The notes under the pieces: generated by a model
The model's database searches: none
Seen by the model: the letters and a program-made list of their open reading frames with translations, nothing else
What the model was told of the DNA's origin: nothing
Source: an uncultured Nitrospiraceae bacterium
GTDB lineage: Bacteria; Nitrospirota; 9FT-COMBO-42-15; HDB-SIOI813
NCBI GenBank assembly: GCA_964611625.1
Contig: CAZTAM010000002.1
Location: 89,168 to 153,167 of the forward strand
Length of the DNA stretch: 64,000 nucleotides
Reading direction: 5' to 3'
Part shown: positions 1 through 64,000 of the stretch, one piece after another
How positions within the stretch are numbered: the first letter of the stretch is position 1
Layout: each line of letters begins with the position of its first letter
Program-made: the position numbers and the translations under genes

Positions 1-1350
1 TGCCTCTGCTGATATATCCTGAAAATCTTTCTGGCTGATTCCATCTCTCCCAGAGACTTAAGGGCATTCACAGAATTAAGTGCAGCCTCCCTGTTGCCGG
101 GGTCAGCCTCAAATACCTTTAGAAAAAATTTCAGGGCCGTCAACGTCTCACCTTTACTCCAGTAAACAACTCCAAGATTATTATAAGAAACTAAATAATC
201 AGGGTCTGATTCACGCGCCTGTGAAAACAGGGTGGCAGCCTGACTCACATCACCATGACTAAATATATCCTCCCCTTCGAGGTTCAGCTCCCTTGCCTTA
301 AGCTCTTTTTTCATTATTGTCAGAGGCCTGGCTGCCCCTGCAGCCCATCCCTTATCATTCAGTTTATGAATTGCCCGGTCAAACGCATCCTCCCAGTTCG
401 GGACCTGACGAAGAAGCCCGGGATGCGTAAATATCTCCTCATCCTGTGTAAAACCCTGAGGGTTCAATGGGACAAAGTGGACAGGAAGGTCATGACCTAT
501 GCACCAGTCTGTGAATTCCACCAGTTTAGGTATGCTGCTCTTCATTACTACTGCTGCAATATTAATGTTCCAGTCCAATCCATGCTTCCTTCCAGTCTCC
601 CTGAACTCCAAAATGTTGCGTTCAACCTGTTTCCACTGCCCTCCATTCCTTATATATTCATAAGCATCGCCCATTGAATCCAGACTTATACATAGGTTAA
701 TTCTCCTTAAGCTTCTCAATTTATCCAGATAGCGGTGGATTAGTGTCCCGTTGCTAAAGAGTGAAAGCTTCACGTCGGAAAAATCAGGATCGCGTATTAA
801 CATATCAATGAACTTTCTGGCATTGGGAATAAGAAACGGTTCTCCTCCGATAATTGCAATTTCATTTGCCATGGTCATGTAATCCTTAATGCCGTCCAGA
901 ATTTCCAGAGGCAGTTGTCTTTTGTCATTAACTCTCATATTTTCCTGACAACACATGATACACTTCAGATTGCAGATAAGACCGAAATTAAGATAATATT
1001 TTACGGGATAAGAGTCTACGACCTCCGCGCGGTTATTGTAATTTTCAATGGCCTTCATCCAGTTACTCTTCTGCCTTTCATTTATTGAATCCGGTATATC
1101 CATAAATGTGGCGGCAGAGCCGTATCTGATATACTGGCATCCTTCACAACCAGTCCCTGCAGCATTGTTGGATGTGATGACTTTTCTTACATTCCTCATT
1201 TTCGACCCATTCCAATAGCCATCAATATTTAACGGCGTGAATGGATCAATACAATCCTTTTCCAGCCTGAAGTAGCAGCAGCATCCTGTCTTCAGATTAT
1301 ATTCAATCTGCATCTCAAACCACGGCTGTGAGCAACCGGCAAGTTCCATA
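1..1350 (-). CDS. Radical SAM protein with Cys-rich N-terminal extension (paralog A). The N-terminus is at 1350 and the ORF runs off the window start; a TPR-like region begins near the edge.
   Basis: My own translation of the minus strand from the ATG at 1350 gives MELAGCSQPWFEMQIEYN..GCCCY..GTGCEGCQ...CNLKCIMCCQ (CxxxCxxC radical-SAM motif). It is collinear and highly similar to the 1366..3060 product. AGGAGG RBS 6 nt upstream. It is missing from the ORF track because there is no in-window stop. Confidence 0.7.
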
Positions 1351-1365
1351 ATTCCTCCTATATAC

Positions 1366-3060
1366 CTACTGACTCATACCTGTATCAACTGACTCCAACC
1401 CAGTCATCCTGAATCTGATTTCATTGTAATTTCGTAAAGACCTCATTTCGAGATCCAGGACCTTGCCTGCAAGCCTGGCTCTTCCTTCGCTTAAAAGCCT
1501 GTTGATCTTAGAAACCACACCGATCATACCAATGTTCATGTCAGCTTCGGAGAGGGGGATACCCAGTACCCTGATATGACCGGAAAGAGTAATGTTTAGT
1601 TTGTCTTCCTCTACCCGGATATCAGGTGCTGGACAAGTCAGCCTGCCTGACTCGTCTGTTGAAATGTCCGGGCAATATATGGCTGCTATGGCCCTCGAAA
1701 TATCCTCATCTGAAATATTAGTCTTAAGAAAAAAGATATAAAGCCTCATTGCCTCATCATGTTGCCCCATTTCACACAAAAGTCGTCCGCAATTGAGGAC
1801 TGCGTTCCGGTTGAAGGGTTCCATACTAAGGGCCTCTCTGAAATGACTTACGGCCTCTCCCTGTTGCCCAAGGCGCCAGGATGTAACACCAAGGTTATTC
1901 AGTGCATCCGCAGATAAACTATCATTTTTCAGCGCCTCCTTGAATTTGTCATGGGCAATTTTAACCCTGCCTTTATTGAATAACTCTTCTCCCTCAAGGA
2001 CAAGCAATCTTGACTTCAGTTCCCTTTTCATGAGCCTCAAAGGTCTTACCCCTGTTTCTATCCATCCTTTAGAGGTCAGTTTCTCTATTGCTGCGTCAAA
2101 CTTGTCTTCCCATCCTTCTATCTCTCTAAGCAGGCCTGGATTATGAAATATCTCTTCCTGTCTGGTAAATCCCTGGGGATGAATGGGAACAAAGTGGACG
2201 GGAAGATCGTTTGAGATACACCAGTCAACAAATTCAGGAAGCCTCTCAAGGCTCCTCTTCATAACAACACACCCTATCTTGATATTCCAGTCTGCCTTAT
2301 TAGCAGCCCCGGTATCCCTGAATCGCAGGACATTTTTCTCTGTTTTTTGCCATTCTGCCCCCTGCCTGATATCTTCGTAACAGTTTCCAGTTGAATCAAG
2401 GCTTACCCATATAGTTACCCGCTTCATTTTTTCCAATAACTTCATATGCCTGTCAAGCAAAGTTCCATTTGTTACAATGGATAACTTATGCCCCGAGTAA
2501 TCCTTATCATTGGCAAAGGCCTCGATAAACCTCAATGCGGTCGGAATGAGCAAAGGCTCCCCTCCGATCACCATAATCTCATTAGCCGGCAGGAGGTATT
2601 CTTTCAATGACAGAAGAAATGCTTCCGGCAGGTTCCGGTTTTCTGCCACACGTGCATTCTGCTGGCAACACATAATGCATTTCAGATTGCATTGCAGGCC
2701 AAAATTAAAATAGTATCTGACCGGCAGCGAATTTATCAGCGTCGTTCCCTGGTTATAGTTTTCAAGTGCCTTAAGCCAGTTATCCCTCTGTGTTTTATTA
2801 ATACCATTATCTATCGCAGTAAAGTCAGTCAGAGATCCGTACCTGAGGGCCTGACACCCTTCACAGCCAGTTCCGGTCAGGCTGTCGGAACTCAAATCCC
2901 TTCTGATCGCCTGCAGGGTCATGGAGTTCCAGTAATCTTTTATGGATGTGGGCCTGTCAAACCGGACTCTATCACGATCATGTTTGTAATAGCAGCAGCA
3001 TCCCGCTGTACCATTGTATTCAATCTGCATTTCAAACCATGGCTGTAAACAACTAATCAT
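1366..3060 (-). CDS. Radical SAM enzyme fused to C-terminal TPR repeats (paralog B)
   Basis: 564-aa ORF. N-terminal QPWFEMQIEYN..GCCCYY..GTGCEGCQ, then GLQCNLKCIMCCQ (CxxxCxxC) at about residue 120, then TPR-like repeats (ALNNLGVTSWRLGQQGEAVSHFREAL...). GAGGG RBS. Confidence 0.75.
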   Translation of the reverse strand: MISCLQPWFEMQIEYNGTAGCCCYYKHDRDRVRFDRPTSIKDYWNSMTLQAIRRDLSSDSLTGTGCEGCQALRYGSLTDFTAIDNGINKTQRDNWLKALENYNQGTTLINSLPVRYYFNFGLQCNLKCIMCCQQNARVAENRNLPEAFLLSLKEYLLPANEIMVIGGEPLLIPTALRFIEAFANDKDYSGHKLSIVTNGTLLDRHMKLLEKMKRVTIWVSLDSTGNCYEDIRQGAEWQKTEKNVLRFRDTGAANKADWNIKIGCVVMKRSLERLPEFVDWCISNDLPVHFVPIHPQGFTRQEEIFHNPGLLREIEGWEDKFDAAIEKLTSKGWIETGVRPLRLMKRELKSRLLVLEGEELFNKGRVKIAHDKFKEALKNDSLSADALNNLGVTSWRLGQQGEAVSHFREALSMEPFNRNAVLNCGRLLCEMGQHDEAMRLYIFFLKTNISDEDISRAIAAIYCPDISTDESGRLTCPAPDIRVEEDKLNITLSGHIRVLGIPLSEADMNIGMIGVVSKINRLLSEGRARLAGKVLDLEMRSLRNYNEIRFRMTGLESVDTGMSQ

Positions 3061-3074
3061 CTGCGCGCCCTCGT

Positions 3075-5855
3075 TTAATTATGATCTGATACCAGTTGAT
3101 TGCCGCTGTCCACTTGGCTCGAAATTATTTCACGCAAACGCAGCAATACAAATCCGGCTTCGTCATAATTACCAAGTTCTGTCTGTATCATTTTGACAGC
3201 CAGGCTAATGTTGCCTTTCGTAAGGTAATTATTGATTCTTTTAATAATATCTTTCAGATGCGGCTTTTTTTTGACGGCCTTGACAAAGGACACACCCAAT
3301 ATCTTGAAGGAATCGCTTATCTTTATTTCATGGAATGAGTTTGTAACATTTATGTCAAATCGCGGAAAGGTAATCGGTTCGGAGGAGTCATTGAGCGTAA
3401 ACCAGAACCAGTGTCCCCCGGGGGAGAATAGATCATTTCCAAGGACTTTCTGCATTTCCTCATATTTTTCTTTTACCCTCACAATCTCCCTGTCAAAGCT
3501 ATGGTCCGCCGAGTCAAAAGCAATTCCGTTACGGGAGACGAAATCCACTACGGCAACAGACTGTTCTACCGCAGAATCAATGTTTCCAAGTCTTACCCTC
3601 GGGCCTTCCCAGTTGTTCCCTCTCCAAAGCCTTTGCCCGTTGTAGAGAGAATTTTCCCGCGGGATATATCTGGCGTCTGATAGATCATGCATAATAACCA
3701 GATTAGGTAGGGAGGATATCTTTGGTAGAATTGAACCTAAAACACACTCTGCTACATCAAAACCATGCGCATCCCAAAAGAGCAGACACCGTTTGACCCC
3801 CTTAAACAGTGCGTTATAATCGAATGTAAGGATGTTTCCATTCAGTATATGAAGATTATTAAACCAGTCTTCTTCTACTACATCAAGAACCCTGTGTTGA
3901 GTGAGGTTCTCCCAGTCATTTGAGACGCACAGGCTTACAACCCTGCATTCCAGCCCCTCTTGTCTCAGGTTGTTAGCTACCTCTGTATAGGCGCATGTAG
4001 AGTTACCACGACCTCGACCCAGTTCAAGGATGAGGTCGGGCTTGAATTCAAGTGCAGAGGCCATCAGCTGGGCCCACTGAGTCGTCAAAAGGTCACCCTT
4101 GTGATCGACTGCATCCGAAAGGTTGATAATCCGGTCGTGCAGAGACTGAAGCTTGAAACGCTGGTTCCAGTATGCCTTAGCCGGAGTAAAGGGCCTGTGG
4201 TCAGGGATGACCTCGCCACAAATGCTATCCATGGATTCCCTAAAGGCATCATGTCTTTTCATATTAATAAAAGTAAGGTTTTCCTCCTGACCATCGTTCT
4301 GGGATTCGATCTTAACGAGCCCGAATCCTTTCGACAGCATCTCGGATATAACCTTGTTTTTATCTGAGGCCCCTTCGTATATTTGTTCAGACGTTACCGT
4401 TACCTCAAGCTGCAGTTTCTTTATCTTTTGTATCTCATGGCCTGCCGACATTACAACATCCAGATCATGCCCCTGGGCATCTATCTTTACGAATTCAACT
4501 TCGCTAAATGAGAGTCTCTCAAGTAGCTCATCAAGACGCATCACAGGGACCACCCTTTTTTCAACAACGTCAAGGCCGGATTTGTCCCTCCATTCAGCTA
4601 AACCATTCTCATTGAAAGGCCTGAGTGAGCTTGAAACATGATTACTGGTGACATAAAAATCGGCAATCCCTTTTTCGGGTCCGACAGCTGAAGGAATTGC
4701 AAAAAGGCGGGAATGTCTGCTGTTCAGATGATTGTACTTTTCCAGTATCGGCTCAAAGGCTATTATTGCAAGATCTTTATTGTCATCAAGATATGGAAGT
4801 GTAGTCTCACCTTCGTGGGCGCCAACGTCAATCCAGACTTTTCTGATTCCGTTGTGAAATACGATTTTTCCGGTCTCACTATCAGTGACCAGATAATCTT
4901 CAATCTTTACCGGCTGCTGTGACAGGTTTGACAGTTTGTCGGGAACAACTTCTGTTACTTCAAGCCTGAAATTAAGCAGGCCCCAGTCGTCACCGTTTAA
5001 TACAGCCGGCTTTTCTTCCTCTAACATCTTCCGACAGTCTTTCTCATATCTCTCATAATCAGTAAAAGGCCTCTTTGCATGTTCGGATCTGTCATGTTCC
5101 TGGTGGTAAATTGGTCCGCCGATAATTACCTGTTCAAGTCCGAGCGCCCTGGCCATAAAACAGATGTAACCGTCAATGAAACTGTGACTCTTCAGTTCCG
5201 GATACCCCCTGAGTCTGTGCCACTTATCAGCAGACATGAGGAAGAAGTCACCAGCAGCGTTAGTATGGACCCTGTTTTCAGAATCTGAAGAGAGAGATGG
5301 GATTGAACGGTATCCATCTGTTAAAGGTAGAGTGCCATCGGGCAGATTGACCCTGAAAGCCAGATCATGCGATAGAAGAAGCTGCCTGTCTGCAGGAAGA
5401 GCAGCAGGGATATTATGTTTGACATCATAGCGGTTGGCCCTGTAATAGCAATCCTCTGACAACTTATCAGAAGACAGATATTGAAAAAGTTCTCTGCTGA
5501 ACAGGATATCAGGGTTGGTTGCAACGATATATTTGCCTGACGCACGTCTTATACCGACATTCTTGGCAAGATATTCAAACATGGGCATTTTGTCAGAATT
5601 ATCAATCTGACTGTGGACATCTTTTGGAACTGATATTATGCGGCCCTTAATTCTGGGCCATTTTATGGCATAAAGCAGCTTCTGTTTTTCAGATGGGGGG
5701 TTCCATTCCACAACTATCAATTCAGAGTCAAGACTGTACTCTTTGCATAGTTCGACATAGATATTAATAAAATTCTGAAACCTGTACAGGAAATCCCCTC
5801 CATAGTTGTCGTTTCTTGCAGCAACAACGAAGCTAAAATCAGGTTTATTGTTCAT
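3075..5855 (-). CDS. Multidomain sugar-modifying enzyme: N-terminal GT-A-like glycosyltransferase, central FkbM-family methyltransferase, C-terminal class I (TylF/CmcI-like) O-methyltransferase
   Basis: 926 aa. N-terminus FSFVVAARNDNYGG..IVVEWNPP..ATNPDILF (DxD-like). Middle VWIDVGAHEGETTLPYL...FEP (FkbM motif GAHxGxxT). C-terminus LILELGRGRGNSTCAY...FWDAHGFD (SAM-binding G-x-G motif). 4-nt overlap with the upstream gene. Confidence 0.6.
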   Translation of the reverse strand: MNNKPDFSFVVAARNDNYGGDFLYRFQNFINIYVELCKEYSLDSELIVVEWNPPSEKQKLLYAIKWPRIKGRIISVPKDVHSQIDNSDKMPMFEYLAKNVGIRRASGKYIVATNPDILFSRELFQYLSSDKLSEDCYYRANRYDVKHNIPAALPADRQLLLSHDLAFRVNLPDGTLPLTDGYRSIPSLSSDSENRVHTNAAGDFFLMSADKWHRLRGYPELKSHSFIDGYICFMARALGLEQVIIGGPIYHQEHDRSEHAKRPFTDYERYEKDCRKMLEEEKPAVLNGDDWGLLNFRLEVTEVVPDKLSNLSQQPVKIEDYLVTDSETGKIVFHNGIRKVWIDVGAHEGETTLPYLDDNKDLAIIAFEPILEKYNHLNSRHSRLFAIPSAVGPEKGIADFYVTSNHVSSSLRPFNENGLAEWRDKSGLDVVEKRVVPVMRLDELLERLSFSEVEFVKIDAQGHDLDVVMSAGHEIQKIKKLQLEVTVTSEQIYEGASDKNKVISEMLSKGFGLVKIESQNDGQEENLTFINMKRHDAFRESMDSICGEVIPDHRPFTPAKAYWNQRFKLQSLHDRIINLSDAVDHKGDLLTTQWAQLMASALEFKPDLILELGRGRGNSTCAYTEVANNLRQEGLECRVVSLCVSNDWENLTQHRVLDVVEEDWFNNLHILNGNILTFDYNALFKGVKRCLLFWDAHGFDVAECVLGSILPKISSLPNLVIMHDLSDARYIPRENSLYNGQRLWRGNNWEGPRVRLGNIDSAVEQSVAVVDFVSRNGIAFDSADHSFDREIVRVKEKYEEMQKVLGNDLFSPGGHWFWFTLNDSSEPITFPRFDINVTNSFHEIKISDSFKILGVSFVKAVKKKPHLKDIIKRINNYLTKGNISLAVKMIQTELGNYDEAGFVLLRLREIISSQVDSGNQLVSDHN

Positions 5856-6874
5856 AGTATCCTTTCGATGTCATTACACCAGGCACTGAAGAGACGTTTT
5901 GTATTTTCCGGAATAAAGTCAAGACCCTCAAGGCATCCATACAGTTGCCTGAGATTTTCAAAGACATTTCCTTTATCCAGATTCACTTCCATAAGCTCCC
6001 GGCAGAACCTGTCGGTATTCTCCATTCCATATACTTCATCCCTGAGATTGACCCAGTGATTCTGCTTGTTTCTCTCCTGCCATACAAAAGGGCGACCAAA
6101 ATGAACATGGTAGTCTGTTTCCATCATTACCCTTTCAGCTATATATGAACCCCATATATCATCGAACCTTCCAACATCTGTAAGAACCATCATTAACGGG
6201 GCAAGCTCACGAACATAAGCCGTATTTTGAGAATTTACCGGTGTAAAAACGCCATTGGCAACTATAATACCGGAATTCAACAAGTCAGACAGGTGCATAA
6301 CACCGGGATTTGTAACGATCCTATCCATAGCATCTATATCAGGGTCGCCGAGCCACAGTCCTGCGGCAATGCCTATCTTTCTGCTGCTGACCGGTTTCAG
6401 GGATATTTCAGTGTCCTTTTTGCGTTGACTGTAAGGAAATCCCCTGTGATATACCCTGGGCAGAAGGAAATCCCCAATATTAAACCATTTGGATTCCGGA
6501 GAAGCCATTAATCCTGAATATGCAGTTCCAAAGATGGCCCTTACGGCGCTGAAATAATCGTCTCCAATTGGAATATTATCGTCATCAATCGTTACAATGA
6601 CATCAGGTTTGAGTCTGATTGCCTCAAGGAGCACAATATTCCTGCGCATTATCTTGTTCCACCCGATGACCTCAGAACATTCATAGCCAAGTTTGTCCTG
6701 GTCCGTGTCGCTGTAATAAATAGCATTCCCAAGTTCAGCAGCCATCCTTGCGACCTTCTCGTGAGGAGTTTTCCTGTCTCCGGCAATGAGGATAGTAACA
6801 TCCGGCCCCATACTGCGGTAACGCTCAAGAACTTCGGGAACAAAAATGGTAGTTGTAATAAGCGCTATCTTCAT
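5852..6874 (-). CDS. Putative glycosyltransferase (DxD-containing, RGP/STELLO-like fold)
   Basis: 340 aa, MKIALITTTIF...VTIDDDNIPIGDDYF. Acidic DDD motif and a nucleotide-binding-like N-terminus. Overlaps both neighbours by 4 nt. The family assignment is tentative. Confidence 0.4.
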   Translation of the reverse strand: MKIALITTTIFVPEVLERYRSMGPDVTILIAGDRKTPHEKVARMAAELGNAIYYSDTDQDKLGYECSEVIGWNKIMRRNIVLLEAIRLKPDVIVTIDDDNIPIGDDYFSAVRAIFGTAYSGLMASPESKWFNIGDFLLPRVYHRGFPYSQRKKDTEISLKPVSSRKIGIAAGLWLGDPDIDAMDRIVTNPGVMHLSDLLNSGIIVANGVFTPVNSQNTAYVRELAPLMMVLTDVGRFDDIWGSYIAERVMMETDYHVHFGRPFVWQERNKQNHWVNLRDEVYGMENTDRFCRELMEVNLDKGNVFENLRQLYGCLEGLDFIPENTKRLFSAWCNDIERIL

Positions 6875-8193
6875 AAAAAGGCTTTTCCAAGAGGGACATA
6901 CCTTATCTTACTGCCGAGGGTTTTAGCATCCAGCATCCTCCAGCAGTCAATTACTGTAGTAGGATTATTAACAATATTTATTTCGCTAATGTTCCTGAAT
7001 TCAGGCGCCCGGGTAGCGATAACGACAGTTGAGGCTTTTTCAAAACATTCCTTAACTGATGATGCATAAATTACTTTGTTGCCCAACTTTGACCGTGATT
7101 CATCCATTGCACCAGGGTCGTAAACGGTAACCAGTATTTTGTTTTCGATAAGTTTTTCTATAAGCCTTATTGATGGCGACTCTTCAATAACAGGGGTATT
7201 CGGCTTATATGCAAGTCCTAGTATTGCCACAGTCCGCTCTTTCATATTATCAAGGTGCTTCATTACGAATTTCACAAGATGCCCTATCTGTGACCTGTTC
7301 ACCTCATCTGTTGCCTTAGCCAGTTTAGCGTCAATGCCGTAATCCTTTGCAAATGCCGCAAATGCCCTGTTGTCTCTCGGAAAACATGGACCGCCAAAGC
7401 CGAGTCCTCCCTTCAGATAATACGGAGATATTCTTCTGTCTGAACCGAGGGCTTGTGTTATGTCGTCAATATCAGCCCCTGAAACTTTTTCACATATGTT
7501 TGCAAGGGTGTTTGCAAAGCTAATCTTCATGGTTATATAAGAGTTGAGGCTTATCTTTGTAATCTCGGCGCTTATAACAGACATCCTGGCAATGCAGGGG
7601 GAGTTCTCGCAGCCTTTTTCGTAGACCCTCTCAAGCATTTCTCCTGCAACAGCGCTGCTTTCACCGATCAAAACCATATCAGGATTGAGGAAGTTTGTTA
7701 TGACACTGCCGAGGGCGATAAATTCAGGGTTGTAGCAGACACCAAAGCCATTATTAAGCTCTCGTCCTGAATATCTTTCTATCAGGGGAATTAATATTTT
7801 CTCTGTTGAACCGGGGGAAACTGTAGAGGTAATGACAAACAAATGGTATGGCTTACTGCTTTTTTTCAGGGCCTGGGCAAGTGGTGCCAGGGCAGACATC
7901 ATATAATCATTTGCGAATTGGCCATCGTCCCTGCTTGGAGTAGGGACTATCAAAAAAGTAATATCAGAGCTGTTAATCGCCTCTTCATAGTCATCAGTAG
8001 CCCTTAATTTATTACCAGCAGACGAAATTAACTCTTGCAGCCTTGGCTCATCAACCGGTGCTCTACCCTGATTGATGGCATCTATAAAATCTTTATTGAT
8101 ATCTACACCTATGACATCAAAACCTCTGTATGCGAAACACGAAGCAGTGCACGCACCAAGTTTTCCCAGTCCTATAACTGAAAGCCTGTTCAT
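6871..8193 (-). CDS. Nucleotide-sugar dehydrogenase (UDP-glucose/GDP-mannose dehydrogenase family)
   Basis: MNRLSVIGLGKLGACTASCFAYRGFDVIGVDIN is a Rossmann NAD-binding N-terminus typical of UDP-sugar 6-dehydrogenases, followed by the ...GGPCFPRD motif. The start is moved to the internal ATG at 8193, which has a GAGGGAA RBS; the ORF-track start at 8232 lacks one. Confidence 0.85.
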   Translation of the reverse strand: MNRLSVIGLGKLGACTASCFAYRGFDVIGVDINKDFIDAINQGRAPVDEPRLQELISSAGNKLRATDDYEEAINSSDITFLIVPTPSRDDGQFANDYMMSALAPLAQALKKSSKPYHLFVITSTVSPGSTEKILIPLIERYSGRELNNGFGVCYNPEFIALGSVITNFLNPDMVLIGESSAVAGEMLERVYEKGCENSPCIARMSVISAEITKISLNSYITMKISFANTLANICEKVSGADIDDITQALGSDRRISPYYLKGGLGFGGPCFPRDNRAFAAFAKDYGIDAKLAKATDEVNRSQIGHLVKFVMKHLDNMKERTVAILGLAYKPNTPVIEESPSIRLIEKLIENKILVTVYDPGAMDESRSKLGNKVIYASSVKECFEKASTVVIATRAPEFRNISEINIVNNPTTVIDCWRMLDAKTLGSKIRYVPLGKAFL

Positions 8194-8217
8194 CTTTAAT
8201 TCCCTCGTTGTAACCCT

Positions 8218-8247
8218 GATGCATGGATGCATGGGGGATGCATGGGG
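8218..8247. repeat. Three tandem copies of a (G)ATGCATGG(GG) unit in the leader of the dehydrogenase gene
   Basis: Read directly: gatgcatgg / atgcatggggg / atgcatgggg. Each unit contains the palindromic hexamer ATGCAT. Confidence 0.8.
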
Positions 8248-8251
8248 TCAC

Positions 8252-8298
8252 GTCTTGCAATAAAGCATCCTTTTTATAAGGATGCTTTATTGCAAGAC
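8252..8298. repeat. Perfect 21-bp inverted repeat (hairpin with 5-nt loop) in the intergenic region between the radical-SAM and dehydrogenase genes
   Basis: gtcttgcaataaagcatcctt-tttat-aaggatgctttattgcaagac. The arms are exactly complementary and no U-tract follows on either strand. Confidence 0.85.
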
Positions 8299-8358
8299 CT
8301 GATCCCCGATCATCCATTCGATCTGACGATCATCAACCCCCGATACTACGCTCAGGGA

Positions 8359-9597
8359 TTAAATGAATTTATGAGTCATGCTGTCGTTTAATATGACCTG
8401 TTCATAAATCTGATTATGCGGTTGATAGGTGCATCTGGGACATTCATTTGCAACCTTAATATTATCATGCATTTTCCAATGGGCATCCCCTCCCCATAAC
8501 CTTTGAATATCGTTAACATCCACTATATTGCTTGCAAGTTCCAGCTTCGAGTCACCTCTTCTGTCGCAGCAAAGCCCAAGGACAAAAGAGTCCGGGGGGG
8601 CATCTTTGTCAGAAGGCGGCGCTATAACAGCTGTCATAAATATTGCGTGACACTTGTTAAAATAGTTTGCCCTGTCAAACTGGTTATTAAATTTATGAGT
8701 AACGCCATAAACCCCGAAGGTCTCATCATCCAGTTCAATGGCCATAGAGATCTGTTCATTGAAATGCTCAATTTCTTCTTTAGTAAAATGAATTTCCTGT
8801 TCAGTGCCAAGATTGTCCCATGTCGTACCAGCCGGACGAAAGTGGATGTTCTTGCATCCGATCTCTTTCGCAATTTTTGCCGCCTGAAAGACCTCTTCAA
8901 TGTTGTCTTTGTAAAGGAGGTACTTGTAGCTGACGCCATATGCAGGGTGTTTGAATCCAAGCCTGTTATTGTGCATTCGTGAATACTCTACAAGAGTGGC
9001 CATGTTTTCAATTATTCTGTCAAATGTGTCGTTATGTGCTGACAACCCCTTTTGCTTATTAAATGTGCCTGATGCTGCCGCATCAACTGATGCCCCTACC
9101 CAAGTACAGTGTGAAAGAGAATCAATGTACTTGTCTATCATTATTCCGTTTGTAACCACTCCCACTTCAATTCCATTATCAATAACTTTATCAATAAAAC
9201 CGGCAATGCCTTTATTTATGAGCGGCTCTCCACCACCAGCAATACAAATGGCCTCCACTCCCGGCTTCCAGTAGCGACTGCCTTCCCCCCAGCGGGGAAG
9301 AAAATCTGCAATACTGGAAAGTGCCTTGTCAGATAACATTCCTTTACGTTCCTTTCGAACAAATTCGGCATTGCACCATACGCAATCCAGGTTACAGACA
9401 TTTGTAGGATCTATAGTAATGAGGATTGGAGGCGGTATAGGCCTCCCTCTTTTTATCTTGTTCCACCTCTCAACATGAGTCAGTAATTTATAACTATTGA
9501 ATGGATTCCATTGCTTGCTAGGATTCCATTCTTTCTTTTTTCCAATCACAGAGACAGATCCTTCTCCGTTTCTTCTTTGAGTAAGCAGATTAGCCAT
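8359..9597 (-). CDS. Radical SAM enzyme (third one; different architecture, Cys-rich C-terminus, possibly SPASM/twitch-like)
   Basis: ITIDPTNVCNLDCVWCNAEF (CxxxCxxC at about residue 73). C-terminal LGLCCDRRGD...CPRCTY cysteines. The start is moved to the ATG at 9597 (MANLLTQ), which has an AGGAG RBS 9 nt upstream; the ORF-track start at 9615 contains the RBS. Confidence 0.7.
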   Translation of the reverse strand: MANLLTQRRNGEGSVSVIGKKKEWNPSKQWNPFNSYKLLTHVERWNKIKRGRPIPPPILITIDPTNVCNLDCVWCNAEFVRKERKGMLSDKALSSIADFLPRWGEGSRYWKPGVEAICIAGGGEPLINKGIAGFIDKVIDNGIEVGVVTNGIMIDKYIDSLSHCTWVGASVDAAASGTFNKQKGLSAHNDTFDRIIENMATLVEYSRMHNNRLGFKHPAYGVSYKYLLYKDNIEEVFQAAKIAKEIGCKNIHFRPAGTTWDNLGTEQEIHFTKEEIEHFNEQISMAIELDDETFGVYGVTHKFNNQFDRANYFNKCHAIFMTAVIAPPSDKDAPPDSFVLGLCCDRRGDSKLELASNIVDVNDIQRLWGGDAHWKMHDNIKVANECPRCTYQPHNQIYEQVILNDSMTHKFI

Positions 9598-10166
9598 ATT
9601 AAATTCTCCTATCATTTATTCATGAGATTCATTCTATAAAGACAGATGAAACAATATATTTCAGAATCTTATTCTTCCCGGCTTGTTTTAAATAACATAT
9701 TGATATATTTGATATTTCTTATTGACAAGATAGGGATATGCAAATCTCCTGCCATGAAAAGTGGCTTCTTTTCAGCTAAAATCGGTAGGGATGTCAGAGC
9801 ATAATCGTAGGTATAACTGCATGATAATTAAGATAAATATTAAATTTATATCAAACCTGGTTTTTTAATTCAGGACAGGGCAGATATGACGCATGTCAAT
9901 GTATTGACAATATTGTTTGACGCAATTCGATGAATACTACGTCCTGAATGTATCCCTCCATAACAGGAAACCTGCGGCCGGGCAACTCCCTGCTCATCAC
10001 CCTTTTACCGTTAAGAAAATAGTAAAATCCTTATCCCTGACAGCCACCATCAATAAACCTTTCTTCCACATCGTTTATATTATTTTTTAGTGGTTTGTTG
10101 CAAAATATCAGGATCAGATCGTTGTTACCATGACATAACGAGCAAAAAAAAGATTGGCAGGGAAAT

Positions 10167-10511
10167 TTAAATATTAAGATTGAAATTCACGCCAGTTTGA
10201 TTATAATTTATATTATTGATGAACAACTTCATCTTAGAAACTGAGCACAAGTTATCAGATAGGGCGTTTAGGTTTGTTTTTATGATATCCTGAATATCAC
10301 CGTCCACAGCCAGGATATTCTTAATTGTTAAGTTTATTGGGCCATGATTAATTATCTCGCTGTTAAGACTTTGAATCTCATCAATGATCATCTGACGCTT
10401 TTCGATATATTCTAACGCTTCATCAAACCTTTCTTCCTGAAGGGCATTTAACAGATTCTCTGCCAGTACAAGTAGTTTTTCGTACAAGCTGCATGCTATT
10501 TCACTACTCAT
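10167..10511 (-). CDS. Small helical protein in the FliT position (putative FliT-like export chaperone)
   Basis: About 114 aa from the internal ATG (MSSEIACSLYEKLLVLAENLL...). That ATG overlaps the fliS stop as ATGA, implying translational coupling. It sits after fliD-fliS. There is no diagnostic motif, so the call rests on position and size. Confidence 0.35.
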   Translation of the reverse strand: MSSEIACSLYEKLLVLAENLLNALQEERFDEALEYIEKRQMIIDEIQSLNSEIINHGPINLTIKNILAVDGDIQDIIKTNLNALSDNLCSVSKMKLFINNINYNQTGVNFNLNI

Positions 10512-10924
10512 ACCCTCAACTCCAGTCCGGTAGAAATTGCCTCTTTGGGAATATCTACCGCGTTCTTCTTGCCAAGATCTTTCCACGCCGACCTTAATAC
10601 ATCAAGTACTTTTTCAGCATCGTCCAGTGCCTTTTCATCATTTTTCATATTGGCGTTGATTAGCCTGTCCATGACAAAATCATAGAGCCTGCTGAGATTT
10701 TTTGCTATCTCTCCGCCTTCCTCCATGTTGAGCGAGTTTATCAACTCCCCGACGACTGATGATGCCTTGCCTATATATAAACCCTTGCCTGCAATGTCAC
10801 CGAGCTCGATCCTTTTTCTTGCAACCTTGATAAAATTAATAGCACCATCATGTAGCATGAAAACAAGCCTTGTCCTGTCTGAAGTATTAACTTCCACCTT
10901 CCTGTATTCTGATAATTGCTGCAT
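10508..10924 (-). CDS. fliS: Flagellar export chaperone FliS
   Basis: MQQLSEYRKVEV..RLVFMLHDGAINFIKVAR..LYIGKASSVVGELINSL is a typical FliS four-helix sequence. It follows fliD. Confidence 0.9.
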   Translation of the reverse strand: MQQLSEYRKVEVNTSDRTRLVFMLHDGAINFIKVARKRIELGDIAGKGLYIGKASSVVGELINSLNMEEGGEIAKNLSRLYDFVMDRLINANMKNDEKALDDAEKVLDVLRSAWKDLGKKNAVDIPKEAISTGLELRV

Positions 10925-10944
10925 GTTATTTGCCTCCCTATTAT

Positions 10945-12339
10945 TTATTTATTCCATCTTGTAATTTGACTGCTCAGAAATGAGCTTTGTGATGTTAGTC
11001 CACTTAGAAGTGATTCCAACGCTGAAAATCGTCTTCGCAGATCATCCTCTGTTTTTTCCAATCTTGTTTCAAGGTTTTTAATATTACTTGCAATACTTGT
11101 AACGACTGATTGAAGACCACTTTTTCTGATGGTCAGGGCGCCATCTGTGGTTTTTGTGATTGTGTCAGCGTAACTCCACATCTGGTTGGCTATGCCGGTA
11201 GTAGTTGCTGTGAATAGCTTTGCCACATCGTCAATTTTTGAGGAAAGCTTATCACCCAGTGTGGTGCTGTTTATAGTAAGTTGTCCATCCTTTGAATTGG
11301 TAGTTATACCTATTTCCGAGAGGGAATCCACATCAGCTGAAGCGGCGGAAACAGTGCTAATTGCCATCTCCTTCAATCTTCTTACCACGTCTCGTGCCGT
11401 CGAATCACCGAGTAAAGGCCCTCCTATCCTGGTAGTGCTGTTCCATGTTGATTTGGCAGCTACATAATTAATTACATCGTTATACGCATTTACAAAGTCG
11501 CTGATCTTTTTCTTAATCGAGTCCGTATCGTTTGTAACTGAAATAGTAGCTGAGCTAGTGGATTCCATTTTAAGAGTAATGGTTAATCCAGAAATAACAT
11601 CTGACACATCATTCGAGCTGCTTGTTATGTCAATACCATTTATCCTGAGTTTGGCATCCTGGGCGGACTGATTAGTGGTAAATGCACCACTGGTAAAATT
11701 TACTGTACTGCCTGTGCCATCCAGGGTTGTTCCGGAATCAATGCTGATGACCTTTGTGCTGCCGCTATCAGCGCCAGTAAGAGCCAATTTGTAAACAGTA
11801 CCATCATATATTATCGTAGCATTAACACCAGGGTTGCTTGTATCACTATTGATTAGGTCCCTCAGACCTTCAAGGGTAGTACCGTCTGAAACTGTTAGTG
11901 ATCTCTGGGTGCCTGCATAGGTATACTGAAAGACTTTATCTGAACCACTGCCGTTTACTGTTGTAGTAATGGCTGCAGTGCCGGCCGTATGCGATTTCTG
12001 CTCCACCTGGGCGAGCTGTATCTTACCTGCAATTGAATGAGATGATATATTATAGCTCCCGGCAGCAGCAGTATTCGTAACCGCCGCATCTAATAAAGTA
12101 CTGTCACTTACAGATGCCTTTTTTGCATAAAAGTTGGAAGTAGTCCTCAGTGCGTCAGTGGCGGTCTTAAATGCCGAGACTTTTGACGCGAGGTCGCTAT
12201 AAACTGTTATTTTATCATTGTAGGCAGTCTGTTTGCTTTGGAGTAGTTTAACAGGCCTGCGCTCTAACTCCATAAGCTTTGAGATTATTTCTTCTGCATT
12301 AATTCCGGAACTTAGACCTGAAACAGAAAAAGTAGACAT
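10945..12339 (-). CDS. fliD: Flagellar filament cap protein FliD
   Basis: MSTFSVSGLSSGINAEEIISKLMELERRPVKLLQSKQTAYNDKITVYSDL is the canonical FliD N-terminus. 464 aa. Confidence 0.9.
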   Translation of the reverse strand: MSTFSVSGLSSGINAEEIISKLMELERRPVKLLQSKQTAYNDKITVYSDLASKVSAFKTATDALRTTSNFYAKKASVSDSTLLDAAVTNTAAAGSYNISSHSIAGKIQLAQVEQKSHTAGTAAITTTVNGSGSDKVFQYTYAGTQRSLTVSDGTTLEGLRDLINSDTSNPGVNATIIYDGTVYKLALTGADSGSTKVISIDSGTTLDGTGSTVNFTSGAFTTNQSAQDAKLRINGIDITSSSNDVSDVISGLTITLKMESTSSATISVTNDTDSIKKKISDFVNAYNDVINYVAAKSTWNSTTRIGGPLLGDSTARDVVRRLKEMAISTVSAASADVDSLSEIGITTNSKDGQLTINSTTLGDKLSSKIDDVAKLFTATTTGIANQMWSYADTITKTTDGALTIRKSGLQSVVTSIASNIKNLETRLEKTEDDLRRRFSALESLLSGLTSQSSFLSSQITRWNK

Positions 12340-12370
12340 CCATCACGCCCCTTCATCATAATAATAATAC

Positions 12371-12727
12371 TTATGCAACTACTTCAAATAAGTGTCCTTC
12401 ATGTTCCGTGATCTTCCTGGAATGCTCAACAAACTCCTCCGAAGGTATTTGCCTGATTACATCTCCGCTCTCTTTATCAATAATCTTGACTATTACCATA
12501 TCTACATCATTGTCAATCTCAAATCTGATAGTCCTGTTGTAATAACGTTCAAGATTGGAAATAGCATCTGATATCTCTTTTTTGCTTATTTTATGATTTG
12601 TCCTGTCCTGTGCCGGAAGCGATACAGAGACATCCTTATTCTCATCTCCATTATTCTTTACGACCTTTGACATGACAGTGTTGTCATGATTTCCCACTGT
12701 TATTGCATTAATAGTGTTATCGTTCAT
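12371..12727 (-). CDS. flaG: FlaG family protein
   Basis: ...RFEIDNDVDMVIVKIIDKESGDVIRQIPSEEFV is the FlaG signature. It lies between the flagellin gene and fliD. The internal ATG at 12727 (MNDNTIN) has a GGAG RBS, so the exact start is uncertain. Confidence 0.7.
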   Translation of the reverse strand: MNDNTINAITVGNHDNTVMSKVVKNNGDENKDVSVSLPAQDRTNHKISKKEISDAISNLERYYNRTIRFEIDNDVDMVIVKIIDKESGDVIRQIPSEEFVEHSRKITEHEGHLFEVVA

Positions 12728-12810
12728 TATGGCTTTACTCCGGGAATATGGGGAAGGCAAAGTCAGCAACCCTCCCCATACCCTTATTTATTCGATATTA
12801 CACAGATGTC

Positions 12811-13666
12811 CTATTTTAAGAGCTGTAGCGCCATCTGTGGAATCGTATTAGCCTGTGCTAAAACAGCCATTGAAGCCTGCGTTAATATCTGGTTTTTGGT
12901 GAATATAGCCGTCTCCATTGCGAAATCAGCATCCCTGATACGAGACTCTGCTGCTGAGAAATTCTCAGAAGCTATCCTCAAATTAGAGATCGTTATCTCC
13001 AGCCTGTTCTGAGAGGCGCCAATATCACCCCTCTTACCTGCAACGTTTGAAATTGCACTGTCAATCATGGATAGAGCTGTGGCTGCACTTGCGACAACAG
13101 AGATTGTTGTAGCGGCGCCTGTAAGTCCGAGGGCGCTCTGAGCGTGCAGAGAACCAGCAGCACTAAGTCCTGAAAGAACCGCTACTGTGTTGCCGCTTGC
13201 GTTCTGGAATCCTACCTGCAATGATATGCCTGTTGCACTGAGTGTACCATTCAGCAGTTTCGTTCCGTTAAATTCGGTAACATCAGCAATCCTGTTTATC
13301 TCTGCCGTCAGCGACTGATATTCCTGGTCAAGCTTTCCTCTTTCTGTATCGCCGAGGCTTCCATTGGCTGCCTGCTGTGCCAATTCCCTCATTCTGATCA
13401 GTATGTTGCTTATCTCACCCATGGCGCCCTCTGCCACCTGTGTAAGACTCACCCCATCCTGAGAGTTTCTGATTGCCTGATTGATGCTTCGGCCATGGGC
13501 CCTTAACTTCTCTGAAATGGCCAGACCTGCGGCATCATCCTTTGCAGAATTAATCCTGAGACCTGAAGACAGTCTCTGTATCGAAAGGGTTAGAGATTCG
13601 TTGTTTTTTGTAAGGCTTCTTTGAGCTGTAAGAGATGCAAAGTTCGTATTGATTACTAATGCCATG
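12811..13666 (-). CDS. fliC: Flagellin
   Basis: MALVINTNFASLTAQRSLTKNNESLTLSIQRLSSGLRINSAKDDAAGLAISE and C-terminal ...NTIPQMALQLLK are the conserved flagellin N- and C-terminal domains. A strong GGGAGGAAAG RBS precedes the ATG at 13666; the ORF-track start at 13698 is upstream of the RBS. The protein is short, about 285 aa. Confidence 0.92.
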
Positions 13667-13802
13667 TTACTTTCCTCCCTGTTTTTTGTTGATACCAAAC
13701 CTGTGTTGGTTGGTATTGGGCGTCCTTGCCCTTGTTAGTTACTATGTTTATTCACCTCCTTCTTTTTTTTTATTTTAAATGTAATTGTCCTGTTGGCTTG
13801 TT

Positions 13803-13829
13803 TTTTCGGAATACTATCAGGAAACTTTA
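13803..13829 (-). promoter_or_regulatory. Sigma-28 (FliA)-type promoter for the flagellin operon
   Basis: The minus strand reads TAAAGTTT-N11-TCCGAAAA against the consensus TAAAGTTT-N11-GCCGATAA. It lies about 140 nt upstream of the flagellin ATG. The match was made by eye. Confidence 0.5.
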
Positions 13830-13908
13830 GACATTGTTTTTATGCCATAGTCGTTTTACAGCATTATACAGCACGCATGCAGGGAGCAGAGTATTAAGGG
13901 GATAAGTT

Positions 13909-14361
13909 CTAAGGACTGGGGACAGATATATCTTGTAATACAGGATATCGCAGCGGGTATTTTTCACCTGACAAAACTATCTGTTTTGCCTCAAGCGTCT
14001 TAAGATTTACAATAAGAGGTCCCTGGAGATTTACCGTCATCAGTTCCGGCATTTCATGGGGTATGGTTACTATTGCAAATATGCTGTATCCGTTGTGGCT
14101 GTTTATATTAAGTTCTCTCAAGTCATGCACCTCTATATCACTAAAATATTCAGAACAGAAGAGCAAAGGGTCCATTACCACAAATGTCAGATCAGGATCA
14201 TCTACCGCCTGAAGCCATTTGAACGGTATTTCAGGGTTATTCAAAGTATCTAATACGACGAATCTTTTTACATCAGGAAAACCAAGTAAGCCACTGTGAA
14301 ATGTTATAACCTTATCTTTATCTATTTCAATTTCGCCAAATCGGGATGTACAGATTTTCAT
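13909..14361 (-). CDS. fliW: Flagellar assembly factor FliW
   Basis: MKICTSRFGEIEIDKDKVITFHSGLLGFPDVKRFVVLDTL...FKWLQAVDDPDLTFVVMDP is the FliW family signature. Confidence 0.88.
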   Translation of the reverse strand: MKICTSRFGEIEIDKDKVITFHSGLLGFPDVKRFVVLDTLNNPEIPFKWLQAVDDPDLTFVVMDPLLFCSEYFSDIEVHDLRELNINSHNGYSIFAIVTIPHEMPELMTVNLQGPLIVNLKTLEAKQIVLSGEKYPLRYPVLQDISVPSP

Positions 14362-14370
14362 ATACCTGCC

Positions 14371-14613
14371 TTATGATCCTTTTCTTTTATCTGTCCACAG
14401 ATTGAATAGTCTTTGCATATGCTCTGTTGTCGAAGCAGCGGCCTTTATATTTTCTTCTTTGATCTTTTCATAAATCTCGTCACGATGAACTTTTGTATCT
14501 TTTGGGGCATCTATACCAATACTGACCTGATTCCCTTTTATCTCCAGGATGACAATTCTTATGTCCTTGCCAATCCAGATCCCTTCGCCTGACCTCCTTG
14601 TCAGAATTAACAT
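14371..14613 (-). CDS. csrA: Carbon storage regulator CsrA (flagellar type)
   Basis: [51 protein letters not shown] is the CsrA signature. The start is moved to the internal Met at 14613; the ORF-track start is at 14631. Confidence 0.9.
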
Positions 14614-14648
14614 CATCGCCCTCCTTGGCACTTCATTTAATTATCATT

Positions 14649-15542
14649 TCACCTCAGAAAATCCATAATTGATTGTTGCAGCACTCTGGCTGCCGTTGCC
14701 CTAGATATTTCGAGCATATTCTGCTGCAAGGCTAGTTGTGATATCAAGCTTGTAATATCTGCATCCTCTGTATCACTCCTATACTTTAATAGATTATATT
14801 GCAATGTGTCTATATGGTTCTTTGCAAGCTCCAGCCTGCTTAATTTCACGCCAATCTCTGCACGCCTGTCGTTAATCTGATCCATCCCGGTATCAAGTTT
14901 TGTCATTGCAGCGCCAATAGCAGCAGTATCATTATCATTCATTGCTGTCTTAAGATCACCCATAGCAGCAAGTATATCTGTACCATCACCTGAAGAACCA
15001 AAAACAGCATAACCTGGAATATTTATTGACATGGTGTTTCCGGCATCTATTTCCACATCCATAAATCCATCATCGGAAGAAGTTCCGGTATAATTGCCTG
15101 CATCATCATAAGGTGCAACATCCGTCCTGAAACCTGCAAAGATGTATCTGTTATCATATGTTGTATTTGCTGTTTGCTTCACCTGTTCATATAACTGATC
15201 AACCTCCATAGCCATGGTTCTTCTGTCAGCGGCGCTATATGTCCCGTTGAGGGCAGACAATGCGAGCTCTTTTGCCCGCAGAAGCACATCCTGTGTCGCG
15301 GATACTGCAGTCTCAGTTGCATTCAGGAATGCAGCAGCATTATCTATATTTCGTTGATATTGTCCTGCTTTTGCAATGGCCGAATTATAGTTGATGACTC
15401 TTGCAGCTCCTGCAGGATCATCTGAAGGTTTATTTAACTTCTTACCGGATGAGACGCTGTTCTGGAGGTCCAGTAACTTCTCTGAGTTCCTCTGCATATT
15501 CCCCATAACAGTGTTATAAAGTACTTTACTTGAAACGCGCAT
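14649..15542 (-). CDS. flgL: Hook-filament junction protein FlgL (HAP3)
   Basis: MRVSSKVLYNTVMGNMQRNSEKLLDLQNSVSSGKKLNKPSDDP is flagellin-like. The C-terminus ...ATAARVLQQSIMDFLR is the FlgL end. Confidence 0.88.
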   Translation of the reverse strand: MRVSSKVLYNTVMGNMQRNSEKLLDLQNSVSSGKKLNKPSDDPAGAARVINYNSAIAKAGQYQRNIDNAAAFLNATETAVSATQDVLLRAKELALSALNGTYSAADRRTMAMEVDQLYEQVKQTANTTYDNRYIFAGFRTDVAPYDDAGNYTGTSSDDGFMDVEIDAGNTMSINIPGYAVFGSSGDGTDILAAMGDLKTAMNDNDTAAIGAAMTKLDTGMDQINDRRAEIGVKLSRLELAKNHIDTLQYNLLKYRSDTEDADITSLISQLALQQNMLEISRATAARVLQQSIMDFLR

Positions 15543-15562
15543 CTCTTATGTCCTTTTCCATC

Positions 15563-17245
15563 CTATCTCAGTATACCCAACAGGGTTTCCAATAACTCAT
15601 CGCCTATTCTAATCAGTCTTGCCGATGCTTCATATGCATGCTGATATTTCATGAGGTTTGCCATCTCTTCATCTATTGATACGCCTGAAACTGACTCCCT
15701 CATATTATGCAATTGTTCAGATGAAAACTCCTGCGCAGCATACTGATTATTGATGTACTGAGATTTGACACCTATCCTTCCCACAATAGAACCATAATAA
15801 CTGCTGAAACTTGAGTTTCCGTCTATCGTCAATCTATCCTGAAGTTGTGCAAGTGCAAGTGAATTCCTGTTATCACCCCTGCTGTCGCTTGTGGCTGCAG
15901 CCGCAGCAGCAATTTTGGAAGTTTCACTCATATCTAACGCTCCGCGGATATTTTTCGCAGTGTTTGCATGAGCACTTATAGAATATTTATCCCCGTCGGC
16001 AAAACTCCCGGATATCGTGACAGAAAGCCCTTCAAAAGTAAAGCTGGAAGAACCAGAATAAACTGCAGTACTGGAGGCATTTGTACTTTTATTAACAATG
16101 GTGTAATTTCCTGAGGAAAATAAGAGTTCATAGTTATTAAATTTCAGGGCAGCAGGATCGTCAATCGTAATAGTCATACTCCCTGTACCTGCATTTTTCA
16201 ATGCCTTTACAGATCCAACATCCTGAGACAATACATCGCCTGCTTTAAATGATGGGGAAAATATGTCAATCCCGGTAGAACCATCAAGCCCATACCCGGC
16301 CCTGTGAACTTCATTTACACTTCTTGCAATTGAAGCGGTCAATCTGTCAAGTTCAGACATGGCTTCCCAAGTTTCACCATCTCTCACCGACAGAAATCCT
16401 TTAAGTCTGCCATTGGAAATACTGCCTGTCAAATTCAGAATATTATTGTTATTAGGGGAATATACAATGTCATAGTAGCCATAGTTGTCAGGATTACTTT
16501 TCGTGTCCAGTTCCCATGAATTTCCTGTTTCAACTAAAGTTGCCATTCCTCCGCCAATTACGGTAATCTGACCTGAATTATCCTCAAAATATTTAATATC
16601 TATCTTCTCAGCCAGCTCATTCAGAAGTCTTCCACGCATATCCCGGAAATCATTTGCATTCTGTCCGTTAACCTCTGCCCTTGCTATCTCAACATTGATT
16701 GACGCAATCTGAGATGATATATTATTAATATCATTGACCATATTACGTACCTGAGCATTCATATCCTTCTGCAATTGTTCCAGCCTGAGATATACGCTAT
16801 TGACAGCATCCGAAAGGGCATCAGCGTTGGCTATAATTGAGATCCTTTCTGCCGTCCCTGCAGGATTTGCCGATAAATCATGTAAGGAGTTAAAGAACTT
16901 ACTCAGCAACTCATTTATGCCTGTACCTGTGGACTCATAAAAAAGACTTTCAATACTGGAAATAGCATTTTTTTGAACATCTAAATTTCCAAGAGTTTCC
17001 CTGCTGTCTGTAAGCTGACCTTCCAGAAAACTGTCGTATTTTCTTCTTATAACAGTTGCATTAACTCCAGTTCCTGACTGGCCAGGACTGCTGTTGAGCG
17101 GCATGCCCTCCTCAAGAATTACTTCCTGCCTCGAATATCCTTCAGTATTGACATTTGCAAGATTATGGGCAGTTACCTGAATGGCTTTCTGCTGTGCCAT
17201 CATGCCATGCTTGCCTATGTTGAATATGTTATAAATACTGCTCAT
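15563..17245 (-). CDS. flgK: Hook-associated protein FlgK (HAP1)
   Basis: ...AIQVTAHNLANVNTEGYSRQE and C-terminal ...ANLMKYQHAYEASARLIRIGDELLETLLGI are FlgK motifs. Confidence 0.9.
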   Translation of the reverse strand: MSSIYNIFNIGKHGMMAQQKAIQVTAHNLANVNTEGYSRQEVILEEGMPLNSSPGQSGTGVNATVIRRKYDSFLEGQLTDSRETLGNLDVQKNAISSIESLFYESTGTGINELLSKFFNSLHDLSANPAGTAERISIIANADALSDAVNSVYLRLEQLQKDMNAQVRNMVNDINNISSQIASINVEIARAEVNGQNANDFRDMRGRLLNELAEKIDIKYFEDNSGQITVIGGGMATLVETGNSWELDTKSNPDNYGYYDIVYSPNNNNILNLTGSISNGRLKGFLSVRDGETWEAMSELDRLTASIARSVNEVHRAGYGLDGSTGIDIFSPSFKAGDVLSQDVGSVKALKNAGTGSMTITIDDPAALKFNNYELLFSSGNYTIVNKSTNASSTAVYSGSSSFTFEGLSVTISGSFADGDKYSISAHANTAKNIRGALDMSETSKIAAAAAATSDSRGDNRNSLALAQLQDRLTIDGNSSFSSYYGSIVGRIGVKSQYINNQYAAQEFSSEQLHNMRESVSGVSIDEEMANLMKYQHAYEASARLIRIGDELLETLLGILR

Positions 17246-17246
17246 A

Positions 17247-17744
17247 TTACCCTTTTTTGCAAACCATTGTTCCGACCATGCTATCCTGAGCTATCCGGCC
17301 TGATTGATGATAAACCGGCAATTGGCTGACAAGACGATTGAGAAATGACAGAGAGTTTCTTGTATAGTTTATCGCCCTGTCGGCAAGTATCCCGTTTATC
17401 TGATTAATCTCTTTTATGCTTTCAACTAATGACTTAAGATTCGACTGACAGGATTCCATTCCTTTTCTGTATCTCAGCGGCGAATTGCCTATTATAAAAG
17501 ACAATGTTGCAGTGAAATCAGGATTACTTTCACCTTGTATGTCTGCGATAACCTCAACCCTTGCATCTTCCAGTACCTTAAGATTAAATATTATCGTTTC
17601 CTTCTGATTGTGACATTCATGCAATTTATCCAGAGACAGATCAATCATATATTGTCTTTCCTTCTGGAGAAGAGTAAGGAAGTCCCTGAATAACCCCACT
17701 TCCTTCTCCAATATTTCCAGAAGATCTGAATATTTATCGTCCAT
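17247..17744 (-). CDS. flgN: FlgN-like flagellar chaperone
   Basis: A 165-aa helical protein, LLEILEKEVGLFRDFLTLLQKERQYMIDLSLDKL, between flgM and flgK, the same context as B. subtilis yvyG/flgN. Confidence 0.6.
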   Translation of the reverse strand: MDDKYSDLLEILEKEVGLFRDFLTLLQKERQYMIDLSLDKLHECHNQKETIIFNLKVLEDARVEVIADIQGESNPDFTATLSFIIGNSPLRYRKGMESCQSNLKSLVESIKEINQINGILADRAINYTRNSLSFLNRLVSQLPVYHQSGRIAQDSMVGTMVCKKG

Positions 17745-17747
17745 TGA

Positions 17748-18074
17748 TCACTCCCCGGATAATGCATCAAGAATATGTTCACGCAATAATTTCGCAGCTG
17801 TTTGTTCCGCACTGACATTGTATTCGCCCAGCAGCATCTCATTTCCAATAGATGCAATCTTATCTTCCCTGACATCAGGTAAGCGATTGATCACTTCTCT
17901 AATCCTGCTGTATAATAAAGCCCGTCCTGATATATGGACATCATTACTTGCTAATGACCTGTTTATGTCAGAACCTTGTTTAGGTCTGGAAAGGGTCTCT
18001 TTTATGACCAATGTTTTTTCTGCTTCTTTACTATTAAGTACATTATTATCTGTTATCATTGCAGTAATCTTCAT
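17748..18074 (-). CDS. flgM: Anti-sigma-28 factor FlgM
   Basis: 108 aa with C-terminal ...NRLPDVREDKIASIGNEMLLGEYNVSAEQTAAKLLREHILD, an FlgM-like C-terminal helix. It precedes flgN-flgK. GAGAGG RBS. Confidence 0.75.
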   Translation of the reverse strand: MKITAMITDNNVLNSKEAEKTLVIKETLSRPKQGSDINRSLASNDVHISGRALLYSRIREVINRLPDVREDKIASIGNEMLLGEYNVSAEQTAAKLLREHILDALSGE

Positions 18075-18110
18075 ATAGGAAGCCTCTCATTATGAATGTT
18101 TTTCAACTAA

Positions 18111-18139
18111 ATATCGGTATGCTGGCATATAATGTTTAT
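18111..18139 (-). promoter_or_regulatory. Candidate sigma-28-type promoter upstream of flgM
   Basis: The minus strand reads TAAACAT-N16-ACCGATAT (6/8 to GCCGATAA). The spacing is 1 nt longer than consensus. It lies about 35 nt upstream of the flgM ATG. Confidence 0.3.
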
Positions 18140-18147
18140 AACAGTAG

Positions 18148-18441
18148 TTAATCACGTTCACTGGCATCAGAAGTCCACTGCCTGATAAGCAGTTGTGTGA
18201 GCCCCAGACCGCCCCCACCTGCTATTCCCTCGGCAACTTTCTCATCCATGAGAGAAGTATACACATCTCCGCCTGCACCAGGACCCAGTAGACCACTCTT
18301 TGGTACTGTTTCCCTCATCTTCTTAAGAAGATACGCTACAAAATATGCTTCAAATTCCCTGGCAGCCTTTTCAAAACCCTTAACATCCTTCTTTTCATTT
18401 AAACCCGGTATATTATTAATCTGCAGTTGCTCTATTTTCAT
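18148..18441 (-). CDS. flgJ: FlgJ-like rod-binding domain protein (no muramidase domain)
   Basis: 97 aa. ..AAREFEAYFVAYLLKKMRETVP..GGGGLG matches the Rod-binding (FlgJ N-terminal) motif. Nothing is fused at the C-terminus. Confidence 0.75.
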   Translation of the reverse strand: MKIEQLQINNIPGLNEKKDVKGFEKAAREFEAYFVAYLLKKMRETVPKSGLLGPGAGGDVYTSLMDEKVAEGIAGGGGLGLTQLLIRQWTSDASERD

Positions 18442-18513
18442 CGTAAAATACCACCCCCATCACGCTGCACATTTAGTTAATACTCATGAATATTGCCAGG
18501 GTATAAGCATCAA

Positions 18514-19623
18514 CTAAATTATTTCAAGGTCTGCCTGTAGTGCTCCTCCGGCCTTTATAGCCTGCAAAATTGCTATAAGATCTCTCGGCGTTACTCCTAC
18601 TGAATTGAGAGCCCGTACGACCTCATCAACTGTAACACCAGACTGTAATACCATGAGTCTAGCCTCCTGTTCTTTAACTGAGACCTCTTCCTGTGGAACA
18701 ATTACAGTCTTTCCCTTAGAAAAAGCATCCGGCTGTGATACCTCTAACTGAGTTTTAACCTGTATAGTTAGGCTGCCATGAGAAATAGCCACTGTTGATA
18801 TACGCACATTTTCTCCCATGACAACCGTACCTGTTCGTTCATTCAGAATTATCCTGGCAGGGGTATCTACCCTGACATCAAGGTTTTCAATGGCTGCAAT
18901 AAGCTCAATAGCCCTATTCTCATATTCAGGTGGAATTGAAATTACTACAGTACCTGAATCCTTGGGATAAGCTATCCCCTGCTTTAGATTTTGATTCACG
19001 ATATCAGCAAGTCTGACAGCAGTGCTGAAGTCATGGTTTCGCAGGGTAATATTAAGATCCTTTTTGCTGTTCAAATCCATCTCCACTTCCCTCTCGATGA
19101 TAGCACCATCTGTAATCCTGCCGACGGTGGAATGGTTTTTCTGGACACTGTCACCGCCTCCTCCTCCAACATATCCGCCGAGGGAAACTGGTCCCTGAGC
19201 AATGGCATATACCATCTGATTTGCCCCTTTGAGAGGAGTAAACAGCAGTGTCCCTCCCTGAAGACTGGTTGAATCGCCTATGGATGAAACTATCACATCT
19301 ATCCTGCTTCCCTTTTTCGCAAATGGAGGGAGTTTTGCAGTAACCATAACTGCAGCTACATTCTTAACACTGACAACTGACGGGTCAATTGTAATACCCA
19401 TTTTGGTCAACATTGATGTCACACTGCGGATCGTAAACTCAGTCCCTTTCTTATCACCAGTACCGTTAAGACCAATGATCAATCCATATCCTATTAATTG
19501 ATTGTCCCTGACCCCGCCTACGGTTGCTACATCTTTCACGCGGGCTGCGTGAAGCGGCACTGCGAATGTAAATATCAGCATAAAAATAACTATTGCATTT
19601 GTTATCCCCTTAAGTCTGTTCAT
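18514..19623 (-). CDS. flgI: Flagellar P-ring protein FlgI
   Basis: Signal peptide, then ARVKDVATVGGVRDNQLIGYGLIIGLNGTGD, the classic FlgI N-terminus. The start is at the internal Met (MNRLKG) at 19623. Confidence 0.9.
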   Translation of the reverse strand: MNRLKGITNAIVIFMLIFTFAVPLHAARVKDVATVGGVRDNQLIGYGLIIGLNGTGDKKGTEFTIRSVTSMLTKMGITIDPSVVSVKNVAAVMVTAKLPPFAKKGSRIDVIVSSIGDSTSLQGGTLLFTPLKGANQMVYAIAQGPVSLGGYVGGGGGDSVQKNHSTVGRITDGAIIEREVEMDLNSKKDLNITLRNHDFSTAVRLADIVNQNLKQGIAYPKDSGTVVISIPPEYENRAIELIAAIENLDVRVDTPARIILNERTGTVVMGENVRISTVAISHGSLTIQVKTQLEVSQPDAFSKGKTVIVPQEEVSVKEQEARLMVLQSGVTVDEVVRALNSVGVTPRDLIAILQAIKAGGALQADLEII

Positions 19624-19658
19624 TCTAAATTTCTCCAATCCACTCGATTCCCAGCTAC

Positions 19659-20321
19659 TTAAAACGGCCATATCGCATCCATTATCCTGACAAACCAGCC
19701 TACCTTTTGTTTATCACCTATGACTCCGTCACCTGTATAGACTATTTTTGCGTCAGAGATATAAGTAGACAACACCATATTACTCGGACCAATATCCTCT
19801 GGCCTGACGATACCACTGAGAGAGATAAGCTGCGTCTCATTGTTCACTATAACCTCACGCCTGCCGTCTATAACTAGATTTCCATTAGGCAGCCTGTCAA
19901 TAACCTTAGCTGTAAGTACAGCAGAAAGGTCACTGCTCCTCGATGTTGAGCCGGAACCATCATGCTTTTCGCTCGTCTCTGCACCTACCCCACCCTGGGA
20001 TAATTTATCAGGAGACATTCCGAAAAAAGCGGATATGGAAGTTGACAGGCTTGAGTCTTTTTCTGTTTTAGTAGACGCATTCTTATTCCCCCTTGAACTT
20101 TCAACTATTCGCACTGTAACTACATCACCAACATTGTGCGCCTTCAAGTCACCAAAGAGAAATCCATATTGCCTCTCTTCAGACCATAGAGAACCATCAT
20201 TGCTCGCGCTTTTGACCCGGTCGGCAGATACTTCTGCAAGAAACTGCCTTCTGTCTTCAGCTGCAGAGAACACAGGATACAGCGCAAGTACAAGCCCTGC
20301 CAAAATAACAAAATATTTCAT
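19659..20321 (-). CDS. flgH: Flagellar L-ring protein FlgH
   Basis: ..SLWSEERQ..FLFGDLKAHNVGDVVTVRIVES..KNASTKTEK is the FlgH family signature, with an N-terminal signal peptide. Confidence 0.88.
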   Translation of the reverse strand: MKYFVILAGLVLALYPVFSAAEDRRQFLAEVSADRVKSASNDGSLWSEERQYGFLFGDLKAHNVGDVVTVRIVESSRGNKNASTKTEKDSSLSTSISAFFGMSPDKLSQGGVGAETSEKHDGSGSTSRSSDLSAVLTAKVIDRLPNGNLVIDGRREVIVNNETQLISLSGIVRPEDIGPSNMVLSTYISDAKIVYTGDGVIGDKQKVGWFVRIMDAIWPF

Positions 20322-20333
20322 AATATCTCCTCA

Positions 20334-21059
20334 TCACCATTTGACATTAACCGTGCCATCACTGCCAACTTCACCAATAACCTCTTTCTTAGACTGCATA
20401 TTAGTTATCCTTACCGGCCGGCCCCTGTAGCCGTCCTCACCTGCTACGCCCATGGCAGTTACTCTCAGCGACGCTGATTCAGCGATGATAAACACCTTTT
20501 CTCCTCTTTTAAATAAAGGCGGTTCCTCAAGTATATTTTCAGTCAGTATTGAATTTGCACCAACAAATCGTTTAACCCTCTTTCCGGATATTTGATTAAT
20601 GTCATCTATGTAGCCTGCCGGAAGTCTTGAAAGGTCCTTTTTACCGATATAAATGTCTTCGTCTCCAACCATCTGTCTTTCCTTAAGTGGTTTAGACGCA
20701 AGCACGACTTCTACCCATACCTCAATCTCGGCAGTCACCCATGATGACTGGACTGATTTGTCAATATCCGTTATTTCCAGCTGGAATGAAGACCTGCCTA
20801 TCATAGAAGACGCCGGGGCTACTTCTATATGATAGTTCCACTTTTCCGGAAGAATTATCTTATTTGATACATTTACATTTTTAACCTTCACCTGCTCCTC
20901 TGTCCATGGAGTATTCTGAATTACATACTCCTTAATAATCTTCTCAACTTCATCTGTCAGTACTGTTTTAGTCTTCTCTGCTGCATTAACAGCACTAGCC
21001 CCAGTCAGTGCGATCCCGATCAGATAAAATACTGATATTATAATAGTCATCTTTCTCAT
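20334..21059 (-). CDS. flgA: P-ring assembly chaperone FlgA
   Basis: Signal peptide plus a C-terminal SAF-like domain, ..GEKVFIIAESASLRVTAMGVAGEDGYRGRPVRITNMQSKKEVIGEV. Confidence 0.85.
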   Translation of the reverse strand: MRKMTIIISVFYLIGIALTGASAVNAAEKTKTVLTDEVEKIIKEYVIQNTPWTEEQVKVKNVNVSNKIILPEKWNYHIEVAPASSMIGRSSFQLEITDIDKSVQSSWVTAEIEVWVEVVLASKPLKERQMVGDEDIYIGKKDLSRLPAGYIDDINQISGKRVKRFVGANSILTENILEEPPLFKRGEKVFIIAESASLRVTAMGVAGEDGYRGRPVRITNMQSKKEVIGEVGSDGTVNVKW

Positions 21060-21132
21060 TATATGCTTCCCCTATCCTCAATGCTTATTATTCATTACTC
21101 ATTGCCCGTAATTATTTGCCAGCTGGAGCAGT

Positions 21133-21921
21133 CTACCTTTTCAGATCATTAGCCGTACGCATCATCTCATCAGCCGTCTGAATAGCTTTTGAATTGATTT
21201 CATAGGCGCGCTGTCCTATGATCATATTAACCAGTTCTTCGGCAATATTCACATTGGAAGCCTCAATAAACCCCTGAGCAATTGTGCCAAATCCTGCATC
21301 TCCAGGCCCTCCTGTCTGCGCCTCACCAGAGGCCGCTGTCGGGATAAATAAATTCCTGCCAAGTGAATTAAGACCCGAGGGATTCGAAAACCTTGCAAGC
21401 TGCATACTTCCTACTTCAACCGGTGTTGGATTTCCAGCCTGCAATACTGATATTGTACCATTCGCACTAACAGAGACATTTATTGCATCCGAAGGTATGG
21501 ATATTGACGGCTCAACAGTATAACCATCAGAAGTTACCATTCTTCCACTGCTGTCTTTCTTGAATGAACCGCCCCTCGTATATCCTATAGCACCATCCGG
21601 CATTAAGACCTGAAAAAATCCTTCACCTTCTATTGCAAGGTCAAGGGCATTCTGAGTGTTCTGAAAATCGCCCTGAGAAAATATCTTCTGAACAGTTGCA
21701 GGACGCACTCCGGATCCAACCTGTATCCCAGCTGGCACCTGAGTCCCAGAACCTGACGGAGCACCTGCCATCCTGACAGTCTGATATAATAAATCCTGGA
21801 AATCTCCTCTGCTTTTTTTGAACCCTGCAGTATTAACATTTGCGAGGTTGTTTGAGATTACGTCGATGTTAAGTTGTTGTGCCTCCATTCCGGTTGCTGA
21901 TATATATAATGCACGCATCAT
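21133..21921 (-). CDS. flgG: Distal rod protein FlgG
   Basis: [35 protein letters not shown]. The C-terminus [18 protein letters not shown] is the rod/hook Flg_bb_rod family. An AGGAGGG RBS precedes the ATG at 21921; the ORF-track start at 21927 is TTG. Confidence 0.9.
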
Positions 21922-21981
21922 AATCAATTCCCTCCTTTAAGCATTATAACCATTAAAACAGTCTGATACATTCTGCAAAAC

Positions 21982-22703
21982 CTATACTCTTCCCACCTCG
22001 TTAGCCTTAGCTGATGTCTCATCCAATGTTGTCATCACCTTCTGATACGACTCATAACCCCTCAGTACGCTGATCATTGCGGCCATTTCTTTAACAGAGT
22101 TGACATTTGAAAGTTCAACAGCACCCTGCAGGACTTTATACCCGTCTGCAGCGTGCTCGTCGAGACCAATAAACATATTGTTCTGATCTTTTTGCAGCAT
22201 ATACGGTTTTTCAAAATCAACAATTCTGAGTTTGTTTATCTCGCTGCCATCAACTGAAACCCTGCCATCAGCGTCTACTGATATCTTTCCTTCTTCCAGA
22301 ATAATTGGTCCTCCCTCTCCCATAACCATGTGACCATCAACAGTAGTAAGTGCATTTGATGCATCCAGAATAAAATTACCACTTCTTGTATAGCGCGGCC
22401 CATTCTGCGTATCTATGACAAAAAAACCATCTCCCTCTATCGCAAGATCTAAGACATTTCCTGTCTGTCTGATGACACCAGTATTAAAATCAGTAAACAC
22501 ACTGTCTATCTCCGTATAAAACTTATCATTTACCGGAAAGGGTAATGTCGTCCCATTCATTGTCTCTGGTACATCTACCTTAAATACAGGTCTGTCAGCC
22601 TTATAACCTGCCGTATTTATATTGGCAACATTGTTGGCAATGATTGTAAGGAGCTTTTCGTAAGCAACTCCACCTGAAAGTGCAGGATATATCCCTTTAT
22701 TCA
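21982..22703 (-). CDS. flgF: Proximal rod protein FlgF (or a second FlgG paralog)
   Basis: MNKGIYPALSGGVAYEKLLTIIANNVANINTAGYKADR. A GGGAGGG RBS precedes the ATG at 22703. Confidence 0.8.
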
Positions 22704-22748
22704 TGATCCCTCCCTTCAAACATTCAGCAGACCTGAGTTGTGATAGTT

Positions 22749-22764
22749 AGCAATGTATGTACCA
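22749..22764 (-). promoter_or_regulatory. Sigma-54 (-24/-12) promoter candidate for the flgF-flgG-flgA-flgH-flgI operon
   Basis: The minus strand reads TGGTAC-ATACA-TTGCT, with exactly 10 nt between GG and GC (consensus TGGCAC-N5-TTGCW). The predicted start site is about 35 nt upstream of the flgF ATG. Confidence 0.5.
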
Positions 22765-23037
22765 TTTGTAATTCAACCGAAATAAAACATAATATCTTAA
22801 TGTTTATCGGTAGTTAGACATACGGCTTATCTCCGGGCATTTAACTGCAGCGACAGGCATATAGGAATTTTTTGCCGGGCAGCATAATCATATATGCCTG
22901 GTTGCGTACTACTAACTGTTTCACTGTTAACCTCGATATTTTATTACGTATCAAGATACATTATCATCAAATTACCTATGACGATCGTCGCAATTAATCT
23001 ACCTTTACTATTCACATAATACCATCCAGTAATTAGT

Positions 23038-23064
23038 TAAAGTCTCCTGTGACTTAACCGATAA
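23038..23064 (+). promoter_or_regulatory. Sigma-28-type promoter for the merR-like/motA/motB operon
   Basis: TAAAGTCT-N11-ACCGATAA against TAAAGTTT-N11-GCCGATAA (7/8 in the -10). It ends about 13 nt before the ATG at 23078, leaving a very short leader. Confidence 0.55.
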
Positions 23065-23077
23065 TTTCACCGTCATT

Positions 23078-23527
23078 ATGTCGCAAGAAACTGATATACA
23101 GCCGGTATATACAATTCGAGTCGCATCCTCTCTCACGGGTGTTTCTTCAGGGACTATACGTGAATATGAGCGTCAGGGTCTGCTTAGAACTCACAGGGAC
23201 TCTAAAAACAACCATCGTCTCTTCACACAGGCGGAAATAAAATGGATTACCCACATCTGGCATCTAATACACAAGGAAGGCCTGAATTATGAGGGTATAA
23301 GGCGGCTTCTTCTTATTACTCCATGCTGGAAAGTGCTTAAGTGTCCGACGGATTTGAAAAATATTTGTGAGGTCTATCTGGATTTAAAATCTGCCTGCTG
23401 GTCACTGGATACACTGCCAAAATGCTGTGTTATGAATAACAGGAAGTGTCAGACATGCAGGGTTTATGACTCGGCACGCGATAATCCATACTTAGTGCCG
23501 TCCATTTTTATAAAATCAGGGAATTGA
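23078..23527 (+). CDS. MerR-family transcriptional regulator with a Cys-rich C-terminal domain
   Basis: YTIRVASSLTGVSSGTIREYERQGLL is a MerR-type HTH. The C-terminal 70 aa contain 9 cysteines (PCWKVLKCP..ICEV..ACW..KCCVMNNRKCQTCRV). It lies immediately upstream of motA with an 8-nt gap. Confidence 0.6.
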   Translation: MSQETDIQPVYTIRVASSLTGVSSGTIREYERQGLLRTHRDSKNNHRLFTQAEIKWITHIWHLIHKEGLNYEGIRRLLLITPCWKVLKCPTDLKNICEVYLDLKSACWSLDTLPKCCVMNNRKCQTCRVYDSARDNPYLVPSIFIKSGN

Positions 23528-23535
23528 AATAGAAA

Positions 23536-24303
23536 ATGGATATTCTAATCCCTATAGGTATTGTATTTAGTATAGCAGCCATTCTTATCGGGCAGGCTTT
23601 GGAAGGCGGGCATGTCGGATCTATCATGCAGTTTACAGCCTTTCTAATAGTAATCGGAGGCACTATGGGGGCAGTAATGGTCAACTATCCCCTTAAACCT
23701 TTTTTGATGGCATTTAAGCTTGCTATCCAGGCAGTCTTTCCAGGAAAGACCGATTATGAAGCATTCATATCTCAACTTGAGAACTATGCACAGGTTGCAA
23801 GAAAAGAAGGCATTCTTGCACTGGAATCAAGGGTTAAAGACGTCACTGACCCATTTCTCAGCCGCGGACTCCAATATGTTATTGATGGAACTGAACCGGA
23901 TACTCTTAAGAAGATCCTGGAGATAGAGATGTCATATCAGGAAGAACGTGAAATGCTTTCCGCCAAGGTATTCGAAACAGCTGGCGGGTTTGCTCCAACC
24001 GTAGGTATCCTGGGAGCTGTACTTGGATTAATCCATGTAATGGAAAATCTTGCCGATCCGAGCAAACTGGGATCAGGTATTGCAACAGCATTCGTCGCCA
24101 CAGTTTATGGAGTCGGTTCGGCCAATTTGCTCTTCTTACCATTGGCTGGAAATATAAAGATAAAGATAAAAGGGAAGACTCTGATTAAAGAACTAACAAT
24201 AGAAGGTCTAATTGGTATAGCAACAGGAGAAAACCCAAGGCTGCTCAGGGAAAAACTAGAGGGTTTTATTGAAAAAACAAATAATAAACAAGCTAAGAAA
24301 TAG
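23536..24303 (+). CDS. motA: Flagellar stator protein MotA
   Basis: Four TM segments. ..GIATAFVATVYGVGSANLLFLPLAGNIKIK is a conserved MotA/PomA/TolQ motif. Confidence 0.9.
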   Translation: MDILIPIGIVFSIAAILIGQALEGGHVGSIMQFTAFLIVIGGTMGAVMVNYPLKPFLMAFKLAIQAVFPGKTDYEAFISQLENYAQVARKEGILALESRVKDVTDPFLSRGLQYVIDGTEPDTLKKILEIEMSYQEEREMLSAKVFETAGGFAPTVGILGAVLGLIHVMENLADPSKLGSGIATAFVATVYGVGSANLLFLPLAGNIKIKIKGKTLIKELTIEGLIGIATGENPRLLREKLEGFIEKTNNKQAKK

Positions 24304-24319
24304 TTGAGAATGGGGCCGT

Positions 24320-25054
24320 ATGCCGAAGAAAAAACATGAAGACCACGAAAACCACGAAAGGTGGCTCGTATCATATGCTGATTTTATCACACTACTATTT
24401 GCCTTTTTTGTAGTTATGTACTCAACATCATCAATAAATGAGGGTAAATACAGGGCAGTAAGCGAATCAGCTCAGGCTGCCTTCAACCCGTCGTCGCAAA
24501 CTGCAAAAAAAATTGAGGTAGGGCCAAAGCTGTCCTCCGGAAGCAAGCCGCAGGGAAAAGTTGAATATATTGCAGCGATAAAGGGTGTAATGAAGGATTT
24601 TGAAAAGAGTAAAAAACTGGTTATCTTTCAGAACAGCAGGGGAATCGTTATCAGAGTCACAGATACCGCTCTTTTTGATTCAGGAAAGGCTGAAATCAAG
24701 AGTGACGCAGTTGAAGCGATTGACAACCTGGCGGGTGTTCTTACAAAAATCAGAAAAGATATTCAAATCGAAGGTCATACTGACGACATTCCCATTAACA
24801 GTCCTCTCTATCCGTCTAACTGGGAGTTATCATCGTCACGGGCAACCAGTATAGTACGCAGGTTTGTTAATATGGGTATGGAACCATCAAGACTAACTGC
24901 TATAGGTTATAGTGAGTTCCGTCCGATAGCAGCAAATGACACACCGGAAGGACGCAGCAAAAACCGGAGAGTTGACATTGTAGTATTAAACGATAAGCTT
25001 TCGTCAGATGACAAGCACTTCGCTAATCCATTTGCTGATCTGAAAATAGAATAA
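24320..25054 (+). CDS. motB: Flagellar stator protein MotB
   Basis: WLVSYADFITLLFAFFVVMYS is the plug/TM region with the conserved Asp. The C-terminal OmpA-like domain reads IEGHTDDIPIN..NWELSSSRATSIVRRF. Confidence 0.9.
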   Translation: MPKKKHEDHENHERWLVSYADFITLLFAFFVVMYSTSSINEGKYRAVSESAQAAFNPSSQTAKKIEVGPKLSSGSKPQGKVEYIAAIKGVMKDFEKSKKLVIFQNSRGIVIRVTDTALFDSGKAEIKSDAVEAIDNLAGVLTKIRKDIQIEGHTDDIPINSPLYPSNWELSSSRATSIVRRFVNMGMEPSRLTAIGYSEFRPIAANDTPEGRSKNRRVDIVVLNDKLSSDDKHFANPFADLKIE

Positions 25055-25130
25055 TACAAATAACAGAAAACATGATATTTGAGATACTTGAGATGCCGGG
25101 CAGGAATAAATGCGACTGGCTTTAATAATA

Positions 25131-25436
25131 TTAAGCTATAATATCAATGTGTTTTAGTACATTCTCAATCTCTTCCTGATTATCTTCTTCCTTAGATTCC
25201 TTTTCATCACTATGTGATTCATCCCGCTGCTCTTTGCAGTCATCATTTACGCTTATTTCAACCCTGTCAGCCTGTTCCTTATCTTCGATCTTTTTTCCTT
25301 TGACTTCTGCACTCTTTTGTCCCTCAGATGTATACCTGGCCTGTTCTGCCTGCGCCTGCTGCTGCTGAACATGCTGAACTTTATCAACACCTGATATGTT
25401 AGAAACTATCTGCTGTATATTGCTTATACTTGACAT
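25131..25436 (-). CDS. Small acidic hypothetical protein (last gene of the minus-strand che block)
   Basis: 101 aa, Q- and E/K-rich (..HVQQQQAQAEQARY..DDCKEQRDESHSDEKESKEEDNQEEIEN). No recognisable domain. 15-nt gap to cheW. Confidence 0.4.
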   Translation of the reverse strand: MSSISNIQQIVSNISGVDKVQHVQQQQAQAEQARYTSEGQKSAEVKGKKIEDKEQADRVEISVNDDCKEQRDESHSDEKESKEEDNQEEIENVLKHIDIIA

Positions 25437-25451
25437 TGTACTTTATAGAAA

Positions 25452-25934
25452 TCACCTCTGATTTAAAAACAGGAGGTCTTCTAAATTTAACACAGTTATT
25501 AACCTGTCATCTTTTTTGCCAATGCCCATTATATACTTTGATCTCGAATTATCATCAATGGCAGGACAGGACTCAAGTTCATTTTGGTTCAGATTAATGA
25601 CATCTATCACAGCATCAACAACTAACCCTGCCAGTCTGCTGCCTGTATCAACTACGATTATTCTTGACGAATCGGTATGTGCTGAAACACTCTTTCCCAT
25701 TCTATTTCTTAGATCTATAACCGGAACAATCTTACCCCGTAAATTTATTACACCACCGACATACGCCGGCGCCTTCGGGACCTTTACTGCTCCTATGACC
25801 CGTATAATTTCCTGAACTTTCATAATATTAATTCCACACTGCTCATTGCCAACCATAAAGGTTACCAGCTGCACTACATCGTCTTCAATTGTAGTAGATT
25901 TCATGTTATTATCACCTGCCTCTTTTAAAATCAC
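25452..25934 (-). CDS. cheW: Chemotaxis coupling protein CheW
   Basis: LVTFMVGNEQCGINIMKVQEIIRVIGAVKVPKAPAYVGGVINLRGKIVPVIDLRNRMG is the CheW domain. Confidence 0.88.
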   Translation of the reverse strand: MILKEAGDNNMKSTTIEDDVVQLVTFMVGNEQCGINIMKVQEIIRVIGAVKVPKAPAYVGGVINLRGKIVPVIDLRNRMGKSVSAHTDSSRIIVVDTGSRLAGLVVDAVIDVINLNQNELESCPAIDDNSRSKYIMGIGKKDDRLITVLNLEDLLFLNQR

Positions 25935-26980
25935 AGCATATTTACAATCTCATCCGCTATTTTGCCGAGAGGAACTATCTTGTCTACAACTCCACTATCT
26001 ATTGCAGCCTTTGGCATCCCAAATATTACGGAGGTTTCTTCATCCTGCGCTATAACCTTACCGTTCATTTTTTTTATCATCTTCAGGCCCTCTGTGCCGT
26101 CCTGCCCCATTCCGGTCATAATAACACCCAGAGCATTTTGAGCGTACGTTCGTGCAACAGATTCCATGGTAATATCAACTGAAGGTATATGAACAGTTTT
26201 TGGATCAGATGTTAATCTAACAAATACTTCTCCAGTCTTGCCTCTTTCAACTATAAGATGGGACCCGCCCTTGGCTATCAGTACTAACCCAGGCCTTATT
26301 AGGTCGCCTTCCTTAGCCTCCCTGATCTCCATTTGGCATAACTCTCCCATCCTCTCTGCAAATGTTGCAGTAAACAACGGCAGCATATGCTGAACTACCA
26401 GGACACATGCCGGAAAGTTTTTTGGCAGTTTTGGCAATACATCCTGCAGGGATTTTGGGCCGCCTGTTGACGAACCAATAACCACAAGTTTAATTCTGTT
26501 TGTATTCTTCCGTACACTTGAATCAGCTGACAGAACTTCTGCCGGTCTGGCTTCTGTCAGTCTTTTCAGCTTATATCCGCTGCGTCCCACAAGCTTCACC
26601 TTACTGCAAATATCGTTTTTGATATTTGTAATGTTTACTATATTGCCGGATAAGTGCTTAGGCACATAATCAACAGCACCAATCTCGAGTGCCCTCATGG
26701 TTTCTCTGGCCCCCTCTTCAGTAAGAGAACTGACCATTATCACAGGGACTGGCATATTTTTCATAATATGCCTTAAGGCATCAATTCCGTTGAGCTTCGG
26801 CATCTCAATATCCATAGTAACAACATCCGGGACTAGGGACTTTACTTTAAGTACGGCGTCTTCACCATCTGCCGCCTCCCCGATGACAGCTATGTCAGGA
26901 TCAGAATTCAGCATTCCGGTAATTGCCTTTCTCATGAAGGCTGAATCATCCACGACCAGTACCTTTACAGGCTTGCTCAT
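25931..26980 (-). CDS. cheB: Chemotaxis methylesterase CheB (REC + CheB catalytic domain)
   Basis: The N-terminal receiver reads VLVVDDSAFMRKAIT...D. The C-terminal ..KLVVIGSSTGGPKSLQDVL..VVQHMLPLFTATFAERM is CheB. Confidence 0.92.
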   Translation of the reverse strand: MSKPVKVLVVDDSAFMRKAITGMLNSDPDIAVIGEAADGEDAVLKVKSLVPDVVTMDIEMPKLNGIDALRHIMKNMPVPVIMVSSLTEEGARETMRALEIGAVDYVPKHLSGNIVNITNIKNDICSKVKLVGRSGYKLKRLTEARPAEVLSADSSVRKNTNRIKLVVIGSSTGGPKSLQDVLPKLPKNFPACVLVVQHMLPLFTATFAERMGELCQMEIREAKEGDLIRPGLVLIAKGGSHLIVERGKTGEVFVRLTSDPKTVHIPSVDITMESVARTYAQNALGVIMTGMGQDGTEGLKMIKKMNGKVIAQDEETSVIFGMPKAAIDSGVVDKIVPLGKIADEIVNML

Positions 26981-26994
26981 TTTTTTCTTCTCCT

Positions 26995-28833
26995 CTAAAC
27001 TGAAGTTAAATCACGTTGTCTGTAAATCAGAGAACCTGGATCCAGGATAAGGCCAACTTTCCCGTCTCCGGTAATAGTTGCACCAGAGACCTCTTTAATA
27101 TCAGAAAAATATGTCCCTACAGGCTTAATTACAACCTCCTCCTGATGGCATAATTCGTCCACAATAATACCAACCTTCTTTTCGGCTATTGCCATAAGGA
27201 CTACATATACCCAATCTTTATCTGCATCTGCGTAATTGAGCTCAAGTGCATCACTGAGCTTGATAAGTGGTATCAGGCTATTTCTAACATTAAGTATCTG
27301 CTGACCATCTATGTATTTCAGGCTGCTCTTTGAAACTTTGAACGTCTCTAATATGGAAGACAGTGGAAGTGCATACATCTCTCCATTAACCTTAACCATA
27401 AGAACCTGGATTATAGCCAATGTTAACGGTATTTTCAGCGCTACCTGGGTTCCATTGCCATATTCTGAATTGACATCTATAATTCCATTTATACGACCAA
27501 TATTGGTTTTGACAACATCCATACCAACGCCTCTGCCCGAGATATCAGTTACCTTTTCAGCTGTGCTGAAACCAGGCTCAAAAATATAATTTATAATTTC
27601 CTTATGTGAGGGTTTAATATCATTATTTCTAATTAATCCCCGTTCGCGAGCTTTTCTCTCCACTGTCACAGGATCAATACCTTTTCCATCATCCTCAATC
27701 TTTATAACTATAGAATTTCCTTCCTGGAAGGCATTAAGCCTGATAGTACCAGCTTCAGATTTTCCCTGTTTAAGCCTCTCCGAAGGTGTCTCTATCCCAT
27801 GATCGATGGAATTTCTGATTATATGAACTAGTGGGTCACTAAGCTCTTCAATAACCGATTTGTCTATCTCAGTTGACTCGCCATGCATCTCAAGATTGAT
27901 CTTCTTATTAGCCTTTCTGGCAATATCACGCACCATTCGTGGGAATTTATTAAATACCTTTCTTATTGGCACCATCCTCATCTTCATCACCGAGAGCTGA
28001 ATATCAGTTGTAATGAGACTAAGATTAGACGACGTCTCGAGCAAAGCCTTGACTTTCTCGTCCCCTTCGTATAATCCCTCCATTTCTGATAGTATCTTGC
28101 TAAGCCTGTTTCTGCTAAGGACTAATTCTCCAACAAGGTCCATTACATGGTCGAGACGATTTGTATCAATTCTGAGGGTCTGCTCCTTATCGTCACCAGC
28201 GTTTAACATCTGTTTATCCGGATTCTTCTCCCGGGATATATTTGTATCTTCATTGAGTGTTTTTACGGCAGTTTCACAAGATGAAACTTCACCCCCATCA
28301 CCACTACCCTTCTCAAACTTTTCATTCTGAACCTGTTTCAGAATCTCCATGCCTTGCCTCACACCAGACCCTGAAACAAGTTCAGTTTGACATGCCGAAG
28401 TTTCATCAGAAACTGCTGACTCATTTAATGACTTTTCAACGTGTACAGAATATTCTAACAATAATGAAAGCTTCCTCTTGATCGTATTGATATCTATTTG
28501 CTCACCAGTATTATCCTTAATTTCACACATCAAAGTCTTAAGCACATCAACTGATTCCAGTATTATATCAATAGTCTCTGATGTCGCCTGCATCTCCTGC
28601 TGACGAAGTTTGTTTAAGACATTCTCAGACTGATGGGCCACCTCTACCAGACGTGTAAAACCAAGAAATCCTGCAGAACCTTTAATACTGTGAACAGCCC
28701 GGAATATTTCATTAATGAGGCCTAAATCACCCGGGACCTCCTCAAGTTTTACAAAGCATTTATCAAGGCCTTCCAGCACCTCATCTGTCTCAACAACAAA
28801 ATCCCTTATCAACTCCTGCATCTCATCCGCCAT
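26995..28833 (-). CDS. cheA: Chemotaxis histidine kinase CheA
   Basis: The P1 HPt motif is ..RAVHSIKGSAGFLGF. The H-box/ATPase is HLVHIIRNSIDHGIE...GRGVGMDVV. A C-terminal CheW-like domain follows. Confidence 0.92.
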   Translation of the reverse strand: MADEMQELIRDFVVETDEVLEGLDKCFVKLEEVPGDLGLINEIFRAVHSIKGSAGFLGFTRLVEVAHQSENVLNKLRQQEMQATSETIDIILESVDVLKTLMCEIKDNTGEQIDINTIKRKLSLLLEYSVHVEKSLNESAVSDETSACQTELVSGSGVRQGMEILKQVQNEKFEKGSGDGGEVSSCETAVKTLNEDTNISREKNPDKQMLNAGDDKEQTLRIDTNRLDHVMDLVGELVLSRNRLSKILSEMEGLYEGDEKVKALLETSSNLSLITTDIQLSVMKMRMVPIRKVFNKFPRMVRDIARKANKKINLEMHGESTEIDKSVIEELSDPLVHIIRNSIDHGIETPSERLKQGKSEAGTIRLNAFQEGNSIVIKIEDDGKGIDPVTVERKARERGLIRNNDIKPSHKEIINYIFEPGFSTAEKVTDISGRGVGMDVVKTNIGRINGIIDVNSEYGNGTQVALKIPLTLAIIQVLMVKVNGEMYALPLSSILETFKVSKSSLKYIDGQQILNVRNSLIPLIKLSDALELNYADADKDWVYVVLMAIAEKKVGIIVDELCHQEEVVIKPVGTYFSDIKEVSGATITGDGKVGLILDPGSLIYRQRDLTSV

Positions 28834-28936
28834 CTAATCCTCCTGAGAAAACAATCACCATCAGTCAACCCTAAACTCAACCATAAGTTTTCGCTCAGAA
28901 ATGTCCAATTGCAAGGAATGACTTTAAAAGCGACAA

Positions 28937-30064
28937 CTAATCAAAACCGAATTCTTTAAGGATATTATCCACAACATCCTGTTTTAGTGTTGGATTATCA
29001 GAATACTCCTTTAATGAGTTAATATCTTCATTGGAATTCTTAGACTTAAGTCCAAATGTAACGATCAGCTGCAAAAGACGTTTCTCGACATCCTCTATGA
29101 GCCCTACTATAGTCTTGATCTTTTGACCAGTTATATCCTGGAAGGAAAGTCCGGTAATTATGTCCAGAAGTATCTCTCTGTCTTCAGATATCAGATTCTT
29201 TACCTCTTCGAGTGATTTTGACGCATTATTACCACGTTCAGCGGATTCAGCATGATGCATTATCACATCATGATTATCAAGCACCTTCTCTACCTGACTC
29301 ATTATATTGTGAGTTGCCGTCTCCGTTGCTTTGGATATTTCAGATAACTGCATAGACGCCTGTGGTATTTTGTCTGATGCATGAGCAAGATTAGGTTCAG
29401 CAAATTGCATTTTTTTGATAGTAGCATTAATATATCTGGCAATATCTCCTAATTGTCCGTATAATTCTTCTTTTATTTCATGTTTGAAATCGCCCTGAGA
29501 CATTGCCCTGGCTGCATCCACAAGTTCTCCAATATCTTTATAAGTATCATCGTGTGGACTGTAACTGCAACTGTCCTCACACGTTTCCTGAACAGTGTCC
29601 GTAATATAATTGTTTTGGCTGTAGTCCTTGAATAACCTGGCCAGGTCCAGTACAACCGTAATATGGCCATTATTTCTTATGATCCCCCGTATATACTCTG
29701 AGCTCATACTTTTGGTAATTGCAGGCGCTTTCTCAAGGCTATCATCAGGAACTCTGATCACTTCTGAAACAGAATCCACCAGAATGCCTATTTTGTCTTC
29801 GTTAAAACCTACTATAATTATCCTGGTGTCCCGGGTAATTTCTCCCCCGTTTATACCCAGTTTACCACCAAGATCAATGACTGGGATTACAGCGCCGCGC
29901 AGGTCTATAACGCCGAGAACATTGCCAGGCAATTCAGGCATCCGGTTAATATGCTCATACCTGTTGATTTCATGTATGTCCGAGATATCAACTGCAAACC
30001 TTTCACCGCCAACGGAAAACCCGACTAATTGCGATACATGATCAAACTGTTTTTGTACCTGCAT
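28937..30064 (-). CDS. CheW-like domain fused to a CheZ-type CheY-P phosphatase
   Basis: The N-terminal 150 aa are a CheW domain (FAVDISDIHEINRYEHINRMPELPGNVLGVIDLRGAVIPVIDLGGKLG). The C-terminal 200 aa carry SFQDITGQKIKTIVGLIEDVEKRLLQLIV and the terminal KQDVVDNILKEFGFD. From memory these match E. coli CheZ catalytic Gln motif ([24 protein letters not shown]) and its C-terminal CheA-binding peptide (QDQVDDLLDSLGF). Confidence 0.7.
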   Translation of the reverse strand: MQVQKQFDHVSQLVGFSVGGERFAVDISDIHEINRYEHINRMPELPGNVLGVIDLRGAVIPVIDLGGKLGINGGEITRDTRIIIVGFNEDKIGILVDSVSEVIRVPDDSLEKAPAITKSMSSEYIRGIIRNNGHITVVLDLARLFKDYSQNNYITDTVQETCEDSCSYSPHDDTYKDIGELVDAARAMSQGDFKHEIKEELYGQLGDIARYINATIKKMQFAEPNLAHASDKIPQASMQLSEISKATETATHNIMSQVEKVLDNHDVIMHHAESAERGNNASKSLEEVKNLISEDREILLDIITGLSFQDITGQKIKTIVGLIEDVEKRLLQLIVTFGLKSKNSNEDINSLKEYSDNPTLKQDVVDNILKEFGFD

Positions 30065-30110
30065 AATATGGCTCCTTGATCAATTTCACTGAATCATGAT
30101 TTGCGACGAA

Positions 30111-30494
30111 CTATTTATTGTCAAATATCTTTTCAATCTTTTCCTTGAGTACATCAGCTGTAAATGGTTTAACCACATAATTGTCTACTCCTGCTTTTAT
30201 AGCATCCAGGACATTCTCTTTTTTTGCCTCTGCTGTTACCATTAGTACAGGCATTTTGCTCAGCGCATTGTCAGCCCGTATAGCCTTCAGCAGGTCCAAT
30301 CCTGTCATATTTGGCATATTCCAGTCAGACACCACAAGACCATATCCACCCTGTCTTAATCTTGCAAGCGCACTGTTGCCATCTTCAGCCTCATCAATAT
30401 CCGAATAGCCAATCTGTTTAAGGATGTTTTTCACAATTCTTCGCATTGTAGAAAAATCGTCTACCACTAAAACCTTCATCTTAAGATCTAACAT
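30111..30494 (-). CDS. cheY: Chemotaxis response regulator CheY
   Basis: [96 protein letters not shown] is near-collinear with E. coli CheY as recalled from memory. Confidence 0.92.
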
Positions 30495-30867
30495 ATTTGC
30501 ACTCCTCTAAAATTCGGGTTATTTCTTCAACAAGATATTCTTTTGTTATCGGTTTTGACAGGTATGCATTAGCGCCGAGACGCATAAGTTCAGACCGGCG
30601 TAAGCTATCATTCTCTGTCGTCAATATCACGAAGGGAATATTACTGTATGGGGAATTGCTTCGAACCCATTCTATAAGGGCAGCTCCATCCATCTGGGGC
30701 ATATTAAGGTCAGATATAATTATATCAACTTCTGATGACACAAGCTTCTCAATTGCCTCAACACCATTTCCAGCAGCAATTATGTTGTATCCCGCATTCT
30801 TAAGGTATAGAGATAGTATCTTTCTGGTTGTCCTGCAGTCATCTACCACTAACACATATTTCTCCAT
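30481..30867 (-). CDS. Single-domain response regulator receiver (CheY-like, second copy)
   Basis: 128 aa. [40 protein letters not shown] has the D-D-K receiver residues. Confidence 0.8.
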
Positions 30868-30910
30868 ATTACACCATGATCCCTATATTTATTTTCATTA
30901 TTCTATGATG

Positions 30911-31765
30911 CTATTTCTGATAAATCAGCACACTGTTAACACTTACAATTTTAAAAGCCCTCGTGACATTAAACAGCGATTCTGAATGTCCTATGAACAG
31001 ATAGCCGCCCGGAACCAGACTGTTGTACAGACTTGAAATGACTTTTTTTTTGGATGCTTCATCAAAGTATATCAGTACATTCCTGCAGAATATTATGTCC
31101 ATTCCCCGGTACATCCTGATCGCTGAATCGTCTGAAAGATTAATATTGCTGAATCTAACCAGCTTCTTGATTTCCGGTTTTATGATATATTTATTGCCGC
31201 CATCTTTCGTAAAATATTTATTAAGATGTTGGGGAATGACATTACGTACCGAATAATCATTATATTCTCCCCTTCTTGCTGAGCTTAATACTGCCTCGCT
31301 GATATCACTCCCATGTATCTCTATATCCCAATCCTTATACTCAGGAGCAGACAGTTTATCTGTAACCATCATTGATAATGTATAAGGCTCCTCTCCGGTA
31401 GAACATGCGGCGCTCCATATACGTATCTTCCTGCTTCCCTTAGCCTTGATCTTCTGAACTACATCCGGCAGGACTAAAGAATCAAATGCCTGCAGCTGAT
31501 TAGTATCCCTGAAAAAAAAAGTCTCATTGGTTGTTATGATATTAAATAGATTTATGAACTCTTTTTCCTTTCCCGCATCATACTTGAGAAATTCAATATA
31601 TTTTTCGTAATTCTCAAAACCGGCATCCTCAATGCGTCTTGAGAGCCTGTTTTCCAGTATATATTTCTTATTTTCTGGGAAATGCATGCCGCTTCTGTCA
31701 TAAATCATATCTCTCAGAGAGTGATATGCATTATCACTCATTTTAATAGTTTTAGTAGTTAACAT
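30911..31765 (-). CDS. cheR: Chemotaxis methyltransferase CheR
   Basis: ..LRDMIYDRSGMHFPENKKYILENRLSRR.. is the CheR N-terminal domain. ..ETFFFRD..IRIWSAACSTGEEPYTLSM is the SAM-MTase signature. Confidence 0.9.
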   Translation of the reverse strand: MLTTKTIKMSDNAYHSLRDMIYDRSGMHFPENKKYILENRLSRRIEDAGFENYEKYIEFLKYDAGKEKEFINLFNIITTNETFFFRDTNQLQAFDSLVLPDVVQKIKAKGSRKIRIWSAACSTGEEPYTLSMMVTDKLSAPEYKDWDIEIHGSDISEAVLSSARRGEYNDYSVRNVIPQHLNKYFTKDGGNKYIIKPEIKKLVRFSNINLSDDSAIRMYRGMDIIFCRNVLIYFDEASKKKVISSLYNSLVPGGYLFIGHSESLFNVTRAFKIVSVNSVLIYQK

Positions 31766-33737
31766 ATTTTGATGACATCAGCTTATTGTATGCATCTACA
31801 GCAGCATCCCGGATTATCTGATCTTCTTCCGATGCGGCGTTTCGAAGTATATCCTCAGACTCATATACCCTAAGCTCTCCCAATGCCCATATAGCGCTTT
31901 TCCGGACTGTATAATTATCACTGGCGGCAAGCCTGATAATAAAGGAATTAGCTGTTTGTGTCTTCTGTCTTACGAGCCCTTCAATCGCCTTTAATTGAAC
32001 CCATTCGTTATTATCATCAAGCAGCTCAATAAGTTCATCCGTGGCCCTGTAATCCGTGCATTCACTTAACAATTGAGCCACTATCATTCGAACTTCTTCC
32101 TTTTCATCATGAGCAGCTATTATCAGATTTTCAATAAAATTATTCTTTTTGGTACAGCTGAGAGTTTCCAGGCATGCCCTTCTTACTCTCCAGTTTTCAT
32201 CATTCAATAAACCGATTATAAGCTCTTCAGAATCAATCCATTCTAATTCCCCCAATCCACGCACTATTATTTCTCTTACAGAGGGATTTTTGCTGTTCAG
32301 ACTGGCTAAAAGACCCTCAGCCAGCTCCTGCCTCTTATATCTCCGCCCTATTTCGATTAACACATCAACTATCTTACCAATTACATTGTGATACTCCTCG
32401 ACCCAAAGCTGTTTTAAAAGAGGCTGTATCACAACTATTGATTCAATTGATCCCAGAGCCTCAACTGCCGCCTCCCTGATATGTCCTTCACCGTCTGACA
32501 GATGCTCCGAAATAAAACTGAGTGCCTTTTTACCGCCAATATTACCCATGGCGTAAAGAATCTCCTTTTTAAGATCTCTCTCAACGTCTTCAAATAAAGA
32601 TGCAAGCGATGAAAGAGATTTTACAGATCTTCTGAGACCAAGCACCTTTACAGAAACCCACCTTCTCGTATGATTTTCATGACTGAGTGAGTCAATAAGC
32701 GTATTCTCATCACAAACAATATCCACCAACTCAACCGTTTTATTTACCATATCCTGGTTTTCAATGTCTATAATCTCAGTAAGTTTCATAACCTCTCTGG
32801 AACACTTGCTTCCATCAACTGTTATAAAGGCCTGCAGGATGTGCATTATATTTTCAGGCTGCGTTCCATCAATGGTATCAGCAACCCTGGCGAGATGAGT
32901 AATAAATTCATCCCTGCCAAGCTCATCAATTAGGGAGCAAATGTTTCCCTGAGTCATGGTTACTATACCCATTACAGCTGTATCCATTATTTCCTGATTA
33001 ACAATATCTATTATCTCAAGCATTCCGGCTACAGACTCTTTACCTCCTATATGGGATAAAGCATCAATAGCCATTGACTGAACATCAATATTGTCTGAAG
33101 ACTTGATTAGATTAACAAGTGGTCTGATAGCCTTACTGTTACCTTGTCTTCCAAGTGATTCAACAGCAAACAGTGTAACCCAATCGTCCCGCCCAAGAAG
33201 ATCAATGAGGTAGTCTACTATCGACTGGTCAGTAATCCTGCCAAGTCCTTCAATTGCAGAACTTCTCACATTGTCATTATTATCTTTTAGCATCTCAATC
33301 AGGATTGGCGTCGCAGCAGGAAGTTCCAGCCGGCCAAGGATATCCGCTATCATCTTACGAACATCCTCGTCTCTGTCATTTATATGAGCATGAAGTAGTC
33401 CGAGCCCGCTGCCTCCTGTCTTCTCAAGTATCTCCTGTGCCAGATTTTTTACAGCTACGCGTTTGTCAGCCAACAGGGGGAGAAGATTATACACTGCAGC
33501 TTCATCATCATAAACAAGCAGTGCTTCCATAGCTGCCTGTTGAACACCAAGGTCATCATCCTGCAGTGACTTAATAAGAGGATAAAGCAGCCTGCCATCC
33601 CTGATGCCGGTTATCATCCTGATAGCATCGCAGCGGATGACACTATCATTATCACCGATCAGCTTCAATGACATATGTATATCCTGTTCAGAACCGGCCA
33701 TCATGGCAACCCTTTTATCGGAAACATCACAGAGCAC
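31752..33737 (-). CDS. HEAT-repeat (PBS-lyase-like) protein embedded in the che operon
   Basis: 661 aa with many ..D.DVR..A..ALG.IG.. repeats, e.g. DEDVRKMIADILGRL, DNVRSSAIEGLGRI, NWRVRRACLETLS, EEVRMIVAQLLS. It overlaps cheR by 14 nt. Confidence 0.7.
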   Translation of the reverse strand: MLCDVSDKRVAMMAGSEQDIHMSLKLIGDNDSVIRCDAIRMITGIRDGRLLYPLIKSLQDDDLGVQQAAMEALLVYDDEAAVYNLLPLLADKRVAVKNLAQEILEKTGGSGLGLLHAHINDRDEDVRKMIADILGRLELPAATPILIEMLKDNNDNVRSSAIEGLGRITDQSIVDYLIDLLGRDDWVTLFAVESLGRQGNSKAIRPLVNLIKSSDNIDVQSMAIDALSHIGGKESVAGMLEIIDIVNQEIMDTAVMGIVTMTQGNICSLIDELGRDEFITHLARVADTIDGTQPENIMHILQAFITVDGSKCSREVMKLTEIIDIENQDMVNKTVELVDIVCDENTLIDSLSHENHTRRWVSVKVLGLRRSVKSLSSLASLFEDVERDLKKEILYAMGNIGGKKALSFISEHLSDGEGHIREAAVEALGSIESIVVIQPLLKQLWVEEYHNVIGKIVDVLIEIGRRYKRQELAEGLLASLNSKNPSVREIIVRGLGELEWIDSEELIIGLLNDENWRVRRACLETLSCTKKNNFIENLIIAAHDEKEEVRMIVAQLLSECTDYRATDELIELLDDNNEWVQLKAIEGLVRQKTQTANSFIIRLAASDNYTVRKSAIWALGELRVYESEDILRNAASEEDQIIRDAAVDAYNKLMSSKYVNY

Positions 33738-33771
33738 CTTAATAGTTATATCTCCCTGTATAATCCCGGAG

Positions 33772-35082
33772 TTATACCCTTTTACATTTTATTGATATCT
33801 TTGCAACTACGGGATCAATTTTATGAAAATTCCTTATTTTTTCCAGGTGAACCGGCCTGATAACTTCACCGCTGGCCATTAATAGAAGGCCTCTCTTAGT
33901 CCTGACATCTGAGACAAGAAGCATCCCCTCTTTCAGTTCAGAAACATCAATCTCGAAGATGTCTGTCTCTATCTCCTCATGTCTGAATTCATGAAGAACC
34001 TCATTAAATTTACCAACCAGCACCGGGTCAAACCTTTTGCCGGCGTTATTTTCAAGTACGTAAAGCGCCCTATCCACTGAATAACGTTCCCCCCCATCAG
34101 CTGGATTAATCAACTCATCAAATAAGCCGGCTATAGCAATAATCCTTGAGCCCGCCGGAATACTGTCCCCCCTGAGTTTATCCGGGTAGCCTGAGCCGTC
34201 ATATCTCTCGTGATGATGCCTTATTAGAATAGAAGCTGGCAGAAGCTTCTTAATATGCTGCAGAGAAGTCTGCGCTAGTAAAGGATGCTGCTGAATAAGC
34301 ACCATCTCAGTAGGGTCAAGTTCTGACTCCCTTTTTCTCAGCATCTTCTCAGGAAAACCGAGTGTTCCTATATCTTCAAGCAATGATGCAGCCTCTATGT
34401 CAAGTATTTCATCTTGCGGTAAACCTGCCTTCTCTGCCAGCCTGCGTGAAAGCGCAGCGACACGTTTACAGTGGCTTACGAGATATGGGCTCTTCAGTTC
34501 CAAGAGGCTCATAAATACCATGACAAAGTCAATGAAGTTCTGCTCAAGTTCCCTGTAAAGTGATTCTACCTCTTTAGTCCTTTCTGCAACTTTCTCACCC
34601 AGATTGAAGTTAAGGTCATTTAACTCAAGGTTCTGTCTCTGTGTTAAGGCATGCAGTTCCCTGTTTTCTTCAATAAGCTCATAATGAAGTATGGCATCCT
34701 TTACAATGCATCTTATTTCATCATCATCCCAGGGCTTTGTAATAAACCTGTAAACCTCTCCGTGATTTATGGCATTCATCACTGCCTGCATGTCGGCATA
34801 ACCTGTAAGCATCATCCTTAAGGTATCAGGATATTTCTTTCTGACCTCACTGAGAAACTCTGCACCTTCCATACCTGGCATTCTGTGGTCTGAAAGAACG
34901 ACAGATATCTTTTCATTTTCTATGACTGATAGTCCCTCAACGCCGCTATTAGCCGTAATTATCCTGTACTGCTCCTTCCGGAATGTTCTCTTAAGGGCAT
35001 TAAGAATATTCTCTTCATCATCAACAAAGAGCAAAGAATGGATTCGCTCCGTACCAGTTTCAGTACTCATTATGACTTTCAA
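33772..35082 (-). CDS. Response regulator with HD-GYP c-di-GMP phosphodiesterase domain (RpfG-like)
   Basis: The N-terminal REC reads LLFVDDEENILNAL..D.. The C-terminal HD-GYP domain has ..HHHERYDGSGYPDKLRGDSIP. Confidence 0.85.
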   Translation of the reverse strand: MKVIMSTETGTERIHSLLFVDDEENILNALKRTFRKEQYRIITANSGVEGLSVIENEKISVVLSDHRMPGMEGAEFLSEVRKKYPDTLRMMLTGYADMQAVMNAINHGEVYRFITKPWDDDEIRCIVKDAILHYELIEENRELHALTQRQNLELNDLNFNLGEKVAERTKEVESLYRELEQNFIDFVMVFMSLLELKSPYLVSHCKRVAALSRRLAEKAGLPQDEILDIEAASLLEDIGTLGFPEKMLRKRESELDPTEMVLIQQHPLLAQTSLQHIKKLLPASILIRHHHERYDGSGYPDKLRGDSIPAGSRIIAIAGLFDELINPADGGERYSVDRALYVLENNAGKRFDPVLVGKFNEVLHEFRHEEIETDIFEIDVSELKEGMLLVSDVRTKRGLLLMASGEVIRPVHLEKIRNFHKIDPVVAKISIKCKRV

Positions 35083-36100
35083 TTACCTCCAGAAATGTGT
35101 TCAATATATATGGATCAAATTGAGTACCCCTTCCCTTCTCCAGAATCCTGTAAACCTCATCCATTGGCATAACAGATCTGTATGGCCTGCTGCATGTCAG
35201 GGAATCATAGACATCTATAATAAACACTATTCTTGACGATACAGGAATTGCATCACCCTTGAGGCCATCAGGATAGCCGGAACCATCGAAATGTTCATGA
35301 TGGTGCCTGACTATTCTTGCTACATCATCAAGCCCATGCATAAATGATATAATTGACGCACCTATTATGGGGTGTTTCTCAACCTGCGTCCTCTCTTCCT
35401 CTGTAAGGGGACCATTCTTCTTGAAAATACTGCAATCAATACCTATATTACCTATGTCATGCAGTCTTGTTGCAACATATAAATTCTTGAGATCTGAATC
35501 ATTAAAATTAAGTTTCTGCCCAATAATATGGCTTATAGCATACAAATCATCCACATTAGTCGGCACACATGAGTACTTTTCCCGTGATACATAACTCAGC
35601 ATCTCTACAGTTCGGATGATATATTCCTGAATCTCCTCTATTTTCTCGGTCAGCTGCATGTTCGCATTTTTCAACTCATCATTCTGCCTTCTTACATCAT
35701 CCAGCAGTTTCTTGTTGTCACTCTGCAGCTCATATCTTTCCAGGGCATATCGTACTTCCGACTTTAAAATGTCATCTTCCCATGGTTTGGTAAGAAACTT
35801 ATAAATACCACCGTCATTTATTGCTGATATTATTGTGGAACAGTCTGCATAACCGCTAAGAATCATCCTTATCGCATCAGGCCTCAGACTCATTGCCTCA
35901 TGCAAAAAAGTTACACCATCCATATCCGGCATACGATAATCCGATATAATCAGATGGACATTATGTTCCTGAAGAAGTTTTAGCGCATCGCCGGGATTGT
36001 CACACTTCAGGATATGATATTTATCCTTCCTGAAGACCCTGTAAATCGCGTTCAACACGCTTACCTCATCATCAACCAGCAGTATAGTATAATCACCCAT
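35060..36100 (-). CDS. Second response regulator with HD-GYP domain
   Basis: REC (ILLVDDEVSVLNAI..) plus HD-GYP (..HHHEHFDGSGYPDGLKGDAIP). A tandem paralog of the previous gene. Confidence 0.85.
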   Translation of the reverse strand: MGDYTILLVDDEVSVLNAIYRVFRKDKYHILKCDNPGDALKLLQEHNVHLIISDYRMPDMDGVTFLHEAMSLRPDAIRMILSGYADCSTIISAINDGGIYKFLTKPWEDDILKSEVRYALERYELQSDNKKLLDDVRRQNDELKNANMQLTEKIEEIQEYIIRTVEMLSYVSREKYSCVPTNVDDLYAISHIIGQKLNFNDSDLKNLYVATRLHDIGNIGIDCSIFKKNGPLTEEERTQVEKHPIIGASIISFMHGLDDVARIVRHHHEHFDGSGYPDGLKGDAIPVSSRIVFIIDVYDSLTCSRPYRSVMPMDEVYRILEKGRGTQFDPYILNTFLEVIESHNEY

Positions 36101-36105
36101 AAGCT

Positions 36106-37431
36106 TTAACCTCTCAGGATCTGCCGCAACTGCATGTTCTCAGCTGGTAAACAAATTTTGAAAGTTGTACCAGAGCCGACTTTACTGTTAACTGTAATCT
36201 CACCATTATGTTTACGGATAATTGCGTATGCAACGGATAACCCCAGCCCTGTTCCCTTTCCAACAGGTTTCGTTGTAAAAAATGGCTCAAAAATCCTCGG
36301 CAGATGATCCTGGGAAATTCCACTGCCGGTATCACTTATACTGATAACAATATTATCGTTTTCACTGCAGGTGCTGATACTTATTATTCCCTTGCCATCT
36401 ATTGCATGCGCGGCATTTACAAGGATATTCATGAAGACCTGATTTAATTGCTGCGGATAGCACAAGACCTGAGGAATATCCCCATACAGTGTCTTAACCT
36501 CTGCCTTATATTTAATCTCATTCCAGACTATGTTCAGCGTACTCTCCAACCCCTTGTTAATATCTGAGAATTCAGGTTTATCCGATCCAGTGTGTGAGAA
36601 TTCCTTTAAATCCTTGACTATCTTGCTTATACGCCTCATACCATCCTGAGTCTCTGCGAATATCTGTTCAATATCATCCAGCAAAAAAACCACATCTATC
36701 TTCTGTTTAAAGGACTCAATATCCTTTAAATGAGCAGATACACCTTCATCAGAGATCCCGCTGCAACTCTGAACAAGGGTCTCATATTCTTTCATAAGAC
36801 CTCTTATATCAGTAATATATTCATTAAGCGTCTTTAAGTTGCTTAATACAAATCCAGTGGGATTGTTTATCTCATGGGCTATTCCTGCAGAGAGCTGTCC
36901 GATTGATGCCATTTTATCGCTCTGAACCAACTGCGCCTTAGTCTGCTGTAATTTCATGAGTGCCTCATCACTTGCCTCTTTTGCAACTCTAAGCTCATCA
37001 GTCCTTCTGGCTACACGTTCTTCTAATTCTTCGTTTAACTCAGTAAGCTCAGTGATTAGCTGATATATCTCCCTCATATCTCTTGCAATAAGAACTATGG
37101 CCTCAATCCTGTTATCTTCACTTTTTACGAATGAACCATTCATGATTACAGGTATCCGTCCGCCATTATTGCTAAGGAGATTAAATACCTTATTATGCAT
37201 TTGTTCATTAGTCTCAAACCTGGTAATCAGCTCAGATATATTCAGGTCATGATTATCAAAGAGTTTCCAGGCAGGGATACCGTCAATTTCGTCAAAGCTG
37301 TACTCGAGAGCATTCAGGGCTGCACGGTTGACAAACCTGACTGTCCCGTCGGGATTAGCCACAATAAGAATATCCGCCATATTACCAAGGATATTCTCAT
37401 AGAACTGAGGCTTATAGCCAATATTCGTCAC
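36106..37431 (-). CDS. PAS-domain sensor histidine kinase (cytoplasmic)
   Basis: N-terminal PAS-like region. The HisKA domain reads ..SAGIAHEINNPTGFVLSNL. The HATPase domain reads ..ISISDTGSGISQDHLPRIFEPFFTTKPVGKGTGLGLSVAY. It overlaps the fliA stop by 4 nt. Confidence 0.8.
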   Translation of the reverse strand: MTNIGYKPQFYENILGNMADILIVANPDGTVRFVNRAALNALEYSFDEIDGIPAWKLFDNHDLNISELITRFETNEQMHNKVFNLLSNNGGRIPVIMNGSFVKSEDNRIEAIVLIARDMREIYQLITELTELNEELEERVARRTDELRVAKEASDEALMKLQQTKAQLVQSDKMASIGQLSAGIAHEINNPTGFVLSNLKTLNEYITDIRGLMKEYETLVQSCSGISDEGVSAHLKDIESFKQKIDVVFLLDDIEQIFAETQDGMRRISKIVKDLKEFSHTGSDKPEFSDINKGLESTLNIVWNEIKYKAEVKTLYGDIPQVLCYPQQLNQVFMNILVNAAHAIDGKGIISISTCSENDNIVISISDTGSGISQDHLPRIFEPFFTTKPVGKGTGLGLSVAYAIIRKHNGEITVNSKVGSGTTFKICLPAENMQLRQILRG

Positions 37432-38207
37432 CCGTTCTTCTCCTTTAACTTGCCTTTCAAACGCAGCATTGCCTGAGTATGCAGCTGCGAAACCCTTGAT
37501 TCAGTAACTTCAAGAATCCTTCCGATTTCTTTCATAGTCAGTTCGTTATAGTAATATAGTGAGACTACCTTTCGTTCCTTATCCGGCAGCTTATCAATCG
37601 CACTTGTCAATGTCTTCTGCCTGTCCTTTGTCATAAGAAGTGACAGCGGATCACGTTTTTCAGGATCCCTGATTGTCTCAAGCATATCTCTGTCATTATC
37701 ATCACGATGCATGCCAAGGTCTTCAATGCTTATTATGGAAGAACTTCGTGCCTGAGTCAGAAAGTCCTGATACTCATTAATATTCATCTTTAATGCAGCT
37801 GCAATTTCCTCCTCTGAAGGCGGCCTTCCATATTCCTTCTCCAGGGCTGACACGGTTTTGTACAAGAGTCCTGATTTTTCCTTCACTGACCTGGGCACCC
37901 AGTCCATAGCCCGTATCTCATCAAGCATTGCGCCCCTTATACGAAATTCTGCATATGTCTTAAAGAGAGTCTCCTTAGCCGGGTCATATTTATCCATTGC
38001 ATCCATTAGCCCTATAATCCCGGCACTGATTAGATCATCAATATCAATATCAGGCTGCAGCCTGTAAGATAGTCTGTATGCCATATACTTTATCTTAGAG
38101 GCATACTCCTGAATAAGCTTGTCTCTTGCATCAGGATCCATGATTCCTTTTTTTGCCGCCTTACCCTTTGAACGATACTTATTGACCTTGTTAATAATCT
38201 TGTCCAT
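37428..38207 (-). CDS. fliA: Flagellar sigma factor FliA (sigma-28)
   Basis: Region 2 reads ..DDLISAGIIGLMDAMDKYDPAKETLFKTYAEFRIRGAMLDEIR. Region 4 reads ..LYYYNELTMKEIGRILEVTESRVSQLH. Confidence 0.9.
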   Translation of the reverse strand: MDKIINKVNKYRSKGKAAKKGIMDPDARDKLIQEYASKIKYMAYRLSYRLQPDIDIDDLISAGIIGLMDAMDKYDPAKETLFKTYAEFRIRGAMLDEIRAMDWVPRSVKEKSGLLYKTVSALEKEYGRPPSEEEIAAALKMNINEYQDFLTQARSSSIISIEDLGMHRDDNDRDMLETIRDPEKRDPLSLLMTKDRQKTLTSAIDKLPDKERKVVSLYYYNELTMKEIGRILEVTESRVSQLHTQAMLRLKGKLKEKNG

Positions 38208-38221
38208 TTATCACCCCTTTG

Positions 38222-39112
38222 CTATATTTTATCCCATCCTGATTGCCCCATAAGCCTCCGCCATAAAAACTGAATATTACCTTTAATGTCTTTATTAACC
38301 GGCCACCCGCTGACTGTACGGGCCAGAGAAGAATAACATTTCCCTGCGTCCGATCCTGGATATAAATCTACGACGGACCGCTGACTGAGTACAGACAAGC
38401 GAACAGAGTTATCCTGAATGATATGACCTATATAATCTATCGAAATATTAAGAAATTTATCAGCTGCGGCACTTAGTTTTCTGAAAACATCCCGTCCCTC
38501 TCCGCTATCCTTCACCATGTTTACCAAAAGCCTGAAGCGGCTCTCTCCATATTTCGTGTGAAGTATTTTCATCAGGGCATAGGCATCCGTCATGGAGGTT
38601 GGTTCAGGAGATGCAACAACAATGATATCCTGAGCAGCCGTGTTAAAATACATGACATTTCCAGATATGCCGGCGGCTGTATCGATTAAAACAATGTCTA
38701 TTGAGCTGTCAATCCTGTCAAGTTCAGCAAGAAGATTTAATTTCTGATTTGCTGTCAGTTCAGACAATTCCTGTATGCCTGAACCTGCAGGCATAATTTT
38801 TATTCCCCCTGGACCTGACGTTATGACTTCACTGAGATTCTTCTCGCCATTGATTAAATGATTCAGGTTATACTCAGGTGTGAGACCTAACATCACATCT
38901 ATGTTGCCAAGCCCCATATCAGCATCAAGTATAAGTACCTTCTTTCCTGACAGTGACAGTGCATAAGCAAGATTAACAACAACATTTGTCTTCCCTACTC
39001 CACCCTTCCCGCTTGTAACGGAAATAACCTTAACTGAATTACTGTCTGGCGGAGTATATACTCCACCTGCCGGTCTGTTCATCATTTCTTTGAGTGTCAA
39101 CGCCTGTTCCAT
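38222..39112 (-). CDS. flhG: Flagellar number regulator FlhG (MinD-like ATPase)
   Basis: VISVTSGKGGVGKTNVVVNLAYAL..ILDADMGLGNID is the deviant Walker A of the MinD/ParA family. It follows flhF. Confidence 0.88.
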   Translation of the reverse strand: MEQALTLKEMMNRPAGGVYTPPDSNSVKVISVTSGKGGVGKTNVVVNLAYALSLSGKKVLILDADMGLGNIDVMLGLTPEYNLNHLINGEKNLSEVITSGPGGIKIMPAGSGIQELSELTANQKLNLLAELDRIDSSIDIVLIDTAAGISGNVMYFNTAAQDIIVVASPEPTSMTDAYALMKILHTKYGESRFRLLVNMVKDSGEGRDVFRKLSAAADKFLNISIDYIGHIIQDNSVRLSVLSQRSVVDLYPGSDAGKCYSSLARTVSGWPVNKDIKGNIQFLWRRLMGQSGWDKI

Positions 39113-39201
39113 TAAATCTCCTTTGCCTCTTTTCTGACTTATGATTGATCATCGCTTGTTTTATTCATTACTCATTCCATGCTTCATTAATTGCCATATT
39201 T

Positions 39202-40386
39202 CTAATGGCTGCTCACCGCATCCATCTTCAACAATAACCTGCTTAACCGTCCGGTTGAGGCAAGTTCAATATCCTCGGGGACACGCTGGCCTGTTGTAAA
39301 GTAAGACAATGGTCTCTGTGCATTAATCATTGAACTGAAGACAGCGCCATAATTATCAGCTTCGTCAAGCTTTGTAAACAGCAGGCTCTTTATCTTTATG
39401 TCCCTGAATTTTCCTATGATGTCAGATAAGACAGCATTACTGCTTGTAGCGGAAAGAACCAGATGACAATCAATCTCAGTAATCTGATTCATTAGATTAC
39501 TGAGTTCATCTATATAGGCACGGTCCTTATGGCTTCTTCCTGCAGTATCAATGAGGATCAGATCTGAGTCATCCTTCTTTTCTATTACCCCCTGCAGGTC
39601 TGCCGGGGAAAGCACTACATCTACTGTCAGCCCGATAATCTTCGCATATATCTTTAGCTGTTCAACAGCACCAACCCTGTATGTATCAAAAGTAATAAGC
39701 GAAACCTTCCTCTTGTCTATCAATGTATATTTAGCAGCTATTTTTGCTATACTTGTGGTCTTGCCCACACCTGTCGGGCCGACAAATACGGCTACTTTTC
39801 TACCTCTGGGATCATCGCAAACAGGTCCTGTGATCTTTACCTGTTTTTCAATCAACTCCTGCCCGAATCTGTTAATTTCATCAGAATCACTTTTTTGTTC
39901 CTCAGATAGTTTATTGTTCAATATCTGCACAAGCCTGTATGCAATGTTCCTGTCCATACCCTCTGATATCAGTCTCCTGAGAAAAATAACAAGATTGTCA
40001 TGAAGTGCTCTTAAATGTTCCTGCTCTCCGTCGCGCAGCAGTTCCTGAATATAACCCTTCAGCAGCCCCAGTTCAGATTTCATATCTCTTAATTCATCGG
40101 GGGTTTCCTTCATGTCGTTTCTTATCTTTCTCAGCTCTTCTTTCAAAAACTGATCTGTTTCTATGAGTTCCGTCTTCTGGATTTCAGAAGCGGGTTTAAT
40201 CTGGTGCTTGTCGGTAAAATCTCTGGCCGCTACGACCTCTACAACCTGCCGGCTGAAAATCCCGAATACTCCGTTATCCTTCTTAATCTGCTTCGTCGAA
40301 AGTATAACCGCATCAGGGCCAAGTTCTCCCTTTATCATCTTAAGTGCCTCCTGCATATCAACTGCTTCATATCTTTTAATTTGCAT
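39202..40386 (-). CDS. flhF: Flagellar SRP-type GTPase FlhF
   Basis: ..VAVFVGPTGVGKTTSIAKIAA.. is the G1 motif and ..DTAGRSH.. is the G3 motif. NG-domain architecture. Confidence 0.88.
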   Translation of the reverse strand: MQIKRYEAVDMQEALKMIKGELGPDAVILSTKQIKKDNGVFGIFSRQVVEVVAARDFTDKHQIKPASEIQKTELIETDQFLKEELRKIRNDMKETPDELRDMKSELGLLKGYIQELLRDGEQEHLRALHDNLVIFLRRLISEGMDRNIAYRLVQILNNKLSEEQKSDSDEINRFGQELIEKQVKITGPVCDDPRGRKVAVFVGPTGVGKTTSIAKIAAKYTLIDKRKVSLITFDTYRVGAVEQLKIYAKIIGLTVDVVLSPADLQGVIEKKDDSDLILIDTAGRSHKDRAYIDELSNLMNQITEIDCHLVLSATSSNAVLSDIIGKFRDIKIKSLLFTKLDEADNYGAVFSSMINAQRPLSYFTTGQRVPEDIELASTGRLSRLLLKMDAVSSH

Positions 40387-42535
40387 CGTTATACCTCACT
40401 ATACTTATGGGTTGTAAACTCACCGAAGATGACAGTTCATTGGAGGACAAAATAATTATGTTTGGAATAAATCTCTCCAATAGCTTCCTTAATGGCGCGC
40501 GAATTGACGGAGATGTCAGCACCACTGGAAATATTCCCTTCCTGGTAGATGCTTCCATCTGACCTTTTAACTGATTGATAAATGCCTGTGCTGTACGCGG
40601 CTCCATAGATATCTGCATACCCTGAGAAGTCTGTCTGAGCGTAGAGTTAATCTTTTCCTCAAGCGCGGGTTCAATAGTTATAACTGGCAGGCTGTTGCCG
40701 CTTTGGTATTGTTTCGTAATAGTTCTTGCAAGGTTTGCACGCACATATTCTGTCAGGACGTCTGTATCCTTTGTCATTGCAGCGTAATCTGCAAGCGTTT
40801 CAAGGATAGTCAAAAGGTCTCTTACAGGCACTCTCTCCTTAAGAAGATTCTGCAATACCTTAACTACCCCGCCAAGTGTAAGCAGGTTTGGTATGAGCTC
40901 TTCAACGACCCTCGGATATTTTTTTGCAAAACCATCAAGCAGGGTCTGCACCTCCTGTCTTCCAATTATTTCATGGGCATGCACCCGTATGACCTCTGTT
41001 AGATGAGTGACAATCACTGTAGATGGTTCTACCACAGTAAAACCTGTCATTTCAGCCTTATCTTTATCCTGCGGAGTTATCCAGAGTGCAGGCAGTCCGA
41101 AGGACGGTTCCTTCGTCGTAATACCCTGTATGCCTTTATTTACGCCATCGGGATTCAATGCCAGAAACCGGTCTGTCATCAATTCTCCTTCCGACACCTC
41201 GGTACCCTTGATAAGAATCACATATTTGTTGGGCCCAATCTGCATACTGTCCCTGATATGAATTGGCGGCACGATAATTCCCATCTCTGAGGCAAACTGA
41301 TGCCTGATGGATTTTATACGATCAACCAGCTCCCCCTGCTGTTTTGGGTCAACAAGCGGTATAAGGCTATACCCTATATGTAACTCCATAATGTCCAGCG
41401 GAGTGACTCCATCAAACCCCTCATGAGCAACTTCACCCTTGTTTTCTGCTGCGGTCTTGCTCCTTGGTGCAGAGGCGGCCGGCCTGTCGGGTTGAGACCA
41501 GCCTGTCTCTTCACCTGCAGACTGCTTCATATTGTAAGCCACCCAGGCCACTCCCCCGGTAATAAGTGAAAGTGTAATAAAGGCAAAATGAGGGAGTCCA
41601 GGTATTAATCCGAAAACGAATATAATTAAAGAGCTGATCGCAATCGCCTTGTGATGCGATAACAGCTGCTTTGATACTTCTGCACCAAGATTGGATTCCG
41701 AGGCAGCCCTGGTTACGATTAGACCTGCTGATGTTGATACAATCAGTGCAGGTATCTGAGATACCAGTCCGTCTCCAATAGTCAGAAGGGTATAATTCTG
41801 TGCCGCGGAACCAATCGCCATTCCATGCTGCAGAACCCCTATAGCAAGTCCGCCGATTATATTGATGATTGTTATTATAATGCCTGCGACAGCGTCTCCT
41901 CGGACAAATTTGCTCGCACCATCCATTGCCCCGTAGAACTCTGCCTCATGAGCAACCTGAACCCTTCGTCTTCTTGCCTCTGTTTCATCTATCATGCCTG
42001 CATTCAGATCGGCATCAATACTCATCTGTTTTCCAGGCATTGCATCCAGAGTAAATCTCGCCGCTACTTCAGCAATTCGACCGGCACCCTTCGTAATTAC
42101 TACAAAGTTTATTACAACAAGGATAATAAATACTACAAGTCCAACTGCATAATTGCCGCCGACCACGAAGTTGCCAAATGCCTTAATTACCTTACCGGCG
42201 GCATCAGGGCCTTCATTACCCTTAAGGAGTATAAGCCTGGTAGAGGCAACATTTAAAGAGAGCCGTGCAAGTGTTGAGATCAGCAGGACCGACGGAAATA
42301 CAGAAAATTCAAGCGGCTTAATGACATACATTGATACAAGGAGTATTATAATTGAGATGGTAATACTGAACGCCAGGAGTATATCCATTATTATGGCTGG
42401 CACAGGTATTATCATGACAACAATGATTCCTACCGCCATAACTGAAAGCAGAGCATCACTGTTTTTAGTTACTGCAAGAAACAATCCCCTGTTTGACTCT
42501 GCTGCAGTTGCCTCCATTATTGCCTGTACCCCCAC
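40376..42535 (-). CDS. flhA: Flagellar export apparatus protein FlhA
   Basis: Eight TM segments, the FHIPEP region ..RFTLDAMPGKQMSIDADLNAG..EAEFYGAMDGASKFVRGDA.., and a large cytoplasmic domain. Confidence 0.92.
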   Translation of the reverse strand: MGVQAIMEATAAESNRGLFLAVTKNSDALLSVMAVGIIVVMIIPVPAIIMDILLAFSITISIIILLVSMYVIKPLEFSVFPSVLLISTLARLSLNVASTRLILLKGNEGPDAAGKVIKAFGNFVVGGNYAVGLVVFIILVVINFVVITKGAGRIAEVAARFTLDAMPGKQMSIDADLNAGMIDETEARRRRVQVAHEAEFYGAMDGASKFVRGDAVAGIIITIINIIGGLAIGVLQHGMAIGSAAQNYTLLTIGDGLVSQIPALIVSTSAGLIVTRAASESNLGAEVSKQLLSHHKAIAISSLIIFVFGLIPGLPHFAFITLSLITGGVAWVAYNMKQSAGEETGWSQPDRPAASAPRSKTAAENKGEVAHEGFDGVTPLDIMELHIGYSLIPLVDPKQQGELVDRIKSIRHQFASEMGIIVPPIHIRDSMQIGPNKYVILIKGTEVSEGELMTDRFLALNPDGVNKGIQGITTKEPSFGLPALWITPQDKDKAEMTGFTVVEPSTVIVTHLTEVIRVHAHEIIGRQEVQTLLDGFAKKYPRVVEELIPNLLTLGGVVKVLQNLLKERVPVRDLLTILETLADYAAMTKDTDVLTEYVRANLARTITKQYQSGNSLPVITIEPALEEKINSTLRQTSQGMQISMEPRTAQAFINQLKGQMEASTRKGIFPVVLTSPSIRAPLRKLLERFIPNIIILSSNELSSSVSLQPISIVRYNDAN

Positions 42536-42551
42536 TCATTACCGGTTGTTT

Positions 42552-43616
42552 TTAACTATCTGTCTTTTTCAGCTTGTAAACATATGCAAGTATCTCTGCT
42601 ACTGCCTTGTAAAGATTAGCAGGTATCTCATCTCCGATTTTCACTATCTTGAAAAGTGTTCTGGCTAACGGTTTATTCTCTACAACTGTTACCCCGTGAT
42701 CTCGTGCAATCTCCTTTATTTTCTCAGCTATAATACCTGCGCCCTTGGCAACTACTTTTGGGGCGCTCATGTCGCCATGTTTATATGCCAGGGCAACCGC
42801 AAGATGGGTCGGGTTAGTTATAACAACATCTGCCTTCGGAACATCAGCCATCATCCTCTTCCTGGCCATCTCCTTCTGCATGCTTCGTATCCTTGATTTG
42901 ATCAGAGGATCGCCTTCCTGCTGCTTATACTCCTCCTTTACCTCCTCCCGGGTCATTCTGAGGTTCTTTGCAAACTGCCATTTCTGATAACCCAAATCTA
43001 TAGCTGCAAGGATACATATAACTATACCTGTCCAGATAACAAGCTTTAATGTAAGGTGCCCCATATATGTAAAGATATAATTTACATCTGAATCTATTAA
43101 CAAAGGGAAATTATGAAACTCGCTTTTTATCAAAATGTATGACGTATACCCTACTATGGCTATCTTAATTAAAGACTTCAGAAGCTCCATAATCGAACGT
43201 AGAGACATCAGTCTTTTTATTCCTTCAACAGGATTAATCCTGTCATACTTTAATTCGAGCGCCTTGGGACTGAATACAAAACCGATCTGCAATACGTTTG
43301 ATACAATACCAGCCAGGGCGACGGATAAGAGAAACGGCAGCAGAGTAAAAAAGACCTTCTTTAAAATATCCAGCCATAATGGATAGAAATTATCTGAAGT
43401 GAGCTCTATTGTACCGCTTGATCTCAGAACATTCGCGGTAATGTCCAGCAAGTTTGAATATACACCCGGCATCAGATAGTACATTGCGGCTGTCCCTGCC
43501 ATTAATACTGCCAGAGAGGATACCTCAGGACTTTTTGCTACCTGCCCCTTATCCCTGATCTCCTGCCGGCGTTTGGGCGTAGCCTGCTCTGTTTTTTCCA
43601 TATCCTGGTCAGCCAT
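42552..43616 (-). CDS. flhB: Flagellar export apparatus protein FlhB
   Basis: MADQDMEKTEQATPKRRQEIRDKGQVAKS.. plus the autocleavage site ..VVITNPTHLAVAL (NPTH). Confidence 0.92.
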   Translation of the reverse strand: MADQDMEKTEQATPKRRQEIRDKGQVAKSPEVSSLAVLMAGTAAMYYLMPGVYSNLLDITANVLRSSGTIELTSDNFYPLWLDILKKVFFTLLPFLLSVALAGIVSNVLQIGFVFSPKALELKYDRINPVEGIKRLMSLRSIMELLKSLIKIAIVGYTSYILIKSEFHNFPLLIDSDVNYIFTYMGHLTLKLVIWTGIVICILAAIDLGYQKWQFAKNLRMTREEVKEEYKQQEGDPLIKSRIRSMQKEMARKRMMADVPKADVVITNPTHLAVALAYKHGDMSAPKVVAKGAGIIAEKIKEIARDHGVTVVENKPLARTLFKIVKIGDEIPANLYKAVAEILAYVYKLKKTDS

Positions 43617-43617
43617 T

Positions 43618-44388
43618 TCACCTCACCATTACACTTAATATATTAAAAAAATCACCCTTCAGGCCTTCAAAAGCCCTTTGAGTCAAATTTGAAAACAAGG
43701 GAAGAGCTAATACCATAATCAATAATCCGCCGGCTATAGTAATTGGAAAACCAACCATCATTACATTCATCTGCGGCATAGTCTTTGAGATTATTGCCAG
43801 GGCAATGTTAGTAATAAACAATGCTACTATCACAGGAGCACCGATCCTTATTGCAAGGATAAATATGTCTCTCGACAGAGCAACAATACCTCCCAGCATC
43901 TGCTGGGTTAATGCAAATCGCATTGGAGGTACAAGTGTAAAACTTTCAGCAATCGCGGCAATGAACAAATGATGCGCATTGATTGACAAAAATATCAGAG
44001 TAGCCAGTATAGTATGGAATTGTCCAATAATAGGCACGTGAGTGCTGGTCTGCGGATCAATTACATTCACTATTGAAAACCCCATCTGGAACCCAATTAT
44101 CTCACCTGCCATTTCCAGGGCGCTGAATACCAGTTTTGCAATCAGCCCAATCGTAAAACCAATTATGATCTCTGAGGCTATCCCGGTTGTAAGCATCAGC
44201 AGGTCTGCAGACATGATTGATACATCTATGCTGACAATACTGACCAATATCAGTGATATCAGAAGAGAAAGTCCTATCTTGAACACGCGCGGCACATTAC
44301 GTGACCCCAGAAATGGTATAAAAAATATCATAGCTGCTGTCCGTACAAATATCATAATAAAAGAGTTTAATTGCGTTAATATATCCAT
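43618..44388 (-). CDS. fliR: Flagellar export apparatus protein FliR
   Basis: A multi-TM 256-aa protein in the fliQ/flhB context. Confidence 0.85.
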   Translation of the reverse strand: MDILTQLNSFIMIFVRTAAMIFFIPFLGSRNVPRVFKIGLSLLISLILVSIVSIDVSIMSADLLMLTTGIASEIIIGFTIGLIAKLVFSALEMAGEIIGFQMGFSIVNVIDPQTSTHVPIIGQFHTILATLIFLSINAHHLFIAAIAESFTLVPPMRFALTQQMLGGIVALSRDIFILAIRIGAPVIVALFITNIALAIISKTMPQMNVMMVGFPITIAGGLLIMVLALPLFSNLTQRAFEGLKGDFFNILSVMVR

Positions 44389-44406
44389 TAAAATATCGAC
44401 CCGTAT

Positions 44407-44676
44407 TTATTTAATGTATGCCGGGATATTCGTAAACAAAGATGAAGTAAATCCGAGCATCACCCTCATCATCCAGGGGAAAAATATAAGCAGAGCCAGA
44501 AACGTCACTATTATCTTTGGTACAAATGTCAGTGTTGCTTCGCTAATCTGTGTAACCGCCTGAAATATGCTTATCATAAGTCCTACGATAAGGCTTACTA
44601 ACAGCATCGGCGCAGCAATCATAAGTGTCGTTTCCAGGGCACTTTTGCCAATTGTCATCACAAATTCAGGTGTCAT
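44407..44676 (-). CDS. fliQ: Flagellar export apparatus protein FliQ
   Basis: An 89-aa two-TM protein, ..ALETTLMIAAPMLLVSLIVGLMISIFQAVTQI. Confidence 0.9.
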   Translation of the reverse strand: MTPEFVMTIGKSALETTLMIAAPMLLVSLIVGLMISIFQAVTQISEATLTFVPKIIVTFLALLIFFPWMMRVMLGFTSSLFTNIPAYIK

Positions 44677-44694
44677 TTTTTTCCTTTCATCATA

Positions 44695-45492
44695 CTAAGC
44701 AAAGCTCCTAACTATAGAGCCGACAATAAGATACCAGCCGTCGACAAGTACAAATAACATCAGCTTAAAAGGGAGTGATATCACAACCGGGGGGAGCATA
44801 AGCATACCCATTGACATAAGAACACTGGCTACAACCATATCAAGAACCAGAAATGGGATATAGATCAGAAAACCTATCTGAAATGCCGTCTTCAACTCAC
44901 TTATCATGAATGCCGGAATTATCACATGGGTCGGTACATCAGATATATTTTTGGGATCAGGTATACGTGCCATGTCTATGAACAGGGACAGATCCTTTTC
45001 CCTTACCTGCTTGAGCATGAATTCCCTTACAGGCAATATTGCCCTGTCAAAGGCAACCGCCTGGGTTATCTGATTTGTCATCAATGGCTGAAGTGCCTCA
45101 CTGTTAACCCTGGCCCATACAGGCGACATTATAAAAAAAGTCAGGAATATAGAAAGGCTGATTAAAACCTGATTTGGCGGTATCTGCGGAGTCCCAAGAG
45201 CCTGCCTCAAAAGCGAGAGAACAACTGCTATACGGGTGAAAGATGTTACCATCACCATAATAGCCGGTGCCAGAGACAGTACCGTAAGAAGCATAAGTAT
45301 CTGTACTGTAACTGCTGTACCGCCTGTACCCTGAGCACCTCCAATACTGACATTTATATTTGGAAGTGTAAGGGCGCTGCCTGATGCTGCAGCCCCCCAG
45401 GCCAGACTGTCTGTATAACACGGGGTAATAAATGCTGCTGCCCCTATTGCAAGGATCTTACATGCAGACTTATACTTTTTCCCATAATTCAT
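44695..45492 (-). CDS. fliP: Flagellar export apparatus protein FliP
   Basis: ..TSFTRIAVVLSLLRQALGTPQIPPNQVLISLSIFLTFFIMSPV.. and ..FLVLDMVVASVLMSMGML are FliP motifs. The start is uncertain; the gene overlaps the fliO 3' end. Confidence 0.9.
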   Translation of the reverse strand: MNYGKKYKSACKILAIGAAAFITPCYTDSLAWGAAASGSALTLPNINVSIGGAQGTGGTAVTVQILMLLTVLSLAPAIMVMVTSFTRIAVVLSLLRQALGTPQIPPNQVLISLSIFLTFFIMSPVWARVNSEALQPLMTNQITQAVAFDRAILPVREFMLKQVREKDLSLFIDMARIPDPKNISDVPTHVIIPAFMISELKTAFQIGFLIYIPFLVLDMVVASVLMSMGMLMLPPVVISLPFKLMLFVLVDGWYLIVGSIVRSFA

Positions 45493-46564
45493 CGTGTAAT
45501 TCGATCCTCTCATTTGTTGATTCAGGATTAATCTGCTCCTTTAATACCTCTCCAAAATCCTCATCTTTTCCTAATTTTGTAAGCATGGATATAGTAGTGG
45601 CAGTCACTCCCACAACTATTTTTTCTCCTGCAACCTCCACTAACGCTATTGATTTCTTAGGGCCAAGGTATGTAGTAGTAATCACCCTGATCTTGTGTTC
45701 CTGTCCGGCAAACCCGATTTTCTTGCCGAGATATTTCTTTACCAGATAGACAACTGCGAAAAGAAGAGAAAGAACAATCCCGAGTGCCGTCACCATCTTA
45801 ATAACAGAGCTGCTGAAACTTGGCGGAGCTGATACCGGCACTGACTTGGCTTCTTCCGCAACAGGAATTAGCGGAAGGCTCTCCGGATTATGCATATTTG
45901 AATCTGCTTCAGCAGACAATTGCACTGTCCCGGATTCATCCCGGGATTCGCTCAGATTTGCTGCAACTACATCACTGACTGCAATCGGTTCAGTTTTTGT
46001 GGTTTGCGGCGGCGGCGGTAATTTTACAATCTTTTCCCGCGATTTATTCTCAACGGGTGCCGCCTTACTTTTTTTTACCTCTTTCTTTGCATTGACTTTC
46101 GCTATAACAGGGGCCTTCGTTGCAACAACTGCAGGGACCTGTTCATAACTAATGATCAGGTCATTATTTACCTTGCTTATGCTGATTCTTTCCCTGATGC
46201 CGGCAGCATTGCCATAGGTAAATAACCGTACCCGCACTGTATTTGTATCATATTGATATACAAATATATTTTTCACAATTTCATCTTCTACATTCAGCCA
46301 TTGCTTCGCCGGATCTGTATATGCCTCTGGAATTTCAATCTGAACATATTCATCCCGGTACAATATTTTTTCATCTCCTGGCTGTGAATCAAATCTGAGT
46401 TCAATTTTAGTATTGTCAACTGTGGTAGTTATTTTGATATCATTTAGCATCGCAGGATTAGCGGGCTCTGCTCCAGAAGTATTATGCATGACAAACATCA
46501 TTGCCAATAGAATCAGTACTGAAAGTAATTTATTCATCATCCGAAACCCCATCCTCCCCGTCAT
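45470..46564 (-). CDS. fliO: FliO-like protein with a roughly 250-aa N-terminal periplasmic extension
   Basis: The C-terminal 100 aa (TM IKMVTALGIVLSLLFAVVYLV, then ..IRVITTTYLGPKKSIALVEVAGEKIVVGVTATTISMLTKL) match FliO. The N-terminus has a signal peptide, a roughly 130-aa beta-rich domain, and a P/K/A-rich linker. Confidence 0.6.
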   Translation of the reverse strand: MTGRMGFRMMNKLLSVLILLAMMFVMHNTSGAEPANPAMLNDIKITTTVDNTKIELRFDSQPGDEKILYRDEYVQIEIPEAYTDPAKQWLNVEDEIVKNIFVYQYDTNTVRVRLFTYGNAAGIRERISISKVNNDLIISYEQVPAVVATKAPVIAKVNAKKEVKKSKAAPVENKSREKIVKLPPPPQTTKTEPIAVSDVVAANLSESRDESGTVQLSAEADSNMHNPESLPLIPVAEEAKSVPVSAPPSFSSSVIKMVTALGIVLSLLFAVVYLVKKYLGKKIGFAGQEHKIRVITTTYLGPKKSIALVEVAGEKIVVGVTATTISMLTKLGKDEDFGEVLKEQINPESTNERIELHDELWEKV

Positions 46565-46641
46565 CCCAAACCTTATGCTGAACTCGTTTCAGTACTGTTT
46601 CAGGAAATGACAGCCTTATGGCCTCTGCTCAATGCCTTGTG

Positions 46642-47064
46642 TTATTTCAACTGTTCTACTCTGTCCGTCAGGCTCAATACATCAGTCAAGCGGACCCCGA
46701 ACTTATCATTCACTACAACTACCTCGCCCCGCGCAATCAACTTGTCATTTACGAGTACGTCCATAGGCTCGCCAGCCAATTTGTTCAGCTCGATAATTGA
46801 ACCCTGTCCCAGTTGAAGCAGGTCCTTTATCAACATCTTTGTCCCGCCGACATTAACCGAGATTTGCAGGGATATATCAAGTATGAAGTCAAGGTTGTTT
46901 ATACCTCCACCTGTATTCGCAGCCTTAAGCGGCGTAAAATTGGCAGGCTTGGCGTCCACAGATTTTTCCTGGGATGTATCATCCCCATTCTCATGCTCCC
47001 CTGAAACCGCTGTTTCATCCCCCAAGGATTGCTCCCACTGGGCTGCCAGTTCATTGTCATCCAT
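46642..47064 (-). CDS. fliN: Flagellar motor switch protein FliN
   Basis: ..LDFILDISLQISVNVGGTKMLIKDLLQLGQGSIIELNKLAGEPMDVLVNDKLIARGEVVVV is the SpoA/FliN domain. Confidence 0.88.
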   Translation of the reverse strand: MDDNELAAQWEQSLGDETAVSGEHENGDDTSQEKSVDAKPANFTPLKAANTGGGINNLDFILDISLQISVNVGGTKMLIKDLLQLGQGSIIELNKLAGEPMDVLVNDKLIARGEVVVVNDKFGVRLTDVLSLTDRVEQLK

Positions 47065-47083
47065 TGCTTTCTACCCCCTTAAT

Positions 47084-48049
47084 TTAAGAAAACGACAGTA
47101 TCTGAAATGCCAGATTGCCCCTGAATACCCCAGGCCTGCCTGTGAACTTAGGCATACCTTCAATCCTGGCCACAATATTTTCATCAGCCGGTTTATCAAG
47201 AATTAGAATGTCACCTGTATTTAAATTCAGTAAATCTTTAATCTTTATCATCGCTCCCCCAAGCTCAATGGTAATATTAAGAGAACACTCGGACAGCTGT
47301 TTCCCGAATCTATCCATCCACATTTTATCTACCTCATAATTATCACTCTGATACCCTGCCTGTAATTTATCCTTGATTGGTTCAATGCTTGGATATGGTA
47401 TGCAGACGTGGATCTTGCCGGGAGAGCTGTCGATCTCAATATCAAATTCAATGACTATTACTATTTCTGTCGGCGTTACTACAGAGGCGAATTGCGGATT
47501 GATCTCAGTCCTGGAATACTGCACATCAACTGCATGAACAGGTTTCCAGGCCTTCTCTATATCCTTGAGACACAGATTGACAATCTTGTTGATCAGTCTG
47601 TGCTCAATAGGTGTAAAATCTCTCCCCTCAATCTTTACATGGGTCTGAGCCTTACCGCCAAAAGAATTATCTATCATGAGGTAAATCACCCTTGGATCAA
47701 TTACAAGCAGGCTGAAACCCTTTAATGGATCCATCTTGAATACATTGATGCACGCAGGCAGCGGTATGTGTTTCATGAATTCTCCAAACTTCATCAGCTC
47801 GACTGATGCCATGTTCACGCCCACTAACTTTTTCAGCATGGCAGACATGCTTACCTGAAATATCCTTGTGAAACGCTCGTTGATAATCTCAAGAGTCGGC
47901 ATCCTCCCGCGAATAACACGTTCATTACTTGTAAGATCATAAGTGCGGAAGCCATTGTCATCTGCCGAAGATGAGCCAGCCGGCAAATCTCCGCTGTCAA
48001 TCCCTTTTAACAGCGCGTTTACTTCTTCCTGCGATAATATTTTTTCCAT
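47084..48049 (-). CDS. fliM: Flagellar motor switch protein FliM
   Basis: MEKILSQEEVNALLKG is the CheY-binding N-terminus (LSQxEIDALL). It has a FliM middle domain and a C-terminal SpoA-like region. Confidence 0.9.
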   Translation of the reverse strand: MEKILSQEEVNALLKGIDSGDLPAGSSSADDNGFRTYDLTSNERVIRGRMPTLEIINERFTRIFQVSMSAMLKKLVGVNMASVELMKFGEFMKHIPLPACINVFKMDPLKGFSLLVIDPRVIYLMIDNSFGGKAQTHVKIEGRDFTPIEHRLINKIVNLCLKDIEKAWKPVHAVDVQYSRTEINPQFASVVTPTEIVIVIEFDIEIDSSPGKIHVCIPYPSIEPIKDKLQAGYQSDNYEVDKMWMDRFGKQLSECSLNITIELGGAMIKIKDLLNLNTGDILILDKPADENIVARIEGMPKFTGRPGVFRGNLAFQILSFS

Positions 48050-48058
48050 TTATCCTCA

Positions 48059-48589
48059 CTACTGCATAACAAATTCAGTAAAATAAACAGCCTTTATTTT
48101 TCCGGTCTGAAGAAAGTTATTGATTCGCAGAACTATATCATCCTGCAATTTGAGTTTTCCTCCTGTACTTTTCACATCATCAGCCGTCTTGCTTGAAAGC
48201 AGCATTAGAATTGCATCTCTTATCTGAGGCATTCTTTTTTGTATTTCTGCAGTCATTTTTTCAGAATCAACTTCCAGATTTACGGCTATCTTTAGATATG
48301 TAACTTCACCCGGATCTGCCAGATTAATTATGAAGGGGTCCATGGTCACTATATGTCCCGGGGTGTCTTTAGCAGTTTCATCCGCCTTGGCAGCTGCTGT
48401 ACCATTATCCCCGCCTTTACCCTTAATCAAAATCCATCCTGTAAATGCTCCGCCCAGAATTAACACTATTCCTGCACCTATAATAGCCAGCTTCATTATC
48501 TTTCCTTTAGACCCCTTTGCTGAGGCTGCTTCTGCCCCTTCATCTGCCTTCTTTTTTTCTTCGCCTTCGGTTTTTTCTTCCTTTGACAT
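48059..48589 (-). CDS. fliL: Flagellar basal-body protein FliL
   Basis: 176 aa with a single TM (LAIIGAGIVLILGGAFTGWILI) and a FliL-like periplasmic domain. It precedes fliM. GAGGGGG RBS. Confidence 0.8.
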   Translation of the reverse strand: MSKEEKTEGEEKKKADEGAEAASAKGSKGKIMKLAIIGAGIVLILGGAFTGWILIKGKGGDNGTAAAKADETAKDTPGHIVTMDPFIINLADPGEVTYLKIAVNLEVDSEKMTAEIQKRMPQIRDAILMLLSSKTADDVKSTGGKLKLQDDIVLRINNFLQTGKIKAVYFTEFVMQ

Positions 48590-48645
48590 TTTTCCCCCTC
48601 ATATGACTGTCAGGCTTTATTCATTAAACCTGTCAACCTATATTT

Positions 48646-48661
48646 TGCAATGTACATGCCA
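48646..48661 (-). promoter_or_regulatory. Sigma-54 (-24/-12) promoter candidate for the fliL-fliM-fliN-... operon
   Basis: The minus strand reads TGGCAT-GTACA-TTGCA with exactly 10 nt between GG and GC. The predicted start site is about 45 nt upstream of the fliL ATG. Confidence 0.55.
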
Positions 48662-48825
48662 GTAAATATTCAACTTCAGCATTATTATTTACCTTGCTTT
48701 TCAATCAGTTACAGTGATCATATGGATAACGGGGAGACGGCCTGGCGTCAAACTAAGCTATACAATGTCATCTAATTGACAAACATTACAAACTAGAAAT
48801 ATACAAACTTTTATGAAGTCTGTGA

Positions 48826-48856
48826 AATGGGAAAACCCCCTCAGGACCTGAGGGGG
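48826..48856 (-). terminator. Rho-independent terminator downstream of flgE
   Basis: CCCCCTCAGG-A-CCTGAGGGGG forms a GC-rich hairpin of 8-10 bp, followed on the minus strand by UUUUCCCAUUU. It lies 15 nt after the flgE stop. Confidence 0.65.
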
Positions 48857-48871
48857 TTCGGTGAATACTAT

Positions 48872-50203
48872 TTATCTCTTCAGATTTACAAGCTCTTCAA
48901 GCATTGAATCGGTGGTAGTAATAATCCTCGAGTTGGCCTGAAAAGCCCTCTGCGTAGTTATAAGTTTAATGAATTCTTCTGCAAGATCAACGTTGGAAAG
49001 TTCAAGTGTATTGGCAAGAATCCTTCCGCGGCCTCCGCTGTCAGGAACGCCCAAAACAGGCTGACCCGAATCATACGATTGTGCATAAAGGTTTTTCCCA
49101 ATCTTGGTCATACCATCAGGATTTGAAAACATACCAATAACGATCTGGCCTAAAGTCCTCGTCTGCCCGTTAGTGAAAAGTCCGCTGATCATACCGGATT
49201 GATTTACACTCAGACTCTTTAATGAGCCAGCTGCATAGCCATCCTGATTAAGAAATACAGTTGTGGATGCTGATCCGAATTGTGTCGTACCATCTAATCC
49301 TGAACCTCCGTCGGCGATACCAGTACCAAAGTCAAAGTTGATACTCTGATTCTGTACCCCGCCACCCGCAAAGTTGAAAGAAGAGGCCACATCAGGAAGA
49401 CCAAGTCCAGACACTGGATCAATATCCATGTCCGAGATGTTTTCTGCTACAAGCGCCCCGCTCGTATTAAACTGGAGATACCCGCGCCCCATAATCTCAG
49501 AACCTGTCAGTCCATCAGCAACAGCATTCCACTGCCAGTAATTTCCCGTACCTCCTGTTGTATCTTCATGTATTTTCGTAAAATATGTTGTGACAAGGTG
49601 CTGATTTCCAAGAGAGTCGTAAACAGTCATGGAATTGGAATAATGATATGAGTTGCCTGCGTCACTGATGTCAAAACCTGCAGCTATTGGTACTTCGCTG
49701 GAATCCAGATTGGCTGTGAACTGGATTGTCGATGTCATATTGGGCGGGGTAGTATTTGACGATACATCTATATTTCCAATGGTGTTGGTAATGTTTCCAG
49801 TTGGATTTGACCGGTAGCATTGCAGGAAATATCCTTCAGGGTTTACTATGTAACCATCGCTGTTCATACTGAACTGACCGGCCCTGGAGTAGAATGATGT
49901 ACCTGCTGAATCATTGACGAGAAAAAATCCTTCACCATCAATACCAAAATCAAGTGCACTTGATGTTGTTTCCATTGATCCCTGTGAGAACAGAGTGGAA
50001 ACATCACTCAGATATACACCCCGTCCTATCTGTGAACCTGATGATCCTGTCAGGCTCTGGCTAAGAACATCAGCAAATGCTGCCCGGCTCGCCTTGAAAC
50101 CTACTGTGTTTACATTCGCAATATTGTTGCCTATCACTGAAAGAGAGGTGCCATTTGCGTTAAGACCACTTATCCCTGTAAAAAGTGATGTCAAAATTGC
50201 CAT
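48872..50203 (-). CDS. flgE: Flagellar hook protein FlgE
   Basis: MAILTSLFTGISGLNANGTSLSVIGNNIANVNTVGFKASRAAF. The C-terminus is ..TQRAFQANSRIITTTDSMLEELVNL. Confidence 0.92.
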   Translation of the reverse strand: MAILTSLFTGISGLNANGTSLSVIGNNIANVNTVGFKASRAAFADVLSQSLTGSSGSQIGRGVYLSDVSTLFSQGSMETTSSALDFGIDGEGFFLVNDSAGTSFYSRAGQFSMNSDGYIVNPEGYFLQCYRSNPTGNITNTIGNIDVSSNTTPPNMTSTIQFTANLDSSEVPIAAGFDISDAGNSYHYSNSMTVYDSLGNQHLVTTYFTKIHEDTTGGTGNYWQWNAVADGLTGSEIMGRGYLQFNTSGALVAENISDMDIDPVSGLGLPDVASSFNFAGGGVQNQSINFDFGTGIADGGSGLDGTTQFGSASTTVFLNQDGYAAGSLKSLSVNQSGMISGLFTNGQTRTLGQIVIGMFSNPDGMTKIGKNLYAQSYDSGQPVLGVPDSGGRGRILANTLELSNVDLAEEFIKLITTQRAFQANSRIITTTDSMLEELVNLKR

Positions 50204-50274
50204 CTTATTTCCCTCCTTTATTATTTAATAAAACATCCATATCTTTACCATGTAATGCACTGTATCCAGGCATG

Positions 50275-50946
50275 TTAACGATTCACCTCCTTAACCTCTG
50301 CAATATCTGATACCGGTATCTTCATCCCCTTAATCGTAAGATACGGGACGTCTCCTTCGAATAATACACCATCTGCCACTCCTACTACATTTGAGAGAAT
50401 ATTTATCTGATTACCCTTCACATCCTTAGCATTTAAAGAGAAGTTATATTCACCTGCCGGCATGATATTTCCTGAATAATCCTTTCCATCCCACATTGCA
50501 GTGTGATAACCGGAACTTTTCGGCCCAGCCTCTATACTGCTAACCGGCTTCCCATCTTTATTAAATATCCTTATAACCACTTCATTTGCATCATCATTCA
50601 ACTGATAGCCTATTCCAGTTGCTCCTTTTTTGTCATCCATGATAATCCTGTTACCCGAAGCCTTTACATCTTTTCCTATTAAGCTTACCGCCTGTTTGTT
50701 GCTCATCTCTCTCTGTGATTCTGCCAGATTATTCAGTCCGCTGTTGATATTAGACAGGTGATCCAGGCTTGAAAACTGGGAAAGCTGTGTAACAAATTCT
50801 GTGTGCTCCATTGGTTTTAACGGGTCCTGATACTGCAGCTGAGTAACAAGAAGACGAATAAAATCTTCCTGACCAAGGGTCTTTTTTACCTCCCTGTCAA
50901 CGGTATTTTTAGCCGATATTTCACTTCCCGTGATTGAATTAACCAT
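50275..50946 (-). CDS. flgD: Hook capping protein FlgD
   Basis: ..LGQEDFIRLLVTQLQYQDPLKPMEHTEFVTQLSQFSSLDHLSNIN is the FlgD N-terminal domain. Confidence 0.88.
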   Translation of the reverse strand: MVNSITGSEISAKNTVDREVKKTLGQEDFIRLLVTQLQYQDPLKPMEHTEFVTQLSQFSSLDHLSNINSGLNNLAESQREMSNKQAVSLIGKDVKASGNRIIMDDKKGATGIGYQLNDDANEVVIRIFNKDGKPVSSIEAGPKSSGYHTAMWDGKDYSGNIMPAGEYNFSLNAKDVKGNQINILSNVVGVADGVLFEGDVPYLTIKGMKIPVSDIAEVKEVNR

Positions 50947-50965
50947 ATAACCTCCTTCCGTATAA

Positions 50966-51955
50966 TTACACGAATATGCTTATTCCACCTGATGGAACGG
51001 CATAAATTAGTCTTTCATCGCTGTGAGACAATGCTGTGTCCTCATAGACCGGCGCAGCGGAATAATTAATATTTTCAAACATCTCGCCACTCTTTCCGTC
51101 TGACCACCCGCCCGCTATGTTACCATCATAAGAAGAAGACGCGATATTCACTGTAAATTTATCTATCTTCAATCCTGCTTCCCTTAACTGGTCTATAAGT
51201 TTATCAATATCTGCCTCTATAAGATCTTTTACACTGCCATTCTCAACAGTAACAACCGCATTGATACTGTCATTGTCAACCGCTATATCCAAATGCAGAT
51301 TACCTAATTCTTCAGGCTGAAGCCTGAGCCTGGCCGTATTTCCTCCCAAGTGGTACAGCTCAACAAATCTGTTAGATAACTGCGATACAACATCAGGACG
51401 GCCGGTGTTCAGATGTGGCACTGATACGTCATTATTTTTTCCATCGGCAACTTCAGGGACTAAACCTGGAATTACCTCCTGCATTGCATCTAAACTCATC
51501 TCAGGCGACTGATCGGGTTGTTCCTTCAGATCTTCACTGAACGAATTCATATCAAATAATCCTTTATATGCCTCTCTATCAACTGCGGCATGTACTGGAC
51601 TCTCCTGGCCTGTGACGTAAACATTATTGTCCTCCGCCTCCTTTTTTACGCAATCAACTTCCCCTCCTTCACCACTAACATGTAATTGCCTGAAGAAAGA
51701 GACAGGATCAGATTTAGAAGATTCAACCTTATTCAAATAAGCGGTATGATTCAGTCCTGAGGATAACGACTTCGTACCGTCAGGTTTTGGCGCTGCGATA
51801 TTATTGCCGGAGGATGACAACATAAGCAGCAATTCTGAGAAGATATCATTATCCTCTGCAACTTTTTCATTTTTTCTTGCTGCAGTATTCTTATCAGAAG
51901 TATGCTTAGGATCAACAGGCTTTACTTCCGGCGGCATTACAGCTGTCATATTCAT
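50966..51955 (-). CDS. fliK: Hook-length control protein FliK
   Basis: The C-terminal Flg_hook domain reads ..LRLQPEELGNLHLDIAVDNDSINAVVTVENGSVKDLIEADIDKL. It sits between ylxF-like and flgD. Confidence 0.75.
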   Translation of the reverse strand: MNMTAVMPPEVKPVDPKHTSDKNTAARKNEKVAEDNDIFSELLLMLSSSGNNIAAPKPDGTKSLSSGLNHTAYLNKVESSKSDPVSFFRQLHVSGEGGEVDCVKKEAEDNNVYVTGQESPVHAAVDREAYKGLFDMNSFSEDLKEQPDQSPEMSLDAMQEVIPGLVPEVADGKNNDVSVPHLNTGRPDVVSQLSNRFVELYHLGGNTARLRLQPEELGNLHLDIAVDNDSINAVVTVENGSVKDLIEADIDKLIDQLREAGLKIDKFTVNIASSSYDGNIAGGWSDGKSGEMFENINYSAAPVYEDTALSHSDERLIYAVPSGGISIFV

Positions 51956-51956
51956 T

Positions 51957-52523
51957 CTATCTTTCCACCTTTTTTACAGCTATTCTTGCACTTATTAATG
52001 CAGCCTTGTCTGCAGAAATGGACCCGAGAATCTTGCCCGCCTGCTTGATCTTTATGGCACTGAGAAGTTTAACAGCAAGATCAGTGTCCATCATCTCAAT
52101 CCTTTGTGCTGCCTCTTCAACTGACATTGATTCATACAACTTAGCCATCCTCGACATAGCATCCTGGGGTTTATTTTCACCTGGATTTTTCTGTATCCGG
52201 TCACGCAGTGAAGTATATTGCTTCAGTGAAAGCTCAACCGAATTCTTTAACATATTCAACCGCTCTTCCTCTTTCTTTAACGCCTCTTCCCGCCTCGATA
52301 ATTCACGCTCTCTTTCTTCAAGAGCCTTCATAATATCCTGAATATCTTCACCACCTTGATCCGAATATATTTCAGCACTGTTACTGCCGCCGGTGCTGGT
52401 CGATGCATTACCCTGGCCTCCATCTTGTTTTTGTACTGCGACTGCAGGTACAAATATAAAGACACCTATAAGAAAGGTGAAAACAATCGTAAGATAAATA
52501 ACAAGTTCTTTGCGCTTTAACAT
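51957..52523 (-). CDS. YlxF/MotE-like protein (MgtE-N-like domain)
   Basis: TM segment, coiled coil, then ..MAKLYESMSVEEAAQRIEMMDTDLAVKLLSAIKIKQAGKILGSI. It has the same fliJ-X-fliK position as B. subtilis ylxF. Confidence 0.5.
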   Translation of the reverse strand: MLKRKELVIYLTIVFTFLIGVFIFVPAVAVQKQDGGQGNASTSTGGSNSAEIYSDQGGEDIQDIMKALEERERELSRREEALKKEEERLNMLKNSVELSLKQYTSLRDRIQKNPGENKPQDAMSRMAKLYESMSVEEAAQRIEMMDTDLAVKLLSAIKIKQAGKILGSISADKAALISARIAVKKVER

Positions 52524-52531
52524 TTAATGCC

Positions 52532-52975
52532 TCAGTTATTTCTCAAGTATCTGTTACTCCCTATCTCGTTCATTGTCTTTTTATCTTCCTTTTTGACACT
52601 CTCTTTTTTACGAATCAGTTCATTGTCCCTGACTTTCTCCACAACCTTTTTATTCTGTGATGCACTTATCAGAGCTGACTCTCTGTCATTGTATATTTTG
52701 GTTGCTTCGGCTACTTTTCTGCGCTGAATCTCCATATCATGCGTTATCTGCTGCAGGTAAGAGTGATACATGAATATTTCATGGGGCGGCACCGTTCTCT
52801 CCTGTCTTTCCTTTAACTCTTCTATTGCCTGTCTGCAGATTTCCTCAAGAGCAAACAGCTTTCTTTCTTCCATTTCCAGCACCTCAAGAACTTCAGCCAA
52901 TTCATGCTTCATCGTCTCCTCCAGAAATTCCCTGTATCTCAAAAGCGGATCAAACCTTGCACTTTGATGCCTCAT
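52532..52975 (-). CDS. fliJ: Flagellar export protein FliJ
   Basis: A 147-aa coiled coil (ARFDPLLRYREFLEETMKHELAEVLEVLE..) immediately after fliI. Confidence 0.7.
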   Translation of the reverse strand: MRHQSARFDPLLRYREFLEETMKHELAEVLEVLEMEERKLFALEEICRQAIEELKERQERTVPPHEIFMYHSYLQQITHDMEIQRRKVAEATKIYNDRESALISASQNKKVVEKVRDNELIRKKESVKKEDKKTMNEIGSNRYLRNN

Positions 52976-54297
52976 GATGCCGCCTTATCTTCAAACAAAT
53001 CATGAAGACTCCTTATACTTTCATCGTAGTTGACCTTCTCATCTATACCCTGACGCAGATATTTATTGATCTTGTCCATCATGCTGATGGCAAAATCAAT
53101 TTCAGCGTTGCTGCCGGTTTTATATGCCCCGATATTTATAAGGTCTTCAGCCTTCCTGTATCTTGAGACTACCTCGCGCAGCCTTCTGGCGTTTGCAAGG
53201 TGTTCGGCAGAAACAATGTCTATCATTGTTCTGCTTATACTGCGAAGTATATCTATCGCAGGATAATGGTTGTGTGTAGCAAGATCCCTTGAAAGGACGA
53301 TATGCCCGTCTAATATGGACCTTACAGCATCCACGATAGGATCATTCATATCATCCTCCTCGACAAGTACCGTGTAGAGACCAGTAATATTGCCTGTACC
53401 TCCACATGTGCCGGCCCGCTCAAGCAATTTGGGAAGGACAGAGAATACAGACGGAGTATACCCCTTTGTAGTAGGAGGCTCACCGATGGCAAGTCCGACT
53501 TCTCTAAGCGCTGATGCAAAGCGCGTAACAGAGTCCATCATAAGCAGAACCTTTTTACCACAATCCCTGAAATACTCTGCGATAGCGGTAGCAATATATG
53601 CCCCCCTCATCCTTACAAGAGGCGGCTGGTCAGATGTTGCTACAATCACTACTGAACGTGCAAGGCCATCTGTCTTCAGGTCTTTTTCCAGAAACTCCTT
53701 TACCTCTCTACCTCTTTCACCAATCAACGCAATTACGTTGACATCCGCAGCTGTATTCCTAGCCATCATTCCAAGAAGTACGCTCTTGCCTACACCGCTT
53801 CCGGCAAATATACCAAGCCTTTGCCCCTGTCCGCATGTGAGTAATCCATTTAGTGCCTTTATACCAAGATCAAGCGGTTTTTCAATCCTCCGTCTGTCCA
53901 GCGGATTAAGGGGGGCATTATATATAGGGTATTCTACCTTTTCAATTATATCTCCCTTGCCGTCTATTGGATTGCCAAGGCCATCAATTACCCTGCCAAG
54001 CAGATTGGCTCCGATTTTTACGTATGCCCTGCTCGTCTTCGCCATTATGATGCTTCCAGGGCTCAACCCTCTCGTATCGCCAAGCGGCATAAGTTGAATC
54101 TTTTCCCCTTTGAACCCCACGACCTCTGCCTCAACAACATGTGAAGTCCCCTTTGGAAAGATGTCGCAAATCTCTCCTATGGATGAACCAGGTCCGTGTC
54201 CTTCTATTATAAGGCCTGTAATCTGCGTGACCTTTCCATAGACCCTGATAGGGTCTGTATCTTTAATGATACTGGTATACTTATTCAGACTGAACAT
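52972..54297 (-). CDS. fliI: Flagellum-specific ATPase FliI
   Basis: Walker A reads ..GIFAGSGVGKSVLLGMMARN. Walker B reads ..LLMMDSVTRFA. F1-ATPase beta-like. Confidence 0.93.
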   Translation of the reverse strand: MFSLNKYTSIIKDTDPIRVYGKVTQITGLIIEGHGPGSSIGEICDIFPKGTSHVVEAEVVGFKGEKIQLMPLGDTRGLSPGSIIMAKTSRAYVKIGANLLGRVIDGLGNPIDGKGDIIEKVEYPIYNAPLNPLDRRRIEKPLDLGIKALNGLLTCGQGQRLGIFAGSGVGKSVLLGMMARNTAADVNVIALIGERGREVKEFLEKDLKTDGLARSVVIVATSDQPPLVRMRGAYIATAIAEYFRDCGKKVLLMMDSVTRFASALREVGLAIGEPPTTKGYTPSVFSVLPKLLERAGTCGGTGNITGLYTVLVEEDDMNDPIVDAVRSILDGHIVLSRDLATHNHYPAIDILRSISRTMIDIVSAEHLANARRLREVVSRYRKAEDLINIGAYKTGSNAEIDFAISMMDKINKYLRQGIDEKVNYDESIRSLHDLFEDKAAS

Positions 54298-54299
54298 AA

Positions 54300-54959
54300 T
54301 TAACCGGCGGCCGCCAGCGCCCCCTTCATGACTTTTATCTGCGATTCAATCCTTGCATCTATATCACCCTGATTCGTCTCAATCAGACACCCTCCAGGCT
54401 GTACGGACTCATCTACTTCAATAAGGAGACTTTTTATGCCGTCAAAACATTGCAGCAGCTCAGAGCGTTTCTTATTCAAACCCTCGTAATCTGCAGGGGA
54501 AACCCTGATTTTCAATACCTCACGGTCCGATGCCCTTTTAATCGCCTCCTTAGCGTTATTTACAACTACGTTTCGGTCTTTCTCAGCAATCTCGCCTATA
54601 ATCCTGGCAGCTATCATCAGGGATATCTCTACCACATCATTCTCAACCTTACCGTACAATTCATCTTTGAGTTTTTCTGCACCTTCAATCAGCCCCTTCA
54701 ATATCTTTAATTCAGTGCCTACCTCCTTTAATATCTGCATTCTCCCTTTATTCAGACCATCTTCTAATCCCCTGTTATATGCCTTGATCTCCAACTTCTT
54801 AATTTCCGGATCTGTCCCAGGCGAATAGGCGGATGACATCGGTCCAATGCCATCATCTACGGCTTTCATATGAAATGGTTTTACCCCCGACCTGTCTTTC
54901 ACATCAGTCTTAAGGATCCGTTTCGACACTAAACTCTCCTCTCTTTGCTGACTCTTCAT
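54300..54959 (-). CDS. fliH: Flagellar export regulator FliH
   Basis: A 219-aa protein between fliG and fliI. ..AYNRGLEDGLNKGRMQILKE.. is a FliH-like coiled coil. Overlaps fliG by 4 nt. Confidence 0.75.
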   Translation of the reverse strand: MKSQQREESLVSKRILKTDVKDRSGVKPFHMKAVDDGIGPMSSAYSPGTDPEIKKLEIKAYNRGLEDGLNKGRMQILKEVGTELKILKGLIEGAEKLKDELYGKVENDVVEISLMIAARIIGEIAEKDRNVVVNNAKEAIKRASDREVLKIRVSPADYEGLNKKRSELLQCFDGIKSLLIEVDESVQPGGCLIETNQGDIDARIESQIKVMKGALAAAG

Positions 54960-55969
54960 CCAACCATCTCATCACTTCCCTTACCTCCTATAACTATTTT
55001 CCCCTCTTCCTCTAACCTTTTAGCCACTTTTAAAATTGCCTGCTGTGACTTCTCTATCTCGCTGACCCTGACAGGCCCCTTTGCCTCCATATCCTCCTGT
55101 AGTCCCTGCGCAGCCCTCTCTGACATATTCTTAAAGAACTTTGCCTTCATTTCATCTCCTGCGCCTTTGAGTGACATCATCAGGTCTTCTTTACTTACCT
55201 CTTTCATAATCTCCTGCATACCTCTGTCGTCTATGTTCATAATGTCTTCAAATACAAACATCATCTTACGTATCTTTTCCGCAAGCTCAGGATGGTTTTG
55301 TTCAATACTGCTCATAATCGCCGACTCATTACTCCTGTCAAGACTGTTAAGAATTTGCGCAACCACATCCGGTCCGCCTATCTTTTTTTCAACGATATTT
55401 CCGCCCATCTGGAGTTCTTTATTAAGAACCTCTTCAATCTCGCGTATGACTCCCGGCGAAACCCCTTCAATGGTTGCAATTCTCAACATCACATCACTTC
55501 TGACGGCAGCCGGCAATAAAGCCACTACCTGACTTGCGTGATCAGCATCCAGGTGAGCAAGTATAAGGGCAATGGTCTGAGGATGTTCAGACTTGATAAG
55601 GTTTGCAATACCGCGGGGGTCTATCCATTTTAATGATTCAAGGCCCCTGTCTTCAGATGTTATAGCGAGGTTTTCCATTACCTTACCGGCCTTTTCAGAA
55701 CCCATAGCCTTAGTTAGAACCGAGCGCACGTAGTCCTCACCTCCAAAGATGAAACTGTCCGGAGATGTAGCGATATCATGAAATTCCTTTACCACCGTCT
55801 TTACCTTCTCAGGCTCTATCTTGCTTGCCTTGGAAAGATAGCTCCCAATTACACGGATCTCTTTTGCATCAAGATTTTTCATGATCTCAGACGCCACATC
55901 CTCACCCAGGGTCAGAAGGAGTATTGCCGCCTTTTCATAACCATTATTCTGATTCTCCGTTATACCCAT
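54956..55969 (-). CDS. fliG: Flagellar motor switch/rotor protein FliG
   Basis: ..GYEKAAILLLTLGEDVASEIMKNL.. and the C-terminal torque helix region ..RAAQGLQEDMEAKGPVRVSEIEKSQQAILKVAKRLEEEGKI. Confidence 0.9.
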   Translation of the reverse strand: MGITENQNNGYEKAAILLLTLGEDVASEIMKNLDAKEIRVIGSYLSKASKIEPEKVKTVVKEFHDIATSPDSFIFGGEDYVRSVLTKAMGSEKAGKVMENLAITSEDRGLESLKWIDPRGIANLIKSEHPQTIALILAHLDADHASQVVALLPAAVRSDVMLRIATIEGVSPGVIREIEEVLNKELQMGGNIVEKKIGGPDVVAQILNSLDRSNESAIMSSIEQNHPELAEKIRKMMFVFEDIMNIDDRGMQEIMKEVSKEDLMMSLKGAGDEMKAKFFKNMSERAAQGLQEDMEAKGPVRVSEIEKSQQAILKVAKRLEEEGKIVIGGKGSDEMVG

Positions 55970-56030
55970 ATTCTCTCCTCATGCAATTAGTCTATGTAGT
56001 CCAGCTGTTCACAAGTTATGCCGTATTCAC

Positions 56031-57650
56031 TCACTTTTCACTAATCCATGATTTAATCAGTTTTGCCGTCTGCTGTGGATTTTCCCTGGCAATCTTTAAC
56101 ACCTCATTCCTGGTCCTGGCCTCGGTATCCATTTGACGAGGCGACTGTCTGCCGGCATCTTCAAACTCTCCCGCCCCTGATGATAAGACCCCTCCCAAAC
56201 CTCCGGGTAAAGAGGCAATCTGCGGGCTGGGCGCAAGTATAGTCTTCATAAGCGGCTTGACAATTATGAGAAATACAAGGGCTGCCACGATTAATGCCAC
56301 TGCATATTTGATGAATGGCATGACTGAGGCTATCTGAAACTTATCTTCAGTCACAGCTGCCTCTTCTTCAGCGAATGCTGATGACTCAAATAGTATGCTG
56401 AGGACTTCAACCTGGTCTCCCCTTTCTTCATTATAGCCAATCGCTTTTTTTACTATCTCCGTATATTTGCCTATCTCTTCAGCTGAACGAGGGACATATT
56501 TTCTGGTTTCCTTGCCGTCAGCTCCCTTTTCGACCTCATAATTTCCATCTATGAGTATCGCGGCCGACAACCTTTTTATCGTCCCTGCAGCCTCAACTAT
56601 ATGGCTGACCGTCTTATTAATTTCATAGTTAATAGTCTCCTGTGCCCTTTTATTTTGAGAAGAGGCACCGGACTTTTCACCTGATGCCTGCAAATTCTCG
56701 TTTTTGGCTGACGGAAGGTTCGACACTACACCAGGGACACCTGAAGCACTGCCTGAGGATCCGGAAGAATTTTCCTGAACCCTTTGTTCACTCCTGACTG
56801 CGACGGTGTCCGGATCATATTTCTCCTCCGTAGTCTCTACCTGTTTGAAGTCAAGTGTGCTGGAAATACGTACAGAGACTTTCCCGGAGCCTACTGCCTT
56901 TTCAAGCATGCTCTGTACCCTTTCCTCCATCGTTTTTTCAAGGTTTCTCTGATATTCAATCTGATAAGTGGAAAGATTTGCAGCATACCCGTCATCAGAC
57001 GGTTTTGATAAAATATTTCCACGTGTGTCAACAACTGATATGTTCTGGGAACTCAGGCCTTCAACACTGCTGGCAACAAGATGTACGATACCATGAACCT
57101 GATGCTGGGACAGTGTCCTTCCACCCCTGATCTTCAACACAACAGATGCGCGTGCAGACTCTTTTTTCTCAGAAAAGAGTGCCCTTTCAGGAACAACCAA
57201 ATGAACCCTGGCCTGCTCTACTTCCGTAAGCTGACTGATGGTCCTGGCCAGCTCTCCCTGCAGCGCCCTCTTATAATTCAGCTTCTGAACAAAGTCCGTC
57301 ATGCCAATGCTTGTCCTGTCAAATATCTCAAAACCAACACCTCCTCCGGAAGGTATCCCCTCTCCTGCCATAAGCAGTCTGAGTTCATGCACCTTTTCCT
57401 GCGGGACCATTACTGCATTTCCATTCTGCAACTCGTACGGAACTTTCATCTCCTTCAATTTCTCTGTAATCATCCCGGCATCTTCAGGAGACAAATTTGC
57501 AAACAGCAGGTGATAAACAGGCTGATTGGCCCACAACACAACTGCTATGACAACTGCTATCATAGCTGCAACTCCGGCAACAGCCATTATCTTCTGGCCA
57601 ATAGGTATCGCTGCTAATTTGCTCTGAAACTCGGATGGATTGATCGCCAT
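56031..57650 (-). CDS. fliF: MS-ring protein FliF
   Basis: 539 aa. TM at about residue 25, then ..FANLSPEDAGMITEKLKEMKVPYEL.. (FliF/YscJ family), and a second TM near the C-terminus. Confidence 0.92.
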   Translation of the reverse strand: MAINPSEFQSKLAAIPIGQKIMAVAGVAAMIAVVIAVVLWANQPVYHLLFANLSPEDAGMITEKLKEMKVPYELQNGNAVMVPQEKVHELRLLMAGEGIPSGGGVGFEIFDRTSIGMTDFVQKLNYKRALQGELARTISQLTEVEQARVHLVVPERALFSEKKESARASVVLKIRGGRTLSQHQVHGIVHLVASSVEGLSSQNISVVDTRGNILSKPSDDGYAANLSTYQIEYQRNLEKTMEERVQSMLEKAVGSGKVSVRISSTLDFKQVETTEEKYDPDTVAVRSEQRVQENSSGSSGSASGVPGVVSNLPSAKNENLQASGEKSGASSQNKRAQETINYEINKTVSHIVEAAGTIKRLSAAILIDGNYEVEKGADGKETRKYVPRSAEEIGKYTEIVKKAIGYNEERGDQVEVLSILFESSAFAEEEAAVTEDKFQIASVMPFIKYAVALIVAALVFLIIVKPLMKTILAPSPQIASLPGGLGGVLSSGAGEFEDAGRQSPRQMDTEARTRNEVLKIARENPQQTAKLIKSWISEK

Positions 57651-57739
57651 AATATTCTATTACCGTCCTCTCTTCTATTTGGTAAAAAAAGGGCTGCATT
57701 TACTCCGTAGCAATGGGTACCCAGGCTTTTCAGCTTCAA

Positions 57740-58045
57740 CTACACTTGAGTTCTCATTATTTCTTCATACGCACTCATAAGTTTATTTCTGACCTGCATC
57801 ATTAAATGAAGTGACAGATTTGCCTTCTCAACAGCTATCATCACCTGATGAATATTCTGATCTTTGCCGATCAATAAATCCTGTACTGCCTGATCAGCCT
57901 CTTTCTGCATGGTATTAACCTTGTCTACAGACCCCTTAAGCATCTCAGCAAAAGAATTCCCGTCATCATTTTTTTTTGTAACAGACTTACTTTCCAGTAT
58001 CGACTGGATATCTGTCCCAATACCTTTTATCCCCATACTATTCAT
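57740..58045 (-). CDS. fliE: Flagellar hook-basal body protein FliE
   Basis: 101 aa. ..FAEMLKGSVDKVNTMQKEADQAVQDLLIGK..HQVMIAVEKANLSLHLMMQVRNKL is the FliE signature. Confidence 0.85.
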   Translation of the reverse strand: MNSMGIKGIGTDIQSILESKSVTKKNDDGNSFAEMLKGSVDKVNTMQKEADQAVQDLLIGKDQNIHQVMIAVEKANLSLHLMMQVRNKLMSAYEEIMRTQV

Positions 58046-58065
58046 GCTTCACCATACCCCTCTTA

Positions 58066-58476
58066 TTACCTGCCAATTTCAAGTGCTTTCTGGGCCATAG
58101 ACTTAGCAGAGTTCACTGCAGTAACGTTGGCCTCGTATGCCCTTGATGCTGACATCATGTTCACCATCTCTTCAAGCAAATTAACATTTGGCAGCTGCAA
58201 ATATCCTTCATCATTGGCGTCAGGATGCTGCGGATCAAAGACCACCTGGAACGGCCTCTTGTCCTCCACTATCTCCTTCACTTCAACCCCGCTTGCATTC
58301 TTATCAATAGCATTACCGAGAACTTCAGAAAACACTACATCCTTCCTTCTGTACGGACCACCGTCAGGAGTCTGTGTAGATTGTGCATTTGCAAGATTAC
58401 TGGCGATAATATTCATCCTTACTCTCTGGGCCTCAAGACCAGATGCACTGATTGAAAGTATATTCCCTATATCCAT
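58066..58476 (-). CDS. flgC: Proximal rod protein FlgC
   Basis: MDIGNILSISASGLEAQRVRMNIIASNLANAQST. The C-terminus is ..ASRAYEANVTAVNSAKSMAQKALEI. Confidence 0.9.
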   Translation of the reverse strand: MDIGNILSISASGLEAQRVRMNIIASNLANAQSTQTPDGGPYRRKDVVFSEVLGNAIDKNASGVEVKEIVEDKRPFQVVFDPQHPDANDEGYLQLPNVNLLEEMVNMMSASRAYEANVTAVNSAKSMAQKALEIGR

Positions 58477-58536
58477 AACATTGCCCTCCTTAATATTTCT
58501 TACACCTTATTTTCTGTAATCTTTAAAAGGCATCAG

Positions 58537-58941
58537 CTAACGTCCTTCTCTTATAGCATTCGCTATCATTCTGAACTTCGCTGAAATAACCTGTGCCGAT
58601 GCATTGTATAATATTGAGTTCTGTGCCATGTTGGCCATTTCAAGCTCGACATTCACGCTATTGTTATCATAACCTGAGTTGCTCTCCGGACGATTAGTTA
58701 TACTTGCTCTGCTGCCGTTTAAACCGGTATTGCCGCTTAGATGCATGGGATTTGTCTTTTTAATATTCTGTACCCCGCCGGTTTTTTGCACAGCCCGGAG
58801 TTCATCAATAAAATTAATATCCCTGGCCTTATAGTCAGGTGTATCCTGGTTGGCAATGTTAGACGAGAGGAGTTTATGTCTCTCACTCATCATGTCGAGC
58901 GCCTTTGACAGGAATGAAATAGTATTATCAAATATAGACAT
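58537..58941 (-). CDS. flgB: Proximal rod protein FlgB
   Basis: ..SERHKLLSSNIANQDTPDYKARDINF is the FlgB signature. The start is set at the internal ATG (MSIFDN) at 58941, which gives an N-terminal length matching E. coli FlgB; the ORF-track start at 58953 is 4 codons longer. Confidence 0.85.
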   Translation of the reverse strand: MSIFDNTISFLSKALDMMSERHKLLSSNIANQDTPDYKARDINFIDELRAVQKTGGVQNIKKTNPMHLSGNTGLNGSRASITNRPESNSGYDNNSVNVELEMANMAQNSILYNASAQVISAKFRMIANAIREGR

Positions 58942-59170
58942 AGTCATTACCATGAAACACAGAATGCAAACGATATACCATTAGCGGCACTATTAGTTTG
59001 GGCTGATTAATCAATGAGTTATACATGATCCCCTGTCTTCCGGCTTCATTATTATTTTTATGTTAAGCATTTATTTGCCTCCCGTACAGGCAATTTCTGC
59101 CACATGCGGAACTGTAAAATCGAGACACTGCCTTATGCCTGCTAAAATATGGAATTGCCTGTTTGAACGA

Positions 59171-60523
59171 TTAGAAAATAATTCCTTCCTCCCGATATTC
59201 GCTCAACTTGTTCCTGAGGGTACGGACACCTATGTTCAGGAGCTTTGCAGCCTTTGTCCTGTTCCAGTTAACCTCTTCCAGCGTCTTTAAAATGAGGGCC
59301 GTTTCCATTTCCCTTACTGACATTCCTGCAGATATGGAAGCTGGAGTAGTCTGGAGATCACTGCGGTCATCAATCATCAAATGACCAGGCTGCAGTGTAT
59401 CGCCTTCTGCTATAAGGACTGCCCGTTCTATTATATTTTCAAGTTCTCTTATGTTCCCCTTCCAGTCATTATGTATCAATACATCATATGCCTCTGCGGA
59501 AATCTTCGTCACCATAACCTTATTCCCGCGTAATCTCTTATCCTGATGTTTCTTTATGAAGTGATTTGCAAGTTCAGGGATATCAACTCTTCTGTCTCTA
59601 AGTGGAGGAAGCACCATGGGAAATACATTAAGCCTGTAATATAGGTCTTCCCTGAATCTGCCTTCTTCTACCTCCCTTTTCAGAGATCTGTTTGTCGTGG
59701 CTATAACCCGGATGTCAATTAGAACAGGCTCCCTCCCTCCGATTGTATCAACCTGCCTCTCCTGCAGGACCCGCAGCAGTTTCGCCTGAAGCGGGAGGCT
59801 CATTTCACCAACCTCATCAAGAAGGATAGTGCCTGTGTTAGCCTGTATAAATCTGCCATTTCGTTTACTAATAGCGCCTGTAAAAGCCCCCTTTTCATGA
59901 CCGAATAATTCGCTTTCAAGAAGGCCGTCAGGTATTGCCGCACAATTTATCGCAACAAAGGGGCTCTCTGCCCTGTAACTCCTGTTATGAATAAATCTGG
60001 CAAGCATCTCCTTACCTGTGCCGCTTTCACCCTCTATCAGCACAGTGACATCACTAAAGGCTATCTCTTCCGCCGTCTTTAATAACCTGAGCATCCCGGG
60101 GTCTATTGTTACTATACCTGCCGGATGTCCTTCTGAAGATGCTGATTTATTTTCTGTACGGGCTGACTCAATGCCGCGACTTACTAAATCCTCAAGCGCA
60201 TCTACAGAGAAAGGTTTCATAATATAGTCAAATGCGCCCAGCTTCATTGCTTCAACAGCATTATCAATAGTACCGTATGCTGTAATCAGCACGACAGGAA
60301 CATCCGGTGAACGTTTCTTTATCTCCTTCAGCACATGGACTCCATCACCATTTGCCATTCTTACATCAGTGATGACCATATCAAACTTTCCAGATGTGAA
60401 TTTGCTTATTGCCTCATCTCCGCTGACAGCTATGTCTACGGTATATCCGCATCTTCTGAGTGTTTCGCTCATGGCAAATCGCATCTCATAGTCATCATCC
60501 GTAAGAAGAATCTTCCGCCCCAT
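59171..60523 (-). CDS. Sigma-54-dependent response regulator (FleR/FlrC-like; REC + AAA+ + Fis-HTH)
   Basis: REC (ILLTDDDYEMRF..D..), AAA+ (..LIEGESGTGKEMLARFIH.. and GAFTGA), and C-terminal ..RTKAAKLLNIGVRTLRNKL. Confidence 0.9.
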   Translation of the reverse strand: MGRKILLTDDDYEMRFAMSETLRRCGYTVDIAVSGDEAISKFTSGKFDMVITDVRMANGDGVHVLKEIKKRSPDVPVVLITAYGTIDNAVEAMKLGAFDYIMKPFSVDALEDLVSRGIESARTENKSASSEGHPAGIVTIDPGMLRLLKTAEEIAFSDVTVLIEGESGTGKEMLARFIHNRSYRAESPFVAINCAAIPDGLLESELFGHEKGAFTGAISKRNGRFIQANTGTILLDEVGEMSLPLQAKLLRVLQERQVDTIGGREPVLIDIRVIATTNRSLKREVEEGRFREDLYYRLNVFPMVLPPLRDRRVDIPELANHFIKKHQDKRLRGNKVMVTKISAEAYDVLIHNDWKGNIRELENIIERAVLIAEGDTLQPGHLMIDDRSDLQTTPASISAGMSVREMETALILKTLEEVNWNRTKAAKLLNIGVRTLRNKLSEYREEGIIF

Positions 60524-61293
60524 TACTCTCCCCCCTCTGAAGGAACATTTATTATGAAGAAGCTGCCATCGCCTGGTTTGCTATACGCTTTAATTGTCCA
60601 CTTATGAGCACTGATGATATTGTGTACTATAGTAAGACCCAATCCGGTTCCTTTTTCCTTTGTTGTAAAAAACGGATCGAATATTTTCTCCATGTCTTCA
60701 GAGACTATACCGGAGCCGGTATCCTGTACTGATATTTCAATACCATCATCCACACCAGGTAACACTTCGACAGTAAGACTGCCATCATCCGTCATTGCCT
60801 GAAGTGAATTCAAAAACAGATTAAGAAATACCTGCCTTAGCAAAGTCTTATCACAGTTTATATGCAGATTATCAGGAAAGACTTTTATTACACTGATATT
60901 TTTTTTATTTATCAGATACGATACATCTTCGAAACTGTTGTTAATTATTGTCCCTATATTCTCCTGTTCAAACCTAGGTTTTGGAAACTTAGTAAAATGC
61001 AGCAGGTTTGACAGTACTGTATCAATATTCCTGACACCATAGATAATATGGCCTAACAATTCGTATTTATCATGATCTGCAGCCAGCTCTTTCCTCAATA
61101 AAGATGAAATGAGTTCTATGCTTCCCAAAGGATTTCTTATATCGTGTACTATTTTTGTCACCATCCATCCCATAGCCTGGAGGCGGACATCCCGTTCATG
61201 CGTTTCTTTGTCACATATATCCTGCGATATCTCTGATACAATCGTCTCAAACCTTTTATCTGTCTGTTCAGTTTTTGATAATTTCATTGTCAT
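60523..61293 (-). CDS. Cytoplasmic histidine kinase (FleS/FlrB-like) partner of the sigma-54 regulator
   Basis: HisKA (..IVHDIRNPLGSIELISSLL) and HATPase (..ISVQDTGSGIVSEDMEKIFDPFFTTKEKGTGLGLTIV). No TM segment. It overlaps the downstream regulator start by 1 nt. Confidence 0.8.
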   Translation of the reverse strand: MTMKLSKTEQTDKRFETIVSEISQDICDKETHERDVRLQAMGWMVTKIVHDIRNPLGSIELISSLLRKELAADHDKYELLGHIIYGVRNIDTVLSNLLHFTKFPKPRFEQENIGTIINNSFEDVSYLINKKNISVIKVFPDNLHINCDKTLLRQVFLNLFLNSLQAMTDDGSLTVEVLPGVDDGIEISVQDTGSGIVSEDMEKIFDPFFTTKEKGTGLGLTIVHNIISAHKWTIKAYSKPGDGSFFIINVPSEGGE

Positions 61294-61338
61294 TAATTTA
61301 TCATCCTGCCTGTTTGTATCTGAATGCTTTACAGTTAA

Positions 61339-63378
61339 CTACATTGTCAAATCATCTTCCTCAAAGGCAATGTCCTTTAATCTCTCTTCTGAAACCTGTT
61401 TAATGAGTTTATTAGTACCGGCAGACAACCTTGAAAACACCTTCTTTGCCTCCTCTGCCTTGCCTATTCTAAGAAGACAATCACCTATCATGAACTCTAC
61501 TGTATCAACTCCTTCCTTAACACCCGAACCTTTAAGTCCTGCACTGTAAGAGTCCATAGCCTCTTTATACCGCTGCATACTATAGTAGGCATTGCCAAGC
61601 AGGATATATCCGTTTGATAATATGTCAAAATCATTTTGTTTTTTCATTCCTCCAATCATATCTATGAGGACTGCGATACTGTCCTCATACTGCTTTCTTT
61701 CCTGGAGAATGGTCGCAAGTTTGATATAGACCTCCGGATAACTGTACGGGGCATCTCTCATAACTGAATATAAGTGATTGCTTGCCTTTTCATACTCCTT
61801 AACGTTATAAAACCCGTAACCGGCGAGTGCCCTTGCCTCCGTAACCCTGCGGCTTTTTGGATACTCCGATATAAACCGACTCAGGGCAGCAATTGCCTTT
61901 CTGTCTTCTCCGGACCTGGAATAAAGATTTCCGGAATTAAACAGCGCCTGCTCTCTTCTGCTGCCATCCCTTTCAATAATAACGTCATATATCATATGGG
62001 CATTATTATAAAGATGGAGTTTTTCATGCATTACCGCTATTTCCATAAGGAGTTCTTCATCCTTTACATGCATGAGGTTATTTTTGTAGTACGACTGGTA
62101 TAGCTTCAGGACACCGACGTTATCTCCCTTGTAAAGCCTCTCTCTGATTTGTGTCCCTATCCTGCTGATGGCGTTATTGAGGGCCTCGGATGCCTCACTG
62201 CTCAGTGACTTATCAGGATGCCCGGAAAATTCAGAATAGACTTTTAATGCATGCTGGAATTTTCCGTTCTCTTCCAGGACTCTGGCTGTCTTAAACCGGG
62301 CCATGTCAATCATCATATCATTGCCGGACAGAGTTAAAACATCATTATAATATTTAAGGGAATCCTTATTAAATGTATCCGCGGATTTATTGTGAAACTT
62401 CAGATCGCCAAGGGCCAGCATACTTGCAAACGCTTCATCGCTGTCAGGGAAATAACTGACGACATCAAGTAATATCTTTTCAGCTACAGGAATATTACGT
62501 GCGAGGGCAAAGGTCTCTCCTGCCCTTTTGAGAGCAAATCCGGCATGCTTATCTTCTGGATAGAGATTGTATAATGTTAAAAAACCTGCTCTTGCCTTGA
62601 TAATTTCACCATTTTGAAATTGGCATTCACTGTAAACACGCAGAATTTCCGGGTTACCTTTCACGTAGGCCGGCCATTTCCTGAGTCCTTCATCAAGATA
62701 TTTCTTTGATTCTCCAAACTCATTCATTAAGAAAAGAATCTCTCCTGTCAGAAACACCCTTTCCCTCTCCATTTCCTTGTGGTATTTCAATACAAGCAAA
62801 TTAATGTCTAATAATGCATCGCTATAATTCCCTTTTTTCATATTGGCTTTGGCTAACATGAATTGGCCTGTAACCGCAGTGTCAGTTGATGGGAATTCCT
62901 TTATGATGCGGTTGAAACTTCCCTTAGCCTCGGCAATCATATTAAGATCAAGATAGATCTTGCCCTGCTCAAGAAGAACTGATGAGATCTTCCCTCTTTC
63001 TCTTAAGGAGTCTGCCCGGATGCCAAACTGATATGACCTTAGCCCGCTCATAAGCATCTTTTCATCTTTGTTGTACTCTTTTAAAGCAAGATAGTGATAA
63101 ATACTCCCGGAATAAAGAGATGCAACAGATGCCGCTTCACTATTGGGATGATTACTCTTCAATCGCTCAAACCGGCCCAGTGCAATAGAGTAATTTCCTT
63201 TTTTAAACTCACTTAATGCTTCCTTAAATTCTTCTTCTCCCGTCCCGGTTACACTCTCAGTCCATGAAACAATTAACTTGTCAGAAACGGGAAAGACAGC
63301 GGGTGTCGTATATAGCACAGATGCATATGAATTGCCCGCGCTCACAGCGATAAACAGGATAGCAAGGATAGTACGCAT
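61339..63378 (-). CDS. Large secreted TPR-repeat protein
   Basis: 679 aa with a signal peptide (MRTILAILFIAVSAGNSYASV) and many TPR-like repeats (..YSGSIYHYLALKEYNKDEKM.., ..GNAYYSMQRYKEAMDSY..). Confidence 0.75.
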   Translation of the reverse strand: MRTILAILFIAVSAGNSYASVLYTTPAVFPVSDKLIVSWTESVTGTGEEEFKEALSEFKKGNYSIALGRFERLKSNHPNSEAASVASLYSGSIYHYLALKEYNKDEKMLMSGLRSYQFGIRADSLRERGKISSVLLEQGKIYLDLNMIAEAKGSFNRIIKEFPSTDTAVTGQFMLAKANMKKGNYSDALLDINLLVLKYHKEMERERVFLTGEILFLMNEFGESKKYLDEGLRKWPAYVKGNPEILRVYSECQFQNGEIIKARAGFLTLYNLYPEDKHAGFALKRAGETFALARNIPVAEKILLDVVSYFPDSDEAFASMLALGDLKFHNKSADTFNKDSLKYYNDVLTLSGNDMMIDMARFKTARVLEENGKFQHALKVYSEFSGHPDKSLSSEASEALNNAISRIGTQIRERLYKGDNVGVLKLYQSYYKNNLMHVKDEELLMEIAVMHEKLHLYNNAHMIYDVIIERDGSRREQALFNSGNLYSRSGEDRKAIAALSRFISEYPKSRRVTEARALAGYGFYNVKEYEKASNHLYSVMRDAPYSYPEVYIKLATILQERKQYEDSIAVLIDMIGGMKKQNDFDILSNGYILLGNAYYSMQRYKEAMDSYSAGLKGSGVKEGVDTVEFMIGDCLLRIGKAEEAKKVFSRLSAGTNKLIKQVSEERLKDIAFEEDDLTM

Positions 63379-63558
63379 CAGGAATGGTTATACGCAATAC
63401 GTATGCCAGCAGTACATTGCTTAAAATAATTTATAACTATATGATTTTATGTGTTTTTTATGAAACAGGATATTTGCGCTGCGTCACCGGTTTGTCAATG
63501 ATTTGACAAATCCCGATAACCTTGACGGGAGGCATCTGGGTGGTGTTGCAGATTTCTA

Positions 63559-64000
63559 TCAGGCATTAATATGGAAATCAAGTTTCTTCTTCTTGAGCTT
63601 TTCCACAAGTGTAGTGCGGTTTAAGGAAAGGAGCTGAGCAGCCCTGTTCTTTACACCCTGTGCCTTTTGCAAGGCCTGAAGGATAAGGTTGTTCTCAAAC
63701 TCCTCAACAACGTCCTTCAGATTGACGCCAGTTTCAGGGAGGGTGATATGCAACGCGCCTTCTTTACTGAATGTATGGGAAATAAATTTGTCAGGGAGAT
63801 CTTCAGGGCATATTGTCCCTTCTCCCCTGAGTATAACGAGTCTTTCAACAAGGTTCTCAAGCTCACGTATATTACCGGGCCACGGATATGACATCAGTAT
63901 TTCCATTGCTTCAGGAGTAAATCCTTTTATATTTCTCTTCTTTGACTTATTGAAATAATTTAGAAAGTGATCCATCAGAAGCGGTATATCATCTATACGC
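63559..64000 (-). CDS. Sigma-54-dependent transcriptional activator, C-terminal part (FleQ/FlrA-like candidate); the N-terminus lies beyond the window
   Basis: ..FTPEAMEILMSYPWPGNIRELENLVERLVIL.. is the AAA+ C-terminal portion. ..NRAAQLLSLNRTTLVEKLKK is a Fis-type HTH. The ORF continues past 64000. Confidence 0.8.
   Translation of the reverse strand, partial: RIDDIPLLMDHFLNYFNKSKKRNIKGFTPEAMEILMSYPWPGNIRELENLVERLVILRGEGTICPEDLPDKFISHTFSKEGALHITLPETGVNLKDVVEEFENNLILQALQKAQGVKNRAAQLLSLNRTTLVEKLKKKKLDFHINA

Follow-up and report, generated by a model that had tools for sequence, protein, structure and literature searches.

Flagellin O-glycosylation islands have been described in several bacteria: those of Campylobacter and Helicobacter combine pseudaminic or legionaminic acid (Pse/Leg) genes with Maf, Caulobacter has FlmG, and Pseudomonas, Clostridioides and Paenibacillus have TPR-bearing transferases. 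These islands lie in the flagellin/fliD/fliS neighbourhood, bring sugar-nucleotide synthesis, transferases and methyltransferases together, and consist entirely of soluble, cytoplasmic enzymes. The TPR domain of FlmG binds flagellins (PMC7591256). Radical SAM enzymes have not been reported from any flagellin glycan pathway in the literature that we searched. Among those that do act on sugars are BtrN, HygY, NeoN, AprD4, SpeY and BlsE, several of which carry one auxiliary cluster; the substrate of BlsE derives from UDP-glucuronate. GT75 mutases (MtdL, Hyg20 and the plant UDP-arabinopyranose mutases, or RGPs) serve antibiotic clusters or plant cell wall pathways.

Here, we analysed a 64-kb stretch of DNA (the window) whose first genes resemble the flagellin islands in each of the respects named above, including TPR modules joined to catalytic domains, an arrangement for which flagellin binding is known only in FlmG. 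By contrast with those islands, the locus has no nonulosonate genes, no clear Maf and three radical SAM enzymes. We propose, with a probability of about 0.6, that a cytoplasmic protein-glycosylation island in an anaerobic Nitrospirota host has its first half here, with flagellin as its most likely target. On the evidence, all of it computational, the locus is probably a flagellin glycan island, and its radical SAM enzymology would be without precedent.

Table 1. Predicted genes, domains and motifs of the island and of the adjoining flagellin genes, in window coordinates.
Feature	Position	Strand	Length or remark
Gene A, N-terminal-twitch radical SAM + TPR	1..1349	-	cut by window start
A, twitch block	1119..1349	-	
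A, CNLKCIMC	951..974	-	
A, TPR	from ~278 downwards	-	
Gene B, N-terminal-twitch radical SAM + TPR + low-confidence ~100-aa tail	1366..3060	-	564 aa
B, twitch block	2836..3060	-	
B, CNLKCIMC	2668..2691	-	
B, TPR	1675..1995	-	
Gene C, three-domain protein	3075..5855	-	926 aa
C, GT-A domain	~4926..5855	-	
C, FkbM methyltransferase	~4323..4829	-	
C, domain X	~3276..4187	-	
Gene D, GT75 (RGP family) NDP-pyranose/furanose mutase homologue	5852..6874	-	340 aa
D, DDD motif	6578..6586	-	
Gene E, UDP-glucose/NDP-sugar 6-dehydrogenase	6871..8232	-	453 aa
Gene F, radical SAM enzyme of an unnamed, highly conserved family	8359..9597	-	412 aa
F, CNLDCVWC	9373..9396	-	
Sigma-54-type promoter-like element, TGGCAGGAGATTTGCA	9739..9754	-	~140 nt upstream of F
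fliT	10167..10511	-	Pfam, translation
fliS	10508..10924	-	Pfam, translation
fliD	10945..12339	-	Pfam, translation
flaG	12371..~12727	-	Pfam, translation
Flagellin	12811..13665	-	284 aa; Pfam, translation

Six co-directional genes, in the order F, E, D, C, B, A, follow flagellin-flaG-fliD-fliS-fliT (Table 1). Coordinates and overlaps bear out the tight packing described in an initial annotation of this DNA: C and D, and likewise D and E, overlap by 4 nt, while gaps of 16, 14 and 126 nt separate A from B, B from C and E from F. The end of gene A, previously placed at 1350, moves to 1349, and the full protein (P0009) has 460 amino acids; gene F has an alternative ATG at 9615. With 569 nt between F and fliT, the island is probably transcribed separately. 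The sigma-54-type pattern found upstream of F has two perfect matches in the 64 kb, the second upstream of fliL. The flagellin carries the cluster name FliC of Nitrospirota, and the remaining window is occupied by flagellar and chemotaxis genes. Past the window edge the island continues with giant glycosyltransferases (GT2/TPR), and CgeB/Maf-like proteins also lie just outside.

As the initial annotation had stated, no pseudaminic or legionaminic acid pathway is present: neither the window nor the 10 kb beyond it contains pse, leg or neu genes. The same region gave no strong match to Maf or a known flagellin transferase, the only hint being a CgeB-like protein beyond the window edge that weakly matches Maf_flag10_N (E 0.009); thus, window and next 10 kb hold no island of the nonulosonate (Pse/Leg)-plus-Maf type. 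The island proteins contain no transmembrane-like segments and include neither a Wzx/Wzy-type flippase or polymerase nor an ABC exporter nor a transferase that primes polyprenyl phosphate, a pattern that fits cytoplasmic protein glycosylation.

The island had been pictured as built around three radical SAM enzymes, two of them TPR fusions, but it does not centre on the fusions: a TPR fusion is the minority state (at most 4 of 98 A/B-family representatives, the window's two proteins among them), and the most conserved element is instead the pair of F with a UDP-glucose-dehydrogenase-type gene (UGDH). Such a gene directly follows F in 9 of the 9 contexts examined, and the pair adjoins flagellar genes in four of these, in different lineages. 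F matches PF04055 (50.4 bits; Pfam cutoff 29.5) and carries its CxxxCxxC motif at residues 68–75; members of its family share 62–76% identity across phyla and further invariant cysteines at positions 118, 248, 316, 343, 344, 386 and 389. The assignment of E as a nucleotide-sugar dehydrogenase holds, with 362.7 bits to TIGR03026 (cutoff 189.8) and three UDPG_MGDP_dh Pfam domains, while its scores stay under the equivalog cutoffs of AglM (335 against 670) and TuaD (269 against 700). Among solved structures, BlsE comes closest to F in sequence (E 4e-6 with the F-family profile); it also heads the fold search made with the B model, and UDP-glucuronate, from which the BlsE substrate originates, is what E would be expected to make. 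In the PDB search, the match with BlsE spans F residues 66–187 only, and F reaches 29.3 bits, under the cutoff of 400, for the BlsE-type glucuronate decarboxylase family (TIGR04466); with 19% identity and a TM-score of 0.44, we read the BlsE likeness of F and B as that of the generic radical SAM core only.

A and B are paralogs (49% identity over 441 residues, E 3e-166), both above the PF04055 cutoff of 29.5 (55.9 and 53.4 bits) and both with TPR repeats in Pfam. Their CNLKCIMC motif occupies residues 126–133 in A and 124–131 in B, as far from the N-terminus as first noted (about residue 120). Each has an N-terminal copy of the preceding block, QPWFEMQIEYN..GCCCY..GTGCEGCQ, and several features bear on its nature: firstly, 28 relatives all keep Cys4, Cys22, Cys23, Cys66 and Cys69 (B numbering); secondly, B residues 4–69 match Pfam SPASM (PF13186) at 25.5 bits (cutoff 21.5); thirdly, 18 of the 98 family representatives match SPASM, the best at E 1.5e-20. 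The block is thus predicted to be a twitch/SPASM-type auxiliary Fe-S domain, which agrees with its reading as an auxiliary metal-binding module. It is not undescribed, since NF033640 ('N_Twi_rSAM') of NCBIfam already catalogues proteins in which a Cys-rich twitch/SPASM-like domain at the N-terminus precedes a CxxxCxxC core. A and B match that model at E 1e-42 over positions 5–300 of 398, leaving the last ~100 positions unmatched, and score 146.1 and 145.3 bits, under the curated cutoff of 170; ten sampled relatives reach 86–144 bits. A and B share the NF033640 architecture but stand outside the curated family; with their relatives they form a sister clade of ~268 clusters at 50% identity, and we know of no biochemically characterised member of either group. 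BtrN, HygY, NeoN, AprD4 and SpeY differ in carrying their auxiliary domain C-terminally. The AF2 model of B has a pLDDT of 83.

Gene D, previously called a DxD glycosyltransferase, is better assigned as a putative GT75 NDP-pyranose/furanose mutase homologue: it matches PF03214 (45.8 bits, cutoff 23.8) and MtdL (7yua/7xpr) at E 7e-27. Aligned with MtdL, D keeps DDD, PRGFP, GDPDxDA, NSQN and RFxD, as well as the equivalents of Arg159 (the nucleophile), Asp195 (the base), Ser228/Gln229 and Arg257 (substrate binding) and Asp260. In the HMMER alignment the positions of His287, a Mn ligand in MtdL, and His292 are both Gln in D, and with Gln in place of the Mn-binding His287 its activity is not assured. 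D thus shares the Pfam match, DDD and catalytic residues of the GT75 mutases but lies in a flagellar island. Gene C had been described as a GT/FkbM/TylF fusion, of which the first two parts stand. Its N-terminal domain has a GT-A fold (AF2 and Foldseek; K4CP at 1.5e-8), closest to GlcA-transferring polymerases in fold comparison of the AF2 model, and the FkbM domain is found by Pfam and TIGR01444. The third, supposedly TylF-like part gave no significant match. This domain X, marked by the motif ELGRGxGNST, had no match in the PDB search; weak RMNT_CmcI matches in 4 of 8 members (E 0.02–0.08) hint that it is possibly a CmcI/Methyltransf_24-like methyltransferase.

From the domain identities, synteny, domain fusions and absence of membrane segments, we infer the following substrates and reactions. 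E would oxidise a UDP-hexose to a uronic acid, and F would convert the nucleotide sugar made by E into an unusual sugar without oxygen, likely with a C-terminal auxiliary cluster; decarboxylation (as in BlsE), epimerisation and oxidation are candidate reactions. D may be the source of a furanose donor, and in C the GT-A domain would add a sugar that the FkbM domain, possibly with the CmcI-like domain, would methylate. A and B would be two-cluster enzymes, N-terminal twitch before SAM cluster, that abstract hydrogen from a sugar carbon, as do BtrN, HygY and NeoN, twitch enzymes that tailor carbohydrates, and they would act jointly with the adjacent domain X. Their TPR arms could dock them onto flagellin or the glycosylation machinery, and the giant GT2/TPR and CgeB/Maf-like proteins outside the window would build the glycan. 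A bolder version, which we hold to be quite unlikely, has F founding a widespread family that, with neither oxygen nor NAD, turns the UDP-glucuronate made by E into a pentose or a rearranged sugar, D making the furanose donor, and TPR-docked A and B editing the glycan already attached to flagellin; within it, one possibility for F is BlsE-like decarboxylation to UDP-L-arabinopyranose. If true, this would be the first radical SAM-based protein-glycan tailoring pathway.

The initial annotation also considered modification of flagellin side chains. In that case A and B would epimerise, C-methylate or cross-link side chains of the flagellin polypeptide itself, and the TPR domain would recognise the substrate. 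Flagellin binding by the FlmG TPR domain would suit this idea, as would the many SPASM/twitch enzymes that are peptide maturases, and A and B do have weak NCBIfam maturase matches; these all fall below 55 bits, against cutoffs of 340–850, however, and neither an RRE/PqqD domain nor a precursor-like small ORF was found at the island. The rarity of the TPR arm argues against it too, as does the company that the A/B core keeps. The core is fused to GT2 in P0011, P0012, P0027 and P0028, to SAM methyltransferases in P0013 and to domain X in P0019, P0022 and P0024; domain X lies immediately upstream of it in the window and in four other loci (L004, L007, L008 and L018); and it stands alongside UGDH and a C-type GT-A domain in alphaproteobacterial MAGs and in SAR11, which has no flagella. 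These fusions and the occurrence in SAR11 point to sugar chemistry rather than flagellin side-chain chemistry, and we regard polypeptide modification as very unlikely. Some relatives carry the automatic label 'sulfatase maturation enzyme AslB', as if the radical SAM genes were housekeeping enzymes (HemW, anaerobic sulfatase maturase, MoaA, haem/cofactor maturases) merely located here, an outcome that the initial annotation had named as fatal to its proposal. Profile searches found no such family near its cutoff: anSME, MoaA, NirJ/Ahb and HemW all gave at most 63 bits against cutoffs of 131–850 (for example, anSME 22.6 against 349 and MoaA 58 against 284). With no sulfatase nearby and conserved synteny only with sugar-pathway genes, this explanation appears effectively refuted by the equivalog scores.

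Other genomes bear on whether the glycan is destined for flagellin. A layout running from fliS/fliT through an F-type radical SAM gene and UGDH to methyltransferases, TPR proteins and giant glycosyltransferases is shared by a Desulfobacterales MAG, a Brocadia contig and a JGI metagenome relative, in keeping with the earlier view of an island for glycan biosynthesis that is physically linked to flagellin genes. In the JGI relative and the Desulfobacterales MAG, F-UGDH comes straight after FliS or FliT, and in Brocadia it follows CsrA; elsewhere (L017), an A/B-type core follows FliW-CsrA-UGDH. F-UGDH or A/B-type cores also occur with no flagellar gene within 8–10 kb, in Geobacter, Phycisphaerae, L018, L022 and SAR11, which suggests that the enzymes are glycan-specific, not flagellin-specific. 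The latter cases favour an island that makes a general cell-surface glycan (an S-layer or other protein glycan, LPS or capsule), its flagellar adjacency being coincidental or a matter of co-regulation only. We consider this rather unlikely, since adjacency to filament genes recurs independently in at least four lineages of different phyla, the island proteins lack the export and priming functions and membrane segments sought above, and TPR arms on enzymes are a typical mark of protein-targeted glycosylation. For the preferred reading, a flagellin glycan island, the recurrence of the cluster beside flagellar genes of other phyla suggests a route to unusual flagellin sugars that needs no oxygen. 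Related islands contain up to eight radical SAM enzymes.

Every gene from window position 17,245 down to 1 is on the minus strand. From flagellin onward the order is flagellin, flaG, fliD, fliS, fliT, a 569-nt spacer and then six close-packed genes, here called F to A, which overlap by 4 nt at C/D and D/E and are otherwise separated by gaps of 14, 16 and 126 nt. The flagellar identities upstream of the island are backed by Pfam families of the genes called on the source contig. Coordinates, strands and Pfam families confirm the initial annotation in its description of a co-directional, tight gene set directly after flagellin-flaG-fliD-fliS-fliT. Its count of three radical-SAM enzymes also stands: A, B and F each carry CxxxCxxC and all exceed the Pfam Radical_SAM cutoff. 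Gene A was recognized correctly, with its end moved here by one base. From 17 to 64 kb the window holds a single large cluster of flagellar and chemotaxis genes with no nonulosonate genes among them, in agreement with the absence of such genes reported before. The host is an uncultured Nitrospirota bacterium: the named members of the 90%-identity clusters holding FliI, FlgG and flagellin of the window are Nitrospirota MAGs. An Rfam search of window 1–20 kb gave no match, and no plausible small ORF was found in the fliT-F spacer.

Features of the island, its continuation on the source contig and compared loci (W, window; L001, source contig including the part beyond window position 1; other L numbers, loci in other genomes or metagenomes)
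Feature	Locus	Position	Strand	Description
sigma-54 match	W	48646-48661	-	just upstream of fliL
fliW-csrA pair	W	13909-14631	-	between flagellin and flgL
flagellin	W	12811..13665	-	
sigma-54 match	W	9739-9754	-	~140 nt upstream of F
F	W	8359..9597	-	radical SAM
F start	W	9597-9615		ambiguous: 9597 (412 aa, homologue-supported) or 9615
E	W	6871..8232	-	nucleotide-sugar dehydrogenase
E start	W	8193-8232		ambiguous: called 440 aa on one assembly, 453 aa on another
D	W	5852..6874	-	GT75 protein
C	W	3075..5855	-	three-domain protein
B	W	1366..3060	-	radical-SAM-TPR
B tail	W	1366-1668		residues ~465-564
A	W	1..1349	-	radical-SAM-TPR, truncated by window edge
Island continuation	L001	13117-21695		
Giant protein	L001			1563 aa: GT-A-like domain, two GT2 domains, TPR
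IS element	L001	18185-19093		DDE transposase; interrupts island
CgeB-like protein	L001			562 aa: Glyco_trans_1_2, DUF3880, weak Maf_flag10_N
Another GT	L001			691 aa
NAD-synthase-family gene	L004	1575-2504		between F and UGDH
NAD-synthase-family gene	L020	545-1510		between F and UGDH
TPR fusion	L004	3926-7279		B12-binding rSAM-TPR-methyltransferase, 1117 aa
TPR fusion	L019	1150-3837		SPASM-rSAM-TPR, 895 aa
TPR fusion	L020	5045-6520		rSAM-TPR, 491 aa
SAR11 module	L010	3780-11044		Pelagibacteraceae AH-326-P21: N-twitch radical SAM relative (33% identity), UGDH, homologue of the C GT-A domain

F belongs to a large family (~1000 matches, 62–76% identity across Desulfobacterota, Planctomycetota (Brocadia, Phycisphaerae), Geobacter and Nitrospirota) whose members carry the sole name 'radical SAM protein'. 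A UDP-glucose-dehydrogenase-type (UGDH) gene is next or next but one after F in nine of nine contexts (the window, L004, L008/L020, L013, L014, L015, L018, L021 and L022). One Desulfobacterales MAG, with the order FlgK-FlgL-CsrA-FliW-flagellin-FlaG-FliD-FliS-x-F-UGDH-MT-GT2/TPR, has the window's layout in another phylum; in Brocadia, FlgL-FliW-CsrA and a TPR protein precede F-UGDH. Beyond the SAM-cluster cysteines, Cys118, 248, 316, 343, 344, 386 and 389 are invariant, a pattern compatible with a C-terminal auxiliary cluster. The best solved relative is the glucuronate decarboxylase BlsE, a core-only match at E 4e-6 with the family profile, and decarboxylation is no more than one candidate reaction for F. 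In Thermodesulfovibrionia-type relatives an ATP-dependent amidating gene of the NAD-synthase family stands between F and UGDH, an arrangement in which the uronic acid could be amidated to a uronamide. A related island, L018 (GCA_003575185.1), has eight radical SAM genes together with split transketolase-like genes (DXP_synthase_N/Transketolase_N, Transket_pyr), GT9 and several methyltransferases, a gene set that suggests branched or chain-extended sugars.

The paralogs A and B are 49% identical, and in both the CxxxCxxC lies near residue 125 after a conserved Cys-rich block, far from the N-terminus as the initial annotation had remarked. Its proposal of an auxiliary metal-binding module gains from two matches: the block of B (residues 4–69) is above the cutoff of the Pfam SPASM model, and NCBIfam NF033640 (N_Twi_rSAM, 'twitch domain-containing radical SAM protein') matches at E 1e-42; the block is thus predicted to be an auxiliary Fe-S (twitch) domain, N-terminally placed, in an architecture already catalogued. 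Against an NF033640 cutoff of 170 bits, A and B reach 146, aligning to model positions 5–300 of 398 only. A core profile (A2) run against 1.84 billion representatives collected 268 clusters at E<=1e-30, and all ten sampled members miss the NF033640 cutoff; the A/B core group forms a sister clade to NF033640. Across the 28 closest relatives no substitution occurs at Cys4, 22, 23, 66 or 69 or at any of the three SAM-cluster cysteines. AF2 models B with confidence (pLDDT 83), and Foldseek against the PDB with this model returned only generic matches, to radical SAM proteins (BlsE, SkfB, NifB, MoaA, anSME) and to TPR, with no functional assignment. B ends in a ~100-residue tail that is absent from A and all other rSAM-TPR relatives, modelled at pLDDT below 50 and without a family match.

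Close relatives of A and B are scarce (~28 in 5.8 billion clusters; 6 loci in 185,579 species genomes). Their shared core of ~345 residues is followed by varying C-terminal partners: TPR (P0001–P0010), GT2 (P0011, P0012, P0027, P0028), SAM methyltransferase domains (P0013), or a homologue of domain X, the third domain of C (P0019, P0022, P0024). Domain X lies directly upstream of the core in the window, L004, L007, L008 and L018, and the N-terminal domain of C, as part of a giant GT, directly downstream. In two cases, one SAR11 single-cell genome and one alphaproteobacterial MAG, the core is found together with UGDH plus the C-type N-terminal domain. SAR11 bacteria are non-flagellated, yet L010 carries this module, so the core module is not limited to flagellar glycans.

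TPR fusion is a minority state, with at most 4 of 98 representatives, the window's two included. The rSAM-TPR proteins are monophyletic, and the A/B duplication is older than the split from a second lineage, which has both types on one contig. Since TPR is also found on unrelated radical SAM classes and on methyltransferases of related islands, it looks like a shared docking or general targeting module; as a precedent, the TPR domain of FlmG binds flagellin (PMC7591256).

C had been read as a GT/FkbM-MTase/TylF-MTase fusion, of which the first two parts hold. Residues 1–310 have a confident AF2 model with a GT-A fold, whose nearest structural matches are chondroitin polymerase K4CP, GalNAc-T2, heparosan synthase and LARGE1 (Pfam gave no match here, and the fold comes from AF2 and Foldseek alone), and the middle domain is FkbM. 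The third domain yields weak CmcI/Methyltransf_24 hints only, and sequence and profile searches of the PDB found no match to it even at E 10; the AF2 model is poor in the FkbM and X domains, with pLDDT below 50 over long stretches. D, formerly called a generic DxD glycosyltransferase, instead exceeds the cutoff of the GT75/RGP Pfam model and resembles MtdL, an NDP-pyranose mutase, in sequence (E 7e-27). Essential residues in the MtdL structure paper include DDD, Arg159, Asp195, Ser228/Gln229, Arg257 and Asp260; the alignment of D keeps all of these, and D is without a conserved equivalent of MtdL His287. No other locus compared has a D homologue, so the F-D link is lineage-specific, and an arabinofuranose route with D as conserved partner of F is weakened. 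The island extends past the window on the source contig.

Together, these observations lead us to read the locus, with a probability of about 0.6, as an island for flagellin glycans, with radical SAM enzymes doing the sugar tailoring in place of oxygen- or NAD-dependent steps. Every substrate and reaction here is one that we infer: E and F would turn a uronic acid into a modified sugar nucleotide, D would supply a furanose, transfer and methylation would fall to C and the downstream giants, and A and B with domain X may perform radical C-H chemistry on a sugar, their TPR arms targeting them. Membrane-like segments are absent from all island proteins, and export and polymerisation genes from the island, which fits cytoplasmic protein glycosylation; that the cluster makes surface glycans in general is, in our estimate, unlikely.

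Direct modification of flagellin side chains, the other option of the initial annotation, is improbable: the A/B core is fused to GT2, methyltransferases and domain X and has sugar-gene neighbours, including UGDH in SAR11, which ties the A/B enzyme to glycan chemistry rather than to flagellin side chains. A housekeeping origin of the radical SAM genes, which the same annotation had raised against its own proposal, is refuted by NCBIfam scores, and we give it almost no weight. RiPP maturase, sulfatase maturase, MoaA and HemW were ruled out on the same scores.

To our knowledge, flagellin glycosylation has been studied almost wholly in aerobes and microaerophiles, with nonulosonate- or rhamnose-based chemistry. 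The island and its relatives, present in Nitrospirota, Desulfobacterota and anammox Planctomycetota, suggest that strict anaerobes rely on radical SAM enzymes to make their flagellin glycans. Already known or catalogued, each by itself, are flagellin glycosylation islands, TPR-guided flagellin transferases, GT75 mutases and N-terminal-twitch radical SAM proteins; literature searches brought up no account of radical SAM enzymes acting in a flagellin glycan pathway, nor of the F-UGDH cassette or the N-twitch/domain-X pairing. Both the F family, very conserved and always with a UDP-sugar dehydrogenase, and the N-terminal-twitch family, paired with domain X, offer concrete candidate substrates testable in vitro, and from either one novel sugar chemistry and novel nucleotide-sugar donors might emerge. 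Because its substrates are directly testable, the island should interest glycobiologists and radical SAM enzymologists.

Two observations concern regulation. The sigma-54 pattern TGGCA-N6-TTGCW has just two perfect matches in 64 kb (chance expectation ~0.44; at least two in 8 of 100 shuffles), both intergenic and on the coding strand, and as they precede F and fliL they hint that the island may be co-regulated with flagellar genes. A fliW-csrA pair, present in the window, also stands ahead of the glycan cassettes of Brocadia, Desulfobacterales and L017, a recurrence that suggests post-transcriptional regulation of flagellin by a FliW/CsrA-type system in these lineages.

What the first reader, a model, noticed from the sequence alone, without database searches (positions are those of the whole stretch)
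23078..23527. Cys-rich MerR-family regulator co-transcribed with the stator genes motA/motB
A 149-aa protein has a clear MerR HTH and a C-terminal tail carrying nine cysteines (CW..KC..C..C..CC..C..C). It sits 8 nt upstream of motA under a sigma-28-like promoter. MerR proteins with Cys clusters typically sense metals or redox state via Zn, Cu, or Fe-S as in SoxR. Its fixed position in front of the stator genes suggests metal- or redox-responsive control of motor function or of late flagellar genes. I do not recognise this arrangement as described.
Basis: partly seen in the sequence, partly recalled or inferred. Interest (0 to 1): 0.6.

Follow-up and report, generated by a model that had tools for sequence, protein, structure and literature searches.

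The report
Cysteine-rich MerR regulator in motility operons
A small DNA-binding protein made with the flagellar stator genes carries an undescribed seven-to-eight-cysteine module, also found on chemoreceptors and other signalling proteins, which probably lets these Nitrospirota tune motility genes to redox or sulfur chemistry.

Summary
ORF 23078-23527 (+) encodes a 149-aa protein with a genuine MerR winged helix (residues 10-78) and a cysteine-rich tail. It has 8 Cys, not 9. It lies 8 nt upstream of motA-motB, behind the best sigma-28 match in the window.

The sigma-28 promoter and the flgF< >gene-motA-motB layout recur in relatives of 66% identity or more. In relatives at 45-53% identity the gene sits inside chemotaxis operons instead (HDOD-gene-cheW, or CheW-domain-gene-cheW). 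The conserved link is therefore to motility loci in general, not to the stator.

It is not a SoxR, CueR, ZntR or HspR type. Similarity to every solved MerR protein stops at residue ~78, and no long dimerisation helix is predicted.

The Cys module has the core C-W-x4-C-x7-C-x9-C-W…C…C-x2-C-x-V-Y. It has no Pfam, NCBIfam or PDB match, yet it is widespread. It occurs alone and fused to MerR, MCP, HD-GYP, histidine-kinase, receiver and ThiF domains.

Four of five sampled distant MerR fusions head sulfur-compound reductase/YeeE/rhodanese operons.

Best reading: a redox-, sulfur- or metal-sensing transcription factor of the late flagellar class. Cofactor, signal and targets are inferred, not shown.

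The parts
23038..23064 (+). Sigma-28 (FliA) type promoter, TAAAG-N15-ACCGATAA. It ends 13 nt before the ATG, so the leader is very short and has no Shine-Dalgarno sequence.
   Evidence: Best match in the window. The blocks are conserved in alignments A2 and A7. Present in 16 of 16 motAB-type loci. Similar sites precede flgM and flagellin.
23078..23527 (+). Gene for the 149-aa MerR-HTH plus Cys-rich-module regulator.
23105..23311 (+). MerR-type winged helix-turn-helix, residues 10-78.
   Evidence: Pfam MerR_1 E=3.6e-15. AF2 pLDDT 89-98. Foldseek and phmmer matches to GlnR, NmlR, CueR, CadR and CarH DNA-binding domains over ~63-70 residues.
23321..23470 (+). Cys-rich module, residues 82-131: P-C-W-x4-C-x7-C-x9-C-W-x7-C-C-x6-C-x2-C-x-V-Y.
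   Evidence: Eight Cys invariant within the clade. Seven invariant in 136 MerR fusions and six in 43 more diverse ones. No Pfam, NCBIfam or PDB match. AF2 pLDDT ~85 with five short helices. About 109 representative proteins elsewhere carry it.
23536..24303 (+). motA, stator channel subunit and second cistron.
   Evidence: MotA_ExbB and MotA_N; NF006583 at 324 bits.
24320..25054 (+). motB, stator plug and peptidoglycan-binding subunit, third cistron.
   Evidence: MotB_plug and OmpA.
22979..22993 (.). Conserved dyad TGAC-N4-GTC(G/A)CAA, about 45 nt upstream of the sigma-28 -35 block. It is a candidate operator; which protein binds it is unknown.
   Evidence: Recognisable, with substitutions, in 16 of 17 related motAB-type loci plus the window, and absent at the aligned position in L037. 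It is not repeated elsewhere in the window above chance.
22748..22764 (-). Sigma-54 type promoter (TGGTAC-N5-TTGCTA on the minus strand) of the divergent flgF-flgG-flgA-flgH operon.
   Evidence: Invariant GCAA…TGTnCCA block in A7. My reading against the TGGCAC-N5-TTGC consensus.

Best explanation
The gene encodes a transcription factor built from a MerR-type winged helix joined directly to a ~50-residue module with seven or eight invariant cysteines. This module stands where MerR proteins normally have their long dimerisation helix and effector loop. In this organism it is the first cistron of a sigma-28-dependent (late flagellar) operon with motA and motB, so it is made only once FliA is active. 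The Cys module is an unannotated, widespread cytoplasmic input domain. It most likely holds a metal or iron-sulfur centre, or reactive thiols, whose state changes with redox or reactive-sulfur chemistry. That change would alter DNA binding and so adjust expression of motility and chemotaxis genes.

Shown here: the gene, the two domains, the promoter, the conserved placement in motility loci, and the domain's spread across signalling proteins.

Inferred: the cofactor, the signal, the direction of regulation and the target genes.
For: The HTH is genuine and keeps the MerR signature residues R28, E29, Y30 and E31.

The cysteines are invariant over wide divergence.

The same module is the only candidate input on MCPs (two C-terminal copies), HD-GYP, HATPase_c, REC and REC+MerR proteins, which is how sensory domains behave.

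All 29 related loci of the clade lie in flagellar or chemotaxis gene clusters. Eighteen have motA directly downstream, two are cut after divergent flgF, eight are HDOD/che-operon loci and three have a CheW-domain gene upstream.

The sigma-28 promoter is conserved, and sigma-28-like sites also precede flgM and flagellin in the window.

Distant MerR-Cys members are the first gene of PsrABC-like or multihaem reductase operons with YeeE-type transporters and rhodanese. They carry an 18-bp dyad right upstream, as expected of autoregulating dimeric factors that respond to sulfur or redox substrates.

The short leader without a Shine-Dalgarno sequence fits a low-abundance regulator placed ahead of abundant stator proteins.
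Against: No cofactor, ligand or DNA target has been demonstrated. The AF2 coordinates could not be inspected, so the cysteine geometry is unknown. The conserved dyad at 22979-22993 may instead belong to another factor, such as the activator of the divergent sigma-54 flgF promoter, and it has no further copies in the window. Embedding within che operons, sometimes with an overlapping stop and start next to a CheW-domain gene, is more typical of pathway components than of transcription factors. The sulfur link rests on five sampled loci of a different branch of the family.
Confidence: 0.45

Rival explanations
1. The Cys module is a purely structural zinc-binding fold that replaces the MerR coiled coil for dimerisation. 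The protein would then be a constitutive late-class regulator, for example a feedback link from sigma-28 activity to other genes, that senses nothing through its cysteines.
For: The cysteines are invariant and the small helical fold is predicted confidently. No coiled coil is available for dimerisation. The 18-bp dyads in the psr-type loci imply dimers.
Against: On MCPs, HD-GYP, kinase and receiver proteins the module is the only candidate input domain, and it also exists as a stand-alone small protein. That is hard to explain for a mere dimerisation scaffold. Distant members sit specifically at sulfur-respiration operons.
Confidence: 0.2
2. The protein is not primarily a transcription factor. 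It would be an accessory component of the chemosensory array or stator whose Cys module feeds a redox signal to CheW/CheA or MotAB by protein contact, with the HTH being secondary.
For: In relatives at 45-53% identity the gene lies inside che operons between HDOD and cheW, or overlaps a CheW-domain gene. The same module ends some MCPs. Here it sits directly before motA.
Against: The MerR DNA-binding signature is fully conserved. The near-leaderless, Shine-Dalgarno-less start suggests low copy number, unlike array or stator parts. Distant family members behave as operon-leading regulators with dyads.
Confidence: 0.12
3. It is a classical metal-responsive MerR (Zn, Cu, Cd or Hg type) or a SoxR-like [2Fe-2S] regulator that happens to lie next to motAB.
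For: MerR HTH plus many cysteines. There are weak full-length HMM alignments to ZntR and MerR models.
Against: Scores are 15-30 bits against cut-offs of 117-168. No dimerisation helix is predicted, and similarity to solved CueR, CadR and SoxR stops at residue ~78. There is no SoxR C-x2-C-x-C-x5-C motif (sequence). No efflux or detoxification gene is nearby. Placement in motility loci is conserved in 29 related loci.
Confidence: 0.05
4. It is an HspR-type heat-shock repressor, which is how JGI names many family members.
For: The best NCBIfam hit is HspR over residues 8-81. Source annotations read 'MerR/HspR'.
Against: The score is 55 bits against a cut-off of 105 and covers only the HTH. No dnaK, grpE, dnaJ, cbpA or clpB gene lies next to it in any of the loci examined.
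Confidence: 0.03

Closest known systems
Metal- and redox-sensing MerR regulators (MerR, CueR, ZntR, CadR, SoxR)
   Same: N-terminal MerR winged helix with the conserved R-x-Y-E signature, and cysteines in the C-terminal half.
   Different: No long alpha-5 coiled coil. The cysteines lie in a separate ~50-residue module rather than at the end of the dimerisation helix. Family-model scores are far below cut-off. The gene is in flagellar and chemotaxis loci under sigma-28, not next to efflux or detoxification genes.
MerR-type DNA-binding domains without the canonical coiled coil (GlnR/TnrA, CarA/CarH, RacA)
   Same: These are the closest solved sequences and folds: GlnR 4r4e, the CarA N-terminal domain 2jml, and CarH 5c8f. 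The wHTH is followed by something other than the MerR effector helix.
   Different: Their C-terminal parts (a glutamine-synthetase-binding tail, a B12-binding domain) are unrelated to the Cys module.
HspR
   Same: Best-scoring NCBIfam model for the HTH, and the name many databases give to family members.
   Different: Below cut-off, no chaperone-gene context, and HspR has no Cys module.
Thiol- or cluster-based redox and sulfane-sulfur sensors (SqrR/BigR, CstR, OxyR, WhiB-like proteins). Comparison from general knowledge and the titles and abstracts listed.
   Same: The proposed logic is the same: conserved cysteines or an Fe-S cluster report redox or reactive sulfur and change DNA binding. Distant family members head sulfur-compound operons.
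   Different: Different folds and families. No sequence relationship was found, and none of them is a MerR fusion or is linked to motility operons.
Sigma-28-dependent motility modulators encoded with late flagellar genes (e.g. YcgR/FlgZ PilZ proteins). Comparison from general knowledge.
   Same: A small signal-responsive protein made with late flagellar or stator genes.
   Different: Those bind c-di-GMP and act on the motor by protein contact. This protein has a DNA-binding domain and a Cys module.

Membership tests
MerR family (Pfam PF13411/PF00376) | N-terminal winged helix-turn-helix matching the family model above the gathering score | tested here: met
   MerR_1 at 56.3 bits against a cut-off of 21.6; MerR at 39.2 against 28.2. 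The fold matches GlnR, NmlR and CueR DNA-binding domains at 1-2 A rmsd over ~63-68 residues.
MerR family (canonical architecture) | Long antiparallel coiled-coil (alpha-5) dimerisation helix after the wHTH | tested here: not met
   The AF2 model (pLDDT 85.7) shows only short helices of 4-7 residues after residue 78. The junction GIRRLL-x3-PCW is conserved in 43 and in 136 fusions. Alignments to solved MerR proteins end at residue ~78.
MerR family (canonical mechanism) | Operator dyad inside a promoter with an over-long 19-20-bp spacer, activated by DNA distortion | tested here: inconclusive
   The gene's own promoter is a sigma-28 type with a normal 15-nt spacer and no dyad in it. A dyad lies ~45 nt upstream. 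Target promoters are unknown.
SoxR | C-terminal C-x2-C-x-C-x5-C [2Fe-2S] motif and a score above the TIGR01950 cut-off | tested here: not met
   15.2 bits against a cut-off of 116.9, covering the HTH only. The motif is absent from the sequence.
CueR / ZntR / CadR / MerR metal sensors | Equivalog model score, and metal-ligand cysteines at the end of the dimerisation helix and in the C-terminal loop | tested here: not met
   25-30 bits against cut-offs of 143-168. There is no dimerisation helix.
HspR | NF047375 equivalog score and linkage to chaperone genes | tested here: not met
   55.4 bits against a cut-off of 105. No chaperone genes lie in any locus examined.
Fe-S or Zn cluster-binding sensor domain (generic) | Bound metal or cluster ligated by the conserved cysteines | not testable with these tools
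   Only the cysteine invariance and a confident predicted fold are available.
Sigma-28 (class III/late) flagellar regulon | FliA-type promoter directly upstream, and fliA present | tested here: met
   One mismatch to TAAA-N15-GCCGATAA. Conserved in 16 of 16 motAB-type loci. fliA lies at 37428-38207. Actual transcription was not tested.
Pfam DUF2769 (PF10967) | Match above the gathering score | tested here: not met
   Best E=0.021 at 15.8 bits against a cut-off of 22.8, in 2 of 36 stand-alone members. There was no hit for the window protein.

The most novel reading that the evidence does not exclude
The Cys module is a new, widespread cytoplasmic sensory domain, either Fe-S-based or a direct sensor of polysulfide, thiosulfate or persulfide. 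It plugs into four output systems: transcription (MerR), chemotaxis (MCP C-termini), c-di-GMP turnover (HD-GYP) and two-component signalling (kinase, receiver). In one Nitrospirota lineage it has been recruited into the late flagellar and chemotaxis operons, so that stator and chemotaxis gene expression follows sulfur or redox state. That would be a transcriptional counterpart of energy taxis.
Probability: 0.3. Interest if true: 0.75.

Novelty: new variant of a known kind. Interest (0 to 1): 0.55.

Why it matters
Flagellar gene hierarchies outside the model Proteobacteria and Firmicutes are poorly known, and no regulator tied to stator or chemotaxis operons in Nitrospirota turned up in the papers I could search.

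The wider point concerns the C-terminal module. It is a conserved, unannotated cysteine domain present in at least a hundred 50%-identity clusters. It is attached to the main bacterial signalling outputs and sits at the head of sulfur-respiration operons in several phyla.

Identifying its cofactor and ligand would name a new input domain. It could also show how anaerobes link sulfur or redox chemistry to respiration, chemotaxis and motility. It would correct the widespread 'HspR' annotation as well.

Tried and rejected
- **SoxR, CueR, ZntR, MerR and HspR membership.** Rejected on model scores and architecture.
- **Known domain for the Cys module.** None in Pfam or NCBIfam for the window protein, for ten diverse carriers, or for 36 stand-alone members. 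There is only a sub-threshold DUF2769 hint.
- **PDB sequence profile of the module.** Chance-level hits only.
- **Foldseek against PDB with both models.** Only the HTH matches.
- **Long multi-stretch hits of the module profile.** These are RCC1-like repeats, so false positives.
- **Metagenome scan with the broad alignment.** It was rerun with the clade alignment.
- **Further copies of the upstream dyad in the window.** Not above chance.
- **Further copies of the module in the window or in related loci.** None.
- **Sigma-28 motif in the che-type loci.** Not found next to the gene.
- **Literature searches.** Searches on MerR with motA or flagella, 'two-CW domain', MerR with polysulfide reductase, MerR with Nitrospirae, and MerR with sulfane sulfur found nothing describing this protein or domain.

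Full report
**1. The observation**

The ORF at 23078-23527 (+) is real and encodes 149 residues. Pfam MerR_1 matches residues 11-78 at E=3.6e-15, well above the gathering score. The C-terminal half has eight cysteines: 83, 89, 97, 107, 116, 117, 124 and 127.

motA (23536-24303) and motB (24320-25054) follow on the same strand. The first gap is 8 nt, and there is no terminator-like site between the genes.

The site TAAAGTCTCCTGTGACTTAACCGATAA (23038-23064) is the only one-mismatch match in the window to TAAA-N15-GCCGATAA. A FliA/WhiG sigma factor is encoded at 37428-38207. Looser sigma-28-like sites precede flgM (17748-18074, -) and a flagellin gene (12811-13698, -), which is the expected late-class set.

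**2. Conservation and context of the orthologous clade**

A word-seeded protein search found 34 relatives at 46-91% identity. Those that carry a source name are called Nitrospirae or Nitrospirota. All eight cysteines are invariant in them, along with W108 and Y130; P114 and R122 are conserved in at least 90%.

Scans of genomes and metagenomes, plus exact-protein look-ups, gave 29 informative related loci. They fall into three groups:

- **Relatives of 66% identity or more.** All have flgG< flgF< >gene-motA-motB. This covers 18 related loci with motA directly downstream. L001 (77%) is cut just after the gene. L037 (59%) is also cut and shows only the divergent flgF.
- **Relatives at about 50% identity.** The gene lies inside a chemotaxis operon: HEAT-cheR-cheY-cheY-cheA-cheB-(mcp)-HDOD-gene-cheW-HD-GYP. 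These are loci L004-L008, L011, L022 and L038.
- **Relatives at 45-48% identity.** The gene follows a CheW-domain gene, sometimes with overlapping stop and start. It precedes cheW and, in L010, flgF-flgG-flgA-flgH.

The association with motility loci is therefore conserved. The association with the stator is clade-specific.

All 16 motAB-type loci that hold upstream sequence carry CTAAAGT-N~14-CCGATAA. The motif ends 13-14 nt before the ATG (29 nt in L003), with no Shine-Dalgarno sequence. The che-type loci lack the motif and have ordinary ribosome-binding sites.

Footprinting of the flgF-gene spacer shows three further conserved blocks:

- a sigma-54-type promoter for flgF on the minus strand (22748-22764);
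- a block at 22863-22898;
- a dyad TGAC-N4-GTC(G/A)CAA at 22979-22993.

The dyad is a candidate operator. It has no extra copies in the window.

**3. What the protein is not**

NCBIfam equivalog models all fall far below their cut-offs: HspR 55 against 105, ZntR 26-30 against 143-168, CueR 27 against 147, MerR 26 against 151, and SoxR 15 against 117.

A phmmer search against all PDB sequences aligns only residues 8-80. The best hits are GlnR and the CarA N-terminal domain.

The first AF2 model, built from 35 sequences, was weak in the Cys region. A second model from a 136-sequence alignment reached pLDDT 85.7 and pTM 0.80, with about 85 in the Cys region. It shows five short helices after residue 82 and no long alpha-5 helix. 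Foldseek against the PDB matched only the wHTH in both models.

So this is a MerR-type DNA-binding domain with a different C-terminal half.

**4. The Cys module**

A profile of residues 79-140 was searched against 1.84 billion cluster representatives and gave 160 hits at E<=1e-3. After removing RCC1-like repeat proteins, 109 proteins carry a near-full-length copy:

| Architecture | Count |
|---|---|
| Fused to a MerR HTH (including four REC+MerR proteins of ~350 aa) | 51 |
| Small or stand-alone proteins (some are probably truncated fragments of MerR fusions) | 41 |
| Other fusions | 17 |

The other fusions include:

- MCPs with two C-terminal copies;
- HD-GYP;
- HATPase_c;
- module+REC;
- module+ThiF;
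- membrane-anchored forms.

The core pattern is (P)C-W-x4-C-x7-C-x8-9-(P)C-W-…-C-x2-C-x-[VI]-[YF]. Six cysteines are invariant in 43 diverse MerR fusions and seven in 136.

No Pfam or NCBIfam model covers it, and neither does any PDB sequence. Being the sole candidate input on several kinds of signalling output is the hallmark of a sensory domain.

**5. The wider MerR-Cys family**

A profile search returned at least 366 clusters at E<=1e-10. Those named come from Melioribacteraceae, Calditrichota, Bacteroidota, Ignavibacteria and Marinimicrobia, and are often labelled 'MerR/HspR'. I looked at five of their loci.

- **Three loci (L015-L017).** The gene abuts a molybdopterin oxidoreductase, a 4Fe-4S subunit, NrfD, two Sulf_transp (YeeE/YedE-type) genes and a rhodanese.
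- **One locus (L043).** The gene precedes a multihaem cytochrome, cytochrome b, Sulf_transp, Sulf_transp-rhodanese and a thioredoxin.
- **One locus (L014).** The gene precedes an NrfD gene.

The three psr-type loci (L015-L017) have an 18-bp dyad (CTATA-N8-TATAG or TGATA-N8-TATCA) just upstream of the start codon. These members therefore look like autoregulating, operon-leading factors for sulfur-compound respiration.

**6. Mechanism**

Taken together, I read the window protein as a Cys-module-dependent transcription factor of the late flagellar class. FliA drives a near-leaderless transcript that gives a little regulator and much MotA and MotB. The Cys module would report redox, reactive-sulfur or metal state, and the wHTH would act on motility or chemotaxis promoters, possibly including its own region through the dyad at 22979-22993.

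The gene, domains, promoter, synteny and domain distribution are shown. The cofactor, signal, sign of regulation and targets are inferred.

The rivals, in order of weight, are:

- a purely structural Zn dimerisation module;
- a non-transcriptional accessory of the chemosensory array or stator;
- a classical metal MerR;
- an HspR.

The last two are contradicted by tested features.

**7. Novelty**

Searches of the held literature found no description of this protein, this arrangement or this domain. I class it as a new variant of a known kind: a MerR-type regulator with an undescribed sensory module and an undescribed placement in motility operons.

Noticed in passing
window 22748-22764 (-): A conserved sigma-54-type promoter (TGGTAC-N5-TTGCTA) lies upstream of flgF-flgG-flgA-flgH. 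The basal-body rod and ring operon is therefore probably RpoN-dependent, while the divergent stator operon is sigma-28-dependent. A sigma-54 activator (FlbD/FlgR-like) is at 59171-60523 (-).
   Followed up: partly
window 22854-22900: An imperfect 23-nt inverted repeat (CAGGCATATA…TATATGCCTG) overlaps a block conserved in five loci (AGGAATTTTCTGCC-N~12-AATATTGCC). It is possibly the enhancer for the flgF sigma-54 promoter. What binds it is unknown.
   Followed up: partly
window 18112-18138 (-) and 13803-13829 (-): Sigma-28-like sites lie upstream of flgM (17748-18074) and of a flagellin gene (12811-13698). This gives a coherent late regulon together with the merR-motAB operon.
   Followed up: partly
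window 23065-23080: The regulator's ATG lies only 13 nt after the -10 block and has no Shine-Dalgarno sequence. This holds in 15 of 16 related motAB-type loci and in the window, and suggests a leaderless or near-leaderless first cistron.
   Followed up: partly
window 28937-30064 (-): A single 375-aa protein combines an N-terminal CheW domain with a C-terminal CheZ phosphatase domain, inside the che operon.
   Followed up: no
window 31752-33737 (-): A 661-aa HEAT-repeat protein (PBS-lyase-like repeats) leads the che operon ahead of cheR. The same HEAT-cheR pairing occurs in L011 and L022. A sigma-28-like site (2 mismatches) overlaps its annotated GTG start at 33715-33741.
   Followed up: no
window 25131-25436 (-): A 101-aa, very acidic, Gln/Glu/Lys-rich ORF lies between motB and cheW. 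It has no family match but is conserved at 63-65% identity in L027 and L028.
   Followed up: no
L015 4958-4989; L016 4973-4994; L017 ~4975-4994: The psr-type MerR-Cys genes have an 18-32-bp dyad immediately upstream of the start codon (CTATA-N8-TATAG or TGATA-N8-TATCA). This is a probable operator for that branch of the family.
   Followed up: partly
P0055, P0109, P0121, P0143 (L018, L019): Proteins of about 350 aa combine a receiver domain, a long linker, the MerR HTH and the Cys module. They are response regulators with this unusual output and share the CC doublet and the (N/H)P-x-L tail with the window clade.
   Followed up: no
window 13909-14361 (-) and 12811-15542 (-): FliW lies between two flagellin-family genes, with FlaG and FliD downstream. 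This hints at FliW/CsrA-type post-transcriptional control of flagellin.
   Followed up: no

Follow-up and report, generated by a model that had tools for sequence, protein, structure and literature searches.

Gene organization at the locus

A stretch of 64,000 nucleotides from an uncultured Nitrospiraceae bacterium (the window) was used for the analysis. Examination of the open reading frames revealed a complete gene on the minus strand coding for a protein of 375 amino acids, plus stop, in which a CheW-like domain is followed by a CheZ domain (Table 1). The frame is unbroken across the CheW/CheZ junction. An internal Met start from which CheZ could be made as a free isoform beginning in the linker was looked for, and no Met codon is present between amino acids 120 and 188. 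The fusion gene fills the cheZ position of a conserved flagellar operon, flhA-flhF-flhG-fliA...cheY-cheZ-cheA-cheB...cheW. We take this order to resemble that of the flagellar che clusters of Vibrio and Pseudomonas; with these F6 clusters the likeness is one of gene order only. Operons with the fusion always contain a canonical cheW as a separate gene.

The CheY encoded next to the fusion matches E. coli CheY at 82/125 residues (66% identity) and scores above the NCBIfam equivalog cut-off for E. coli-type CheY (194.2 bits against 189), in agreement with its earlier description as strikingly E. coli-like. In the CheA on the other side only residues 4-119 and 215-603 gave matches in the PDB; its P5 domain lies at residues 476-605. 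A P2 domain was detectable neither in this CheA nor in 10 CheAs from fusion-bearing and fusion-free loci. The idea that the fusion is tied to loss of the P2 CheY-docking domain was rejected, as P2 goes undetected with or without the fusion.

Table 1. Features of the cheW-cheZ fusion gene and neighbouring chemotaxis genes (positions in the window; aa, residues of the fusion protein).
Feature	Position	Strand	Basis
cheW-cheZ fusion gene, complete	28937..30064	(-)	ORF list; uninterrupted frame; Pfam CheW and CheZ above cut-off
Shine-Dalgarno-like AAGGAG	30072..30077	(-)	7 nt 5' of ATG at 30064; read from sequence
CheW-like domain, aa 12-147	29624..30031	(-)	Pfam PF01584, AF2, Foldseek
Inter-domain linker, aa 150-176, predicted disordered	29537..29617	(-)	pLDDT <50
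HAMP-like helix-connector-helix, aa 177-220 (AMSQGDF...YGQLGDIARYIN)	29405..29536	(-)	Pfam, phmmer, AF2
Predicted CheZ helical hairpin, aa 226-337	29054..29389	(-)	Pfam CheZ, E. coli CheZ alignment, AF2
Catalytic motif SFQDITGQKIK	29114..29146	(-)	BLASTP: D310, Q314 = E. coli D143, Q147
Second flexible linker, aa 338-360	28985..29053	(-)	pLDDT <50 for 337-361; 48% identity
Predicted C-terminal CheY-binding peptide, aa 361-375 (LKQDVVDNILKEFGFD)	28940..28984	(-)	Aligns to E. coli CheZ 200-214; AF2 helix 362-371
cheY, presumed substrate	30111..30494	(-)	Directly upstream of fusion gene; BLAST identity, NCBIfam equivalog
cheA (P1, P3, P4, P5), presumed docking partner of CheW domain	26995..28833	(-)	Directly downstream of fusion gene; Pfam
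Separate canonical cheW, same operon	25452..25934	(-)	Pfam CheW 128 bits

CheW-like domain

Comparison with the Pfam CheW profile PF01584 (curated cut-off 23.5 bits) aligned the N-terminal domain of the fusion to profile positions 1-136 of 138 with 128.7 bits (E 1.6e-37), and a phmmer search of the PDB with the fusion protein matched six CheW structures. The AF2 model of the fusion, a monomer of medium confidence (mean pLDDT 64, pTM 0.36), has the strands of this domain at residues 10-139 with pLDDT of about 65-84. Foldseek matched this half of the model to the CheW chains 2qdl, 6s1k_C, 8c5v_E and 2ch4_W; TM-scores against CheW chains of solved core signalling units were 0.80-0.88, with an rmsd of about 2 A. 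As modelled, the domain has the canonical double beta-barrel fold of CheW.

The residues of E. coli CheW that act in binding to CheA-P5 and to receptors are well established by mutational studies. The E38-R62 pair, G57, G63, G99, V36, I39, V88, V105 and V108 were checked in this study, and the counterparts of E38, I39, G57, R62, G63, G99, V105 and V108 were invariant in 39/39 family members. In the numbering of the window protein, E32, R56, G51, G57, G93, I33, I82, V99 and V102 are invariant in 39/39 fusions, and position I30 is occupied by isoleucine or valine across the same 39.

CheZ domain

Analysis of the C-terminal part with the Pfam CheZ profile PF04344 gave 74 bits (E 2e-20) against a cut-off of 30.7. 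Amino acids 192-374 aligned to positions 10-217 of 217 in the NCBIfam CheZ profile PRK11166, and phmmer against the PDB aligned amino acids 200-374 to residues 16-214 of E. coli CheZ (1KMI_Z, E 1.3e-6). BLASTP against E. coli CheZ (E 5e-8) recovered both motifs quoted in the preliminary description, whose assignment of the protein as a CheW-domain/CheZ fusion is borne out by formal Pfam alignment of both halves. On these scores the similarity to CheW and to CheZ is not attributable to chance. The enteric CheZ equivalog NF008368 scored the fusion at 52.4 bits, below its cut-off of 257, and a Foldseek search of the PDB with the whole AF2 model returned matches for the CheW half only, CheZ 1KMI not being recovered.

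The fusion shares with E. coli CheZ (PF04344; 1KMI), over the homologous E. coli residues 16-214, the DxxxQ motif, the predicted hairpin, the linker and the predicted CheY-binding peptide; identity is about 21%. In the AF2 model the hairpin is built of helices 226-276 and 281-337 (pLDDT about 60-86) and would make up half of a dimeric four-helix bundle. The catalytic-glutamine motif proposed earlier holds, since SFQDITGQKIK aligned by BLASTP to E. coli CheZ, and D310 and Q314 are invariant in 47/47 aligned fused and unfused relatives. BLASTP also aligned the C-terminal peptide QDVVDNILKEFGF against QDQVDDLLDSLGF of E. coli CheZ. With 85% identity this peptide is the most conserved segment of the fusion, and no fusion departs from Q362, V365, L369, F372, G373 or F374.

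In the E. coli CheZ structure 1KMI (Zhao et al. 2002) the C-terminal peptide is reportedly the helix that binds CheY(-P). The role in CheA binding that had been proposed for the peptide was not upheld: it is homologous to the CheY(-P)-binding residues 200-214 of E. coli CheZ, and it is the hairpin tip to which CheA-short binds. The binding site for CheA-short lies at residues 70-133 of E. coli CheZ, with the motif D(D/E)WF (PMC7750401). Compared with E. coli CheZ, the hairpin of the fusion is about 18 residues shorter; the tip is reduced, with 0-1 aromatic residues and no D(D/E)WF motif, and therefore another route of localisation would be needed.

HAMP-like module and linkers

The division into CheW and CheZ domains given in the preliminary description stands, but a HAMP-like module between them had been overlooked. 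The Pfam HAMP profile PF00672 scored the fusion protein at 17.3 bits (E 0.006), under its cut-off of 25. The matching segment in stand-alone relatives exceeds the cut-off (L013 31.4, L011 31.0, L003 26.0 and P0121 25.8 bits), and HAMP was not detected with this profile in the fusions of clade B, one of the CheZ clades described below. Analysis by phmmer matched amino acids 178-224 to the poly-HAMP proteins P0233, P0245 and P0285, with 8-9 repeats hit in each (E 4e-18 to 9e-13); Pfam identifies all three as HAMP arrays. The AF2 model has a helix at 174-189, a loop and a helix at 199-220. The segment has a constant length of 44 amino acids and 66% identity across the family. It has no in-line helical link to an upstream input, being preceded by the disordered linker of variable length, and no transmembrane segment.

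The inter-domain linker has a mean identity of only 16% and a length of 20-46 amino acids across the family. Domains that are 66-85% identical, joined by a linker that is 16% identical, length-variable and predicted to be disordered, present the pattern expected of a tether. The second linker is the counterpart of linker 169-199 in E. coli CheZ. Overall, the predicted layout from the N-terminus is a CheW-like domain, a flexible linker of about 27 amino acids, a HAMP-like helix-connector-helix, the CheZ hairpin, a flexible linker and a C-terminal CheY-binding helix.

Distribution and evolution of the fusion

A survey of assemblies identified about 100 homologous protein clusters, from independent assemblies, with the same CheW-CheZ architecture. 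In total 107 proteins of identical architecture, down to about 30% identity, were retrieved from NCBI, JGI, ENA and Logan assemblies, and the named sources are nearly all Nitrospirota MAGs. Sequence comparison confirmed that a CheW-like domain and a CheZ phosphatase domain occur in a single protein conserved in uncultured Nitrospirota. The fusion is rare and almost confined to this phylum, with one candidate case from outside it, P0288 (GCA_015222755.1).

The nearest relatives of the C-terminal 200 amino acids of the window protein are stand-alone HAMP-CheZ proteins, with up to 50-52% identity. The search with the CheZ half gave 13 matches in a word-indexed protein database, and an exhaustive search of representatives was used besides. 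Such proteins (e.g. L003, L011, L013 and P0121) occur in MAGs of Nitrospirota, Nitrospinota, Myxococcota, Thermodesulfobacteriota and NC10. Their N-terminus is likewise HAMP-like, and their genes stand at the same place in the operon as the fusion gene, but the CheW domain and the linker are missing. Unfused CheZ is found in the same operon in the close relatives L003, L013 and L037; therefore tethering is not essential for this class of system.

Among the fusions at least two CheZ clades (A and B) with different junctions can be distinguished, and the nearest relative of each clade is an unfused CheZ. In neighbour-joining trees of CheZ (about 190 columns, 200 bootstraps, genomes from a pattern-limited scan, solo CheZ restricted to complete genomic ORFs), clade A with solo CheZ was supported at 76%, clade B with solo CheZ at 100% and an exclusive A+B group at 0%. 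In the neighbour-joining tree of the CheW domains the two fusion clades were neither joined nor clearly separated. Because the clades differ in junction and each is sister to unfused CheZ, our analysis suggests that CheW was fused to CheZ repeatedly, and suggests that tethering was selected more than once. Some metagenomic 'solo' CheZ sequences, such as P0317, are gene fragments of fusions.

Proposed function and alternatives

Taken together, the domain identities, the conserved catalytic and binding residues, the kept architecture and the operon position support an array phosphatase, in which CheZ is probably fixed at the sensory array by the CheW domain. The preliminary description had proposed such a delivery of the phosphatase, and it is a reasonable inference from the sequence. 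We put the probability that the protein is a CheY-P phosphatase wired physically to the chemoreceptor array, with docking, dimerisation and phosphatase activity as predicted, at roughly 0.6. The CheZ hairpins, and probably the HAMP-like helices too, would dimerise to give a molecule with two CheW domains. These would dock at the usual CheW place, against CheA-P5 and the receptor tips, and so hold the phosphatase bundle just beneath the array, beside the kinase that makes CheY-P. The C-terminal peptide would capture CheY-P, and D310 and Q314 would catalyse its dephosphorylation as in E. coli CheZ. The covalent link would substitute for the non-covalent tether of enterics, where the CheZ hairpin tip sits on CheA-short, with the same co-localisation of kinase and phosphatase. 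Vibrio ParP, the CheA-CheC/CheX fusions of Leptospirae and the co-localised CheA and CheZ of E. coli, described below, are precedents. Since a separate CheW is always encoded in the operon, the CheW domain of the fusion need not occupy normal CheW sites.

It is unlikely that the protein is mainly a structural coupler, a CheZ dimer serving as a double CheW, by which neighbouring core units are cross-linked or CheW-only rings filled, with phosphatase co-localisation secondary. CheZ is an obligate dimer in E. coli, and therefore the fusion should present two CheW domains (PMC7750401); there are separate architectures in which two or three CheW domains stand in tandem (bioRxiv 10.1101/2022.05.07.491035), and the fusion has kept the residues that bind CheA and receptors. 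However, conservation in the protein is highest at the catalytic residues and the CheY-binding peptide, it is cheZ and not cheW that the fusion gene replaces in the operon, and the loci with the fusion showed no additional cheZ.

A phosphatase regulated by the state of the array is also improbable. Here the CheW domain would sense kinase-on and kinase-off states, and the HAMP-like module would relay them to the CheZ bundle, so that phosphatase activity is reciprocal to that of the kinase. The order of an input-like domain, a HAMP-like module and output helices mirrors that of signalling proteins, HAMP homology is supported, and the HAMP-like segment is invariant in length and well conserved. 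Against this, the linker between the CheW domain and the module, disordered, poorly conserved and variable in length, is ill-suited to mechanical coupling; the stand-alone HAMP-CheZ relatives lack any input domain, and the clade-B fusions lack a detectable HAMP. We hold it equally doubtful that CheZ is switched opposite to CheA through a HAMP-like bundle of which the N-terminal helix of E. coli CheZ would be a relic. If true, such an array would be a bifunctional kinase/phosphatase switch like the classical sensor kinases.

There is likewise little reason to expect that the CheW domain targets the phosphatase elsewhere than to the membrane array of the operon, such as to a cluster of cytoplasmic receptors or to another chemosensory system whose genes lie elsewhere in the genome. 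The domain is only 37.6% identical to the separate CheW of the operon and in the neighbour-joining tree branches outside the clade of stand-alone CheWs encoded in the operons, and the parts of the window that were examined (1-50 kb) yielded no receptor gene. On the other hand, at every locus cheY and cheA of the flagellar che operon closely flank the fusion gene, and the window holds no evidence for a second chemosensory system.

A pseudogene, or two ORFs joined by sequencing or assembly error as considered in the preliminary description, was checked and is practically excluded, because the architecture is shared by about 100 clusters from independent assemblies, the frame is uninterrupted behind a good ribosome-binding site, both halves are under clear sequence constraint and unfused relatives have no cheW gene between cheY and cheZ.

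Comparison with known systems

The presumed outcome for the proposed array-tethered phosphatase, its placement at the receptor-kinase array, is the same as for E. coli CheZ. The fusion differs from E. coli CheZ in its N-terminal CheW domain and HAMP-like module and in its tether, which would be covalent, through CheW, whereas E. coli CheZ binds a short isoform of the kinase. In E. coli, co-localisation of CheA with CheZ makes CheY-P uniform and sharpens the response (PMC2673030).

CheV likewise has a CheW-like array-docking module in a two-domain protein that coexists with plain CheW (PMC12691637; bioRxiv 10.1101/2022.05.07.491035); its C-terminal domain is a phosphorylatable receiver and not a phosphatase, and CheV is widespread whereas the fusion is rare. 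Vibrio ParP is also an accessory protein that integrates into core units by a CheW-like domain, C-terminal in ParP, contacts receptors and CheA, and brings another function to the array (PMC5706961). Unlike the fusion, its other end binds the polar anchor ParC and not CheY-P; neither ParP nor ParC was identified in this analysis. The CheA-CheC/CheX fusions of Leptospirae (F1 CheA) also carry a CheY-P phosphatase domain covalently on an array component, and a dual kinase/phosphatase complex has been proposed (PMC10542144). That phosphatase belongs to the unrelated CheC/CheX family, however, and its fusion partner is the kinase itself, not a CheW-type adaptor.

Significance

The preliminary description knew of no characterised CheW-CheZ fusion, and none was found in the literature searched (CheW-CheZ, HAMP with CheZ, and CheZ in Nitrospirota). 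Vass, Bourret and Foster give the architecture itself a single sentence in their CheW-domain survey, where it is a rare case and was excluded (bioRxiv 10.1101/2022.05.07.491035). Also undescribed is the HAMP-like module of this CheZ lineage, which may account for how the CheZ N-terminal helix arose.

The CheW-CheZ fusion is a variation on a known design principle. The gain of the chemotaxis signal and its uniformity in space are shaped by where in the cell the CheY-P phosphatase is placed. Different bacteria localise it through different non-covalent partners; enterics use CheA-short, Helicobacter ChePep and alpha-proteobacteria an unknown partner (PMC7750401, PMC2673030). Practical impact is modest, the hosts being uncultured Nitrospirota and the proposed function varying a known principle. 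The fusion offers a simple, genetically separable tether with which models of localisation can be tested, and a design idea for synthetic chemotaxis circuits. A natural covalent CheW-CheZ fusion, possibly evolved repeatedly, would be direct evidence of selection for the phosphatase at the array.

Domain identity of the fusion protein

The ORF proposed in the preliminary description was found at precisely the coordinates given, on the minus strand and with a length of 375 aa. A Shine-Dalgarno-like AAGGAG lies 7 nt 5' of its ATG at 30064. Pfam analysis revealed a CheW-like domain (PF01584) at residues 12-147 (128.7 bits against a cut-off of 23.5), where one had been placed at residues 1-150, and bore out CheZ homology for the C-terminal half (PF04344, 74 bits against 30.7). 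The NCBIfam CheZ model was covered almost entirely by residues 192-374, with a score far under its enteric equivalog cut-off. Among solved structures, the N-terminal half matched six CheW entries and the C-terminal half matched E. coli CheZ (1KMI_Z, residues 16-214). BLASTP alignment to E. coli CheZ, using a sequence whose extent agrees with 1KMI, recovered both the catalytic-Gln motif and the second motif singled out earlier, and placed D310 and Q314 of the fusion at the catalytic D143 and Q147. The neighbouring CheY, earlier called strikingly E. coli-like, shares 66% identity with its E. coli counterpart and scores above the E. coli-type equivalog threshold.

The C-terminal peptide, first read as CheA-binding, corresponds instead to the helix with which CheZ binds CheY(-P), as reportedly described for the CheY-CheZ complex 1KMI by Zhao and colleagues in 2002. 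The CheA-short binding site on E. coli CheZ is the hairpin tip (residues 70-133, motif D(D/E)WF; PMC7750401). The hairpin of the fusion is about 18 residues shorter and its tip (…HHAESAERGNNASKSLEE…) carries no aromatic cluster; the enteric localisation determinant is therefore missing in the window protein.

Features of the window (nucleotides) and of the AlphaFold2 model of the fusion (residues)
Feature	Position	Strand	Remark
Block 1: flagellin, glycosylation genes
Probable flagellin-modification island	1366-9615	-
Block 2: fliD, flgKLN, flgAHI, flgFG
Block 3: motAB	23536-25054	+
Acidic Gln/Glu-rich ORF	25131-25436	-	101 aa
Block 4: cheW, cheB, cheA, fusion, cheY, second receiver, cheR, HEAT-repeat protein
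cheA	26995-28833	-	no detectable P2
cheW-cheZ fusion ORF	28937..30064	-	375 aa
HEAT/PBS-lyase-repeat protein	31752-33737	-	661 aa
Block 5: two RR-HD genes, PAS kinase	33772-37431	-
Block 6: fliA, flhG, flhF, flhA, flhB, fliR, fliP, fliO, fliM, fliL, flgE
CheW beta-barrels	residues 10-139
First disordered linker	residues 150-176
Helix, connector, second helix	residues 174-189 and 199-220
Long helical hairpin	residues 226-276 and 281-337
Second disordered linker	residues 337-361
Short C-terminal helix	residues 362-371

A HAMP-like module between the two domains

The two-part layout first proposed holds for the CheW and CheZ parts and missed a further module: residues 177-220 (…AARAMSQGDFKHEIKEELYGQLGDIARYINATIKK…) appear, by sequence comparison, to be HAMP-like. 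Pfam HAMP scores only 17.3 bits on this segment (cut-off 25); the homologous segment of stand-alone CheZ relatives, which carry no CheW domain, exceeds the cut-off (31.4, 31.0, 26.0 and 25.8 bits), and one such protein, P0121, has a precomputed HAMP+CheZ annotation. Searched exhaustively with phmmer against 1.84 billion representatives, the segment matched eight or nine repeats apiece in three giant proteins (E 4e-18 to 9e-13), and the two scanned with Pfam (P0233 and P0245) are poly-HAMP arrays. Alignment of E. coli CheZ to the fusion begins only at the second helix of this module, so the E. coli N-terminal helix, which has no known function (PMC7750401), corresponds to the second HAMP helix.

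Stand-alone CheZ of about 220-240 aa with an N-terminal cytoplasmic HAMP above the Pfam cut-off occur in Nitrospirota, Nitrospinota, Myxococcota, Thermodesulfobacteriota and NC10 MAGs (L003:9941-10615, L011:1040-1720, L013:9944-10669, L009:9962-10642, L014, L023 and P0121), and a literature search found no paper describing the combination. CheZ of 428-556 aa in cultured sulfate reducers (P0269, Thermodesulforhabdus norvegica; P0308/P0324, Desulfacinum infernum; P0284, Desulfatibacillum sp.; P0297; P0312) bear N-terminal extensions of 230-430 aa in which Pfam found no domain; these may be another localisation or regulatory module.

Predicted structure and conservation

The AlphaFold2 monomer model, built on a 47-sequence alignment, had a mean pLDDT of 64, a medium confidence that is to be expected when an obligate dimer is modelled as a monomer. 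Foldseek superposed the N-terminal domain on CheW chains of solved core signalling units (TM 0.80-0.88, about 2 A rmsd). Among 39 close family members, mean identity was 73% for the CheW domain, 66% for the helix-connector-helix (constant length, 44 aa), about 67% for the bundle helices and 85% for the C-terminal peptide, falling to 40% at the hairpin tip and 16% in the first linker (20-46 aa). This profile, by sequence, points to folded modules with tethers between them. Equivalents of E. coli CheW E38, I39, G57, R62, G63, G99, V88, V105 and V108, which mutational studies link to CheA and receptor binding, were invariant in the same set.

Distribution and origin of the architecture

A search of 5.8 billion proteins, clustered at 90% identity, found about 56 clusters sharing the length and precomputed CheW+CheZ architecture of the fusion, with identity down to 43%; a second search seeded with a divergent fusion added about 33. 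Custom HMMs identified 107 CheW+CheZ proteins among all those retrieved, from independent NCBI, JGI, ENA and Logan assemblies; pipelines name these proteins 'protein phosphatase CheZ' or 'purine-binding chemotaxis protein CheW'. An artefact has a negligible probability and is excluded by the frame, which is open and unbroken across the junction of the two halves, and by the same architecture in independent assemblies. All named sources except one are Nitrospirota MAGs (Nitrospirae, Nitrospiraceae, Nitrospirales or Leptospirillia). The exception, P0288 (L080:8001-9371, GCA_015222755.1), is labelled 'Proteobacteria bacterium' as deposited; its CheZ match ends at profile position 157/203, a 45-aa ORF comes between it and cheA, and its C-terminus may be frameshifted or truncated.

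A pattern-limited scan of 185,579 species-representative genomes yielded seven fusion loci, all in Nitrospirota, and about 70 stand-alone relatives. Clade A fusions (window, L001, L002) have a linker of 26-35 aa that leads into the HAMP-like module; clade B fusions (L005, L007, L010, L012, L031, P0133-P0165) have linkers of 32-101 aa and no detectable HAMP. Neighbour-joining trees of CheZ domains from complete genomic genes (200 bootstrap replicates) recovered clade A in 100% of replicates, clade A with stand-alone L003/L004/L006 in 76%, clade B with stand-alone L037 in 100% and an exclusive clade A+B group in 0%. L037 is genuinely unfused (cheY, a 207-bp spacer, then a 203-aa cheZ). Fusions P0253, P0290, P0288, P0208 and P0167 were placed elsewhere in an unsupported large tree, and the CheW-domain tree was uninformative on fusion history. 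At least two independent fusion events are the most economical reading; a single ancient fusion, later undone by several fissions, is a less economical, still tenable, one.

Operon context

The window is a single large flagellar superoperon, whose gene order is repeated in related genomes. The fusion occupies the exact slot of a 200-280-aa stand-alone cheZ in other Nitrospirota, Nitrospinota and 'Deltaproteobacteria' MAGs (L013, L015, L017, L009), and a separate cheW is present in every fusion-bearing cluster whose contig reaches that far. Loss of the CheY-docking P2 domain of CheA was considered as the reason for the fusion and ruled out: P2 was undetectable in 11 loci, fused or unfused, so its absence does not explain the fusion.

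Other features of these clusters were recorded. The Leptospirillia CheA (L007:11225-13654, 810 aa) has two Hpt domains. The HEAT/PBS-lyase-repeat gene overlaps the cheR start and keeps its che-cluster position in L001, L002, L009, L013, L015 and L017 (Nitrospirota, Nitrospinae and 'Deltaproteobacteria' MAGs). The tandem response-regulator/HD (HD_5, HD-GYP-like) genes and PAS histidine kinase, between fliA and the che genes, are present in L001 and absent from L002, and suggest that the motility operon is coupled to cyclic-nucleotide signalling. The acidic ORF just downstream of cheW has no Pfam match and is conserved in L001 and L002 (45-59% identity). The probable modification island adjoins fliD and flagellin and encodes two radical-SAM proteins, one of which has TPR repeats, a 926-aa FkbM-type methyltransferase, an RGP-like glycosyltransferase and a UDP-glucose/GDP-mannose dehydrogenase. 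The motA and motB genes adjoin the che operon on the opposite strand and lie in line between cheB and cheW in L015 and L017 ('Deltaproteobacteria'), which indicates local inversion or rearrangement.

Proposed function

What the analysis shows directly is which domains the fusion contains, that key residues and the architecture are conserved, and where the gene lies in the operon. The explanation best supported, to which we assign a probability of about 0.6, is a phosphatase covalently tethered to the array. The protein would dimerise via its CheZ hairpins, probably also via the HAMP-like helices; the two CheW domains would dock on CheW-type sites, against CheA-P5 and receptor tips; flexible linkers would allow the CheZ bundle to hang under the array, where the C-terminal peptide would capture CheY-P and D310/Q314 would catalyse its hydrolysis. 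Array integration through a CheW-like domain has a structural precedent in ParP (PMC5706961), and a second is provided by the Leptospirae CheA-CheC/CheX fusions (PMC10542144). Kinase and phosphatase are co-localised in E. coli too, which keeps CheY-P uniform in space and sharpens the response (PMC2673030), but the proposed tether would get there by other means.

The fusion might instead serve mainly as a structural, bivalent CheW, which we consider unlikely. Less probable still is an array-regulated phosphatase with the signal relayed by HAMP, since the linker is disordered and variable and the HAMP-CheZ relatives have no input domain; targeting to a different array is equally improbable.

Consistent with the earlier statement that no characterised CheW-CheZ fusion was known, the searchable literature yielded no study of one and a single one-sentence mention (Vass, Bourret and Foster, bioRxiv 10.1101/2022.05.07.491035). 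The window protein is an uncharacterised variant within a known enzyme kind; what appears to be new is the HAMP-like module, the distribution of the fusions over two clades and their taking the place of cheZ in its operon slot. For chemotaxis specialists the fusion, though not surprising, is a neat natural experiment on phosphatase localisation.
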